From Lytechinus pictus (taxonomy: Eukaryota), in the NCBI RefSeq assembly GCF_037042905.1, contig NC_087245.1, forward strand, positions 30,816,001 to 30,880,000: a DNA stretch of 64,000 nt, written 5' to 3'. A program made the translations under genes and the position numbers. Within the stretch, counting starts at the first letter, position 1. Every line of letters starts with the position of its first letter. The notes under the pieces are model-generated. The model saw nothing but the letters and a program-made list of their open reading frames with translations, did not search any database and was not told the DNA's origin. This document shows positions 1 to 64,000 of this stretch, piece by piece.

Positions 1-449
1 TTCCAAAACCATGTACAAAAACGTAAAAATGACCATACGATCATGATTTTTTGCATGGTCAGCCCCCCCCCCCCACTTTAAAACAGTTCCGCAGCCCCTG
101 AATATATATATATATTTATATATATAACTTTTTGAAAAGCTAATTGGCAACTTATTATTTCTCTTCCCTCTTTCTGTTATATTCATTCATTGTATTCTGA
201 TTACTTCAAATTTGTCGGGATGGGGAGTGTTTTGAACAGAGAAATGGGAACTGACTGAATGGAAGATTTAACTTTGGTGTGAGTAAAATGCTCCTGTATC
301 CAATACCATGCGTGTATATTTCACAGCCCACGACAAGTACCGTTGCAAAAAAAAAAACTTTACCATGAAAATACACATCTACGATGATTCTTTATGAAGA
401 GAAATAATATTGGTTTTATATGAAGATTCCTTATCTAAAAGAAAGCCCT

Positions 450-913
450 GTACCCCGTCTCACAAAAAGTTAATACTGATCCGATCAACCACAACTATGG
501 ATAGCCAGCCACGTCAACATCTAAAATTTTCTGGATGTGATGTATAATCATACATTCATCTTTTTTTTTGAAAATCCAGTGTTCTTCTTTTTATTGCAAA
601 GGACATCATGCTAATTTCCTGCAGACTTAACTATGACATTGTCGGATTTCCATATAGTTTAAGATGATCGGATCAATCTCAAGTATATGAAAATCCACCA
701 ATGTCATAATTTTTCTTTAGGAAATTTGCTCAATGTCCTTGAAAACAAAGAGAAGCATACTGAATTGTCAAGAAAATGCGTGAATATATTTATGAAAATA
801 CATCATTTCTAAAAAATATTTCGAACAAACATGTAATTTTAGATGTTGACGTTGCTGGCTTTCCATAGTTGCGATTGATTGGATCAATCGTAACTCTTTG
901 TAAGACGGGGCCC
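450..913. mobile_element. Harbinger-like MITE
   Basis: TIRs ccccgtctcacaaaaagtta / taactctttgtaagacggggccc plus internal inverted repeats; same family as 58238-58751. Confidence 0.7.
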
Positions 914-1058
914 AGATGTCACTTTTATGATTAAAAGAGTGCAATTTTATTAATGCCGTTATGCATTTCAAAGACCTCATAATTCTGCCAGTTTTTCGAA
1001 AAGTTGTAGAATCCTTTCCACAAACAAGATATCCCGTTCGAACTTCGAATGCATGATG

Positions 1059-1373
1059 CACGGCAAAAACTGTGAAATTAAACGAGTGCACAACCACCGG
1101 TCATTTTACTCCACTGTTAAATTTACAGTGTTAATTCAAAACTCATGAGTGTTATCAGAACACCTTTGAGCGTTACTTTAACACCAATGAGTGTTAATCC
1201 AAACATCTTTGAGTGGAGTGTTACTTTAACACATATGAGTGTTACTGTATCACTCTTTAGTGTTATGTTCACACTCTAGTGTGTTATTTTAACACCTCAG
1301 GATGTGGTCCTCATATAGGGACACCATGCACCAACTGGTGTCGGTTTTAGCACCCCATGTTTTTTAAAGTGTA
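1059..1373. repeat. Degenerate short-unit repeat (gagtgtta...aacac), probable EnSpm-like MITE remnant
   Basis: Repeated gagtgtta/taacac motifs at 1145-1300; CAC.../...GTG termini. Confidence 0.4.
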
Positions 1374-1395
1374 ACATGATAATGATATTTCTTAC

Positions 1396-1591
1396 GTGTT
1401 GGTGTACTGTACGGTGACACCGGCTACCGGAGGGTTGCCACAGCTTGCCAAGAAAGATGGAATGGTGAGGACAGAGATGAAGAGACACAGCAGAGCCATG
1501 GTGACCATACCTTTAAAATGAAGTTTTAGTTTGGAAACTACGATGCCCCCGATGATAGTCCCGGCTAGCCCAGCTGGAATGATGACATAAC
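1396..1591 (-). CDS. SLCO: SLCO coding exon 7 (YVIIPAGLAGTIIGG...SCGNPPVAGVTVQY)
   Basis: ttcag acceptor, GTAAGA donor; C-x4-VAGVT motif that precedes the Kazal-like loop of OATPs. Confidence 0.9.
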
Positions 1592-4500
1592 CTGAAATGT
1601 GGAAGGAAGATTGTTATGATGGCGGAATAATCACTTTGGTTTGGGATGTGTGAATAAAGTTCGAACAACGCTCATCATCACGATTACTAAAACTAAAATC
1701 ATCATCATCCTCTTCGTCGTCATCATCATCACCATCATCATCATTGTCGTTGCCGTAGTAAACGTCATCATAGTCACCTTCCTCCTCCTCCTCCTCCTCA
1801 TCATCATCATAAAAGCCATCATCTTCATCATGTCATTGTCTTCATCATCATCCTTCATCACCATCATCTTCATCACGGTCATTCATTATCATCATCACTA
1901 TGATAATCATCATCATAATCATTATCATCTTCATCGTCATCAACATCATCATGATCATCACCATCATTATCATCATCATCATCATCATCGCCATCATCAT
2001 CATCTTCTTCACCACCACCACCACCATTAGCATCATCATCATCATACGTCATCATTATCATCATCCATTATCATTATCACCATCGTTGTCACCATCATCA
2101 TCGACATCAAGTCAAATCTAAAATCATGAGAACTCTAACAAACCAGCTAATAGTGCGGCATCACTGGACGTCATACTGAACTGGGTCTCCAGGTACTTTG
2201 GCCCAAACGTTGCGAAGCTAGTAAGAAGGAACCACTCGGTAATCACTCCAATACTCATAAAAAGAAACGTCAGGTTTTTGACGAGGCACCAGATTGCTTT
2301 CGGGAAATCCTTGACGCCATTCTTAAGACCGGACCGTCGTTTGAATTCGGAACCTTTCTGAGCCTGTGATTCCTGTGATGCCTGTTTAACTTTCTTCTTC
2401 CCTAAATGTAAAGAACACCAGCGATGTGAACTCGTCAAAAAGAGGTCTCATATTGATAGCACTAAATCATCATCAGTAATCCGAACTGAAACGAGATGAT
2501 TAGTCAATCCTTTATATGTATATATATATATATATATGTATAAATCACAGCATAAATTTGTAAATTAGTAGCGATTGATACCTCACAGATGATGACGGAA
2601 CTGCAATCTGTAAAAATTGTTTTAAATAATAATGTAAAAGATGGGCTAATAAACATCCAGTAATATTGACGTGACGTTTTCGAAAATAAATAAGTGCTAC
2701 CGTGCAGACAAAGGTTGCACACTATCTTTTGTTCGAACATCATAATTTTCAATGTATAACGAATATATTGTTACTTTGCCACTCTTCATATTGACATTGT
2801 ATAGGAGTGAGAGGGTGTTTTTGTTTGTTTGTTTGGGGTTTTTTTGGGGGGGAGCATTTTCAAATTCCCTGGAATTGATTGGTTTTCAATCCTGTTATGA
2901 TAATTATGTCGTCGTTGATGTGATCAATATTTTGTTTCTAACTTGTTTGGAATTAGAAGAAATAACTCAATATTTTGAGGGTTTTTTTATGGGGGGGTTA
3001 CCTGGTAAAGATCTTGGAAATGCCATGAGCGGGAAAGCAACCAGAAAAGAGATGGCGGCGGTCAGAAGAAAGCCAGTCCACCACGCACCAACCCAAAGTG
3101 GGCTATCTGAAGTAATACCTAACCTGAAAAAAAAAACAATTATGGAATTATATTCTCCTTTTCTGTTTTTAGAGACAATTATAGTCTATCGATTAAAATA
3201 AGATTCTACTATGATTACGTAAAAATAGTTCTCTCAAATTATTTACTATTTCCAGTGTAATCCGGTTATGTAATTGTGATGTTTTATCAAGAGACGGTGC
3301 CCCTTTTCTGCTTACATTAAACATGGACGAAAACAAGTATGAAAGACAGTTAAGAACACAAAAACCGTGGAGATGAAATTTTCCGAAATTTAGAGCATAT
3401 CCGTTTGTAATATAAAGGTATTATATGTACGAAATAAGGAAGTATGTTCTCCGTCACGGAAAGAAAATAAGAAACAGATTAATAGAAGATAGGTCTAAAA
3501 AGGCTAGATTATTCCACTACAGTTTGTTTTGCTTTAACTTCTTCACGAGTCGTATTGATAATGCACAACAAATTCGGTAGTAGTTTGCCGTAAAACATGT
3601 ATTCATTTGTTTTATTTTAGGTCTATTTATTTTGCAAGCTGCAATGTGCCAATCTGTTTTGTGATATTCCATTTGTGTCATTTCTTTGGTTCGTTTATGT
3701 AGTTCCTTCATAATTCATTTTGCTATTTTTAGGGGGGTCGTTATGTTCCTGTTGTTTGGTTTATAGTAGTTATAACTGGAATCAAATATGTACTTACTGA
3801 GAGATGTCAACATCAAGGTCAGTATAGATCTCGAGTATAACACCACCTATTAGATATCCACAGGCAGGCCCGAATAAGGAAGATGCTTGAAATATACCTG
3901 AATAACAGAACAAAAACGAGACGAGGAACAAGGATAAAAGTAATATTTCGTGCTTAACAATCAATTTAAAATGTCCTAATATTCATTATTATACAAAGCA
4001 AAAAAGAAAAACAACAACAACACGCACACCACTGAATTGTTCACATGATAAAGTGATATGGGGCCCGTTCCAAAAAGTGTTTCAATTAAACGCATATCTT
4101 CAAACCAAACGCAATTGGAATTTTCAACTAACCAAATATCGCAATGGGACTCTAGTATGATTTTCTTTTTAGTGACAACATACCTCTGATCTGGTTCGGA
4201 TCTGACACTGTCTTGCACTCTGAAGAAAGTTTGGATGAAACTTTCATATGAGTCTTAAGACAGCGATAAAATCCTGACAAATTGATTTTCAACCAATCGG
4301 GGACCTGTTTCACAAAGACTTGTTCAGTAGCAAAGGCATAATATCTACGTAAGTTTACTATCAGCCAATCAAATTGATGGATTTCAGTAGCTTTAAACTA
4401 TTGTTGCAAATTTGTTATTATAACAAGTTTTATGAAACGGGCTCCTGAAGTATTGATTAGGCTTTTTTTGGTCACGCTGAACTAATTTCATTTGCATGTA

Positions 4501-6468
4501 TATTTTAATTAAAATTGCAAAGGTTGATAACAGTTCATACCAATATAAATAGATGCTCTACTAACTGGAGTATTTTCATCGAGGAATGTATAGCCCAGGG
4601 TATATAACCCAGAAGCACTGATGCCGTGAATGAGCTGGGCGACGATGAAGATGATGTAATAACGGCTGAGGCCTGGTTCGAGCTCCGTGCTCCCACCCGG
4701 CATCGTACTATTCAGATCACAAGTTGGAACGTCGACAGACTGAAATATATGATAATAATAAATAATAATGATGAAGATTATGATAGTAATAATAATAACA
4801 TCAATAATAATAATAACAATAATAATAACAATGATAATAATAATAACGGTAAAAATAGCAATAATGAAAATAATTATTATAATAATGATACATTGTTAAT
4901 TGCGACCAAATGGATATCAAATTTCGTTACGGATTTCAATCATATCTTGTCAGAACGCTTGGGAAGATATTTTGACAAACTCATTTTTCGGTAATGACTT
5001 CCCTTTTCCCCTTTTGAACATAACTCTTATAATGTGATTTTTTATGGAAATAAAATACATTTGAATTGAACTAAACTGACCTCAAACTGATACGGCCCGG
5101 TCAAATAATGTGGTACACTGAACAGCACAGAACCGCAGGAGAAACCCAGCGCTCCTATCCCGATCCACACCGGCTTGTGGGCCCTCTCCCCGAAGTACGT
5201 TACGAAGGCGACGACGATCAGCGTCCCGAAGTCGTAGCAGCTGGAGATGAACCCCGATCGGACGCTGGGGATGTTGAAGCGGCGTTCGAGTGTGGTAGTG
5301 ACGACGTAGACGAGTCCGTTGACGGTCATCCCTTGGACGAACCCGAAGATGGAGACAAAGACGAGGAATCCAGCGGGCCTGTTGAAGCACTGAACGAATT
5401 TTTGAAAATACATTTATTTATTGCAACCATGGCAGTTGGATTATTGTCTTTAATTCAAAATAATGTGTTACACTGAAGGGTAGAGAACGTTGATTTATTT
5501 AATTCAGACAGTATTCTATAATTTAGATGAATGAATGTCCTTTTCATCTATTGTTCTACGCCTCTGGAACTCCCTCCCTTCATCACTCCGTGAAATTAAC
5601 ATTGAACTCATCAAATCGTCTTTTAAAACTCACTTATATATTTCAGCAGATGTGTAGTAACTAGATTAATTAGATGAGCCTGCACCTATGAATGTTTATA
5701 AAAGAAATATGGCGCAATATAAATGCTGTGGATCATCATCATGTTTATGCCATGTTTGGATTATCTTGATTGTGTTGAGTCATCTGATATTATATATTTT
5801 TATTATGTTTACTTGTGAAAAATGTAAATTCAAATGCATTTTAAGAAATGGTGTAGAAATGCTAAATCACCAATAATCATCGAAAGATGATATTATGAGA
5901 TCTTCAGCAACGTCTCTTACCCGTTTTTTTATAACGCGGACAATTATTACAAATATTTCACCAAGATAGGAAATGAATAACGTTATTCAAATTTTCCTTT
6001 ATCATGTTTATAATATCGTATTTTAAGGGTTATTTGAAATGGTAACTGTACACTCTCAGTGATTTTTTTAAACAACCTGTAAATTGTTAAAAAATATGAG
6101 CCTGCCTACAGTTGGTTAAAACAAAGTTGCACTCACAATGAATTGTAATTTTTTAACCAATAGTTGGTCGGTTTACATTTTAACCAACTTTAGGCTTGGT
6201 CAAACAGATTCTGAGAGTGCACTTTTGCATTCGAATTTCATACACTCACTTGCAAGCATTTCGGCCTTAGCGGACCCCATCCGCATGTCAACGAATCGTC
6301 CGCATCTTCCACTTCAACGTGACTCGGCTTCGCGTCGTCATCCGCGGCACCCTTCGCTTGTACCGGTCTGACTACGCCGACGGGTCGAGTTTTGGAAGCC
6401 GAGTCTCCTAAGGACTCGCCGCTTTCGAAACCTGGATTTTGTATGCCGTCATCAATTTCGTCTGGCAT
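1396..6468 (-). CDS. SLCO: Organic anion transporting polypeptide (OATP/SLCO family, SLCO4-like), 5' part; join(6468-6250,5389-5081,4739-4541,3897-3798,3123-3002,2401-2144,1591-1396); continues beyond window start
   Basis: Seven exons with AG/GT boundaries and matching phases (0,0,1,2,1,1,2). OATP motifs: CGWGPLRPKCLQ, TTLERRFNIPSVRSGFISSCYD, VTYFGERAHKPVWIG, LYTLGYTFLDEN, GPACGYLIGG, WVGAWW signature, FGPKYLETQF. Subfamily assignment is tentative. Confidence 0.93.
1665..2110. repeat. Degenerate (CAT)n microsatellite
   Basis: Visible trinucleotide run in an SLCO intron. Confidence 0.95.
2144..2401 (-). CDS. SLCO: SLCO coding exon 6 (KKKVKQ...FGPKYLETQF...ALLAG)
   Basis: ttag acceptor, GTTTGT donor, 258 nt preserves phase 1. 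Confidence 0.88.
3002..3123 (-). CDS. SLCO: SLCO coding exon 5 (LGITSDSPLWVGAWWTGF...FPRSLP)
   Basis: poly-T + cag acceptor, GTAACC donor, OATP signature WVGAWW. Confidence 0.93.
3798..3897 (-). CDS. SLCO: SLCO coding exon 4 (GIFQASSLFGPACGYLIGG...)
   Basis: ttcag acceptor, GTAAGT donor; not in ORF track, translated by hand. Confidence 0.9.
4299..4445. mobile_element. Short Harbinger-like MITE
   Basis: ggggacctgtttcacaaagacttgt / acaagttttatgaaacgggctcc inverted ends. Confidence 0.55.
4541..4739 (-). CDS. SLCO: SLCO coding exon 3 (SVDVPTC...ASIYIG)
   Basis: ttcag acceptor, GTATGA donor, LYTLGYTFLDEN motif. Confidence 0.92.
4750..4890. repeat. (AAT)n microsatellite
   Basis: Visible run next to the exon 3 acceptor. 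Confidence 0.9.
5081..5389 (-). CDS. SLCO: SLCO coding exon 2 (CFNRPAG...PYQFE)
   Basis: ttcag acceptor, GTCAGT donor, 309 nt, N-terminal OATP TM motifs. Confidence 0.92.
6051..6219. mobile_element. Small EnSpm/CACTA-like MITE
   Basis: cactctcag / ctgagagtg termini, TA/CA flanks, internal ttaacc repeats. Confidence 0.5.
6250..6468 (-). CDS. SLCO: SLCO coding exon 1 (MPDEIDDG...PKCLQ)
   Basis: First in-frame ATG after an in-frame TAG; donor GTGAGT at 6249; probable acceptor ttttag at 6529. Confidence 0.85.
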
Positions 6469-9400
6469 TGTTGTTGAGAGTTTCGCGTGGTATTGTCTCG
6501 TGTAATACAACTAACAGTTAGTTTCATTCTAAAATGAAACATAAAATACAAGGAAATGATGAGTATTGTACAATATATATGCAACAAGAACGATTACTGC
6601 TAAATGCTCATAGAACAAAAATGGTCACCACAGTACACGAAAACATGCAAGCAAAGTAAACTATTCAATTTTAGAAATCAAATGATGCCATATTATTATT
6701 GAATAACATGAAATGAAGTTTAAAAAATTAATATACCAAATTATTACAAAATTAATCGAAATCAATATATACTCCCACAGCAGAAAAGAAATGAATATAT
6801 CATATTTGATATCAGAAAGCAATACATACAAATATTGTATCCTGAAATTTTCATTCCATTGTACGCGTTGGAATGAGGTTTTATATCCAAATAAAGAAAA
6901 AAAGTTTTATATTGATCAGGTAGCCAATCCAAATAAATCTTAATGCAAAACTTATAACAGATTAATGAATTAAGAGTCAAGATTATTTTGAATACGGCAT
7001 GCAATGAAATTCATCATCCAATGGCTGTCAAATACATTCACAAAATATAGACATTACGATGTATCATAACGATAGAAAATTATACATAAGCAAAATAATC
7101 TAATAACTTTCTGCTCTAACTTAATACCCCTTCAAATTCATAATTACATGGTAAGATATTCCCTAACAGACATTTTCATTTCATATCCTCCATGCACGTC
7201 GTATACCTTTTGAGGATACTTACTTTCATCTGATGTAGTTATGAATTAAAATCGCAATATACATGGGGGTACCTATGGGCTAAATACAGGCTAGCATTGT
7301 TACACATTTTGGCACCAAAACATTCTTTCTTTCTGCATCGCTTGATAGACCTAGTGATGAATGTTGCTTACTCTAATTAATCTTTCCTGTAAATGAGATT
7401 GTGCCAAATGAAAAGTTGTGTTGGTCAGCAAATAACATGTACATGCATGTAGGTCTACTATCGCTTGAATATTTCGTAGAAGTAAACACCAGGGAATAGA
7501 GGAATGGAGGCTGAAAATTTGGAGGGGAAAGAATGTTCAGCTTTTAGGTTATCTCATTAATTTTTAAGAGACCTGGTGTTCAGTGACTTTTAGAAGCCTG
7601 TCTACCTTGGTTTTGAACCCCAATTAAACCCCTAAGTTGTGATATCACCACGGCCACCACAGAATCATCCCGAAAAAATAAAATCCCCAAGCTCAATTAT
7701 CAATATAAACATACATCGAAAGACACCATCACTGCAGCTATTACAAAGAAAGGACAATTCTGTTTTCCCTTCCAAAAATAAATCACAAAAGACCGTGCTG
7801 TTTGCTTAGCACTGCTTTCTCCTCGGCGCTATATTCTTCTTTACATGAAACAAATATTGGATCTATATCCAAATCAAAATAGAACCTGGCAAACCTTTGG
7901 ACCTATTCTTTGTCATCTTTTATTCCAAATTTATTTAACCCTGATCAACCCGCAGACAGAAGGTTACGTAAAAATGCTGTCTCTACAAAGCTTTTACTGT
8001 CTCAATATAATTGTTTGGGAAATGATGATCATGTATATAGGCTTATACATTTAGACATAAACTATGTCTATATTCTAAATCAACTTATAGTCATCAAATA
8101 CTAAGATTCTAGTCAAAGTTAGTTTTTTATCTTGTGAAAATTCGCTAGGTCTATTTCACAGGATGTAGGATAAACTCTGTATGCACTATCTGTACAATCT
8201 TGATGATAGTGACCAGAATTATTTTTTATAAGAGTTTTAAAATTCTCGAACGGCAGCAACGTAATAAAAGCCTCAATATAGCAGTAAAACTGCAATTTCT
8301 TGACATTTAACAACTGTTCGCAATCCCAAAATGGGTCCTAAAAGTCAGTTGCGCTTTGATACGATGCAATATTCTCATAGAATCTGCAAGCCATGCATTC
8401 AGCTCAGAAAAGTATTTTTATGCCAATGTTTTGCAAAATATGTGCTTTGTGAATTTGTCGAATCGACCATATTCTACATGAATTTCGACAAGAATTCTGA
8501 CATTGTACTAGATTTAATACAAAGGTAATTTATATTGCTACGAGTTGTGTGGAATTCTCGGGGTCACTAGCTATATAGCCCAATGCCCTGTCCGGGTGCC
8601 CTACGCGTCTGTATCGATGAAAGCTCGTAAACAAAAGCAGACTCGCCGATTTGTCATCCGAAGTAAAAGGACAGGCGTTAGCCATAGAACTACATCTTGA
8701 TTATAATAAAAGACAAAATCTCTATCCTTTATATTATGCTCATTGGTCAGGGGTGAATCCATGATTATACAAAGGGTATGAAGCATTACAGAAATTGAAA
8801 AGAAAGAAACCGGACAACGCACACAGCAAATTCTATTGTGATTGACAAATTCAGGTAGCATGGATTGTGAGGGAGGGGGGGGGGGGGAGATGGCCTCTCT
8901 GCAAAGCAAGTTTGTGATTAGCTCTTGAACATGTTTCAGCAAATGAACTTTCCCTATTTCAGTTCGATAGGTTCTCAATTAGGCCCTAATTGTTATTCTT
9001 TAACAGATTAAATTTTATGTACGCTTGCCTGGTTTACCAATATACAAACGGGAAAGCTTCTGTGTAATGCAATGTCCACTCTCAACTAATTGATTATCAT
9101 TTGACAGGTTGCCTAATATCAAACGAGACCTAACAGTTTGTTGTTATTCTTTAAATAAAATAACAAGCATATTTTGAAATGACATATGAACAATCATGCT
9201 CATCTCATCAGGTCTACGGCCAATGACATTCACCTGCTCATGTACAAATTGTAATTACGAAATGGCTCAGAAAGGGGATCGGGAAGAATATTATCTACTA
9301 CCATCACTACCTGTGTTTTATAATCCACCCCTACAACAATATGGTTTGATTGAAAAAGAAAAGAAATACATATAACAGTTTATGAACATTTTTCTGTAAT

Positions 9401-11290
9401 GTTTTCATATCTTTCTTATTTTTTCTGAAAGGTTTTCTATTTTTTCATTATCACTTCTTCTTTTTTCTCAGAATTGCTGACATTGTGATAAGAAAAAAAA
9501 ACGTGGCGGATACCGTTATCAATTGATGACGAAAAAAAAAAGGTGTATGCTGTCCAACAAATTTGAGATATTGATGTCTCTTAAACATCCTTTGTATGTT
9601 GCACGTGCAAGCAAAATTTGGGAAGAAATTATCGTTCTATGGAAAGATATTGAAGAAAATATGCTGTTAAGTTACATTGATGCCTATGTAAATGACGAAC
9701 ACACATTTACAACAAATGATATTTTTGTAACTTGCTTCCTTTTGCCAAAGTGCGGCAGACGTCGCGTCGGCAGTATGGTTGCACGGTCACACTGGCAAAG
9801 GCGAATCGATACCAACAAAACGATTGCATTATTCCAATGGCATAACGTCAGTCGTTTGGTGTGACCGTACTAGCATATATATCAAAGTTATCACTGGGCC
9901 TGATGTGACTCGCAGAAAACATTTATTAGGGGCATAGTCATCAAAGTTTAGGAGGGAAAACACCTCTTGTAAATATGGGCAGACGCATATGTCTCCTGTC
10001 AGGTAAACGCCCATTTAGATCAGACCTAATAAAAACAAGACATAACTGTCTCGACACGAAAAAATCATAGAATAGGCCCATATAATCAAATTCCAATTTT
10101 ATGCACTAACATTTAAGCAATACAATGTCGTTTGAATTGATCAATGGGTTTATTATTTTGTCTATTACAATGACAACCCATTATGGTTCTCACTAACGCA
10201 AGAAAAACCAGCGGGGCAGAACTACTCCTTACACCTCCGATCCACCCCAAACATAGAGATATAGTGTTGACAAATTCCAAAGCTCACCATGCCATCTGGT
10301 GTCAGCTCATTAAAAATGATGTCAATCACTGCAGGGATTTTTTTATAGTCAGGTTTCCTTCATTCATTCTGAAAATAAAGATTTTGTTGCTTCAGATATA
10401 TTTGGGATAAACAAACAAGGGCTATTTTCCCTAAATTAAAACTAAATGGGGCTCGGTTGGAGTTAAAAGTCCCCAAAACGGGTAGGGTGGGTCCCGCTTG
10501 TCATCTGCACCAGCTTGGGTCCATGTCTGCACTAAAGAAGGAGCCCAGGTTCCACATTGTAAGACGTCTATATAGTTTGTGTAGAGCTAAAATATCGACA
10601 TTTTATTCAACGACTTTCTGTCAATATTGAACGTTTCACACAAATCCACTAAACATGATTTATTCTAAACGATTTGTGGGTGGACATGGTGGAGGGAATA
10701 ATGAATCTTGCTTTTTTCGCCGAATAGTGATTAAGAGGCAACGATTGCATAAGCCCCTCCCCCCTACAAAAAAAGTTAACATGACTTGGGTAATTGGTCC
10801 ATACATTCAGCATATTCAGAATAATTATATTTCTGATTTCGATATTTGTTTGGTATGGCTGCCGGGACGAGTACAGTACGGTACAGAGTTGCAGTTTTGT
10901 GTATTTTCTCTTCCCTGGCTGGCTGGAGTGGCTGCCATCTGTTGCACAAGGGAGATTGATGCAAGTTTTGTGACCAAACATCATTTAGTGTGTTTAGATT
11001 GCTTTTAATAATTTCGGAGAAGTATTGAATTCTATAATATACATATGTTTACATCAGTTGAACCAAACAAATCATACACATCATTAAAAGATCATCATAA
11101 ATGGAATGATATATGTATACATTTCTTTATATTTACTCAAAAGTATATTTACAGTGACTGGATTATAGGGATGTTCAGTTTACATAATTATGAATACTTG
11201 ATTATGTTATATAATGCGATATCTGTATCTTTTTATTATTTATTTACCACTCGTTGGATGGAACACCTTATCAGCAGGTGCTGTTTTTGT

Positions 11291-12954
11291 GGCTCGGTGT
11301 AAAAATGGCAGAGGTAAAAATGGCAAAGGTAAAAATGGCAGAGGTAAAAATGGCAGAGGTAAAAATGGCAAAGGTAAAAATGGCAGAGGTAAAAAAGGCA
11401 AAGGTAAAAATGGCAGAGGTAAAAATGGCAGAGGTAAAAATGATAACACTTGAGTTGTTTTTTTTCCTGGACTTACATGCACGACCTTCTCATGTCCAAT
11501 TTCTCTTCTAATATTCAAATTTGAAGAACACTTTGGATCCCAAATATTCATTACAGGCGAAATTCACACTGACATAAAGTTTATTAGAATGATATTAGTG
11601 AGGGATTCAGGGAATCCATCGAAGATTTAAAAAGCTACTAAAGTTATACATAGTAATTGGGATGTCATTTGCGAGCAGTTTTCCCATATATGGTGTAATA
11701 AAAAATATCAATGAAATGTCATTTTCTAAAAAAAAGAAATGGTTTTAATTGTACCTTAGTATATTAGCATACAAATAATTTCACATCCGCTCCTGAAAGA
11801 TTTTGTTTTAGCAATCATGAACCACTGATTAAAAAATTAAAAAGTATACATTTTGGTGCATAAAATACGGGGTAGTTACTAGTATACGACGTCACAGATC
11901 AAAAACTCAAACTTCTAATATTTTTCTTTACCTTTGATGGGTTTTCCGCAAACCTTCACCAATATATTTTTATTTTTACAGTAAGCCATTTGTCAGGGTG
12001 AATTTCCCCTTCAAAACAGGTCGATAGAATGGTTCCTAAGAAACACTTATATAAATTTAAATCCCTGATTCGCTACACATTTCAAAATTCATGCGGCACC
12101 CGTTACCACAGAAACTAGTTGAGGAACCTGATATCCACTTGGACTAGCTGCAATGAGGTATTACTCTGAAAAAATGAGCACTAGTTGCTATCATTTTATC
12201 ATTTACATTAAACTATATACGTATAGTATCAATATCTATTTGGATCCATTATGATGTTGAAATATGAAAAATTACTTATATTACAAAACGTTTTGTTATT
12301 TTTCTGTTATCAAAGTTATGCAAGTGGTTCAAAGAAATTCCGAACTCGTCTATTTCAGTGGGTTAATGGTAGCGCACATTGGTATTACATACAATTCGTT
12401 TTGGAAGTGTGATGAAGTGCTGTTCTTCTATACGAACTGGACAAGATAAATCCTTTCACTCACTAATTGAAATCATTTTGGCATGAAATTGTTTGAGTTT
12501 AATCATATCAACGATAAAGTATAGACCTAAAATGATGAAGAAAAAAATCCAAATAATATATCATCAGTTCATAATACTCATTTTGTCGATAGGAGTCCAT
12601 TCAAGGTCGATAATTATGACTGATATTAACTGGAAAGGCTCTATTTTTTCCTTGCTGATCTAGCATGTCATGATCTTTACCTCAATTCAATTCAATTCAA
12701 CAATGGTTTATTAAAACATGCCTCGCAGCCAAAGGCTGAATAAAAACATGTGAAAAATATACAATAACAGAATGATACTCAAATACAAACATGAAATGAT
12801 ATAAATTGAATAAAATTACTAGTACTTCTTATTATAATACAAGGATTTTTTTTGGCCTCTGCCATTTTTACCTCTGCCATTTTTACCTCTGCCATTTTTA
12901 CCTTTGCCATTTTTACCTTTGCCATTTTTACCTCTGCCATTTTTACCCGGCACC
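11291..12954. mobile_element. TU-like foldback DNA transposon with 15-bp tandem-repeat inverted arms
   Basis: ~10 copies of ggtaaaaatggcaRa at left, ~6 inverted copies at right; exact 8-bp TSD gtttttgt (11283-11290 and 12955-12962); GG...CC termini. Confidence 0.9.
11555..12010. mobile_element. Kolobok-like MITE nested in the TU-like element
   Basis: aggcgaaattcacactgaca / tgtcagggtgaatttcccct TIRs with decayed TTAA flanks (ttac/tcaa). Confidence 0.65.
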
Positions 12955-13929
12955 GTTTTTGTAGGGGTTGTAGGGGCTCTTAGGAGCGGAATGTGGCGAA
13001 AAATTCTGAGGGGGCAGGCATGGCGTATGGGGCAAAAATTGTTCAAAGCTGCGAGCGGGCGAAGCGAACAGACTGTAAAATGCATTTAGAGTCTGAAATG
13101 CCCTAATAAAAAAAAAAACTAATTGTCAGTAGGTCTATTACTGGAAATGCCTGATCTGCTTCAATGATTCAATCGATGATGACACCTCAAACTGACTGAC
13201 CTTTTTTATGTCGCAAATGCATGATAGATGAGGGAACACTGCATGAGTAGGCCCATTATTCTACACAGATCGACATTAAAAGAAAGATCAGCAACAATAA
13301 TCCTAATCGTTATAGGGGTCGTTATACGTCACTGAAATTGTCTAAAGTTTGTGACGACCTGTATAGCTCTATATAGGCCTACACTTGATCATGAAAAGAA
13401 ATATAGAGGAAAGTGGCAACAATAGTAGGTGTATGCTTAAGAATAAGATCAATGTTTGTATTTTTCAAGTGTAAACAAAACTCGTTTAAATGGGATTATT
13501 GACATTTCAACTCTCGCAGTGCAAAACAAGTGTGTGTATATAAACTAAATGATTTTCACACGAACAGGCCCCCTATATATATATATATATAATAAGCCCG
13601 ATCATGAGACACTGATATATACCAAGGAGACTGCGATGCGATAAAACCATGGAAATGGGGAAACTTGATTTTGTTCGCAAGGCACTGACAGCCCCTTTAG
13701 AAAAGGATGAATGATACCGTACCCATTGACTTATACTAATCTTGACTGAATTTGGATTCACAGGGGCCGCGGAACGAATTCATATGAAAGTGAGGGGATC
13801 GAGGGGGAACCTGCATAAAATCATATTTGTGCTTACTAACAAAAGATGGCGAGATGATTTTAATGTAATGTAAAAAACTGAATGTCTAATCACTCAAATA
13901 TTGGTGGGGGTGTGGTCGCTCCCCATGCA

Positions 13930-14012
13930 TCCCCCTCTCTCTTTCCTTCCCCCTCTCTCTTTCCTTCCCCCTCTCTCTCTTCCCCCCTCTCTCTCTCTCT
14001 CTCCCTCTCTCT
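13930..14012. repeat. (CT)n-rich pyrimidine tract
   Basis: Visible. Confidence 0.85.
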
Positions 14013-15769
14013 AACATGTCTAAGGATTGCTTGTGCATAACAGACCACTGACTTATTTTAACCATTCAATTCAATTCATTAATTTATTCAACCCGCAATG
14101 GGATAAACAAAAACAAGATTTAAAAAAAAATACATAGATGGCTAGGAGACCACGTGAAAAACAATGCTGAAATAATGAAATTATTCCAATATCCTAGATG
14201 TACATAGTTTAAATAAAAAATAATAATACAGTCGGAGAAGTTTAATACTCACGACATCAGTAGTTTGCTTGAAAACATGCACTAGCTCGCTTGTTAGTCG
14301 CCATGGAATTCGCCATTCACAGGCCTATACATGTATAGCTGCATTGTGCAATGTATAAACATAATGCTCTCAAGTCTCAAACCTCCGTGTATGCACTCGC
14401 GGATCGATTTTTCAAAACGACTTGCTGAATTTCGCCTGAGCGGCAAAATTCAATATTAATTGGATCAATACTACCACCCAATTTAGAAATGTAGCAATTA
14501 ATTCAACGTTCATTGAATATTAATAGTAGTATGTTATACTCGCGCGGCATTCCTATTACCATGGAAACATATAGGCCTAGCTAGTAGCAAGTAAATTTAC
14601 TTTAAAGGCAGAATAATCGCATTCGTTTCAATCATAGATACTGTATTTTTCTTTTATTTTTGTAATCTTTTATTCATATTGATGGTTATTGTGTTACTTG
14701 GATGCGTTTTGTACTACAAAATGCATAATAAAGAGATATAGGCCGATATATGTTAAAAATATATACCGCTTTTTGCGGGCAATAGTATATACTTACAAAC
14801 AAAGTGGCTTTTAGATCACAGTGCTTGACGGTAAACGATGGGTAACTGAAGATACAACATAAGATTCCAATGTGGCGAACCGGGTATATCATTTCAGCAC
14901 GAATCGAAAAAGTTTAATTTAAATCCATGTCGGAATGATCATACATTTTCGCTCTCTCACCACTTATTATAGGTCCGTAGCATATCGTTTTAGAAACATG
15001 AACTGAAAACGAACAGCCTATGATTCAATTCCTTTGACGAATGACTCCAAATAAATTCAACTGTCCTTGTGTCAATCATGTACTTACTTACTAACCCATG
15101 CAGGTATAACACACACAAGTTCAGGCGACAAACAATTCCGCGTTCATTTGTGAAAATTTGCATTCATTTGTGAATTATATTTACCCGGTATGCCGTGAAA
15201 GCGACTCTTCTCTGAATTCCGACGTAAAATGGTCATAAATGCACAATGGGAAAAGCTCATCCGTAAACGGCGATTCGCGGGCGGGGTCAACCCACGATTG
15301 TTTAGTCCAATGATACCCTTTATAACGTGCACCGCAAAATTCTACTTCTATTGACTCAGGAACCCCATCAAGTCCGTCACCAATAGAAGAACATAATTAA
15401 GGGTAATTTTTATTGTAAAGGGGAATATGAAGCGAGATACGGTATATAAAGATAAAGAAACCGGACATAAGATAAAAAAAAGTAAAGAAAAGAAGGTTTA
15501 GGGAGAGTAAGAGAGAGAGAGAGTGAGAGGGGGGAGGAGGGAGGAGGGAGGGGAGAGAGAGGTTGATTGGACTGAGTGGAAAGGCGAAATGAGAAAGAGA
15601 AAAAGTGTGGGGGTGAGGGTATTATTGTACTATAGACCTTCGTGTATCAATATGCGACCACCCCCCCTCCCCCCCCAAAAAAAAAATCCTAATAGTATGA
15701 GCTAACAGTAAGCACTCTTTGGAACAAAACTCTTTTTCTCTCTCTCTCCGTACGAAAAACATTTTTAAT

Positions 15770-16130
15770 TGCACAGACATTTTTTCCTCTCATAATTCAA
15801 TGAAACCAAAATATTCTTTGATGTCATGACAGTCATGCATGAAAAAAATGACGTTTGTGAGATTGGAATTCGAAATGCAAGAGAGATAGAGAGAGGGAGA
15901 GAGAGAGAGAGGTAGGGGAGAGAGAGGGGGAGAGAGGGGGGGGGAGATGGGGGTATATTGCACCCTGGACCTGTATGCGTTTATTTTTATTTACACAGTA
16001 ATCATTCTCTCATAATTCAATAAAACCCAAAATATTACTCGATGTCGATCATGACAGTCATGCATGAAAACAATGATGTTTTTGAGATAGGAATGCGAAA
16101 TGCAAGAAAGAGAGAGAGAGAGAGGGAGAG
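15770..16130. repeat. Local diverged direct duplication (~130 bp) ending in (GA)n
   Basis: ctcataattcaat...aaccaaaatatt...catgacagtcatgcatgaaaa...gaaatgcaaga occurs at ~15790 and ~16010. Confidence 0.75.
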
Positions 16131-16760
16131 ACAAAAAAAAAATCGTTTTTTTTCTGCAAAGACCAGTAGTCATGTAAAGATTTATTAAACGATTCAAATA
16201 TACTACATCTTTGATAAATCACTCGACCATGCTTAAAAAAATTGTTATTATAATAAATGATGATGTTGATAATGATGATGTTGATAATGATGCTGTTTTT
16301 GTCAATGATAATGAAAATTACAATATTAAGAATAGCATCAATTATGATAACAAATAATACAAAGTAAGTTTCGAATATTGCGTTTTTATTTTTCATGATT
16401 TTACAAAACATTCCATATTTCATGCTTTCTTCCATTATCTTTTTATGTTTACTTTCTTATTCATAATCTTCTTTTTTTAATCCGTTAAAAAATCTAATTC
16501 CATATATTTGTTTTTTAGCAATTTATCGCAAATATTGTTTTGTATTTTCCTCTCTGTTTACGACTTGTCTTTTAATTCGTTTATTCGCATGGTATGTTTC
16601 TTACTCGCAGAGGCAATTTTATTAGTATCATATCACGTCGATCGACTATCCGTCTCAAATTTTTGGTCAAATAAACACTAGGCTATACCCCCGAATGAAC
16701 GACTGAACGAACATAAATGGGCCCTCAGAATGAACTACACAGGGTCCCAACTCCCTGAAC

Positions 16761-17079
16761 CAGTGGCGTACCTAGGATTTTCCACAGGGGGGGGGGGGGA
16801 ACCGTTCGCCAAAAAATTTGACAAGCCAAAAAAAAAAAAAGTCTTCAATCACAAATGAAGGATTTCGTACCAGAAAAAAAAATTGACAAGCAAAAAAAAA
16901 AAAAAAAGGTCTTCAAGCTCGTCAGGGGGGGGGGCAATAAAGGTCTTCAAGCTCGTAAGGGGGGCAAAAAAGGTCTTTCAAGCTCGTCAGGGGGCAGGGA
17001 TACGTCCTTTACATGGGTTGTGGCTCGTCAGGGGGGGCAGACTGCCCCCTCTGCCCCCCCCCCCGTAGGTACGCTAGTG
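16761..17079. mobile_element. hAT-like MITE
   Basis: cagtggcgtaccta / taggtacgctagtg TIRs; exact 8-bp TSD ccctgaac. Confidence 0.9.
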
Positions 17080-17646
17080 CCCTGAACTATATAGACCCAT
17101 CCCATTCCCCTTCAGTTGTAGCAAACACGCCCTTAATACAGGCCACAATATCGGATGAGATCCTGCCCAAAATAACAACTGACTTTAAAAGTAAGAAGAA
17201 GTGTGACAGAATCATGGTGCAATTTTGCACATTCGTCATTTTCATACAATTAAATTCAACGGTCATGATAAAAAGTCCCCCCCCCTACCTTATATTAGAG
17301 AAGCCAATAAATGTCAATAGTTCTTGGATAACATCTATTTAATAATCATCAGCATTAATAGTGCAATATGGAAATCTTGAGTAAAATAAAAACATTAGAA
17401 ATAATAGTCATTATTAAAAATAATAAACTAGCTTGCAACTGTGCAAAGAGTTAATAAAGACTCGGGCTATCTAACGTCACCCATCTTTTGTATAGTGATC
17501 AAGAGAGTTACAGATCTCAAACAGCATAAATTATTATGTGCCACCTTTGTGTGTAACTGATCACTTGGCTTGAGAAAGTCCACAGGAGTAAATGAAACCT
17601 GTCAAAAATAATGTTGAGTTTGACAGAAGCTTGAACACTTTTTTAA

Positions 17647-18166
17647 ATGGGTACTCCAGGCTGAAAATAGTGATTTGAATATATTAATAAAAATCAAACA
17701 AACATAACCCTGGAAATTTGATCAAAATCGGACGAGGAATAGTATTGTTATGGCGTTGTAAAAATATGCATTATCCCGGTGAACAGTTTTAAGTATGTCT
17801 TCATGAATGTTCAATGCGCAAACTATGGATTAACAACTGATTTGATGCATTAGATATTCATTGCTGCAACTTATTTCATCGTAAGGGAAACATAATCATT
17901 CACACATGTATGAGAAGATGAAACAATGATTTCATGTAATAGCATAAGAAAAAAAAAGGAAAGTAGGGATATGACATCATCAGCCTATCTAATGAATATT
18001 CATGACGACGTGCATATCACTGTTTTCACAAAATATCGCTAAACTTTAAAATTCATTAACTTTGGTATTTATTATTAGATTTTGATAGAAATTGTATGTA
18101 TTTTGCTCTGTGAATTTTACTCTTTTTATCTAGATATAAACATTTTCAAACCGGAGTGTGGCCCTT
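17647..18166. mobile_element. Kolobok-like MITE (TTAA TSD)
   Basis: ttaa|atgggtactccaggctgaaaa ... ttttcaaaccggagtgtggccctt|ttaa; homologous to 33881-34426 and 39404-39965. Confidence 0.8.
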
Positions 18167-18358
18167 TTAAGTAAAGTATACTTCTCTAACCGTAATAGGT
18201 AGGTTTATGTAGGATATTACAGGCCCACTATAACATAAAACAACACAAATCTGATTACAATAATTGCAGGTCCATGGCAAGGCGTGTAAAATGATCGTTA
18301 ATGGTTAAGACAGGGAAGTGTTATAGATCAGTTGTTTCTATATAACCTATGCTATATA

Positions 18359-18562
18359 CAGTCACACCCACGAAACCGACTCCAAACCGATCGATGATAT
18401 ATCCATCATTGAAAATAACGTAATATCTTTGATCGGTCTGGAGTCGGTTTCGAGCCGGTGTGACTGTAACCGAAACCGACTCCAAACCGATCGATGATAC
18501 ATCATTGGAAATAACGTAATATCTTTGATCGGTCTGGAGTCGGTTTCGAGCCGGTGTGACTG
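18359..18562. mobile_element. 108-bp TA-flanked hairpin MITE plus tandem partial duplicate
   Basis: ta|cagtcacacc...gaaaccgactcca...tggagtcggtttc...ggtgtgactg|ta; second copy 18469-18562 lacks the left tip. Confidence 0.8.
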
Positions 18563-19002
18563 TAAATACCCTCGATTTAGATCTGAGTCAACGGTAAAAC
18601 ATATCCGGTTGATTTACTAGGAAATGGCGCGTGAGCTTTGCGAAGAAATATGGAATATGATTATACACCTTTGTTCCGGCATTGCTTCAAAAAGAGAGAA
18701 GTAGAAAACGCCCGCGATAAAATTACACTCCGATAAGGGGAATTTCGAGTATCAACAAATTTACCCTCATTTTTTCGATTTATTTTGTTTGTTTTTGTGA
18801 TTAGAATAAAAGCGCCATCTAAACTGTAAAAAAAAAAGATTTTGCAGGAACCCCTCTCCCCCCCCCCAAAAAAAAAAATAATTCTGTAAAATGTTATATC
18901 AAAAGATGATCCGCAATTCAACAGAACATGTCTTCTTAAACAAACGGAGAGATTAATTCATTACGCCATACACCAATTTCCTGTAATTTTACGCAATGTG
19001 AG

Positions 19003-19256
19003 AATAATAATAATATGTCCACTTATATAGCGCAGTTACTATGTGCATATACTCAACTGCGCTTTGATACTTGGTATCATATTATTACCCCGGCTGTAGC
19101 TAAGCCGCCATATTAATAGGCGCTAAAGCGTTCAAGGAATAAATCCTACCGGGTACCCATTCACCTCACCTGGGTCGAGTGCAGCACAATGTGGATAAAT
19201 TTCTTGCCGAAGGAAATTACGACATGGCTGGGATTCGAACCCACGACCCTCTGTGA
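19003..19256 (-). mobile_element. tRNA-derived SINE, 5'-truncated, L2-type 3' tail
   Basis: Minus strand: B-box GGTTCGAATCC, core ccacattgtg...acccaggtg...aatgggtacc, gcgctatataag followed by an (ATT)n tail. Confidence 0.8.
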
Positions 19257-19910
19257 GAATAACAGGTGCGTTCTCGAGACTCTGCCGTGCGGGAACTTTT
19301 CTGTTTCTTCAGGATAAATTTTTATTCCATCCATTCCATTCCTTGTGTTTATTTGGCAATAAGTCATGAGTGACTATTTTTGCCACACACTGTATGTTAA
19401 GAAGGATTAAACAAATTCTTCATTTCTGATGTACTTTTTTTCCCTTTTTAAATCAGTTTTCTATGATGAAATACTATTTTAATCAACATTAAATAATGGG
19501 AGGAAAAAAAGTCAACACCAACAATAAGCTTAGGCGAAACAAAACACTGCATCAGCAAACTATAAGGGTGATACTTCACGAAAACGAGGTTGTTGATCGA
19601 TGAAAATAATTATAAAAGAGCACATTCTGGCTAACAAAAGGGGATAGCATTTCAGCGATCCCGAAGCCCTTAAGTAATTAACTCATTGTAACAAGTATCA
19701 CTCATCTGTATTAGTAGTCTAGATTTCGATATTAAAAAAAATGTTTATCAGGACGAGTAATGGAGGCCCAGTTGGTTTACATCTGAATTGCTGAAATTAG
19801 AGTAGTTCTCAATGATCTGTATAAGCGTGTGGGGGCTGTGGCGTCATGTTTGATTATATTATGTTACCTACGATGTTACATAATCAAACATGGCACCACT
19901 GCCCCTCATA

Positions 19911-19970
19911 AATGATGATGATGATGATGATGACGATGATGATGATGATGATGATGATGGTGATGATGAC

Positions 19971-20001
<31 letters not shown>

Positions 20002-20010
20002 GTGACGATG

Positions 20011-20042
<32 letters not shown>

Positions 20043-20120
20043 GATGATGATGAATATGATGATGATGGTGATGATGATGATGATGATGATGATGAGGCTG
20101 GTGATGGTGATGACAACGAC
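19911..20120. repeat. (GAT)n microsatellite
   Basis: Visible. Confidence 0.95.
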
Positions 20121-20701
20121 GTTGAGGTTGCGGGACGTAGCAAATACAGGTTCACTCTCCATTATTACCAAACATTCGATCGTTTATCTGGTCTTCTTCA
20201 GGACTTTAAGAGGAAGGGAGGATGTCGATGCGTTGTGTGTAGTCTCGTTTTAATATTGATAAGATGCTGTACCCAACACAAACGTGTGTCGAATTAAATA
20301 ATGTTTCGTTTTATTCCGGTAAGCTTTCGGTCATATCGACGGCCTTCATCAGGCCTATACAAATAACAAAATATAGTAAACGTCATAATAATTTATAAGC
20401 AAAGTATTATCAAAACTGTAATCAATTTTATTACTTGCTATAAGCTAAATCATTATATTTAAAAGTGATTTCACATTAAATTGATAACTGATTTCCATGA
20501 TTTTGACGATGATCATAATGATGACGCCGATGATGATAATGATTATAATCATGTGATATTTATACTTTTGCTCATTATAATAATGATTATTGATTATCAT
20601 AATGATGACGTCAGGGAAAGTTGTGATTATGATGTTTATATATATGCTTATAATCATATATAATTATCAATATAAATCATCAATAATTTAATATATATAT
20701 A

Positions 20702-21685
20702 CAGTGCGTATCAAAAAAAAGTTTACACTTTGAAAAAGCTCTGGGAATTAAAAAATATGTAATATGTGGGTAATTTTTTCACATATAATCTTGGGTTTGG
20801 GTCTCATCTATCCAACAAAAGTAAACTTTTTGACAGAATGTTACACTTGAGTGAGCACTGTCCATTTTTGTAAAGCTCGCAGAAATCTGTTTGCGCAGAA
20901 ATGCTCGTTTTCACGCTGTGTCAAGGGGAAAGGGCGAAATCAAACTTATCCTGCGAAACATTTCTCATACATTCCCTGGCACTCTTAGTCAATTGAAATA
21001 AAACGGATACATTCAAGCATATTGTAACAGTTTTGCCACCCAAATTAAAAATTCAACACTTAGTAAGCACAACCTTTACCCTTTTCGTGCCAGCTGGATC
21101 TGAGGACATAACTGAATCTGAACAAAAGTTTATATCAGATATCTCCAGCATTTTTCCACTAAGTTTTTATAATATAAAGTGGGTTTACATTTTATTTTTC
21201 ATTAAATACTTGTTTCTCTACACTTTTCTCAAGCTTGACAATGATTAACAAAACGAAAATCAAACCTAAGCCATTTCATGTAAATCACAGCTCAGTGTAA
21301 AGCAAATATCGTCACGATGGCCTCGGTGTGTGGGGGAGTGAGGTGGGGCTCAGTGGCACTCTTCGGAGTGTTTTGAGCAAGGAAACAAATTTAAAAAGGT
21401 AAAAGATATCTTCAAATCAATTTTACTAGCTAAATTCCATGTGTTCTTCATGATTAAGGTCTACTTTTATTCGCAGAACTATTTCAAAGTTCTGCGAAAA
21501 TCATTTTCCACTAACTTTTCAAAAGTAAGTGGTGCTCACTCAAGCGGAAATATTTTTCGACAGTTATATCGTCATTTGCTTAAATGGATCTGTACCAATG
21601 TTAAAATGTGGAAAAATCTTCGGGATATTACAAATGTATAATTCTACAGGATTTTTTCTAAGTGTAAACTTTTTTTTGATACGCA

Positions 21686-21688
<3 letters not shown>
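20702..21688. mobile_element. Tc1/mariner-like non-autonomous element
   Basis: Perfect 29-bp TIR cagtgcgtatcaaaaaaaagtttacactt, TA flanks. Confidence 0.9.

Positions 21689-21748
<60 letters not shown>
21689..21748. repeat. (TA)30 microsatellite
   Basis: Visible. Confidence 0.95.
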
Positions 21749-21751
<3 letters not shown>

Positions 21752-22567
21752 TGCGTCCCACAAAAAACGAAACCGAGATTTAGCGATGATTTATCATAAC
21801 CTAATCATAAATACAATAGACAAATGACCTACCAATATAAAGCTTAGAATCTCCTCTTTCATCTGATATTACTTAGATTATTCCTCATTCACGCATGAGT
21901 GAGCAAAAACAACTTGAAGAAATGATACCAATAACTAATTTGGCAGGGGGTATCTGAATTTCAAAAAGAAAATCACATGCCTAAAAAGTTCAATATATGC
22001 TCTTTTATTTGATACCTTAATCACAGAAAATGGTCAAGAAATAAAAAAGTTCTGTTCCCTCGAAACAATGCTTGTATTTCCATAATTTCATTAAATAAAC
22101 GTGTTTTCACCGGTCTCCCACAGAAGCTATCGCATGGTTAACAAAAGACTTAATGCATGGCTGATCGTCAACAAAACGGAGTGTCGAGTGAGTTTGAACG
22201 CTAGCCTGTGAAACCTCTTCATTTTATGAAATTATTGAAATTCAAGCCTTATTTCAAATAACCAAAACTTTGTTATTTCTTGACCATTTTCTGTAATTGA
22301 GGTATCAAATTAAAGAGCAGATATTGAACTTTTAGAAGTGTGGTTTTCTTTTTGAAACCCAGATACAGCCCGCCAAGTGACTTTTTGGTATCCCCTCTTC
22401 AAATTGTTTTTGCCCACTCATGCTTGAATAAGAATTAATCTAAGTAATTTAAGATGAAAGAGGAGATTCTAAGCTTTACAATGGTAGGTCATTTGTCTAT
22501 TGTATTTGTGATTAAGTTATGATAAATCATCGCTAAATCTCGGTTTCGTTTTTTGTGGTACGCACTG
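21749..22567. mobile_element. Tc1/mariner-like MITE with ~300-bp imperfect inverted arms
   Basis: cagtgcgtcccacaaaaaacgaaaccgagatttagcgatg... mirrored at the right end; TA flanks. Confidence 0.9.
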
Positions 22568-22985
22568 TATATTAATAATCACTAGGCGCCTCGGAATAGA
22601 TTATTTCTAGATAGATGGCGCTATTATACATGTATATGCACTGTTCTCATGGCGCTGGGGAGTGGGAGTGCTGGTGCTGAAGCACCATCCAAGATTTTTC
22701 AGGCGGTGCATGCTGCGTATGTTATTCTTTTTTTACCAAAGGCAGCACCCCCTGGAATGCAGGTTGACGAACAAAATTAAAAAAAGAGAAAGGAGTATTA
22801 ACCCATTATTTAGGGGTTTTTGCTGACGGCAACCATCTGAACAAAACCTCCAGCACAGCATCGCCCCCCCCCCCCATTTAAAAATCGTTCCCACGCAGGG
22901 CCCCGACTGTTCGGCAGTATAAGTAGCAATACAAAGTAAGGTATTAATAAGAAAGTCGAGCTACGTGCTGCACAAATCGAGCACG

Positions 22986-23140
22986 ATGGTATCGCCAAAT
23001 AATTTTACTAAACAGCAGAATCAGAAAACGAAAATACTGACTGCTATGTTTTATATTCTCGTACTGGTCGTGCTGGTTGTGATTTCTGGAACCGTTCTCT
23101 TCAAGAATCCTAGTATAAACATCTCACCCGTAGCTAAAGA
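22986..23140 (+). CDS. ST8SIA: ST8Sia exon 1 (cytoplasmic tail + TM anchor)
   Basis: ATG at 22986, hydrophobic stretch, GA|GTAAGT donor. Confidence 0.8.
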
Positions 23141-26100
23141 GTAAGTATATCACTCATTGTGAATACATAAGAGATTTGCCGCAGTTATTGCGGGGAATGG
23201 ATAGACGTGATGGAGGGGGAGGGGATCAATTTGTTAATACCGGTTTTTATAAACCAAATAGAGCGGTTTAGTTTTTTTATACAAAATCTGATCTATCAAG
23301 CGAAGGTGCACCAGAATTGTTTCGGCATCTTTGATTTTTTTTTCATGGGAGGGGTTAGAGTTAGAGGGAACACTCTAAAATTAGACTCACCATAAAAGCA
23401 CATTATCATTTGTTTGTAGCAATGGGTAGCTTGGAAGTTAGACATAGTAATCATTGGCAATGGAAAGATATATTAATGGCCTATACGGGAACATGAACGC
23501 CGGAAGGCCGACCCCTATCTAAATAAATAAATTAGGTAAATGAATAAATATATGAATACATACATGAACAAATAAACACATAAACAAACAAATAATTCAA
23601 TAAACATTTTCGTCAGAGTGAGAATATTGAGCGAGGATTTTAAAAACAGTATTTTTGCAGAAATTTTAACACAATTGTCGACTCATATATGTGTATATTT
23701 AACTTAAATATTTCCTTTATTATAACATTTCACTGCTATTAAAATGCCTCGTATAAAAATAATGTGCCATCATGCGAATCAAGCACCTGGCACCAAAATC
23801 GAATTAGCATTGTTTCATTAATTGAGTATACTCAATAAACACAGTTATAAATGTGCCATCATGCGAATCAAGCACCTGGCACCAAAATCGAATTAGCATT
23901 GTTTCATTAAATGAGTATATTCAATAAACACAGTTATAAGCTAGAAACGTTATAATGTTGCTGTTCACGAAATATAAATAGTACATTGCATCCGGCTTGC
24001 ATACACTGAATGCATCATACCTTACATACCAGGAAATAACATGGACCATCATTATTTTCCGTATATCATGTACATGGAACGGAAATAAAATTACAGTTAT
24101 ATTCCTTATTTTCCAGTTATTTTTCCTAACTCAGAAGACAAGAAGTATGGTGAAAGATTAGTATTTTATAACGACATCAAATGGACATTTCCTATCGATG
24201 CTTAAAAATAAACTATATAATAAAATTATGTTCTTGATTCTCCCAGAATTTCATTTCATATTAGACGAAATGAAAATGACTCTAAGTCAGACGAGGGCGA
24301 TCTCCTGCATACTGCGGCAAGTGCAATCAGGTAAAAAAAATGTATATAAGGAGCCTTGTTTGAACAAGATAACAAAGTATTTACCATTCAATAAAAGGCA
24401 AGGCTCCTCACATGTACCCCTAGAAAGAATATTGGAGTTGATAACTTATTAATCATTCATTTGTCTCATACCATTTGATAATTAGACCAAATTATTGACC
24501 AAATTGGTAGTAGAGGCTAGACCTAATGGCCATTGGACGGATTTAATAAATATTTATATAATGAAAAAAAAACGCGCGCATTGGACAATAATGGAGTGGG
24601 TGGGAGCTCTGGCCGTGCACAGCCAGGGGGGTGAAACTCCGCTTCTGCATCCGGTCAGAATTGAAGAAAATTTCGGAGGGTCAAAAGTGCACACTGCTCC
24701 CATTTTTCGTATACAAGCCTATGGACACCGCCACTGTTTTGGTACACCAGCGAAATGAAGGCGTGGTCACGGAACGTCCTTCGCGCATAGCGTAAAAATA
24801 TGTAAATTAGTATTTTGTCACTAATTAGCATAATGCGCGACCTGATTAATATCGTTTATGGTGTCTGTCAGTGATTACATCATGTCAGATCATTCGTTTT
24901 TTTCCTCCTCAGAGTTTTATTATTCATCTATTTTAATGATCTATTTGTTATTGCTTGTTACGATTATTACTGTATCTTTGCTTTGTTTTAGCTGCAAATG
25001 GCCAGGATCTTTGCTAAAAAATATTACAGAGGAGGTTCCCAAAGAAAATGTTTAATGCATGAGTACATGAATAAAACATTAGCGTTTAATCCAATCATAC
25101 AAGTGCATTATGCGTATTTTGACGTCATTCTCATGAATAAAACATTGACCCTCCAAAATCATCCTTCAAATTGTCCGCCGGCAGCCATGTTGGCTATGTA
25201 CAAAACCTATGGGAAATAAAAACGCGCGGAAAGAGTTCCCTCTCTAGCTCCCTTCGGGAGCTTACGTATACGTAAGATCGTATCTCTGTGTGCACAGCAA
25301 TCTAAGGTAGATGCTGACTTACCGGTATAGTGTGACGATGAATGCATAGAGATGTATACTAATTACGCTAATTACGCGTTATTAGTATACATCTCTATGG
25401 ATGAATGCCACTCTTAGCTTTGGCGCTGGCCCTTTGCGCTGGCCGCTATACACCGGCGCGCCGGTGTAGCGGCGGATCCCCTACTAGGCAGATACGGTTC
25501 ATCTGCTGGCGGATCGTGTTCCAACTTCGGCGGATTCAGAACCAATTTATCTTCGGCACATATCGTTCTTGCAATCGTTTCTCTATCTGCATGCACATGG
25601 TACCCATTTCCTTCAAAATTATACAGGACCTACCATTTATTTGTATTTATCTATTTCAATATGAAAATAAATAATAAAAAAATCAAACGACGGCAACCCA
25701 ACTGAATGGATCCGAGTAAACAACGATACCTGCCGGCGGATACCGTAGCCGCCGATGGAACCAGATCTGCCGCTACATCGGCAGGCATCATTATAATTGC
25801 TATCGCTAAATGCGACTCGAGTTCGTGACTAGTCGAACTGGTACGCTTTTTTTTCCTACCCTAGTTCTTAACAAAAACATAGCGATATGATATATATTTC
25901 GAAATTCAAGGATAGGCCTACTTGTGTTACTTCGATTTTGAATGATGTATTTTTTTCATCATAAATGACCACAAATAGTGTGGGGGACATTAATATTGTG
26001 CCCCCCCCCCCACCTTAACAAAAAAGTGAGGGACGCGTCCCACTGTCCCCCTGGGATTTCCTTCCATGGTCGACCTTAATTTTCCGTAATTTTTCCGCAA

Positions 26101-27612
26101 AATATAATTATTTTTAGATATTTTTTACAGTCGCTTTCGCAAATTTATCTGTCTCCTTTTCGATAATTTCCACAGAAAACAAATTCATTCTAATTTATCG
26201 CTCTGTGAAGTAATGCGATTCCTACGGATAAACACATCAGAGCAAGTAAAGTCTAATGAATCCGAACCAAACAATACTCCAACCGGCCGATTAAAACGAC
26301 CTCGAAAACATTCTGATTGTGTTACATGGCAGGAGAACTGCGCAATCGTCGGGAACTCGGGCATTCTATTGGGCAGCGAGTGTGGTGACGTCATCGATTC
26401 TGCGCAGTACGTCATCCGACTGAATTTGGCTGACGTTGGCGAGAGATTCCAACATGACGTTGGCTCCAAGATTGACGTCATGACAATGAATCATGAGCAG
26501 ATGTCATTGCTAACATCATGTATACCATCATCCCGTGGAAGAAAACCATCCAAGAACTGTAATGATCTGATGAAAGGAATGAACATATTCAAGCAACATA
26601 ACAGAACCCTTTGGTTCTTCAAAACGTGTTCTTTTATTGAGGAAATAAAGGAGGTGTTGGGTCTAATTCATGTGAAGAAGGGATGGGATTTTAGGTTCGC
26701 ATACAGTCCGGGATTTCCCATGAAAGCAGCGAAAAGGTAAGATCAAGAATGAGACCCATGGGATTTTCATGATTATTTCGGGATCTTTCGATTTTTGTTC
26801 ACAAATATTGCTAATTCAAGCTGGGAAAGCATACGATCTTTCTTCCTCAAAGTCGTTTGAATGATCTTCAAATTGCCACCTAAGATGTTTCGGCTTACAA
26901 ATATTTCAACTCAAGTTTACCTTCACTATGTACTGTGGCTGGCTCAAAGACAGAGCCTTGGGCGTCTATAGTCTTCAATCTAGACCTGTTATTGGTTGAA
27001 GTGTCAAATATGAGTATGTGCTTGCAGAATAGATTGAAATCGCACCTCTGAATATTTTTTATGTTTGACGGGGAGCTTCCTCAGTTGTTGATGGCTAAAC
27101 TTTCAAAAGAAAATCCTGTATTTTTGTCTTCCCTTTCTGCCCTTTACTTCACCCTTTTACCCTCCCCCATTTTAATCTCCTTTTTTGCGTCTTCTGAAGG
27201 TAGTGCTAAAAGTATGCACCCACTATTCCCTAAAAGATACATCGCAGGCAGACGTTACCCGTCATCAACCCCTTTTGTTGCTTTTTCTTTTTCTTATTTG
27301 ATTTTTTTAATAATTATTCCTAGGTTACTTGGAGTGCGAATCCCATCATCTGGCTTTGCTGCGTATGTCGCAGCCACCCAATTCTGCCGGGAGATCTCTC
27401 TGTACGGGTTCTACCCGTTCAACCAGACAGGAGGAGCGTCCATCTTAAATCATTATTATGACAAACAACGTAGATCAGGCGCGAAGGTGAAGAAAGTCGG
27501 CCCATCTAAAAACGTACATGACATGCCGTTGGAATATAAACTTCTGACTGATTTGCATAAGCGAGGGGCAATACGTTTGCGAAACGATTGCAAGTCCCAA
27601 AATGTTTCTTGA
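22986..27612 (+). CDS. ST8SIA: Alpha-2,8-sialyltransferase-like (GT29, ST8Sia family), 362 aa; join(22986-23140,24247-24330,26176-26736,27324-27612)
   Basis: Type II membrane anchor ([19 protein letters not shown]); sialylmotif [21 protein letters not shown]...[12 protein letters not shown]; motif [27 protein letters not shown]; motif III HYYD; motif VS HDMPLE; C-terminal Cys. All three introns are phase 2 GT-AG; total 1089 nt including stop. Confidence 0.9.
23761..23938. repeat. 89-bp tandem duplication
   Basis: 23761-23849 and 23850-23938 differ at about 2 positions. Confidence 0.9.
24247..24330 (+). CDS. ST8SIA: ST8Sia exon 2 (stem region, ...AASAIR)
   Basis: ctcccag acceptor, AG|GTAAAA donor, 84 nt open and phase-preserving; could be skipped without frameshift. 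Confidence 0.65.
25345..25399. mobile_element. 55-bp minimal hAT-like element
   Basis: 19-bp perfect TIR catagagatgtatactaat; exact 8-bp TSD gatgaatg. Confidence 0.85.
25415..25810. mobile_element. GC-rich inverted-repeat MITE remnant
   Basis: gccggtgtagcggcggatc vs gatctgccgctacatcggc inverted arms around an AT-rich core. Confidence 0.55.
26176..26736 (+). CDS. ST8SIA: ST8Sia exon 3 (sialylmotif L)
   Basis: ttccacag acceptor, AG|GTAAGA donor, 561 nt. Confidence 0.92.
27324..27612 (+). CDS. ST8SIA: ST8Sia exon 4 (motifs S, III, VS; stop)
   Basis: ttcctag acceptor; TGA at 27610-27612. Confidence 0.92.
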
Positions 27613-27641
27613 TGACTACCACAAAAACCATAAGAAGTCTC

Positions 27642-27869
27642 CGTTGGCGGCGGAAGTCAAAACATTTAGGGGGGACCACCAAAAATTTTTGACAAGCAAC
27701 AAAAAAAAACAAAAAAAGTTTAATATCAACTAAAATTTTAGGGGGAGGCCGACAAAAAATTTTGACAAGCAAAAAAAAAAAAAAAAAAAAAACGAAAAAT
27801 TTAGGGGGGGAGATCGTCCCCCACCTGAAATTTAGGGGGGACACGTCCCCCCCGCTTCCGCCGCCTATG
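27642..27869. mobile_element. hAT-like MITE 30 bp after the ST8Sia stop
   Basis: ggcggcggaag / cttccgccgcctatg TIRs; exact 8-bp TSD gaagtctc. Confidence 0.88.
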
Positions 27870-28394
27870 GAAGTCTCTACTTCCCGCTCCTTAAGCACAA
27901 AAAAACAGAGACAAACACAGATATCAAAACACGAATGAAATTAATTTTGATATCAGAATGTGAAAAGAAATACACCACGGTTGGATTGTTATGTATACTT
28001 GGAGTTCCACAAGAATGTGCTTTCGTTCCCTCATCTTTCTTCAACATACTGCTGATATAACATACGACGGGCAATTATGATATGAGCGATTGTATTGACA
28101 CTTAGCACGATACTTTAAGTTAAGTCTGTTCTCGGGTAGTGAATGACAAATTGTCGTTGACAAATTTAGCCAATACAAGATACTAGTAACCCATGTAAAA
28201 TACTTGTTTTAGTTAACACTATTTAAATGTTATTTATAGTATTCTTTATCAAGGCCCATATATTCAGGGTATATCTTATTCAAACAATCTTTTGATGTTA
28301 TTTTCCCCGGTCTTTTACCATGGGATTTTCTGTGCTTCTCCTTCAAACGGCAATTTATTCTATTATCAATTCATCCGAATCACCGCACTCATTT

Positions 28395-30139
28395 AACAAG
28401 TGGAACGTCTCTGGAAGTCTCGCCTGCATTACGCGATTCAATATAGCAGCAGTGCTGACTATATGAAAACGACTATTGAATAATTATTCACAAGAAACAC
28501 CGTTCATAATTATGTTAATAAAACACTATATTCATTTACCCTAAATAACCTTTGACGTTGATCATGTTACAAAAGACTCAGAGATACTTGATTACCCTTT
28601 CATTCTTGTTTCATGAACAGGATCCATAAACTTTCAGTTATGATGGCTGTGGCGTGTGATACGTCGAATAATTAAACAAAACCCAAGAATCAGACCGAGT
28701 CCAGTGTGTTGATGATTGTGTGCACAATGCGACTGGTTCAATATGCAATTTAATACAGAATAAACAGTAAATGTATAAACTGAATCGACAACATGTCATA
28801 TCATATTACATAATGTCTACATATTTTCAAAAGCGGCAAATAATGTTGACTTGCATTACAACTTTAAATATTCAACAACCAAGAATGACCTGACATGCTT
28901 CAAGGTCATATCAAGTATTAGCATACTGTAAATGCCATGTATTGATTAATGTATCCTAAATTCACCTTTTTTTGTAAAACAGCTTTCATAATATCAACTA
29001 CGACTTTAAATGCGTTTCTGTTTACTTCTTTATGTTTACGTGGTATATGACAATGCATTCATCACGTGCCCGAAGGCGCCAAATTCAAGTTTCTTGCCTA
29101 TGCACAACCACGCCACGTACGAATGTATATGCTCTCTATTACGTAATGCATGCACGTACACGTACTATGCAGTGTTTTCAATCATGTGAAATAATTCACT
29201 CGGCCTATGATATCTTTGACACATTAATTTAATTTCTTAAAACCATATTTCACCTGACACTCATTAAATGATAACATAGCTAATAAACATGAAGATAACA
29301 AAATAATACTCACGTCATTGGGTTCGTATCACGAATTTGAACAAATAAACGGCAACAATGGAAAAGCAACACGCTTCCCATGACCAGACATAAAAGCAAT
29401 ATGCCCTCAATCGGATAAATTCACATCTATATCATCGATTTACAAGATGAAACAAAGAAAGTCATCTTAACAAATTGAGAAATTACTAAAAACTTCATTC
29501 TGTACACAATGACAATTTATCAATACCCCTAACATGGCCATAGTTCATTGACCTTAAAGGACCTTCTACCATGATCATGTGACCGGAAACTCGCACAGGA
29601 TGTAGAGGGATATTTGATTATTCTTATACCCAAGTTTCATTAACTAGATCCATAAACTTTCAAAGTTATGATGGCAATTCAACAATTACCCCAACATGAC
29701 CAAAGTTCGTTGACCCTGAAAGACCGTTGACCTTGATCATGTGACCTGAAACTCAGGCAAGATGTTCAGTGATACACCATTACCCTTGTGTCAAGTTTCA
29801 TGAACTAGATCCATAAACTTTAAAGTTATGACGAAATTGCAAAAACTTAACCTTGGTTAAGATTTCGATGTTGATTATCCCAACATGGTCCAAGTCCATT
29901 GACCCTAAATGACCTTTGACCTTAATCATGTGACCTGAAATTCGACAATGATATTCAGTAATAATTGATTATCATTGTGTCTAAGTTTCATTAATTAGGT
30001 CCATATACCTTTTAATTCATGAGGACATTTAAAAAACATAGGCTTGTTTAAGATTTCAATTTGACGACGCCGCCGTCGCCGCTGCCGTCGAAAAGGCGGT
30101 GCCTATACTCTCGCTTTGTTATGCAGATGAGACAAAAAA
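28395..30139. mobile_element. Helentron-associated (HINE/DINE-1-like) non-autonomous element with internal tandem repeats
   Basis: aacaag start; subterminal IR gtctcgcctgcat (28417) / atgcagatgagac (30121) followed by A6; ~160-190-bp tgacc...aagtttcatgaactagatccata units. Confidence 0.65.
28648..29508. mobile_element. Probable solo LTR inserted in the HINE repeat unit
   Basis: TGTG...CACA termini; 5-bp TSD atggc/atgac; removal restores the gttatgatggcaatt unit seen at 29665. Confidence 0.6.
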
Positions 30140-30225
30140 CGATTCTTCATTATCTTTAAATCACCTACCAAATAATACACAGATCCTTACCAAATATATT
30201 GCATCACTAGGTCTGCTACTACTAC

Positions 30226-30372
30226 GTACGCAGGATCTTTGAAAGGAGGTGGGAGTTCAAGCTGAAAGAAATGTTGACAACCGCCCCCCCCCCCAAAAAA
30301 AAAAGAAGGGGGGGTTGGGTATCAAAAAATGTATGGGGGATGAACACCTGTCACCCCCATCGTACGCCACTG
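30226..30372. mobile_element. hAT-like MITE, left end decayed
   Basis: Right end cgtacgccactg followed by actacttc; embedded in (TAC)n. Confidence 0.55.
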
Positions 30373-30395
30373 ACTACTTCTACTACTACTACTAC

Positions 30396-30430
<35 letters not shown>

Positions 30431-30434
30431 ATAT

Positions 30435-31941
30435 GGTTTATTTCTGATACGTCTAATGCCAATTCGTCCAATTGCCAACTCGTCTACTATCATTTGGTCT
30501 ACCATCAGTTCGTACACTCACAACATGGTCTACTTTCATATAGTCTGATGCCATTCAGTCTTATTAACAGCTGGTCCGATAGCCATTTAGTCCATATACC
30601 ATTTAGTCTAATTGGATTAAGTGTTATTGTGCAAAATGAATGAAAATAAAATAAACTCCTAAAAAAAAGTTTGGAAATCTGACTTTGATCGATAATTCCT
30701 CCTCGGTTTTAGTATATATCAATGTGTAATTAATATCAATGAATAGATCATTTAATTTTCTTTAAAATGATACCCTACATGATATGATTATGGTTCACAT
30801 GGAGGTGTAGTGCCTTGAAATGTGGGGCAAGGTCCAAATTCAAAAGTTGCAAAATGTCACAATAATGAAAGTCACTGTTCTTTTTTCCGTGGTGATGAGT
30901 GAGTTTCTCAGCGGTTTCTTTTGACTTTGATCGATAATCCCTCCTCGGTTTTAGTAAATATCAATGTGTAATTAATATCAATGAATAGATCATTTAGTTC
31001 TGTTTAAGATGATACCCTACATGATATGATCATGGCTCACATGGAGGCAGTGCCTTGAAATGTGGGACAAAGTCAAATATTCAAAAGTTGCACAATGACA
31101 CAATATTGAAAGTCACTGAGGGAGTCTCTCAGCGGTTTCTTTTAACTGTTTTCATGCACCTTAACATCCACATTAACATGGAATCAATCAAACACACCTC
31201 TGCACAAGCAAACACACAGCAAACAAACAAACATGCATGGGTTTTTCAAACCACGACTCAAACCATGTTATCTCACAGAACCATCACAACATAAACCACA
31301 ACAAAACATATAAAATTAGGAAGCAGGGGCTTGATTTTGAATGGATTTTCATCTCTATTGACACAGATAAAAGAATCATGTTCTGTATTGACCCGTCATC
31401 ACTATTTCTGCTTGTTTTGCAGCTTTTCAATTCAGACCTCACCCAACACTTTTGAATCCTGCTCTTTTCGTAATGGTATGATCATAACAAGCATAGTATC
31501 ATTTTAAAGAAAATTAAATGATCTTTTGAATGATATTAAATATGCATTGTGTAAAATTGGGAGTTGGGAGAAATTAATGGTCAAATTCAGATTTCCAAAC
31601 TTTCTTTGCTCGTTTTGCAGCTTTTCAATTCAGACCTCATCCAACACTTGAATCCTGCTCTTTTCATGATGGCATGATCATAACAAGCATAGTATCATTT
31701 TAAATTGTGTGGAATTGGGAGTTGGGAGAAATTAATGGCCAAACTCAGATTTCCAAACTTTTTTTGAGGGGTTTAGATATTAGACCAAATGGTAATGAGA
31801 CGAAATGGCCATGGATGAAATAGTGATTAGACGAACTGATGATTAGACCAAACGGTTGTAAGACGAAATGTTGATGAACGGATCGGCATTAGACTAAATG
31901 AAAGTAGACCATGTGGTGAGTGGTCTACTTGGCAAATTACC
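30435..31941. mobile_element. Foldback element with degenerate 15-16-bp repeat arms
   Basis: Left ..cgtcta/ggtcta units, right tagacg/tagacc units; GG...CC termini; TSD actaatat/actactat (7/8). Confidence 0.75.
30654..31773. mobile_element. TA-flanked TIR element nested in the foldback; contains two internal direct duplications
   Basis: ta|aactcctaaaaaaaagtttggaaatctga ... tcagatttccaaactttttttgaggggtt|ta; duplications at 30679/30922 and 31410/31610. Confidence 0.8.
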
Positions 31942-31979
31942 ACTACTATTACCACCACCACCACTACTACTACTACTAC

Positions 31980-32203
31980 CAGTGGCGGATCTACAGGGTA
32001 GGGGGTCTAACCCCCCCCCCCCCTTGTGCTGCCAAGTAAAAACAAAATAATGAGCTACATTTTTTTTTTGCTTGTAAAAAAAAACTTATGGGTACTAAAA
32101 TGACCTTCATTTGGTAGTGAAACCTTTTTGATTGTCTTTTTTTTGCTTGTCAAATTTCTCGATCAAACCCCCTCCTTGGAAAAAAAGCAAGATCCGCCCC
32201 CTG
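31980..32203. mobile_element. hAT-like MITE
   Basis: cagtggcggatct / agatccgccccctg; TSD actactac/actacttc. Confidence 0.8.
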
Positions 32204-32272
32204 ACTACTTCTATTACTACCCTACTACTACTACTACTACTACTACTGCTGCTGCTACTACTTCTACAACTA

Positions 32273-32308
<36 letters not shown>

Positions 32309-32326
32309 GCTACTACTACTACTACT
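32204..32326. repeat. (TAC)n microsatellite, left flank of the large foldback
   Basis: Visible. Confidence 0.95.
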
Positions 32327-32487
32327 AGAGCAGGAGCCAGGAGGGGTCAGCATAGCTGAAAAGGTAGACAATTTTCATGTTAATGACGTGATTCCCCATA
32401 TCACACAATGCAATGTATGGGGCGTCTGCCGTGTCCTAAGTGGTGGATGTGGCCGTAGGGGCCCTAAAAAGAGGCCCCAAAATTGAG

Positions 32488-33880
32488 CTAGATCAGCTGG
32501 AAAAGTAACCACCTGAAACCAACAGGAAAATGTTCGACATAGTTCACTTGTACATGAATGATACTTAACTGACACTTTAAGTGGTGGGGCACCCCCGGCA
32601 GACGCCCCCAATTGGGGGCCCCAAATTGAGCTAGATCAGCTGGAAAGGTAACCACTTGAAACCAACAGGATAATGTTCGGCATAGCTCACTTGTATATGA
32701 ATGACACTTAACTGACACTTTAAGTGGTGGGGCACCCCCGGCAGACGCCCCCAATTGGGGGCCCCAAATTGAGCTAGATCAGCTGGAAAGGTAACCACTT
32801 GAAACCAACAGGATAATGTTCGGCATAGCTCACTTGTATATGAATGACACTTAACTGACACTTTGAGTGGTGGGGCACCCCCGGCAGACGCCCCCAATTG
32901 GGGGCCCCAAATTGAGCTAGATCAGCTGGAAAGGTAACCACTTGAAACCAACAGGATAATGTTCGGCATAGCTCACTTGTATATGAATGACACTTAACTG
33001 ACACTTTAAGTGATGGGGCGCCCCCGGCAGACGCCCCCCAAACCCCGCCCCCTCCCAAATTTAGCTAGATCAGCTGGAAAGGTAACCACCTGAAACCAAC
33101 AGGAAAATGTTCGACATAGTTCACTTGTACATGAATGATACTTAACTGACACTTTAAGTGGTGGGGCACCCCCGGCAGACGCCCCCAATTGGGGCCCCCA
33201 AATTGAGCTAGATCAGCTGGAAAGGTAACCACTTGAAACCAACAGGATAATGTTCGGCATAGCTCACTTGTATATGAATGACACTTAACTGACACTTTAA
33301 GTGGTGGGGCGCCCCCGGCAGACGCCCCAAACCCCGCCCCCTCCCAAATTTAGCTAGATCAGCTGGCAAAGTAACCACCTGAAACAAACAGGAAAATGTT
33401 CGGAACAGTTCACTTGTACATGAATGACACTTAACTGACACTTTAAGTGGTGGGGCACCCCCGGCAGACGCCCCCAATTGGGGGCCCCAAATTGAGCTAG
33501 ATCAGCTGGCAAGGTAACCACTTGAAACCAACAGGAAAATGTTTGGCATAGTTTACTTGTACATGAATAATTCATAACTGACACTTTAAGTGGTGAGACG
33601 CCCCCGGCAGACGCCCCCCCCCCCCCAATATTGAGCTAGATTAGCTGACAAGGTAACCACATGAAACCAACATGAAAATGTTTGGCATAGTTCACTTGTA
33701 CATGAATGACACTTAACTGACACTTTCAGTGGTAGGGCACCCCCGCCAGATGCTCCCAAAATCCTGAACCCCCCCCCCCCCAACAATGTTGAGCTAGATC
33801 AGCTGGCAAGCTAAGGTACCCACATGAAACTACCAGGAAAATGTTTGACATAGTCCACTGTTACATGAATGACACCTTAA
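32488..33880. repeat. Left 143-bp tandem array (~10 units)
   Basis: ctagatcagctgg recurs at 32488, 32631, 32774, 32917, 33065, 33208, 33354 and onward. Confidence 0.95.
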
Positions 33881-34426
33881 GTGATGCTCCAGGCTGAAAA
33901 TAATATGAATTAAACAGATAAAGAAAAATCAAACAAACAAATCACTGAGAATTTGATCAAAATCTGACAAGGAATAACAACGAATGGCATTTAGAGATTT
34001 GCATTATTCATGTGAAATAGTTCTAGGCATGTGTTCATGAATATTACATGAGTAAATTGATGTCATATCACCACTTGTTCTTTTATATGTTATTATATGA
34101 AATTAGGTTGTTGTTTTTTCTACCAAGAACTGAAAAAAATTGGATTGACAACTGATTTAAGGCATTATATATTTATTTCTGCAACTCATTTCATTATGAC
34201 GGAGACATACATGTGTCATAAAAAAATGAAACATTTATGATTTCAAGATTGTAATAACATAAGAAAAACGAAAGTGGGGACGTGACATCATCAGCCCAAC
34301 TAATGAATATTCATGATGGTGTGCATATAACTATTTTCACAAAATATTGCTAAACTTTAAAATTCAATAACTTAGTTATTTGTTATCTGATTTTGTTGAA
34401 ATTTTCAGCATTGTGCTCTGTGAATT
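33881..34426. mobile_element. Kolobok-like MITE, right end deleted, inserted at the TTAA of a 143-bp unit
   Basis: gacacc-ttaa|gtgatgctccaggctgaaaa; the repeat resumes at ~34427 (gcactttgagtggtgggg). Confidence 0.75.
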
Positions 34427-36700
34427 GGCACTTTGAGTGGTGGGGAGCCCGGGAGATGCCCCCAAATCCCGACCCCCCCCCCGGAAAGATTATTAACAAC
34501 ATGAAACCAATTAGAAAATATTCTACATGAGTTGTGCTGTTGAGGAGCTGGGAGTAGTAGATTGAGACTGAATCTGATGTTATACTTTTTTCAATTTCAT
34601 TTTATCCATTCCATGTTTCCCATCATGTACTCATCTCCACTATCAAATACGAGGACACCTATGCTACAAACGTTTTATGAAAAAGGAATGGATACATATT
34701 CCTTTTTTCATAACTTAATAATTCAATGAATGAGTATGAATTAGAATTTTAAATAAAATGATAAGTTAAAAGAGGACTAGGAAAAGGAAGGGAATCGGAA
34801 GGGGAAGAATGAGAAAGAGGTTACGAATGGAAAAAGAGAAACGGAACATAAGAGGAAACCAGAAAAATAATAAATAACCTTCACACCGGGCCTTCACACC
34901 TCCATTGCTTCAATGCAAACAAAAATGAATGCGAATAAAGCAGAAATTCGACATGACCTTAAGAAGTAAGAAGTCAAACATCATTTCATTTTTCTGATAA
35001 AACATATTGCCCTGCATTAGAAAACAGTAGGAACATATCTCATTTTCTGAACGCTTAAATGCATTCCTATATACACATCAATACATGTTACGTAAATACA
35101 ATTTAAGGACGTTCCACAGTTATGTTTGTGCGCATCTTGATTTGCGCACTATGGATGGACAGGTGATTAATCAGCTGTAGGTATGAGCCGATTTTACTCA
35201 TTATACACTCTAACTGCAGATCCAATGTTTTATTTTATGAAGCTAATAAACTGGAATTATTCCATAGACCAATTCCTAAAAATACTTCTACAAAGTAGTG
35301 CTGTAAAGTATAATGAACATTACCCCGAGTTTGAATAAATGGTAGAGTGGTTTCAAATTTTTACTCACACAGATACAAAGCATTTGGCGCATTTTTGTAG
35401 TTTTAAAAAGCACATTTGCTCTGATAAAAGTGCTGACAGTTTGAAAACAAGCACATGAACCTCTATTTTCAACGTTTGCACCTCTTAGGTATACCTTCCT
35501 CTACAACTTTGCAAAGTTTGGTGAAAATGACATGGGGTTTGAATAAAGTGCAGCATTTATTGTACTTTTCAAGTTTGTTATTGAAATCTCAGTCTCACAG
35601 ACTGGGTTTTTGTTATCTTTCACCGTATTTTAAGATCTGACAGTGCTGTTTAGATTTAAATGAGCAAACAAATAGCAATATAAATAGATTCTCCATCTTG
35701 AGCATACAATTATTAACTATATTTCAAAATTTGATGAAATTTTCATGGATTTTGACTGAGTAATAGAGGTTTAAACTGATTGTATTGATCGCGTTTGGTC
35801 TAAAAATGCTTATTTCGTTTAAATGCGCAATTCTTAAAAAAACATCCATTTGGGTAAAATGCCCTGAACGTATTGGTGATCATAACCAAAATTATATGGT
35901 ATATGTATATTGTGGATGAGGTTCAGCTCTTTTTTTATGTACTACTGTACATATATTATCAATATCAGATAAGATAAGTGGCTGAAAACGGAAAGGCAGA
36001 AGAGATACCTTTTTCACTTATGACTTACATAAAAGTCGTAAGTAATATAATTAAAAAATGATACAATTATGAAACGATTATCTAAAGTTAAAAATTAGTC
36101 CAGTCAATTTCAGAATGAAAATGCATGAAGATTATAAAAAAAAACAGCAATCAATGAACCTTCTTGTGTTATTGCATGTTACTGTTGACACATTCACACA
36201 GACACACACAAATCTTAATTTGTTTGTAGTTAGCAAGGCAATTTCTCCAGTCTCGTGAAAGTGAAAGAAAAGGGGGAAAAGAGGAAGGGGAGAGGGAAAG
36301 CAAGAACATACAAAAGGGAAAACGAAAGGAAATCGGGAAAAGGAAAGAAAAACTCTTGAGAAAAAAACAAATTATCGTAAAATACTAATAGGCTACACTA
36401 GCATGTTTGGTAAAAAAAGTCAAATAAATGACAAAATTGAACATAAAAGGAAAAGAAAGAGGCAAATATAAGCAGAAAATGACGGTAAAATGGAATGAGC
36501 CAAAAGCTAAATTTGAAAATGAAGAAAAGGGACAGGCAAGAAAAAAAAAAGAGAACTTAAAAACACGACCGGTCTGCCGAGGATTAAAAACAAAGAACGG
36601 GAAGAAAAATGTATGCCATATAACACTGTGTATGAAGTCTATTTTAAACTTGATCAATTTAATGCAGTAATGGTCGCAACCAGGACAAACAAAGTCCTAG

Positions 36701-37224
36701 TCCCGGGGGGGGGGGGGGCACTCGACCAAAAAAGTAGTAGGTATGTGCCGCGGGCAAGACAAAAAACGGGGGCCTTGGAGTGGGCTTATTGTAAAAAGGA
36801 GGTTCCTCGGAATGGGCTTCGGAACTACAAATGTTTGTGTAAACGGGGGTCCTTGGAACGGGTCGCCTTCTAGGAGCGTATATAGCATCCCTATGGAACG
36901 TGCATGCAGCTAGCCCGGCGGCACGACTTCCTTGCACGCTAGCGCAGAGGCGATGGTCGGACAGTGAGCTGCGGCCGCTTTTCACCAAAATTGCGACCAG
37001 AACGGCGTAACGGAAAATATGCGAAGCTTTGGAGCGGATTTCTTTCTTCTTTTTTCTCGATAAGAAGAAAATGCTATGGTTTGGAGCGGCTTTCTTTGTT
37101 CTTTTTCTCAATAAGACAAAAATGCTATGCCCTGGAACGGAAATTTGAGTGTAAAAATGGGGGTCCCCTCTGCGGCACATTGCATTGTATGCATTATATA
37201 CTGAGTGTGCCCCCCCCCCCCGAG
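36701..37224. mobile_element. Unclassified MITE with poly-G/poly-C TIRs inside the large foldback
   Basis: cccg(g)n-cactc / gagtgtg(c)n-g; flanking duplication (ag)tcctag, TSD length ambiguous (6-8 bp). Confidence 0.7.
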
Positions 37225-37914
37225 TCCTAGGCCAAGGTCTAGACACATCCTCCTATATATTTATGTTATATATCCCTACCTATTAAGTAAGCTTTACGCT
37301 GGCAAGAGTTACCGTAAAAAGCTTCTTAATGTCTACAATCTCAAAAGCTACCGGGGACTTTGCCCCAGACCTCATGCAGCAGGGGCTCTTCATCTGTAAC
37401 CTCCAAAGGGCCCTATATAACGGGGCACCTGTATGGACCTTCCTGCATTGAGCTTTATGTTGACGCACTGGCGTATATGGGGTGGGGGGCTTGGTTCCAC
37501 AGCCGGGGGGGGGGGAGAAAATAATGATGACAAGGACAGGAAATGAATGGGGGGGGGGGAATGAAATAATTATATGTAATAAATAATTATGATATATAAT
37601 GTAAAAAGCTATCACATAATTAGAATTTCATTTCAATTGGCCATTTTTTCTGGCTCGCTTTTCTCGCTGGCAACAATATCCCACATTTTATATATGTGCC
37701 ACCTCAAAATATTTGGTTTATTATGCAACTGCGTTGAAGTAATGTGTTGTGTAAATGGTATACCTGGGATTTATTCTATAAGGTTTAAAATGGCTTCATA
37801 TAAAGAGGTAACAAGGGTTCCGCCCCCGGACCCCACCCGCATATCACTAGCACACAGATGGAAGAGTTCTACAAATAAGAACAAAAAGAAAAGGATAGTA
37901 AAAGTAAGAATTTC

Positions 37915-38793
37915 ATTCCAGCTGATCGAGCCCAATTTGGACGCCCCAAATTGGGGGCGTCTGTCGGGGGGAGGGTGTCCCACTACTTAAAGTGTCAGTT
38001 AAGTGTCATTCATGTACAAGTGAACTATTCCAAATATTTTCCTGTTCGTTTCAGTTGGTTACCTTGCCCGCTGATGTAGCTAAATTTGGGAGGGGGCGTC
38101 TGTCGGGGGCGCCCCACCACTTAAAATGTCAGTTAAGTGTCATTCATGTACAAGTGAACTATGCCGAACATTATCCTGTTGGTTTCAGTTGGTTACCTTG
38201 CCAGCTGATCTAGCTAAATTTGGGAGGGGGCAGGGTTTTGGGGGCGTCTGCCGGGGGCACCCCACCACCTAAAGTGTCAGTTAAGTGTCATTCATGTACA
38301 AGTGAACTATGCCGAACATTATCCTGTTGGTTTCAATTGGTTACCTTTCCAGCTGATCTAGCTCAATTTGGGGCCCCCAATTGGGGGCGTCTGCCGGGGG
38401 TGCCCCACCACTTAAAGTGTCAGTTAAGTGTCATTCATGTACAAGTGAACTGTTCCGAACATTTTCCTTTGGTTTCAGGTGGTTACCTTGCCAGCTGATC
38501 TAGCTAAATTTGGGAGGGGGCGGTGTTTGGGGGCGTCTGCTGGGGGCGCCCCACCACTTAAAGTGTCAGTCAAGTGTCATTCATATAAAAGTGAACTATG
38601 CCGAACATTATCCTGTTCGTTTCAAGTGGTTACCTTTCCAGCTGATCTAGCTCAATTTGGGGCCCCCAATTGGGGGCGTCTGCCGGGGGTGCCCCACCAC
38701 TTAAAGTGTCAGTTAAGTATCATTCATGTACAAGTGAACTATGCCGAACATTTTCCTGTTGGTTTCAGATGGTTACCTTTCCAGCTGATCTAG
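37915..38793. repeat. Right 143-bp tandem array (~6 units, inverted relative to left)
   Basis: cagctgatctag recurs; mirrored ORFs on opposite strands in the track. Confidence 0.95.
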
Positions 38794-38950
38794 CTCAATT
38801 TTGGGGCCTCTTTTTAGGGCCCCTACGGCCACATCCACCACTTAGGACACGGCAGACGCCCCATTCATTGCATTGTGTGATATGGGGAATCACGTCATTT
38901 ACATGAAAATTGTCTACCTTTTCAGCTATGCTGACCCCTCCTGGCTCCCG

Positions 38951-39125
38951 TACTATACTACTACTGCTATTACTACTACAACTTCTACTACTTCTACTAC
39001 TACTACTACTACTGCTACTACTATTACGACTACTACTACTACTACTACTACTTCTACTACTACTACTACTGCTACTACTACTACTACTACTGCTACTAAT
39101 ACTACTACTACTACCATACCACCAC
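38951..39125. repeat. (TAC)n microsatellite, right flank
   Basis: Visible; same orientation as the left flank. Confidence 0.95.
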
Positions 39126-39403
39126 CATTATGCTACTACCACTTTTACTATAACGACAACTACAACCTCAATCATCACCATCAATTTTCCACCACCATCA
39201 CTACCATTTCTTGTAATAATATTAGTACTATCATTGCTGCTGTTAATGGTGATGCAACTACTAAAACGATTCTCCTACCACCACTAACACTGAATGCTTC
39301 AACAGATACCGCGCATTCCATTCCACATGCAATACCAACAACTTCTACGGTATTATTCCCCCTATATTCCATCTACTCTTTGTCTGTTGAATTGTTACAT
39401 TAA

Positions 39404-39965
39404 AGGGGTACTCCGGGCTGAAAATGATTATCTCTGAAGAAATGAAGTAAAATTCACTAAGCAAAATGCTGAAAATTTCATCAAATGCATACAAATTTCA
39501 TGAAGTTGCATGCACACCGTCATGAATATTCATTAGATGATATGATGATGTCATGTCCCCACTTTCCCTTTTATGTTATTACACGAAACCATAATTATTT
39601 CCTATTTTCATACACTTATGTATGACTTTCCTTGTCATAGAATAAGTTGCAGCAATGAATATCTAATGCATGAAATATATCAGTATCAATCAAATTTTTG
39701 TAATTCTTGGAGGACAAAATTTGAATAAACTGAATTTCATACAATGAAATGCAAAAAGAACAAGTGGGGATATGACATCATCAATTTACTCATTGGATAT
39801 TCATGAACGCATGCATAAAACCGTTTCACCAAAGTAATGCAAATTTTTAAAATGTCACAACTTGGTTATTTCTTATCAAAATTTTATCAAATTTTCAGTG
39901 TTTTGTTTGTCCAATTTTTCTTTTATCCGTTTAAAATCAGATCATTTTCACCCTGGAGTACGCCT
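39404..39965. mobile_element. Kolobok-like MITE (TTAA TSD)
   Basis: ttaa|aggggtactccgggctgaaaa ... ttttcaccctggagtacgcct|ttaa. Confidence 0.85.
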
Positions 39966-40231
39966 TTAATCAATATGCAAATCAGACGGCTCACATTTGT
40001 ATAAAAACAAAACGTTCATACAAATTTGTTTCGTATCATCATAGCTTGATTTATTTTTATATAGATTATGTACAACTGTAAGAAATAAAATCCTTGCTAA
40101 TCACGGTAAAAACAATTTGAACAAAATCCAATTTCAGTAGATGGCTTGTGATGCAGGATGTGATATCTACAGACACATGTGCATGATGACATAAATGATC
40201 ATAATAAATGGAGTACATAATGGAACAATTA

Positions 40232-40435
40232 CACAGTAAAAAAAAATTATACAACGCTGTTTACTATATGAACCTTACAGTTTAAACAACTGTTTAAATC
40301 TTAAACAACAAAGTTTAATTTTCAATATATAATTGTCAATAAATTAAACATGATTGTTTAAACGGTTAAACAAATACTGTAAGGTTCATATAGTAAACAG
40401 CGTTGTATAAAATCTTAAACAGCGTTTTTACTGTG
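40232..40435. mobile_element. Palindromic EnSpm-like MITE
   Basis: ta|cacagtaaaaa ... tttttactgtg|ta with a long internal perfect inverted repeat (tatacaacgctgtttactatatgaaccttacagt). Confidence 0.8.
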
Positions 40436-40936
40436 TACTTATATGTGTATAAATCAACATAATTATACTATAGATTTCACATGTTGGCATAAGAAGTAAA
40501 TAACAATTCACCTGTTCATATCATTCATACAGGGAAAATGTAGACTGTAATCTATGATAAGGGATAAACGCTCTACTTTTTCTAGAGGCTCAAAGTTCAG
40601 AACATTGATAAAATTGTAGAAATATTCGTATTTGTTGTCGAATAAGCACTTGAACCCTTTCATAAAGCCATTTTTGTATATCCCTAGGCATTATAACATA
40701 TAAAGCTGCTTAGCGATTATTTGTTACTATTATTATGGTGATATTTCTGATTGATCGTATGAAATACTCACCGCTATCAATCGTAGAAATTAACCCCACA
40801 ACCAAACTGGAAGCTTTATGGTATTGGGCAGTGGTCAAATTATGATCAATAATAAACTTTGCATTTAGAAGAATGTTAACAGGAATAACAAACCGATTTC
40901 AACTTTGACTGATGTGTATGAAAATAATGGATACTG

Positions 40937-41250
40937 TGGCCCGTATTCTGAAGTCAGGTTTAACTTAGACCATGGTCTAACTCTGTACTAAAATTATGGG
41001 AAGCCAAAAGTCTAAAAAAAAATATTAAGTTGTATATTTTTTATGTTTACTGTGCTCTTTCCTGATTCAACGATGGTGAAGACGATCACTCTATTTATAC
41101 TTCCTAGACAATTATGAATGATTTGAGAGCCAATTGAGCTGAATTATGATATCTCTATTGTTTGGTGATTATGTAACAATTGGCTGTCCATACTTAAACC
41201 ACAAGTTTAAACCTGAGTTTAAGTTAAACCTGACTTCAGAATACGGGCCT
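40937..41250. mobile_element. Harbinger-like MITE
   Basis: 30-bp TIR ggcccgtattctgaagtcaggtttaactta. Confidence 0.85.
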
Positions 41251-41430
41251 TTGACTTTGAACCTAAGAGCAGGTCACCAGTCATGCTTGAAGATGTGTGT
41301 AATGTACAAACAGCAAAATGAACATTCCAGCACCCTACTTTCATGGGCCCATTTCCTTAAAAGGTACAAGTACAATGTCATATTGTAGCTTTGCCATTAA
41401 TGGTATTAATTGTAAAAGGCAAAGTTACCA

Positions 41431-41566
41431 GGGTCCCGTAACACAAACGTTATCGATTAATCGTATGCTTCATTTTAACAACTGATTGTACATCGTGGTA
41501 AATGCAATCATATCAATCGTTGAAAAGTGTTATACGATCATTACTAAGCTTTGTGTTACGGGCTCC
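41431..41566. mobile_element. ~135-bp Harbinger-like MITE (family also at 44153-44290 and 48744-48875)
   Basis: gggtcccgtaacacaaa / tttgtgttacgggctcc. Confidence 0.75.
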
Positions 41567-44152
41567 TGGTGTGCGTTTCATAAAGCCATTGGTAAATTAT
41601 GAATGACTTTTTGCACAACTGGCGATGACTGTCTTTGCGCTAACTTATATACTCAGTATCCCTATGGAGCTGACATAGCACCAAAGAAAATGTTTAAGAT
41701 GTTTATATAGTCATGCGCAAGTTTACAAACAGCGTAATGGAACATCCACCGGTATCAAATATATCGATCTTTCTGTTCACATTCAAAGATCCAACATTAA
41801 TCTATTAAAGGAATGTTAGTAATGATTAGTAGTAGTTTACTACCACTGTTACTGCTGATATAATGATAATACTAATACACTTTCAAGAAAAGAGAGATAG
41901 GGAAAGAGAAAAGATAGTTGGTAAAAGAAAGGTGACCTTAGTTCTTGATTCTGCAAACAAAACAAAACACTTTCATTTCAACAAAATACAATGACTTATT
42001 TCAATCAAAACAATTCTCAAGTACCTCTTATTGCTCTACTGAGCATTACATTAATGTTAAAAAACAAAGAATTTGTATTATTTAAAGACCTAGACTGGAG
42101 CTAAACGTGAAAATTGACAAATAAAAACTCTATAAAGCTGCACAGCAAAACAATGCATTAACATATTCACCACTTGCCAGCTAAGCATTTCGCTTAAGAA
42201 AACCCAAATTAACAGGTTTCGACTACCGGGCCTAATTTTATGTTTAACCGGCCTGAATTACGTGAAGTGATAATGTGTCAATAGGGTTGTGATTACAGAG
42301 GTTGGAATGCAGAAAAGATGGCTTTTGAGATTGAGATGAATTCAATTTCTTTTTTATTTTGCAGAGGAAAATAGCACTGACATTTATTCAGTGCTCAAAA
42401 AGATGGAACCTGCATTGTTTGACTGTTTTTTTTTTCTTTATTTCTTTGTTTAGCTCTTATTTGGCTTACATTGCTGTGACAGGAAAAACTGTTAAACATA
42501 CATGTAATCAGAGTACAGATAGAGGTGGAGAGCTGTGTCAAATAAGCCGTAAAATAGACATGGAAAAAACCTATACAAAAGCTGTAGGTTTCATTGTTTT
42601 AACATCAAGCAACTGACATTTATGATGTCTCTATGGGACAGCAGTGGAAAAAGAAATATCAAATGTGAAGTCTGAAAAGCAATCAAATCGCCCGGTGTTT
42701 CTGTGTACAATCCTATGGAAGCACAATGCTTCTTACACAACATGGTGTCAAGATTTGATGCTGGTGAAAAGCACAATTAACTCCATTTTCGAAGCCTGAT
42801 AACTGGAGCTTTTCTGAAGCAAAATACTCAGCTGACAAGCAGTGAGAATGCATAAACCTTGCATCGCTGTATTTTGTAGTTCATAGGATTTTGAAAGGTA
42901 TACGACTTGTCAATTCCACTTTATGGTCCTGTCTGGGTCTTTAATGGCAGATAAAAGAACATAACTTTAATAATATTTCATTATAATTATTACATTCTAA
43001 TTAAACTATTATTATATGTTCACTGTATTATTAGTTATGATATTTTTATAGTATACTGAATTCATGTCATAATGGTGTAAGTGAAAGGTATTATAAAAAA
43101 AATATGACTCTAAGAAAAAGAAAAAGTAATTACATCCCAAATTACCTCATTAAACCATAATTAATTATCATATCAAATAAACCACTAGTAATTTTCTTTG
43201 TGTTTTGGTTTTCCTTCTACAAGAAAAAAAAACCCTTCCAGAATCAAATGTGCCCATACAGACATACAGTAAAGCCTAATATCATGGTACAAAAAAATTC
43301 ACACAACTTTTTGACCAAATACACAAACACTGTGAGGCTAAAAAGTGAGGTTAATGACAATAAGGGGGGGGGGGGGACTCTCTGAATGTATCTCTTAAAA
43401 CAGAGGTCCAAAATAATATTCAGGATCAAAATATTATATGACATGATTTGTGGGACATTTCATACATAAGATTCTAAGGTTAAGCTTCTTTGACAAAGAC
43501 CTTGGATGGCCAATTCCATTTAGTGATTAATCACAAATCTCTGTATTGTGGAGCAAAAGTCACATAGCAAACATAAATTTGTTCCCCCTCATGATTTCTG
43601 TCACCCCCAAAAATGTTACAAATTATGCTCCCCTTATTTTCGAAAATGCTTACTACAGAATGCATAGATAGATAATCAGTCATCACAATAATAATTTCTT
43701 CAATTGCAAAATATTAAGTTTATGAGTTACATTATATTACATGTATTTTGCAAATGTAAACATAATCAAGAAAACGATTCATAATCAATTCCAGGCATAT
43801 CAAACCAGTCCACTGACAAAGGCCGAACTGCAAACAATATATCATCACCTTAAAACCTTAAAAATCTGAACATATTGATCGAAGCTCAGAAAAAGCTGTA
43901 TTGTGGCAATGGTAGCAACCCAGTATTGTCTGAAAACCGTCTCGTAATTCATGTAGAGAATGCCTCCTAGGCAAAATTGAGACCAAATGGCCATACACCA
44001 CAACAACTCAGGGACAGCCAGGGCCGGTTGATTGGGATAACTGGAAAAACTGATGGCAGGTACTGTAAATTGCATAGAAAATAACGTAAACATCACACAA
44101 CGTTCATTCTTGAATTCCGTACGCCCATGCCACACCCTAGGTGAGAAGAGCA

Positions 44153-44290
44153 GGGGCGCGTAACACAAAGCTTACAAATGTAGAAATCATCATAGAACTT
44201 TTTCTACGATTGATTGCATTGACTATAATGTACAAGCAATCGTCAAAATCAAGCTTACGATTAATCACTAAGCTTTGTGTTACGGGACCC
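44153..44290. mobile_element. ~135-bp Harbinger-like MITE
   Basis: ggggcgcgtaacacaaagctta / taagctttgtgttacgggaccc. Confidence 0.75.
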
Positions 44291-45569
44291 AGGTCTCCCT
44301 TAAGATTTTATGTAACTTTTTATCATCAATAAAACAGTGCGAAAAACACAATGTGGTCCAATAGAGATTTGGTTTGTTTTGCCAAATTTAAAAGACGATT
44401 ATGACCCATTGGATGCCTTGTCAAAAGTCAGAACGTTTTTCGCTTGGGAATCCCGAAAGCGTCCTTCTCTTGCTGATTCTTACACTCCACCATAGACAAA
44501 ACAATACTATGAAAAGACATACGTGTATAGTGACTTCATGATGGAATTCCTACTAAAAGACGTAGCACAGACTTTGACCAGGTACCTCAATGAGAATAAG
44601 TGAAAAATACCAAGACTAAATTTCTTCTTTCTCCTTATTTTCATGATTATATTAGATTCTACAACAACTCACCCCAAGATCATTAAGAAATTATTATCTA
44701 TGATAATTAGTTAGGCATGATTCAGATTTTTATATCAATCTTCAATCGATCAATTCATCCATTTCAATTTAAAAAAACACACAACCTACTTGTCTGGTGC
44801 AGTTTTTGTGGCCTAATTAAAACAATTCATTATGGATAACCTTATGTCGAGTCGTGCAACTGAAATAGGAAAAAAAAATCAAATTTATGGAAGACCAGTC
44901 ATTTCTCACCAGTTTGTTACACACAATACCAATAGGTTGGCAATATATTGTGTGCATTTCCCATAGAGGGATACAGCTTTCACAATTTCAAAATTAAATC
45001 TTCTTTTGTTCCTCAAATCAGCAACAGCCATTAAAACAATCTTTAAAAAATATATAAGATTTATAAAAAAATAAGGATTAAAATGAGCCAAGATTAATGA
45101 TGAAATATGATCAATTGCCAATTTGCATGTTTAAACAAAGATTTTGTCATTTCCATTATGTTGCCAATTTAGAGTATGTAATGATTAGCTCAGGTCAAAC
45201 AGCTTTAATTCACGAATGGTATCATTTTAGTAAAGCATTCACATGATTTTACATCAGTGGTGATTTTCAGCAAACTTCTTGCCAAATTTCAGCTTTGACA
45301 TTGTGCAGTGTTCCATAAATTTTGACGGTATGAAGGGTCTACCTTGGTGCAACTGCAGTTACAGCAAATTGAGAGAGGTAATAAACATGATTGAAATTTT
45401 CTATTGCATTAAACCATATATATATATACATATATATATATAATATATTAATTAATACACATCTTTTTTTCATCCATAGGGCTGGTATTCTCACTCACGG
45501 TTCAGTGTTAAATAACAATGTTTTTAATTTAAAAAAATATTAAAAACTACAATTATGGGCTGTGAAACC

Positions 45570-46870
45570 ATCACTTGAATGCAACCTTGAACCTTAGAAA
45601 TTGGTCACATTGATGCATGTTGGAAATCTTGGCCATCTAAGAACAAGAGTACTTTCAGTTTTGCCTTGAATGTAACCATGGCCATCTAGCAACCATAGCA
45701 CTTCTCACTCAAATGCAACCTTGACCATTGAAAAGCCATATCATCTTTTTAGTTCTCACTTGAATGCAACTTTGACAATCAAACAGACTTAGCACTTTAT
45801 GTTCATCCTTGAATACAACTTTAATTAACCATCGAACAGCCATACCATATCACCTTTCAGTTCTCACTTAAAGGGGAACCCTGCCTTGGTCATAAATGTT
45901 GTGTTGGAAAAGAGAAAAATAAATAAAACAGAAATGGTGAAAATTTGAAAGAAATCAGACAAACGATAAGAAAGTTATGGCTGTTTTAAAATTGAGATCC
46001 CTAAGACTATGTAGATTTCAAATTAGCAACTGGGTAAGAAAATTATGACAAGGGGCAAGGACAACTTTCCTATAGACCATGTACTTAATTATCAGGGATT
46101 TGTGGTTTTCTCCAAAGTACCCATTCCCCTGAAGAATTAATCTAAATATAACCCAGGAAGTATATTGTTTTATGTCTTCATGAAAGAAAAATATAATTTG
46201 AACTATAACTTTTGAAAAAAAAAAGAAATTTCAGCCATTTGATGTATTGGAGTACATGGAAAAGTAGCCCATGCCTTACATCACTATGACATCACATATG
46301 CGGCCAATTTGAAGTCTCCATGGGAATATGAATTTTTACTCCTTTCAAAAATTCAAAACTTTCTTATTGTTTGTCCGATATTGTTCAAACTTTCACCTAT
46401 AAATTTGTCTGATTTTTCTTTTTCCTCTAAAACAAGTATATTTGGGCTGGATTCCCCTTTAAATGCAATTTTGACCATCTAACAGCAATTTCAATTAGAG
46501 TTCTCACTTGAATGCAACTTTGAACATCTAACCGCCCCATCACTTTGAGTTCTCACTTGAATGTAACTTTGACAATCAAACAGCGATATCACTCGGAGTT
46601 CTCACTTGAATGCAACTTTGACAATCAAACAGCTATATCACTTTGAGTTCTCACTTGAACGCAACTTTGACAATCAAACAGCTTATACCACTTTGAGTTC
46701 TCACTTGAACGCAACTTTGACAATCAAACAGCTATATCACTTTGAGTTCTCACTTGAATGCAACTTTGACAATCAAACAGCCAAATCACTTTCAGCTATC
46801 ACTTGAATGAAACTTTGATCATCTAACAGCAAGAGAACTTTGAGTTCTAAGTAAAATGCAAACTTATTAT
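45570..46870. repeat. 49-bp minisatellite array downstream of the Rab32 stop, interrupted by a MITE
   Basis: Unit ttctcacttgaatgcaactttgacaatcaaacagctatatcactttgag; homogeneous at 46500-46800, degenerate at the edges. Confidence 0.9.
45872..46458. mobile_element. Kolobok-like MITE (TTAA TSD)
   Basis: ttctcac-ttaa|aggggaaccctgcc ... ggctggattcccct|ttaa-atgcaa. Confidence 0.85.
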
Positions 46871-47730
46871 CAAACCGAGGTTCAATAAATTACCCGAGGG
46901 AGGGGAACAACACGCACCTAGAAGAATTCTCGACCATTCTTGTCTGAATATTCATGGACAACTGGCACATTGCGATTGTAACTTGAAAGCCACCTAGTTC
47001 ATCAAACAACCATGGAGCAAGAGTCCCTGGTAATGATCGCATGGTAAAAAGTGATTACCGAAAGAGTAAATTACTTGGTAGAGGCATTCCTATGGGTTAA
47101 TCATCTTCAATGCAAATTAAAAAGGTGCATCACTTCTTCACAAATCATGTCTTAATTTGTTCAAAGGAAAATGTACAAAAGTGCAGCTGCATGATCTTGA
47201 AAGCATTATTGTCTTGTTTTTTTTTTTTGTGAGTGCATTTTACCGTTTTCAGTCAACTCACTATTCAGTAGAAGCGTACCCTTGAACACAGATTTCTCAA
47301 ATAAAAATGATAAAAAGATATTAACAGAAAATGACAAATGTGAAAATTAACATATCAGTAAATATTTGTTTAAAAATATACAAGTTGATTTGATAGCTTT
47401 AAATTAGAACCCGCTTGTCATAAGTCTCAATGTATAGGTCACACATTATAATCTTGCCTCTAATTGCCTTAGATCTGCTTGCGAGCCAGCACGGATCTCA
47501 CATACGAATAACTGAGATTGGGTGAACATATGCCTTAAATAGATTTACGTACATTACATTCCAATTCAATGGTGAATGATTAGTGAGTAACAGACACCAT
47601 ACAGCTCAGGTATATATTCATTTCAATAGCTGTGGAATAATGTTAGGTGTACAGCACATGTAAATACATGTATATCACTGAATGGTAGAAAAGGGAGAGA
47701 AGAAGAGGGGAAAGGGTAATAACTAGGGGG

Positions 47731-47841
47731 TCAGCAACACGCCCCCTTCTCTTCCACCGGTGGTTTTTCACCATCTAACTTGAAAGGATCCCCATCTGGT
47801 TCAGTCTCCTCGTGGTTTATTGCTTTGTCGTTGGCTAGGAT
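47731..47841 (-). CDS. RAB32: Rab32 last coding exon (ILANDKAIN...EEKGACC*)
   Basis: ctgcag acceptor; CC motif immediately before TGA. Confidence 0.92.
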   Translation of the reverse strand: MLANDKAINHEETEPDGDPFKLDGEKPPVEEKGACC

Positions 47842-50800
47842 CTGCAGGGTTAGAGAAAAAAATGGAATGAGAGAGATTAAAAGGGAAGACAAAGATAAAA
47901 GAGGTTTCTATCATCACAATAGAAAATCAAGCTTAACATATGAACTTATGTCTACTGTACTGTAATTCCCAAAAGATTTGCACAGGAACCATCCAGGGGT
48001 CCGTTTCATAAAGCTGTTCGTAAGTTAAGAGCGACTTTAAGAACGACTGGTGATCCTTTTTATGCTCTAAACCATCGCCAATGAATCTACCATTTACCAC
48101 AAGAAAGGATCCCCAGTCGTTCTTAAAGTCGCTCTTAACTTACGAACAGCTTTATGAAACACCCACCAGTTCTAGTAAACAAATATATCAGGCTGTGAGA
48201 AAGTATAGTGGAATTATTTATCTGAGGTTGGTCTGGCAATATAGTACTTTTGCCAGTCCAACCGAGGATAAACAATTCTCACTATGCTTTCAATTGAAAC
48301 GCCTGATATATTTGTTTTATATCCTACTTTTACTAATTCAAAACCAAAATCTAAGCGCTGAGCTTGCAAAGTCTGGTTACTTGCATAGAATAACCTACTT
48401 TTCTCCAAGCCACTGAACTAAGCGGAACAAGGATAAGTGCCTGCACCGACGCAACACAGGACTTGCCCGGGAGAGACAGCTCCCTGGCCGGTGCGCCCGA
48501 GAGTTTAGCTAAATATCCAGTTTTCTGAAATAATCACATCTGAATATTGGTATAGCGAAAAATATATCGAGGTCTGACGTCACGCAACATCATATTGAAA
48601 TATATTTGGTCACATGATGCTATTTGAACCTAAATGTATCACTACACAGGATTAGTCAATGTAGGATATAAAAGGCAATGGGTCACATCATATTAAAAAT
48701 CTGAACAATAGACAAAAACAAGAGGATTCTTCCAATAAAATTAGGGGCCCGTATCACAATGCTTAGCAATGATCATAGAACATTTTTCTACGATTGATTC
48801 CATTTACTACAATGTACCAATCAATCGTGAAAATCAAGCGTACGATTAATCGCAAACCTTTGTGTTATGGGACCCAAATGTAGAGATCTATGGAAAGTCA
48901 GAGTGAGCATGAGAGAGAAATAGAGTGAGAGTGACAGAGTAGGGGGGGGGGTAGAAAATACAATTTGAAAGCCGAGCATCAGATTGCGACAGGGAAAAAT
49001 GGCATTTCTTTCCAGGATCTATACTTAAATAGCATTATAACAATGATCATGTGGTCACTCCCTCTTTCAGACATTTTTGTTGTGTGCTTAATTGGTTCTC
49101 CAATAGCACTGTATTATCTGATGATAAACAGTTGGAGAGTAATTTAGAAGAGGAAGTCGTTAATGACACCATCAAAGTTTTGCTTCTATCGTTTCTGACA
49201 ATTAAGTCTCCAAGAAGATCTTTTCGCCATTGTACTGTACCACACAATAAGCACAAAATGTTTTCTAATTAATTATATGTACCTTCCTCAGTAACAATTG
49301 TTAATGAAAAATTCAGGTTTGCTTTTAAAATTCAATAGATTAAATTCAGAAGAAAAAAAATCAAATTTAGTCGAATAACAAAATGAATAATAAATTTAAG
49401 CTTCAATTTCATTAAGACACATGCGAGCAGCTTCCGAAAGATGTGTGTCACTTGATGTACATTCCATCAGATGCAATTTTCTCAGAAATTTAATAATGGT
49501 CGTTTCTGGGGAAGTTACAGGTAAAGACCCTTGTGCATTGCAAGAAGTTAATGACAGGTTCGAATTTCCCTGGTTCCACTCCGTTTGCTCTAAACTATCA
49601 TCAAAAGTCATTTTACAACTTCATGTCTTTTTAATTGGTGACAGACTAGATTTACTCAAGAATAGGGTGGTATAAAATTTCAAGAAATTTTATGTATATC
49701 CTCATGAATTTCTTTTTAACTCTTCCTAAGCATAAATGAATTCAATAACAAAAAACAAAAAAAGCTAAATTGATAGATGAATTTCAAAGTTTCCAGTGAA
49801 TTTAATGGGCTTGAATAGATAACATTCAGTAATTATCTGGTGCGGGCTTGGTCCGGACCTGACCCAAAATATGGTGCTTCTCAGAGCAGCGCTGAGTCAG
49901 CCTGAACTTACTTGATTAACGGTCTTAAAGAGTTGGGACTTAGCACGGAAAAGTGACCTACTGAACATAGCATAGTGCAGCAATTTGATTAACGGGTAAG
50001 ACTTTTAAATGCTGTAATAGCCACCTTGTAAAAAGTCAGAGCCTCACATTTCCCAGAGGAATCCAGCAAGCAGCTTTTCATTATTCCGGTTCTGTGCAAG
50101 CAATGCGGTGGCGTTGCTGGCAAATTACCCACAACAAAGTTTTGAGCATGTTCAAATCAGACTTGCGTGCGCTTCTTCGTGTTAGATGCGTGCAAGATAC
50201 TGTCAATGCCGGCGACCTCCGGGTAGCAAAATAGTTACCCACAAGTCACACGCAAGGCTTGCATGGAACGATGTGACAGGGCCATTATAAATCATCACAT
50301 TTCACCATAGGCAAAGTAATGACCATGCAATGAAAAGACACATTCAGGTAGCACCTTCATATTGGGATTCCGGCTAAAAGACAGGGCAGAGACTTTTTAA
50401 CAAGTTGCCTCAGAATTTCACTTACACTGGTGACTAGAAACCTTGCAGCTTCATCAATGTTGATGTTGTCTTTGGCCGATGTCTCAAACCAGTTGATGAA
50501 CCCTTTATCCTTGCAGTACTCGTCCATCTGACTGCTATTATTAACAAGGCCTTCTTTGGTTTGATCACACTGAAATTAAGCACACAAAAAATCAAGCAAT
50601 ATTAGGATTAATTGATGGTACATACTCTGCAGCTCATATTCTTGAAAGAAGTTTCACTTGTACCATGGTACAAAACCATGGAATATGCAGATTTCTCGTA
50701 TAATCGCACTTAATTCAAGAGTAAATTTAGTGACCTTTATAGCCCAAAGCATTTATAATTGGATTTTTCCTAGTGTACACAATGAAATAAGTATAATTAT

Positions 50801-53800
50801 GTACCGGTACTTAAAATTTTATAGTCCTTGGTTTTGATCCATGGTACAATTGAAACTTCTTTTGAACATACAAGCCTTTGTAAAATAATCACTAAGTCAC
50901 CAGCCTTTTACAAGGAAGTGCAGTAGAGTCTATAAGTCAATCTTCCAAATGAAACATTTTATTATAGGTGAGGCTCATTATGGATCATTAGGTATCATAT
51001 TAAGCCTTGCACACCAACTGGAATCAACTGGAATAATCTCAGAAGTTGAGCATTTTTTTAACCAGAATATGCAGAATGTGCTATTCACAAAAATTTGTAT
51101 AAAAAGGAACAGTTCTATGGGAAAGCCTCCCTGGGAATTAGTATGGAGTTCAGCAGGTTGAGAAAATGCACTGTAAATAGATTCAAAATCATTCAAAACC
51201 AAGTGAAAAACATAATCAATAAATAATATAATTGCAGGTGAGGTTCATTATGGATCATTAGAAATTATATTTAGCATTGTGCATCAAATGGCATCAAATC
51301 GCTTTTGATTTGTCAGGAATACTTAACCCATTCAGCCCTAGTCAGGCCTGTGTCTATAGACTATCAAAATTATGATGTACATTAATTATGCTCAATGTGT
51401 TAAGTTTACTAACCATGGTGTTTCACAAAGCTGTATGTAGGTAACACACAATGGTACACATAACTGGAATACATTGGTTTGTGCTAAGTCAACTCCATGT
51501 CATATGGATATACACAAGAAAGAATTACCATTCATGTGTTAAGTCATGCCGAACTTACTAACAACTTCATGAAATGACCCCACATAAAAATAATAATACT
51601 ATTATTTCTACTTTTATTTTGTGCTTGATACAGATACATGTACATTATTAACCCAGTCATCGGATCCTGACATGCTAGGACACTATGTATGCACTTTCTC
51701 CACTCTCTGGGAAGTATTTCCCTAAGAGTTTAAAAACTACATTGGTAGGCATATTCCAGAGGCTTTCACATCCTACCAGGTACCCATTTAACACCTGGGT
51801 GGATAGTGGCAATAATAAGAGTGGATTAACACCTCACCAAAGGACACTAAGCCTTGATGGCATTTAAACACACAACCCCCTGGTTTACAAGTTCAGAGTC
51901 AAAACCACTGAACCATGAAACCTCCATCACCAACCGTCATGAGGCTCTCCTCACCTTATTAGCTAATAGGACAGCTGGAATGGTACTGCCGTTGGGGAGT
52001 TGCACTTTTGAGTCTAAATCATGCTTCCACTTGGCTACGGCTTCAAACGTTGACACCCTGGTCACGTCAAAGACGATGAAAGCCCCTACAGCTTCTTTGT
52101 AGTATACTCTGGTCATGTTGCCGAACCTTTCTTGACCTGTAACGGGGGAAGTTATACAAAGACATAGAATTTATATTTACAGTCGACTATAAGTTTTTGC
52201 ACAAAATTCATGAACAAAATTAAGCTAGAAGAATTAATACATCATACCGGTGTGTTGGCTTCGTTGGTAGAGCGTCCGTCTCACAACTGGGAGGTCGGGA
52301 GTGTGAGCTTCAGCCAAAAGACATTAAAAGATTGCTGCTACCCTGTTTAGCGTTCAACAATTAAAGGGATACAGCTACATCGATTCGATGCTGCACAGTG
52401 GCTGCCAGGCCCACGATTAATTGGGTAAAATGAATTTTTTAGAGTATTTCTATTTTAAGAGTTCATTTCAAATATTTAATGAAATATGGATTTCATTTCA
52501 TATCACAGAGCTCTGCAGAAAGCAAAGTTGATTTTCAAACAAAGAAATGTGCATATAAAGGGACTTGCACTTTATATTTTTTTAGTTGTGTTTAATGTGA
52601 CTCATTCTACAGTGGGCCCTGGCTTGAACATGGGCAAATAAAAGAAACTTAAGAAAGGCATGTTCTCACCATCGTGTACTAATAACAAACAAGTCAGAAA
52701 AGGTTAAAGTGCATATGTTGACAAATTAACAATTGGCAAACGTAGAAATTCAATATATTTTATACCTTGAAAGTCGATTTTCAGAGAAACATTGTTTAAT
52801 CATATTTACCCTTGTATAAAGCACCTTCACTTTATTCATTCTATTAGTACACGTACATACATGTACATATCACTTTTTTTGTTATATTTTTCAATTAAAA
52901 TGATTTATTATGAAATGTACTCTAATGATTTGTGGAATTTATAAATGAATAATATATGTAAATACATGTAAATGTACCAGTATATGAAAAGGCATTAAAG
53001 CAAACCCTTTTGTTCAATGGATAGGTACACTGTATATAAATCTGAAGATCAGGTGAAAACATCTTTAATAGAGAAACACAAATCAGGTCCAAGCAATCAC
53101 ATGATCAGCTATTTTGTTTGATAGCAAAGTAGTTATGAAAGAACAAATATAAATGATGTTAGGGTACGTGCAGATTTTATGGCTTTCACAAATGCAAACA
53201 AAATTTGCTTGGAATTGCATACAATGTAGATAGGGGTAGTCAAACTATTGATTCCAACTATATGTATATTCAGGTACCACATAATATGCAAGATTTAGAA
53301 GTTCAGCTTGATAATGGATAGACAATGATTAAGTGCATCAAATCTTAATCTATCAACTCAAACTGATACATTTGATGGTTGAAGCCATTAAGCCATACTT
53401 GACTATTATGTGGCCAAAGTACTTTAAACCACTTCCCCTATGATATGTAAACAAACCTGCTCGTACATGTAGGCCTACACTGTACATGCATGTACATGTA
53501 GTGGGACCTAAGTTGTGCACTCTTGTACAGAGTACCTGGGTATATAATTTCCAATAACAATTTGAAGCATTATAATACAAATACAGTATGTGTATGTGAA
53601 CCTTCCTTGGCAAGCAGTGCTCTTAATCATGTGATGTACACTTTCAAAACTTTCTACTTTCTATTTTCAAAGCCGAAACCAAATGGTGGAGTTCTAAGCA
53701 AAACAACATCATTTTTAAAGTAATATGTCAATGTTGGGAATGAAACATTGTCTTGAAGAAGTTTCCTACTGAATGATAAAGATGAAGGCTTGGGTTTAAA

Positions 53801-56800
53801 ACACACCAAAAAAAAAATGAGTGGATGACGTCATCAATAGTGAGTGGATGACGTCATCAGTCTCCTCATTTGCATACCGACCGGGATGTGCATATTACTG
53901 TTTTGTGAAATTAAGCGAAACTGTAAAATCTCACAACTTTCTCATTTTACATACGATTTTGATAAAATTTTCAGTTTTAATTTTATGCTTGTTGGATTTT
54001 TCTCTTTTTATTCCAATCAACTTTTTGTTGGGGTTGAATTGTCCTTTTAAGAGATATCTACTCTTTATTTTTGCATCTTCACGAAATGAAAATGTACTAG
54101 ATAATACCTTTACATACATGTACTTGGTTAAAAAGAGGCTGTTCTCACTCAGTTCCTTAAACTAGTTTAGTGGAAACTAGTTTAGTGGAAACTAGTTTAA
54201 CGCTAAGTGAGAACGGTCGAAGCGCTCTTGGAAGCGCTCTTCCAAACCAGTTTGGAAGACCACCTCGCGATGTAGTTTTCAAGATCGCTTCGCATCGGAA
54301 AAGTGGTTTTAGCGTAAGTGAGGACACAACCGTTCTTCGGGAAGCGATCTTCGCACATTTTGAGCGCGCTACTCCACACGACAGGTGTAGAATGCCTATG
54401 CTGCGGTTTCGAATTTCGCGCGAAACGTGTCTCCCCACTGAGAGCGTTTCCATAGCAACAAGAGCGCTATACGTGAAGTGATTTTGAAAACCACTTTCGT
54501 GTGATCAAGTGAGAACGCTAGCAAAGCGATCTTCCAAACTGGCTTTCTGAACCGGTTCCCAGTAAACTAGTTTTAGGAACGTAGTGAGAACAGCCTCAAA
54601 GCATGGATATGCAAGTACAAACAACCCTCCAATTTCTGAACTGACAGAATAATGGGGAGGGGGGATTTGGACAACCAATTTGACCCCCCCCCCTGCCCTG
54701 GAATTCACCTCCCATAAATCCAAAATAATATCAAAGGCACACTACATCTACATGATAGTATGTCCTGCCAAATATGCAGAACATCAAACATATAATACAT
54801 GTAGATCTACAGTGTACAGACTCAATAAAGAACGGTCTCATGCTTGCCTCCCCATCACAAAATGATCGTAATTGGACCATACTTTTAAAACCAGACTTAA
54901 AAAATGTTCGTTCATTTCAATTGAGCATTCTTGAGGTGTTCTCTTACGTACCTGCTATATCCCATAGTTGTAATCTGATTAGTGTATCTGCATCCCAGTT
55001 GATCACTTTTAAGGCAAAGTCGACACCAATCTACAATGGTGAACATAAGAAAAATAAATCATTAGAAAGAGTGAAAAACAAATCTGCAAGTGGAAATATA
55101 AATCATTACTAAGAGTGATAAAAAAACAATCTGCAATGATAGAGAGAAGAAAAATAAAACATTATGAAGAGTAAAAAACAATTGGGGAAACAAGAGAGAA
55201 AGAGATAGATGGGGAGGGGGCGAAGGAGAGAGAGGAGGGCAAATTTGGTGAGAACCAGTTCATGGGGGCCCAAGATATGACACAATGAATACAAAATTAG
55301 CCCCACTGAAATCGATGTGTTATTCGCCTGGTTCATAACATTTACATGTAGTACCAGGCCAATTTTATTAATATAATGATTTTGATTGGGCTGATTATGA
55401 ATTCATAATCAATTTCCTGATAATTTCTACCTGTTTTTATTATAAAGTTGAAAGGGGTCAAAATTGCAGAGAATGTAATTGAAACTGTGCAAAAAAGGGG
55501 GTAGGCCTACTTTTATTTGGGAATGATCATGCGTTACACCTTCAAATACGAAGTGCAACCACCGGGGCTTAGATACCAAAATATGATACAAAAAAATGCT
55601 GACAATATGCAAGAACAGACAAATATACATGTATGACGTCACACTTCGGTAACCTAGGGTAATTCGATTCAAAGCTGATCATTTCAATCTGGATCCTGGA
55701 ATGAGATATAAATCCTATTAAGGCAAAAATTTGATCCAAAACTGAGAACAAAACTTTGTTTTTGAAATCACCAAGTTCATGCCAACACGTGACTTTGCAA
55801 TTACATGTGAATCTTTTTGGACCACATAAATTTGTTCAACTTTATTTTCTTATACTTAGTTCAAACAATTTGCATATATTCTGGTTTAAAATAATGTTTT
55901 GAGTTACAGACGGATGATTCATGCAGTCAATTATACTGCAATTACTAATATTTTTATTGTATCACCAATGTCATATACCCAGAAACAGTCAAAATGAAAA
56001 TTTAAATCAAATCAACACGTACAGGGGTTAGACGTGATCATCACAAGTTCCAGTTAAAATGGACTTTGGCTCTAGTTCAGGAACCAAATCAGAAATTGAT
56101 CCCAGTGACAAAAATCAAGTGATACAGTTCATTCACACAATTATGTCTACGTACAGCTATATGTATACATCTTCATGTAGATAATGGATTTTCCAACAGT
56201 TTGTCATTGGATGGAACTTAATGTAAACTGGTAGGCAAAATCAAAGAACGGAAATGGACATAAATATGGCTGTGGGATGTATTTCAACATACTTTTTATA
56301 CAGCAATTTTTTTTATTAAACATATTTGTGACTTGATTTTGGCATTTGGAATGCAAAATGCGCAGGCCTACATGTATACAATCTGAACTTGGGGTTTAAA
56401 TTTAAACTATGGCCTATAATATATGTGGTTTACTATGGATCGATAGCCAACTCTGACATACACTGTCAATCTCTAATAGTACATGTACATGTTTAATTGG
56501 CTCATTTGACACTCAAACTGTCAGGAATTAAACTAAAATTATTTTCTTTACCATTAATTCATTATGAATGAGCTAAAAAAACAAGCAAAAAAAAAACAAC
56601 AAACAAACAAATACTGTTAACAAACTTTTGATTTTTTCAATTTCCTATAATTTTTGCACAAAGTTAGGCCATGGCCTAATTTAAACCAGACTTTATTGGG
56701 CCTCAATATTTGGAGGTGCAAAGAAATCTACATAGAACATCAAGCCATGCCAATTATGTGTCACAGAACTTGTATTTGTTGAACGTGTAACATGCAGAAT

Positions 56801-59091
56801 TCAGTCAACATTTTTACTTTAGAATAAATGACTAAAATAAAGTCCCAGTTTATCTCCATGTACAGGCATGTCATGAAAATCTTCTTTTTTTTTTTTTTTT
56901 TTTTTTTGGGGGGGGGCTTTCATACTCAAGTTATTTCCAAAGTCATATTTAAATACATACCTTAATAAAGACTTTTAATGTAACACAGCCCCACTCTTCG
57001 TTGCATATTAAAAGACAATTTTTTCCCCTTTGGTGTAAATGAACCTAGATTGATGTTGATTTCTAATGAGGCAGTAATCAGCGTGGATGCACTTGAAGTA
57101 TGATAGGAAATAATTACTAATTAAGCACTTGATCTTTGTCATATTATCAAATCAGATTCACATATATTGACTTTGTGCACAAACATGCATTAGAAGACAA
57201 TCTGTTTTATAGTAATACCCAAATTTATCACTAAAAAGGCAGCATTGGTGAAAATTTATGCATGAGTACAGTGCAGTAGTATATGATCACTGCTTGAGAG
57301 GTATGCTATGCATGTGTGATAACCATTTGCAATTCAATTGGCGGTATAAAGAAGAAATTACACTTTCAGAATTAATGGCTATTTACAGATAAACTTCCCT
57401 AGCTTATTGTTGGTTTGGGGAAGCTTTTATTATACAACCCTGGGAATATTATGATTCCTTCGGAAATCTGCACCATTTTTTGTTACTACAGTAGTTTGGT
57501 ACAAGAACACTTTCAAAGAAAGTCAGAGACAAATTGATAAAAAGAGAATAACTTGAAATCTCTAAGAAATTTGATTCCAAGAAGATCTAAGCCATGCTCA
57601 TATTATGGGGAGTTAGTTATACAGACTCCTGTATTATGGAAATGAGAAAGAGAAATATAAGTTATCAATATCGTACAATCATGGAGCTACTAACACAAAA
57701 TGAAAACAAAGATATGACATGGAGTGGAGTCGACTCTTTGATGATAGTGCTACTTGTAAGACTTGGAAAACTACTATATGACAGGAGGAAAAACAAATAA
57801 ACCAGTGCTCTGGGATAATTCGGCCCCCCCAAAAAAAAAATGCTTCCAAGAACCCTCAAATGAACTAAAAAGATCCCCTGAAATTACCATACATGTACTG
57901 TACATGTAGTAGGGTCCAATGCAAACTGTAAAAATATGCAGCAAATTTTGGAAGGTGAGCTCAGAAAGGAGCCCAGGAGAGTTTTTTAATTATTATTATT
58001 AAAAATCTTTTGCCTGGTGCATGATCAGACTCAGCTAACCATCCGTTAACGGGGAAGGGGTCTCCTTTACCCTTTTAAAATGTTAACGAGGGACAATTTG
58101 GCACTCGATTTGCTTCTTTGATGACAAGCACTGAGCATCTTACCCATTGAACCCATTCACTACTATTTTTTTTTTCATAATGCATGCGCGCAAATTACAA
58201 CCTTATTGTGATGTCAGACCTTCATTTTAATCCTGCAGGGCCCCGTCTTACAAAGATTACAATTGATCCGATCAAACTCAAGTACATGGAAATCCATCAA
58301 TGTCATATTTTTTCTTTAGGAAATTTGTTCAATGTCTTTTGAAAACAAAGAGAAGCTTACTTACTTGTCAAGAAAACGCTGAATTAAAAGTACGGTGGGT
58401 CAATACTGGAATTAATACCCGTAAGCTCTTCGACCCACAGGACCTCGCATGGCAATGAACGTTGGTGCCGCATGTAAAACGCACAAAGGAACACTAGTCC
58501 CCATCTTACAAAGAGTTACGATTGATCTGATCAACCTCAAGTATATATGGAAATCAATCAATGTCATAATTTTTTCTCCAGGAAATTTGCACAATGTCCT
58601 TTGAAAACAAAGAGGAGCACGAGGAATGGTCAAGAAAACGGTGAATGTTTCATAATCTAGAAAACATTTTGAGCAAACATGTATTTTAGATTTGGACATT
58701 GCTGGCTTTCCATAGATTTGGTTGATTAGATCATCGTCACTCTTTGGGCCCAGGGGGTAATGAGTTGTTAAATGGGGGTAAATGGCAGTAACTTTGTTTC
58801 ACCTGAATGCTTTATATAGAAAGCATTCTATTAAAATGAATGCTTGTAAGCAAGCAACCAGAGGACCATGAAATCATAAGGTCCTATCTGAGGAACCTAG
58901 AAATGAGGATAAATGATTCCTTACTTGCAAATACCCATGTAGGAACCATAAGAAGGCAAACTTACTGTGGCTCTGTAGTGCTGTGAGAAGAACTGATGGA
59001 CGTATCTCTTGATGACACTGGTTTTGCCGACTCCCAAGTCTCCTATGACCAGCACCTTATAAAGATGCTCTCTCTTCTCACCTGCTGCCGC
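47731..59091 (-). CDS. RAB32: Rab32/Rab38-family small GTPase; join(59091-58966,55030-54952,52136-51955,50569-50426,47841-47731); start codon lies in an unidentified upstream exon
   Basis: GDLGVGKTS P-loop, ATIGVDFALK, subfamily-diagnostic WDIAGQERFGNMTRVYYK, NKCD, ETSAK, C-terminal ACC prenylation motif; intron phases 0,1,0,0 consistent. Confidence 0.95.
47996..48166. mobile_element. Hairpin Harbinger-like MITE
   Basis: ~48-bp perfect inverted repeat gtttcataaagctgttcgtaagttaagagcgactttaagaacgactgg. Confidence 0.85.
48744..48875. mobile_element. ~135-bp Harbinger-like MITE
   Basis: ggggcccgtatcacaa / ttgtgttatgggaccc. Confidence 0.7.
50426..50569 (-). CDS. RAB32: Rab32 exon (CDQTKEG...FETSAKDNINIDEAARFLVTS)
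   Basis: ttcag acceptor, GTAAGT donor, 144 nt. Confidence 0.95.
51590..51920 (-). mobile_element. Degenerate tRNA-derived SINE
   Basis: Shares the ggtacccatt...cacctgggt core and ATT tail with 19003-19256. Confidence 0.55.
51955..52136 (-). CDS. RAB32: Rab32 exon (GQERFGNMTRVYYKEA...VLLANK)
   Basis: ttacag acceptor, GTGAGG donor, 182 nt. Confidence 0.95.
52247..52430 (+). mobile_element. Degenerate tRNA-derived SINE (Nin-domain-like)
   Basis: A-box-like tggcttcgttggtagagc, then caaaagacattaaaa...gctgctaccctgtttagcgttcaacaattaaaggga. Confidence 0.5.
54135..54597. mobile_element. Harbinger-like MITE with internal repeats
   Basis: gaggctgttctcact...ttccttaaactagttta / taaactagttttaggaac...agtgagaacagcctc; 3-bp AAA flanks. 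Confidence 0.8.
54952..55030 (-). CDS. RAB32: Rab32 exon (IGVDFALKVINWDADTLIRLQLWDIA)
   Basis: ttgtag acceptor, GTACGT donor, 79 nt. Confidence 0.94.
58238..58751. mobile_element. Harbinger-like MITE with duplicated left part
   Basis: Same family as 450-913; left ~145 bp present twice (58238 and 58497). Confidence 0.7.
58966..59091 (-). CDS. RAB32: Rab32 exon (AAAGEKREHLYKVLVIGDLGVGKTS...HYRAT)
   Basis: catacag acceptor, GTAAGT donor, 126 nt. Confidence 0.9.
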
Positions 59092-59946
59092 CTGTATGGT
59101 GGAGGCAAAGAGATTGGCAAAAAGGGGAAAAAAGGAGAAAGAAATGAGGATCATATCGAGGAATATCCTGCACAAAGGAGGTTGTTACGTCAAACAGATA
59201 CTCTCTGAGACTCTCTCCTAAACAGACTCTGCCTCGGTATGCTAGAAGAGGACGCAAGAATAACAAATTATAAGATATCATTTTAAAATATTTTTAGGCT
59301 GCGGATGAGACAATATGTCACGATCACTGGTATCATGGACCTATTACAAATAGGTCCATGCTGGTATCATGGGTTTACAATTTCATACCCACTCAGTAAG
59401 TTCCTCTTCCAAATCGTCTGAGTGAGAGGATTCGAGACTCGACATGATTGTATGATGCATTTAGTATTGGTTTGTCGTAACAGTACCAGGTTATAAAAAG
59501 AATACTGATCATACGATGCATGTGACTATAAAGTTATTTTATGGGGGAAAAAAACAGAGTTTGGGTGGATAATGAAAGTTAGGTGTAAACTGGGGATTTT
59601 AGAAAGAATAGGGATTCCTTTCCAATCGACTTTGAAACTTTCATATTTCAACTTTTTATATCATCATGTAAACGTTTTGAGAACCATGAGAGGTACAGTG
59701 ATGTATCTTTAACTGCAACTTGTATAAGATCATGTTAAAATGAATATATTCCCCCATATTTCACATTAATATTGGATATCTTGTCAAACAGTAAATGTAA
59801 TTTTCATCATGTTTCTAATACGTTCAAAAATATATTTTTTTTTTAATGTGAAAACAAAAAAGTCTTCTTTCTTTCCTAAATTTTTACTCTATACTTGGAG
59901 GTGCTAGAATTCTCCTTGGCGGGCTGTTAAAATCTTGTACAGACGA

Positions 59947-60235
59947 GGTGATGTGGACGAGTGGACAAGTCTCCGGACTATGAAGAACTAGATCCAGGGT
60001 TTAAATCCCACTGCAGCACTAGTGTTTGTTGCATACATGTACATTTGTCACTCTCCATCCAGGGGTAGTAAATGGGTAACCAGTAGGAATTCCTTGAATG
60101 CTTGAGCGACCGATCAGGGTAGCCAGGCCAAAGACAGCCCGGGTAATATTGTGCATTATCATTACTTGGAAAAGAGTTTTCGTACCTGAAGTGGCTACCC
60201 TGGGCAAAATATGACAATATTATTTATCATTATCA
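59947..60235 (+). mobile_element. tRNA-derived SINE, nested in an older TIR element (~59903-60455)
   Basis: A-box tggacgagtgg, B-box ggtttaaatcc, core ccaggggtagtaaatgggtaacc; flanking inverted gggctgttaaaatcttgtacag / ctgtacaagtttttaacagccc. Confidence 0.6.
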
Positions 60236-60916
60236 TTAGTGTACATCTCAAAATGTAAACAAAAACAGCTCTAAATAGAACTACAATGCATGTATGACAT
60301 ACATAAAGTGGTAGCCTGCTTTTGATAAAGAGTTCTTTGCAAATTTTTACTTTGCTTGAAAAAAAACCAGCTATTAGACATTGCCATGATACAGCTTTTT
60401 TTTTTAGACACACTGCCTGTACAAGTTTTTAACAGCCCACCGCTGATATCCTAGCAAATTTACATGTAGGTCTTTCCTCTGAATCTGAAGAATGCTTACT
60501 CACCTTAAACTCAGGTGAGATCTATTGAAAAACTAGTCTCCGGTGTATCCCAGTGATTAACAAGTCCACAAAGAAAGACTCTGTTACATCATAATAATCT
60601 CTTGATTCAACACACATTTGTATGGTGTATAGAGCTGACCAGTGGACAAGCCCAAGTAAAATATTTGTAACATGTACAGGGTCAGTTGCCCAAAGGAACT
60701 TATATTTGTATAATTACACCTTCATTTTGAAAAGTATATTCAGAAATAAGTCAAGGCAGTGATAGTGTCTCTTTGTACTTACAGAACATTGAAGAGAGGG
60801 CATCTTCTGTGTCTTTTTTAAATCTTTAACAAAAATGTTTTTGTTCTTTGGGTTTTACTGCACTCTCATTACAAGAAAAATATATGTGCCACTCATGTAC
60901 AATTTATTTTATATAT

Positions 60917-61333
60917 GGGTGATTCCACGGGGTTGGGGCAATTTTTGTGACATACCACAACTACAAATCCATGTTTTTCAAACCAGGCAAATATATTCCA
61001 ATAATGGCATGAGCAAACAAATGGTGTCCCATCCAGTATTATTTCTCAAAGACCATGGCATATTGCAATTTGACTCATGAAAATTTCTTGCCCATGTAAA
61101 AACAATATGATGTCTATGTAACGGTGGTAGATTTTTGTATGCCTGTTGCTTCAAATTCATAAAAGATTTCCACATAAATTTAATGTTTATTCCTGAGAAA
61201 AGAGAGCAATCTTTTATTGATGGCTCAAAAGTTAACCACATCTAAATTGATCTTCATGGTGAACTGCGAAGGTGGATACCTCCGTTACATGGACATTGCA
61301 TGCAAACTTTGCCCCAACCCCATGGAATGACCC
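60917..61333. mobile_element. Sola-like MITE
   Basis: 25-bp TIR gggtgattccacggggttggggcaa; 4-bp ATAT TSD. Confidence 0.75.
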
Positions 61334-64000
61334 ATATATAATGACCTCATTTTTATTTTTTCATATTTCATCAGTATGCAAACCCTTGTGTATTAAAGGA
61401 ACATGTGTACTAGTGTAAACTTTTAGTAATGTTCAATAACAAAAAATGAGTTAAGACATTCAGAATTTTTTCACAAGAGCAAATACAAGAATGAACAAAT
61501 TCAGAACAAAATTTGGTTCTTCCCATTCATCCAGTTGTGTTCCATACAGTAGTATGTATATTTGAGAGATGGAAAGCCCCTAACTCAACAAAAAAGGAGG
61601 CATTTTCTCCAATCTGTCACGTGGAACTGGGAAAGAAGGAAGATTCAAAGCCTTCTTTTGCATGCTGGACATCAGACAAAATGATCTTTGTATTTTCAGG
61701 GGCTACTTTTCACAGCCTCCTGCATAACTCTGCAACATCAATAATAATATTAAATATACGGTACAAAATTTATAAAGCGCTTTATACGGACATTTCAAAG
61801 CGCTAAGAAAGAAGAAAAGAAAGAAGAATAAGTACAAGGTATCTCAGTAAAAGAACAACAAAGAAACTGAAAGTGAAAACACCATTACGAAAATTAAGTA
61901 TACAAATATAGAGATAATCGGCGAATATATAAATTAAATATGTAACAGGTCGATAATCATGTGAGTAAATTCAAATAATCCTCATAATTAAGAACACAAT
62001 CCAACCTAAAATATACAAACACAATATGATTAAGAATGCAAATCAACTGAGGGGCATAATTTCATACAAAACACAATGGAAGCGAAAGATAGGATAGCAA
62101 AACTTATAGTACAACATTGGAGAAGCAGTGAATTCATGGAGATTTTCGGGGGCTCTTTTGAGGGTTTTGGGGGGAAAATTGCCCCCAGCCCCAATGCATT
62201 CCCCCCCCCCCCTGCTGGACATCCAGAGAGCATAGAATATGCACAATCTCAGAAATTCCAGGGCCTTCCTTTCAATTGGTTTGTCATTTACAAACTGTAT
62301 TCTATTAGGTGTGGGCTATACATGGCTAAAAAATACTTCTTTTTTTTAATATGGCAACAGTTTTTTTTCTTATTTCCTTGTAATGTTTCTCAACATGAAA
62401 CAATAAAAATTTTTGTCTTGGGTGCGAGAAAAAAGTGTGCTGGGCCAAAATTCAAAATGGCCGCCAAACCCCCACCCCCACCCCCAAAAAAAATCACAGT
62501 TTTTGACTTTTGGCCACAATATCATTAATTGGTGATGTTTTTCTCTGGTTTTGGTGTCTATTCATATGTTATATGGGGCAGGCGATTTGTTTTTCCTAAA
62601 ATCAGTACTTTAAAAAAATAATTTGTAAGTTAAAAGATGATTTAACCTAAATTTTAGGGCCTTTTTTAGCCAAAAATTACGCTCCATCGTCATGTGGTCC
62701 TTGGATATTGGACGATATGAGTTTAACAATAGCAAGCAGCGTGATATTGCTTTTATTTCTCTTCTTTGGGTTTTACAGATATTTGCGAAATTATATATCT
62801 TATTAAATATAAAAAAATGTCATTTATCCATAGGGGTAATACAGTTTACATGTCCAATGTACTGTACGTATACTGCACTGCATATGTATGTCCATGCATT
62901 GACCAGCATGACATGGTATGTATATAAATTATAGAGTCATAGAAATTAGCTTCTGGGGTTTAGAATTAGATGCCTCAGAAATTGAAGATATAAAATGTTT
63001 TGTCTCAGAAATTGAAGACATGTTTTGTCAAATGTACAGGGGATGGAGAGAGGTAAATATCACTAACGATGGATTATAAATAGTCAACCCCACATGATGG
63101 CATTTACACTGTAGCTATTCTGGGCCCTGTTGCATTAAAGGCCCATTCTCCGATAAAGCGCTACAATTTGGATTGGTATAAGTAAAAAATCAACCACATA
63201 GAACTCATTAAAATAACATCTCATTTGAAACTTTAATGCTTGAACAACATGGAACAACAAACTGATGACTTTTAACATGTCAGCTTTTTACAGAAATTCA
63301 ACTGAAACATCACCCTTGAAAATTAGTATTAAACTGGCTAACAGATACGTTACCGCAAGTCCCTCGTACCAAAATTGTCATTTGTAGTGCAAATTTATAC
63401 AGCATACGTCCTATAACTTTTGTTATTGATAACTGCTGACCCCCTGCAAATAACAGGATTGGACACATGAGAAATCTATATGATAAAGACAACTGGAATG
63501 GCTAATTATAAGCTAACATCTTGGTTAAAGTGTTGGAAACAGGATTTATTGCCTTGTGAATTTCAAAACTAACTTTCTTTCGAGTGACTGGTCCAATAAC
63601 ATCGAGAAGGCATATCAAAGTACCATGAAATTAAAACTTTATTGACATAAAACATAATAAACAAAAAAGATGATAGACACAGAACCTTCAGACAAGGTAA
63701 TGACCCTTCAAATAATAACCATGTATGCGGTAACGTATCTGTTTCCAACATCTCTGTATTCAAATTTACCTCTTTATCAAGTTTAAGTCAGAATAAAGAA
63801 TAGAATAATGGAAATTCCTCAATATTTTAACTACTCCTAAAAATGCGACCTTATACCGCGAAGAAAAGATGCCCATATGAAATTATTCTGAAAAGAAAAT
63901 ACATTAATGGGATGCAGACATACTGTCCAAATGTTCGTTTTTATTGTCAGAATTTTGCTGGTTAATTCATATTTCATTTAAGTCATATTTACCAATCAAA

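Follow-up and report, generated by a model that had tools for sequence, protein, structure and literature searches.

A 64,000-nucleotide stretch of Lytechinus pictus DNA (hereafter the window, meaning all of the DNA that was analyzed) holds two inverted arrays of a tandem unit, and the locus raises the question of whether these arrays belong to one mobile element, where that element begins and ends, and what kind of transposase moved it. A preliminary description had bounded the element at 32331 and 38950 and had likened its ends to those of hAT transposons. On balance we favor another reading, in which positions 32326-38955 (6630 bp) represent one inserted copy of a foldback DNA transposon that is non-autonomous, belongs to a multi-copy family of sea urchins and was most likely moved in trans by a Mutator-type (Phantom/Tm1-like) transposase. 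A foldback element with tandem-repeat arms is a known kind of element, and the superfamily assignment of the present one is provisional. The features of the locus are listed in Table 1.

Table 1. Features of the foldback locus, in order along the forward strand of the window.
Feature	Positions	Strand	Remarks
Left half of (TAC)n target array	32204-32325	+	TRF; last 36 bases 97% in a single TAC phase
Left copy of candidate 9-bp TSD (last 3 or 6 bp also fit)	32317-32325	+	Identical to 38956-38964
Left 7-bp end motif TAGAGCA	32326-32332	+	4/7 matches to right motif
Left flanking (non-repeated) TIR domain, begins GGA	32333-32486	+	2/154 mismatches to right arm
Left array L1-L10, two unit classes, partly alternating 289-bp pattern	32487-33886	+	Innermost units most decayed; L10 shortened
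Nested palindromic dispersed repeat interrupting L10	33887-34426	.	Unit sequence resumes from 34423
Degenerate continuation of left array	34423-34530	+	Families D9, D10; blastn 79-82% to units
Middle domain, non-coding, mostly AT-rich	34531-37915	.	About 3.4 kb; degenerate unit piece 34423-34530 counted as arm
Nested insertion with G/C-run ends	36701-37222	.	Exact 8-bp flanking repeat; 7-bp readings fit too
Right array R1-R6 and stub 37916-37931	37916-38794	-	Unit-motif anchoring
Right flanking TIR domain, begins GGA on - strand	38795-38948	-	
Right 7-bp end motif TAGTACG (inward reading)	38949-38955	-	
Right copy of candidate 9-bp TSD	38956-38964	+	Identical to 32317-32325
Right half of (TAC)n target array	38956-39114	+	TRF; phase of left half kept, 0 breaks

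The locus displays the structure of a foldback element, with long inverted arms, internal tandem repeats, a flanking domain and a middle domain. Its two ends stand in gap-free register across 429 nt (32326-32754 and 38527-38955), over which the arms are 97% complementary with 14 mismatches. A local alignment of arm against arm pairs 1007 nt at 94.1%. In single-stranded form the arms could form a stem of about 1 kb, as originally proposed. The near identity of the outermost terminal inverted repeats (TIRs) was likewise borne out, the outer non-repeated domain having 2 mismatches in 154 nt between arms. Within the arms, TRF reported a period of 143 bp repeated 9.0 times at 32473-33759, and periods of 143 bp (5.0 copies) and 289 bp (2.9 copies) at 37979-38808. 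Anchoring on a motif of the unit resolved 10 left units (L10 partial) and 6 inverted right units followed by a 15-bp stub, in agreement with the approximately 10 and 6 copies of a 143-bp unit first counted. Units are about 143-148 bp long, with a range of 139-158 bp across L1-L10, and their split into two classes has weak tree support (72/99, with 0 starred branches).

The ends of the element are better placed at 32326 and 38955 than at 32331 and 38950. Read from the outside in, the layout consists of an exact 9-bp flank repeat, 7 bases at each end that are unlike one another, and the trinucleotide GGA with which the perfect inverted repeat starts. This is the sole symmetric boundary at which the first three bases match and an exact target-site duplication (TSD) of at least 3 bp is present. 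Readings of 3, 6 and 9 bp are all exact there, the shorter two fitting as well as the longest because the target is (TAC)n, and the candidate 9-mer is present at 18/28 and 21/39 in-phase starts of the two flanks, making TSD length ambiguous at this site. An exact 8-mer is found at one symmetric boundary (32324/38957), where the first two bases are unmatched, and no matching boundary among the symmetric ones compared accommodates a 7-bp TSD. According to TRF, the (TAC)n repeats of the two flanks share one strand, which upholds the orientation given earlier. If 32326-38955 and one copy of the TSD are taken out, the remaining TAC array stays in phase, with 0 breaks from the left half to the right; elsewhere, 2 breaks were counted in 339 bases of TAC array. 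Furthermore, arm mismatches are unevenly distributed, 3 of the 14 lying within the first 7 bases as opposed to 2 in the next 154, an excess which suggests that the unlike ends are built-in. Within the 64-kb window, the terminal 16-mer occurs at the two element ends only.

This layout resembles that of Tm1 from Meloidogyne (Gross and Williamson 2011, PMC3169594), which has TSDs of 9 bp, then end motifs of 7 bp that are unlike one another, then GGA, and of which an autonomous copy encodes a Phantom-like MULE transposase. Tm1 resembles the present element in that a 9-bp TSD fits, unlike 7-bp motifs lie outside the inverted repeat and GGA comes next, and also in the unequal numbers of tandem repeats in its arms (which are on average about 93% alike), its non-coding middles and its nested insertions. 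However, the Tm1 repeats are about 14 bp long and directly follow GGA, whereas here a 154-bp flanking domain precedes units of 143-148 bp, and Tm1 ends start with CG or GG while the ends here start with TA. When compared by eye and post hoc, the right end, read inward, matched Tm1 motif A2 plus GGA at 7/10 positions and the left end matched A1 plus GGA at 5/10; the two systems also agree as to which side has A and which has G at position 7. The Repbase rule aligns the first 11 terminal bases to a classified member and allows at most 1 mismatch; Tm1 is the one MULE whose ends were compared, and the matches to it (7/10 and 5/10) fall short of that rule because the first two bases, TA, differ from CG and GG. 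TSDs of MULEs measure 8-11 bp (PMC6446971), the long TIRs of hundreds of bp that mark MULEs are found here, and the view given in PMC4079207 places the majority of foldbacks in Mutator. The interior of about 3.4 kb lacks a transposase ORF, as had been reported: translation of 33890-37900 in six of six frames, with stops as X, gave 0 Pfam matches at E<=1, and three of its ORFs likewise gave none. This six-frame Pfam analysis of the middle revealed no MULE transposase in this copy, and Rfam returned 0 matches for the middle at E<=0.5.

The lead for classification has moved from hAT to a Mutator-type foldback. A bolder proposal, which we advance only tentatively and regard as rather doubtful, is that the Tm1-style end layout (9-bp TSD, 7 unlike bases, GGA, and A versus G at position 7) is a conserved signal of one Mutator/Phantom transposase lineage in nematodes and sea urchins, and that the present family is an echinoderm branch growing a two-unit higher-order repeat inside its TIR. 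If true, this branch would be a small, datable model for the onset of satellite higher-order structure. The end signature could help sort the many unclassified foldbacks of sea urchins.

The same element and boundaries could also be of Academ type, with TAG...CTA ends and a TSD of 3 bp (AcademX) or 9 bp (AcademH), an assignment that we consider unlikely. Ends of Academ elements read TAG...CTA, and both ends here start with TAG. TSDs of 3-4 bp for AcademX and 9-10 bp for AcademH are given in PMC10045372, and lengths of 3 and 9 bp both fit here. Assignment to Academ nevertheless leaves the 7 bp and GGA match to Tm1 unexplained, and the passages of PMC4455052, PMC8969392 and PMC9143410 that were consulted give no Academ termini.

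It is decidedly improbable that the foldback belongs to another superfamily, such as a TA-target (Tc1/mariner-like) element bounded at 32328/38953. An exact TA flanks both sides of that boundary, and several superfamilies have given rise to foldbacks, one of which is a Tc1/mariner element (PMC3169594), but 3 of the first 5 terminal bases are mismatched and the empty site needs a phase break.

We give very little credence to the boundary at 32331-38950, with CA-type ends, an 8-bp TSD and a hAT (Buster-like) or P/Galileo-type transposase. Its left end does read CAG, and its flanking 8-mers are alike at 6/8 positions with TA at positions 4-5, as in Buster targets (PMC3517528); moreover, Galileo, a P-type foldback, has TIR repeats of about 210 bp. 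A likelihood based on mutation alone favors this boundary over 32326/38955 about 1.6-fold, and this boundary loses only because its empty site requires a TAC phase break. The CAG termini proposed earlier are present on the left only, the right end in that register being CGG, and the proposed 8-bp TSD differs at 2/8 positions, compared with 2 mismatches over the 154 nt of arm that follow. Had a Buster-type element entered a pure array, TACTACTA would have been duplicated, and this sequence is absent on both sides. The arms of about 1 kb and total length of 6.6 kb also depart from hAT elements, which have TIRs of 5-27 bp and are shorter than 4 kb (PMC3517528).

A very low probability likewise attaches to the absence of any single mobile unit, whether through an inverted duplication of local origin, a pair of separate single-arm insertions with host DNA between them, or an artefact of assembly. 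In favor of such a reading, the middle resembles ordinary intergenic DNA with nested repeats, the 320-base test stretch is unspanned by any contig among those listed, and a contig of public run X15 that shares the inner junction could derive from this locus on another haplotype. Against it, one TAC phase runs through both outer flanks, independent runs contain the outer domain in many copies, and the arms are 2-6% divergent and have their units in a different order, which a simple assembly mirror would not produce.

The single-insertion reading is complemented by the recurrence of the element in public runs. Words of 32326-32620 were present in 19 runs from 7 studies, half or more of them in just 1 of the 19. 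Four of the 19, X1, X9 and X15 among them, were compared over 32296-32615, the first 43 letters (32296-32338) being left out as repeat; the small word shares of the remaining 15 were not used to infer host or habitat. Each run depth is summed over contigs and is rough, no true copy number, and runs X9 and X1 may stem from a related species. The joint between units was found in 4/4 of the runs compared. In X9, a 186-letter contig of the outer domain reached a depth of 1521 versus 44-67 for four minor contigs or joints, a 23-35-fold difference, and X15 contained two variants of the outer domain (9 differences in 154 and 2 in 145). The family is multi-copy, because the outer domain and the tandem unit occur at high depth in these runs. 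The original view of a non-autonomous foldback DNA transposon is supported. The junction between stub and middle recurs, slightly altered, in a contig of X15 (27/30 letters against the window junction, by eye), and 32420-32454 is retained in a diverged relative too (loose ends in 3/4 runs). When the end, the conserved block or the unit was searched as an exact pattern, 0 loci were returned from metagenome contigs, prokaryote genomes and viral contigs. A literature search, with most subscription papers, Repbase and Dfam outside its scope, returned no description of this foldback family.

Under the Mutator-type reading, a transposase encoded elsewhere would have bound both ends and probably also words common to the flanking domain and the unit. 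It would have cleaved the DNA beyond the 7-bp motifs and inserted the element into the (TAC)n array through a 9-bp staggered cut. The left flanking domain and the unit do have in common an inverted 13-mer, a length reached by 1/500 shuffles, and a 10-mer. Unequal exchange or slippage would alter the copy number of each array independently of the other. Units L5-L7 still match R1-R3 (420/431 identical, as against 404/428 for L1-L3 versus R1-R3), and L1-L4 seem to have arisen later, when L5-L6 were duplicated and two hybrid units were added; L1 is identical to L5 at 141/143 positions and L4 to L6 at 145/146. The innermost units would have decayed and picked up insertions. This arm history (dimer pattern, recent one-sided duplication, inward decay) follows the transposon-end-to-satellite route already known from Tetris and Galileo and implies no new mechanism.

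Arrays of this kind might seed satellite DNA, but in this element they amount to short repeats inside the TIR. The proposal that a free satellite is dispersed found no support, since in two runs the depth of the unit exceeds that of the outer domain by just a few-fold, with rough median ratios of 7.2 (X9) and 2.6 (X1) and extremes up to 17-23, on the order of the 6-10 units per arm. A link with nucleosomes fared no better, because the 10-bp periodicity of AA/TT/TA is absent (the observed value was reached by 410/500 and 252/500 shuffles); a unit of 143 bp would also leave no nucleosome linker. The palindrome attributed to the unit exists as a perfect 16-bp copy in 6/16 units and is missing from the second class, and the predicted folding of the monomer does not surpass that of shuffled sequences (z -0.67; 54/200 shuffles fold as well), giving no sign of a hairpin role for the unit.

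Among sea-urchin foldbacks, the TU elements of Strongylocentrotus purpuratus, said to have been described by Liebermann et al. in 1983, reportedly have internally repeated arms and a variable middle; their outer domains are said to consist of 15-bp units, and by this description they are set apart from the present element, which has a tenfold longer unit. Foldback arms are not confined to short units, contrary to the earlier premise, because units of about 220 bp in Tetris and about 210 bp in Galileo subfamily F are given in PMC4079207 and PMC3573991. As described in the former, Tetris of Drosophila virilis (Dias et al. 2014) resembles our element in its flanking domain, tandem units, non-coding middle, 8-10-bp TSD and a stretch common to unit and flanking domain, and was placed in Mutator by TSD size alone; its units also form free arrays of kb size (FISH, assembly), of which there is no indication here. 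As described in the latter, Galileo F (P superfamily) of Drosophila mojavensis likewise carries tandem repeats in its TIR, proposed as secondary transposase sites, whose number varies independently per arm, but it differs in its 7-bp TSD, its P-type transposase and a maximum of 3 repeats.

Finally, the suggestion that the element moves cargo is unsupported, because its middle contains two nested common repeats and no recognisable gene piece. The nested palindromic repeat that interrupts L10 is 76-79% similar to segments at 17654-18116 and 39504-39958.

The 6630-bp element at 32326-38955, set in a (TAC)n target, is very probably a real, multi-copy, non-autonomous foldback transposon. Each inverted arm joins a non-repeated outer domain of 154 bp (32333-32486 on the left) to a tandem array. 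TRF reports a period of 143 for these arrays (x9.0 on the left, x5.0 on the right), and motif anchoring delimits ten left units (L1-L10) and six right units (R1-R6) plus a stub, a 15-bp unit piece at the junction with the middle; both results bear out the preliminary description of about 10 and 6 inverted units. The outermost 429 nt of the arms are complementary without gaps (14 mismatches) and local alignment pairs 1007 nt of one arm with the other at 94.1%, so that folding into the proposed stem of about 1 kb would be possible for single-stranded DNA. Two unit classes, with weak tree support for the split (72/99, partial L10 and stub excluded), partly alternate and create a 289-bp period. 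Class 2 ends in a C-rich stretch and class 1 in a 16-bp palindrome; the palindrome attributed earlier to the unit therefore exists, but is perfect in only 6 of the 16 units. Neither 10-bp periodicity nor unusual folding was found in the unit, which leaves the significance once attached to its near-nucleosome length unsupported.

Symmetric boundaries were scanned at every position between 32318 and 32341, 24 in all. The boundary initially read as hAT-like, with CAG termini and an 8-bp target-site duplication (TSD), lies at 32331/38950, where the ends are CAG and CGG and the flanking 8-mers mismatch at 2 of 8 positions. At 32326/38955 both ends start with TAG, the flanks repeat each other exactly over 3, 6 or 9 bp, and the resulting empty site keeps the TAC array in phase. 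A boundary at 32328/38953 has a duplicated TA, but three of its first five terminal bases mismatch. If mutation alone is considered, the hAT boundary has a likelihood some 1.6 times that of 32326/38955. Despite this, 32326/38955 is clearly favoured on a rough reckoning, because the hAT boundary also requires a phase break in the TAC array, an event seen twice in the window's 339 bases of TAC array. TSD length is not fixed at this site, since the same 9-mer recurs at 18/28 and 21/39 in-phase flank positions and lengths of 3, 6 and 9 bp all fit.

From 32326/38955 inward, seven partly unlike bases precede GGA, the start of the perfect inverted repeat. The nematode family Tm1 has 9-bp TSDs, unlike 7-bp end motifs, GGA and tandem repeats, and carries the gene for a Phantom-like MULE transposase in its autonomous copy; supplement rows give its right motif on the top strand (PMC3169594). 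Read inward, our right end agrees with the Tm1 right motif plus GGA at 7/10 positions and our left end with the other motif plus GGA at 5/10, in a post hoc comparison; GGA accounts for about 1% of 3-mers in the window. The first two bases differ from those of Tm1, and the Repbase terminal rule for classification, as worded in the excerpt consulted (PMC4455052), consequently does not unite the two elements. The element would resemble a Mutator foldback in its working; we lean, by a modest degree, towards a Mutator-type assignment, with membership an unproven candidate. An Academ-type element, the main rival, is decidedly less probable; Academ elements typically have TAG ends. According to the partial text of PMC10045372, Academ TSDs measure 3-4 or 9-10 bp, and repeats of 3 and 9 bp are exact at 32326/38955. 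Some other superfamily is improbable, hAT or P marginally more so, and just as improbable is that the stretch is not one single mobile unit.

Words from the left end were found in 19 public runs from seven studies (a share of at least half in one run). Four of these runs were compared with the element by sequence, skipping 32296-32338 as repeat, and all four contain the unit-to-unit joint. In run X9, a 186-letter outer-domain contig (14 differences in 184) has a depth of 1521 against 44-67 in four minor contigs or joints; this 23-35-fold depth, summed run depth being distinct from copy number, suggests that tens of near-identical ends exist in this animal. Run X1 lacks alleles present in three window units, so it evidently derives from a different individual, and may represent a related species. 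Run X15 holds two outer-domain versions (2 differences in 145 and 9 in 154) and a 406-letter contig whose lengths and depth imply the order last unit, stub, middle. Its insertion is placed as in R6, its inner junction equals the window's at 27/30 letters, and several R6 changes are absent. The contig suggests that the middle's right part travels with the arm; possibly it is an allele of this locus. Median unit depth relative to the outer domain is 7.2 (X9) and 2.6 (X1), about the magnitude that arms of 6-10 units should yield, so large free unit arrays, which the preliminary description had proposed to look for, are not indicated.

A recent gain of four units by the left arm may be inferred because L5-L7 are closest to R1-R3 (420/431 identical, against 404/428 for L1-L3), L1 matches L5 at 141/143 and L4 matches L6 at 145/146. 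The inner units are most distant from the majority (L9, 21/143; L10, 36/126), and L10 is interrupted by a common palindromic repeat beyond which unit sequence resumes. With this repeat and a nested insertion (see table), the middle is a collector of insertions. Six-frame translation of the middle, stops read as X, gave no Pfam hits, in line with the reported lack of a transposase ORF, and no Rfam hits were obtained; no captured genes were seen there, and the idea that the element moves cargo is not supported.

Long units in foldback arms are already known, although the earlier statement had classic foldback arms use much shorter ones. Tetris is built on this plan, its units measuring about 220 bp, and has seeded satellite arrays (PMC4079207); in Galileo F the units, about 210 bp long, differ between the two arms (PMC3573991). 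A literature search outside Repbase and Dfam found no description of the element's family. A 13-mer, reached in 1/500 shuffles, is common to the outer domain and the unit; it lies in block 32420-32454, which is kept in a diverged relative in 3/4 runs. By analogy with Galileo, as partly described in PMC3573991, the shared words are putative transposase sites. The contigs concerned share only these 35 bases, with other letters before and a 20/30 match after, and appear to be a diverged sister family. Folding of the left outer domain, taken here as 32326-32486, is moderately stronger than that of shuffles (z -2.34, 3/200), and small hairpins lie in the inner half.

One exon in the flanking DNA aligns at 98% with an OATP/SLCO4A1-like protein of Lytechinus and at 91% with its Strongylocentrotus counterpart, which identifies the host as a sea urchin. 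The insertion site is probably intergenic, since none of 5 ORFs in 28978-31452 and none of 15 in 41143-50231 exceeded the Pfam cut-off.

Genes and inserted repeats in the window
Feature	Position	Strand	Remarks
OATP/SLCO transporter gene	2124-5413	-	host gene
Sialyltransferase-family gene (glycosyltransferase-29)	exons 26108-27612	+	one side of element
Ras-family GTPase gene	exons 50360-59184	-	other side of element
Palindromic dispersed repeat	33887-34426 (breaks left arm), 17643-18174, 39395-39969		3 copies, 72-79% alike
Nested insertion, about 520 bp	36701-37222		G/C-run ends, exact 8-bp flanking repeat, internal 52-bp tandem

A smaller foldback-like element occupies 11283-12972, with diverged outer ends; its inverted arms hold 9.6 and 6.1 copies of a 15-bp unit and lie about 1.4 kb apart. 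The unit size resembles that of TU elements. An 830-bp imperfect palindrome (81%) at 21670-22572 adjoins a (TA)30 run, and further MITE-like palindromes occur at 453-910, 18353-18568, 40247-40410, 48003-48160 and 58238-58746, the last related to 453-925. A 49-bp tandem array (7.9 copies) and a decayed neighbour lie at 45625-45872 and 46459-46875.
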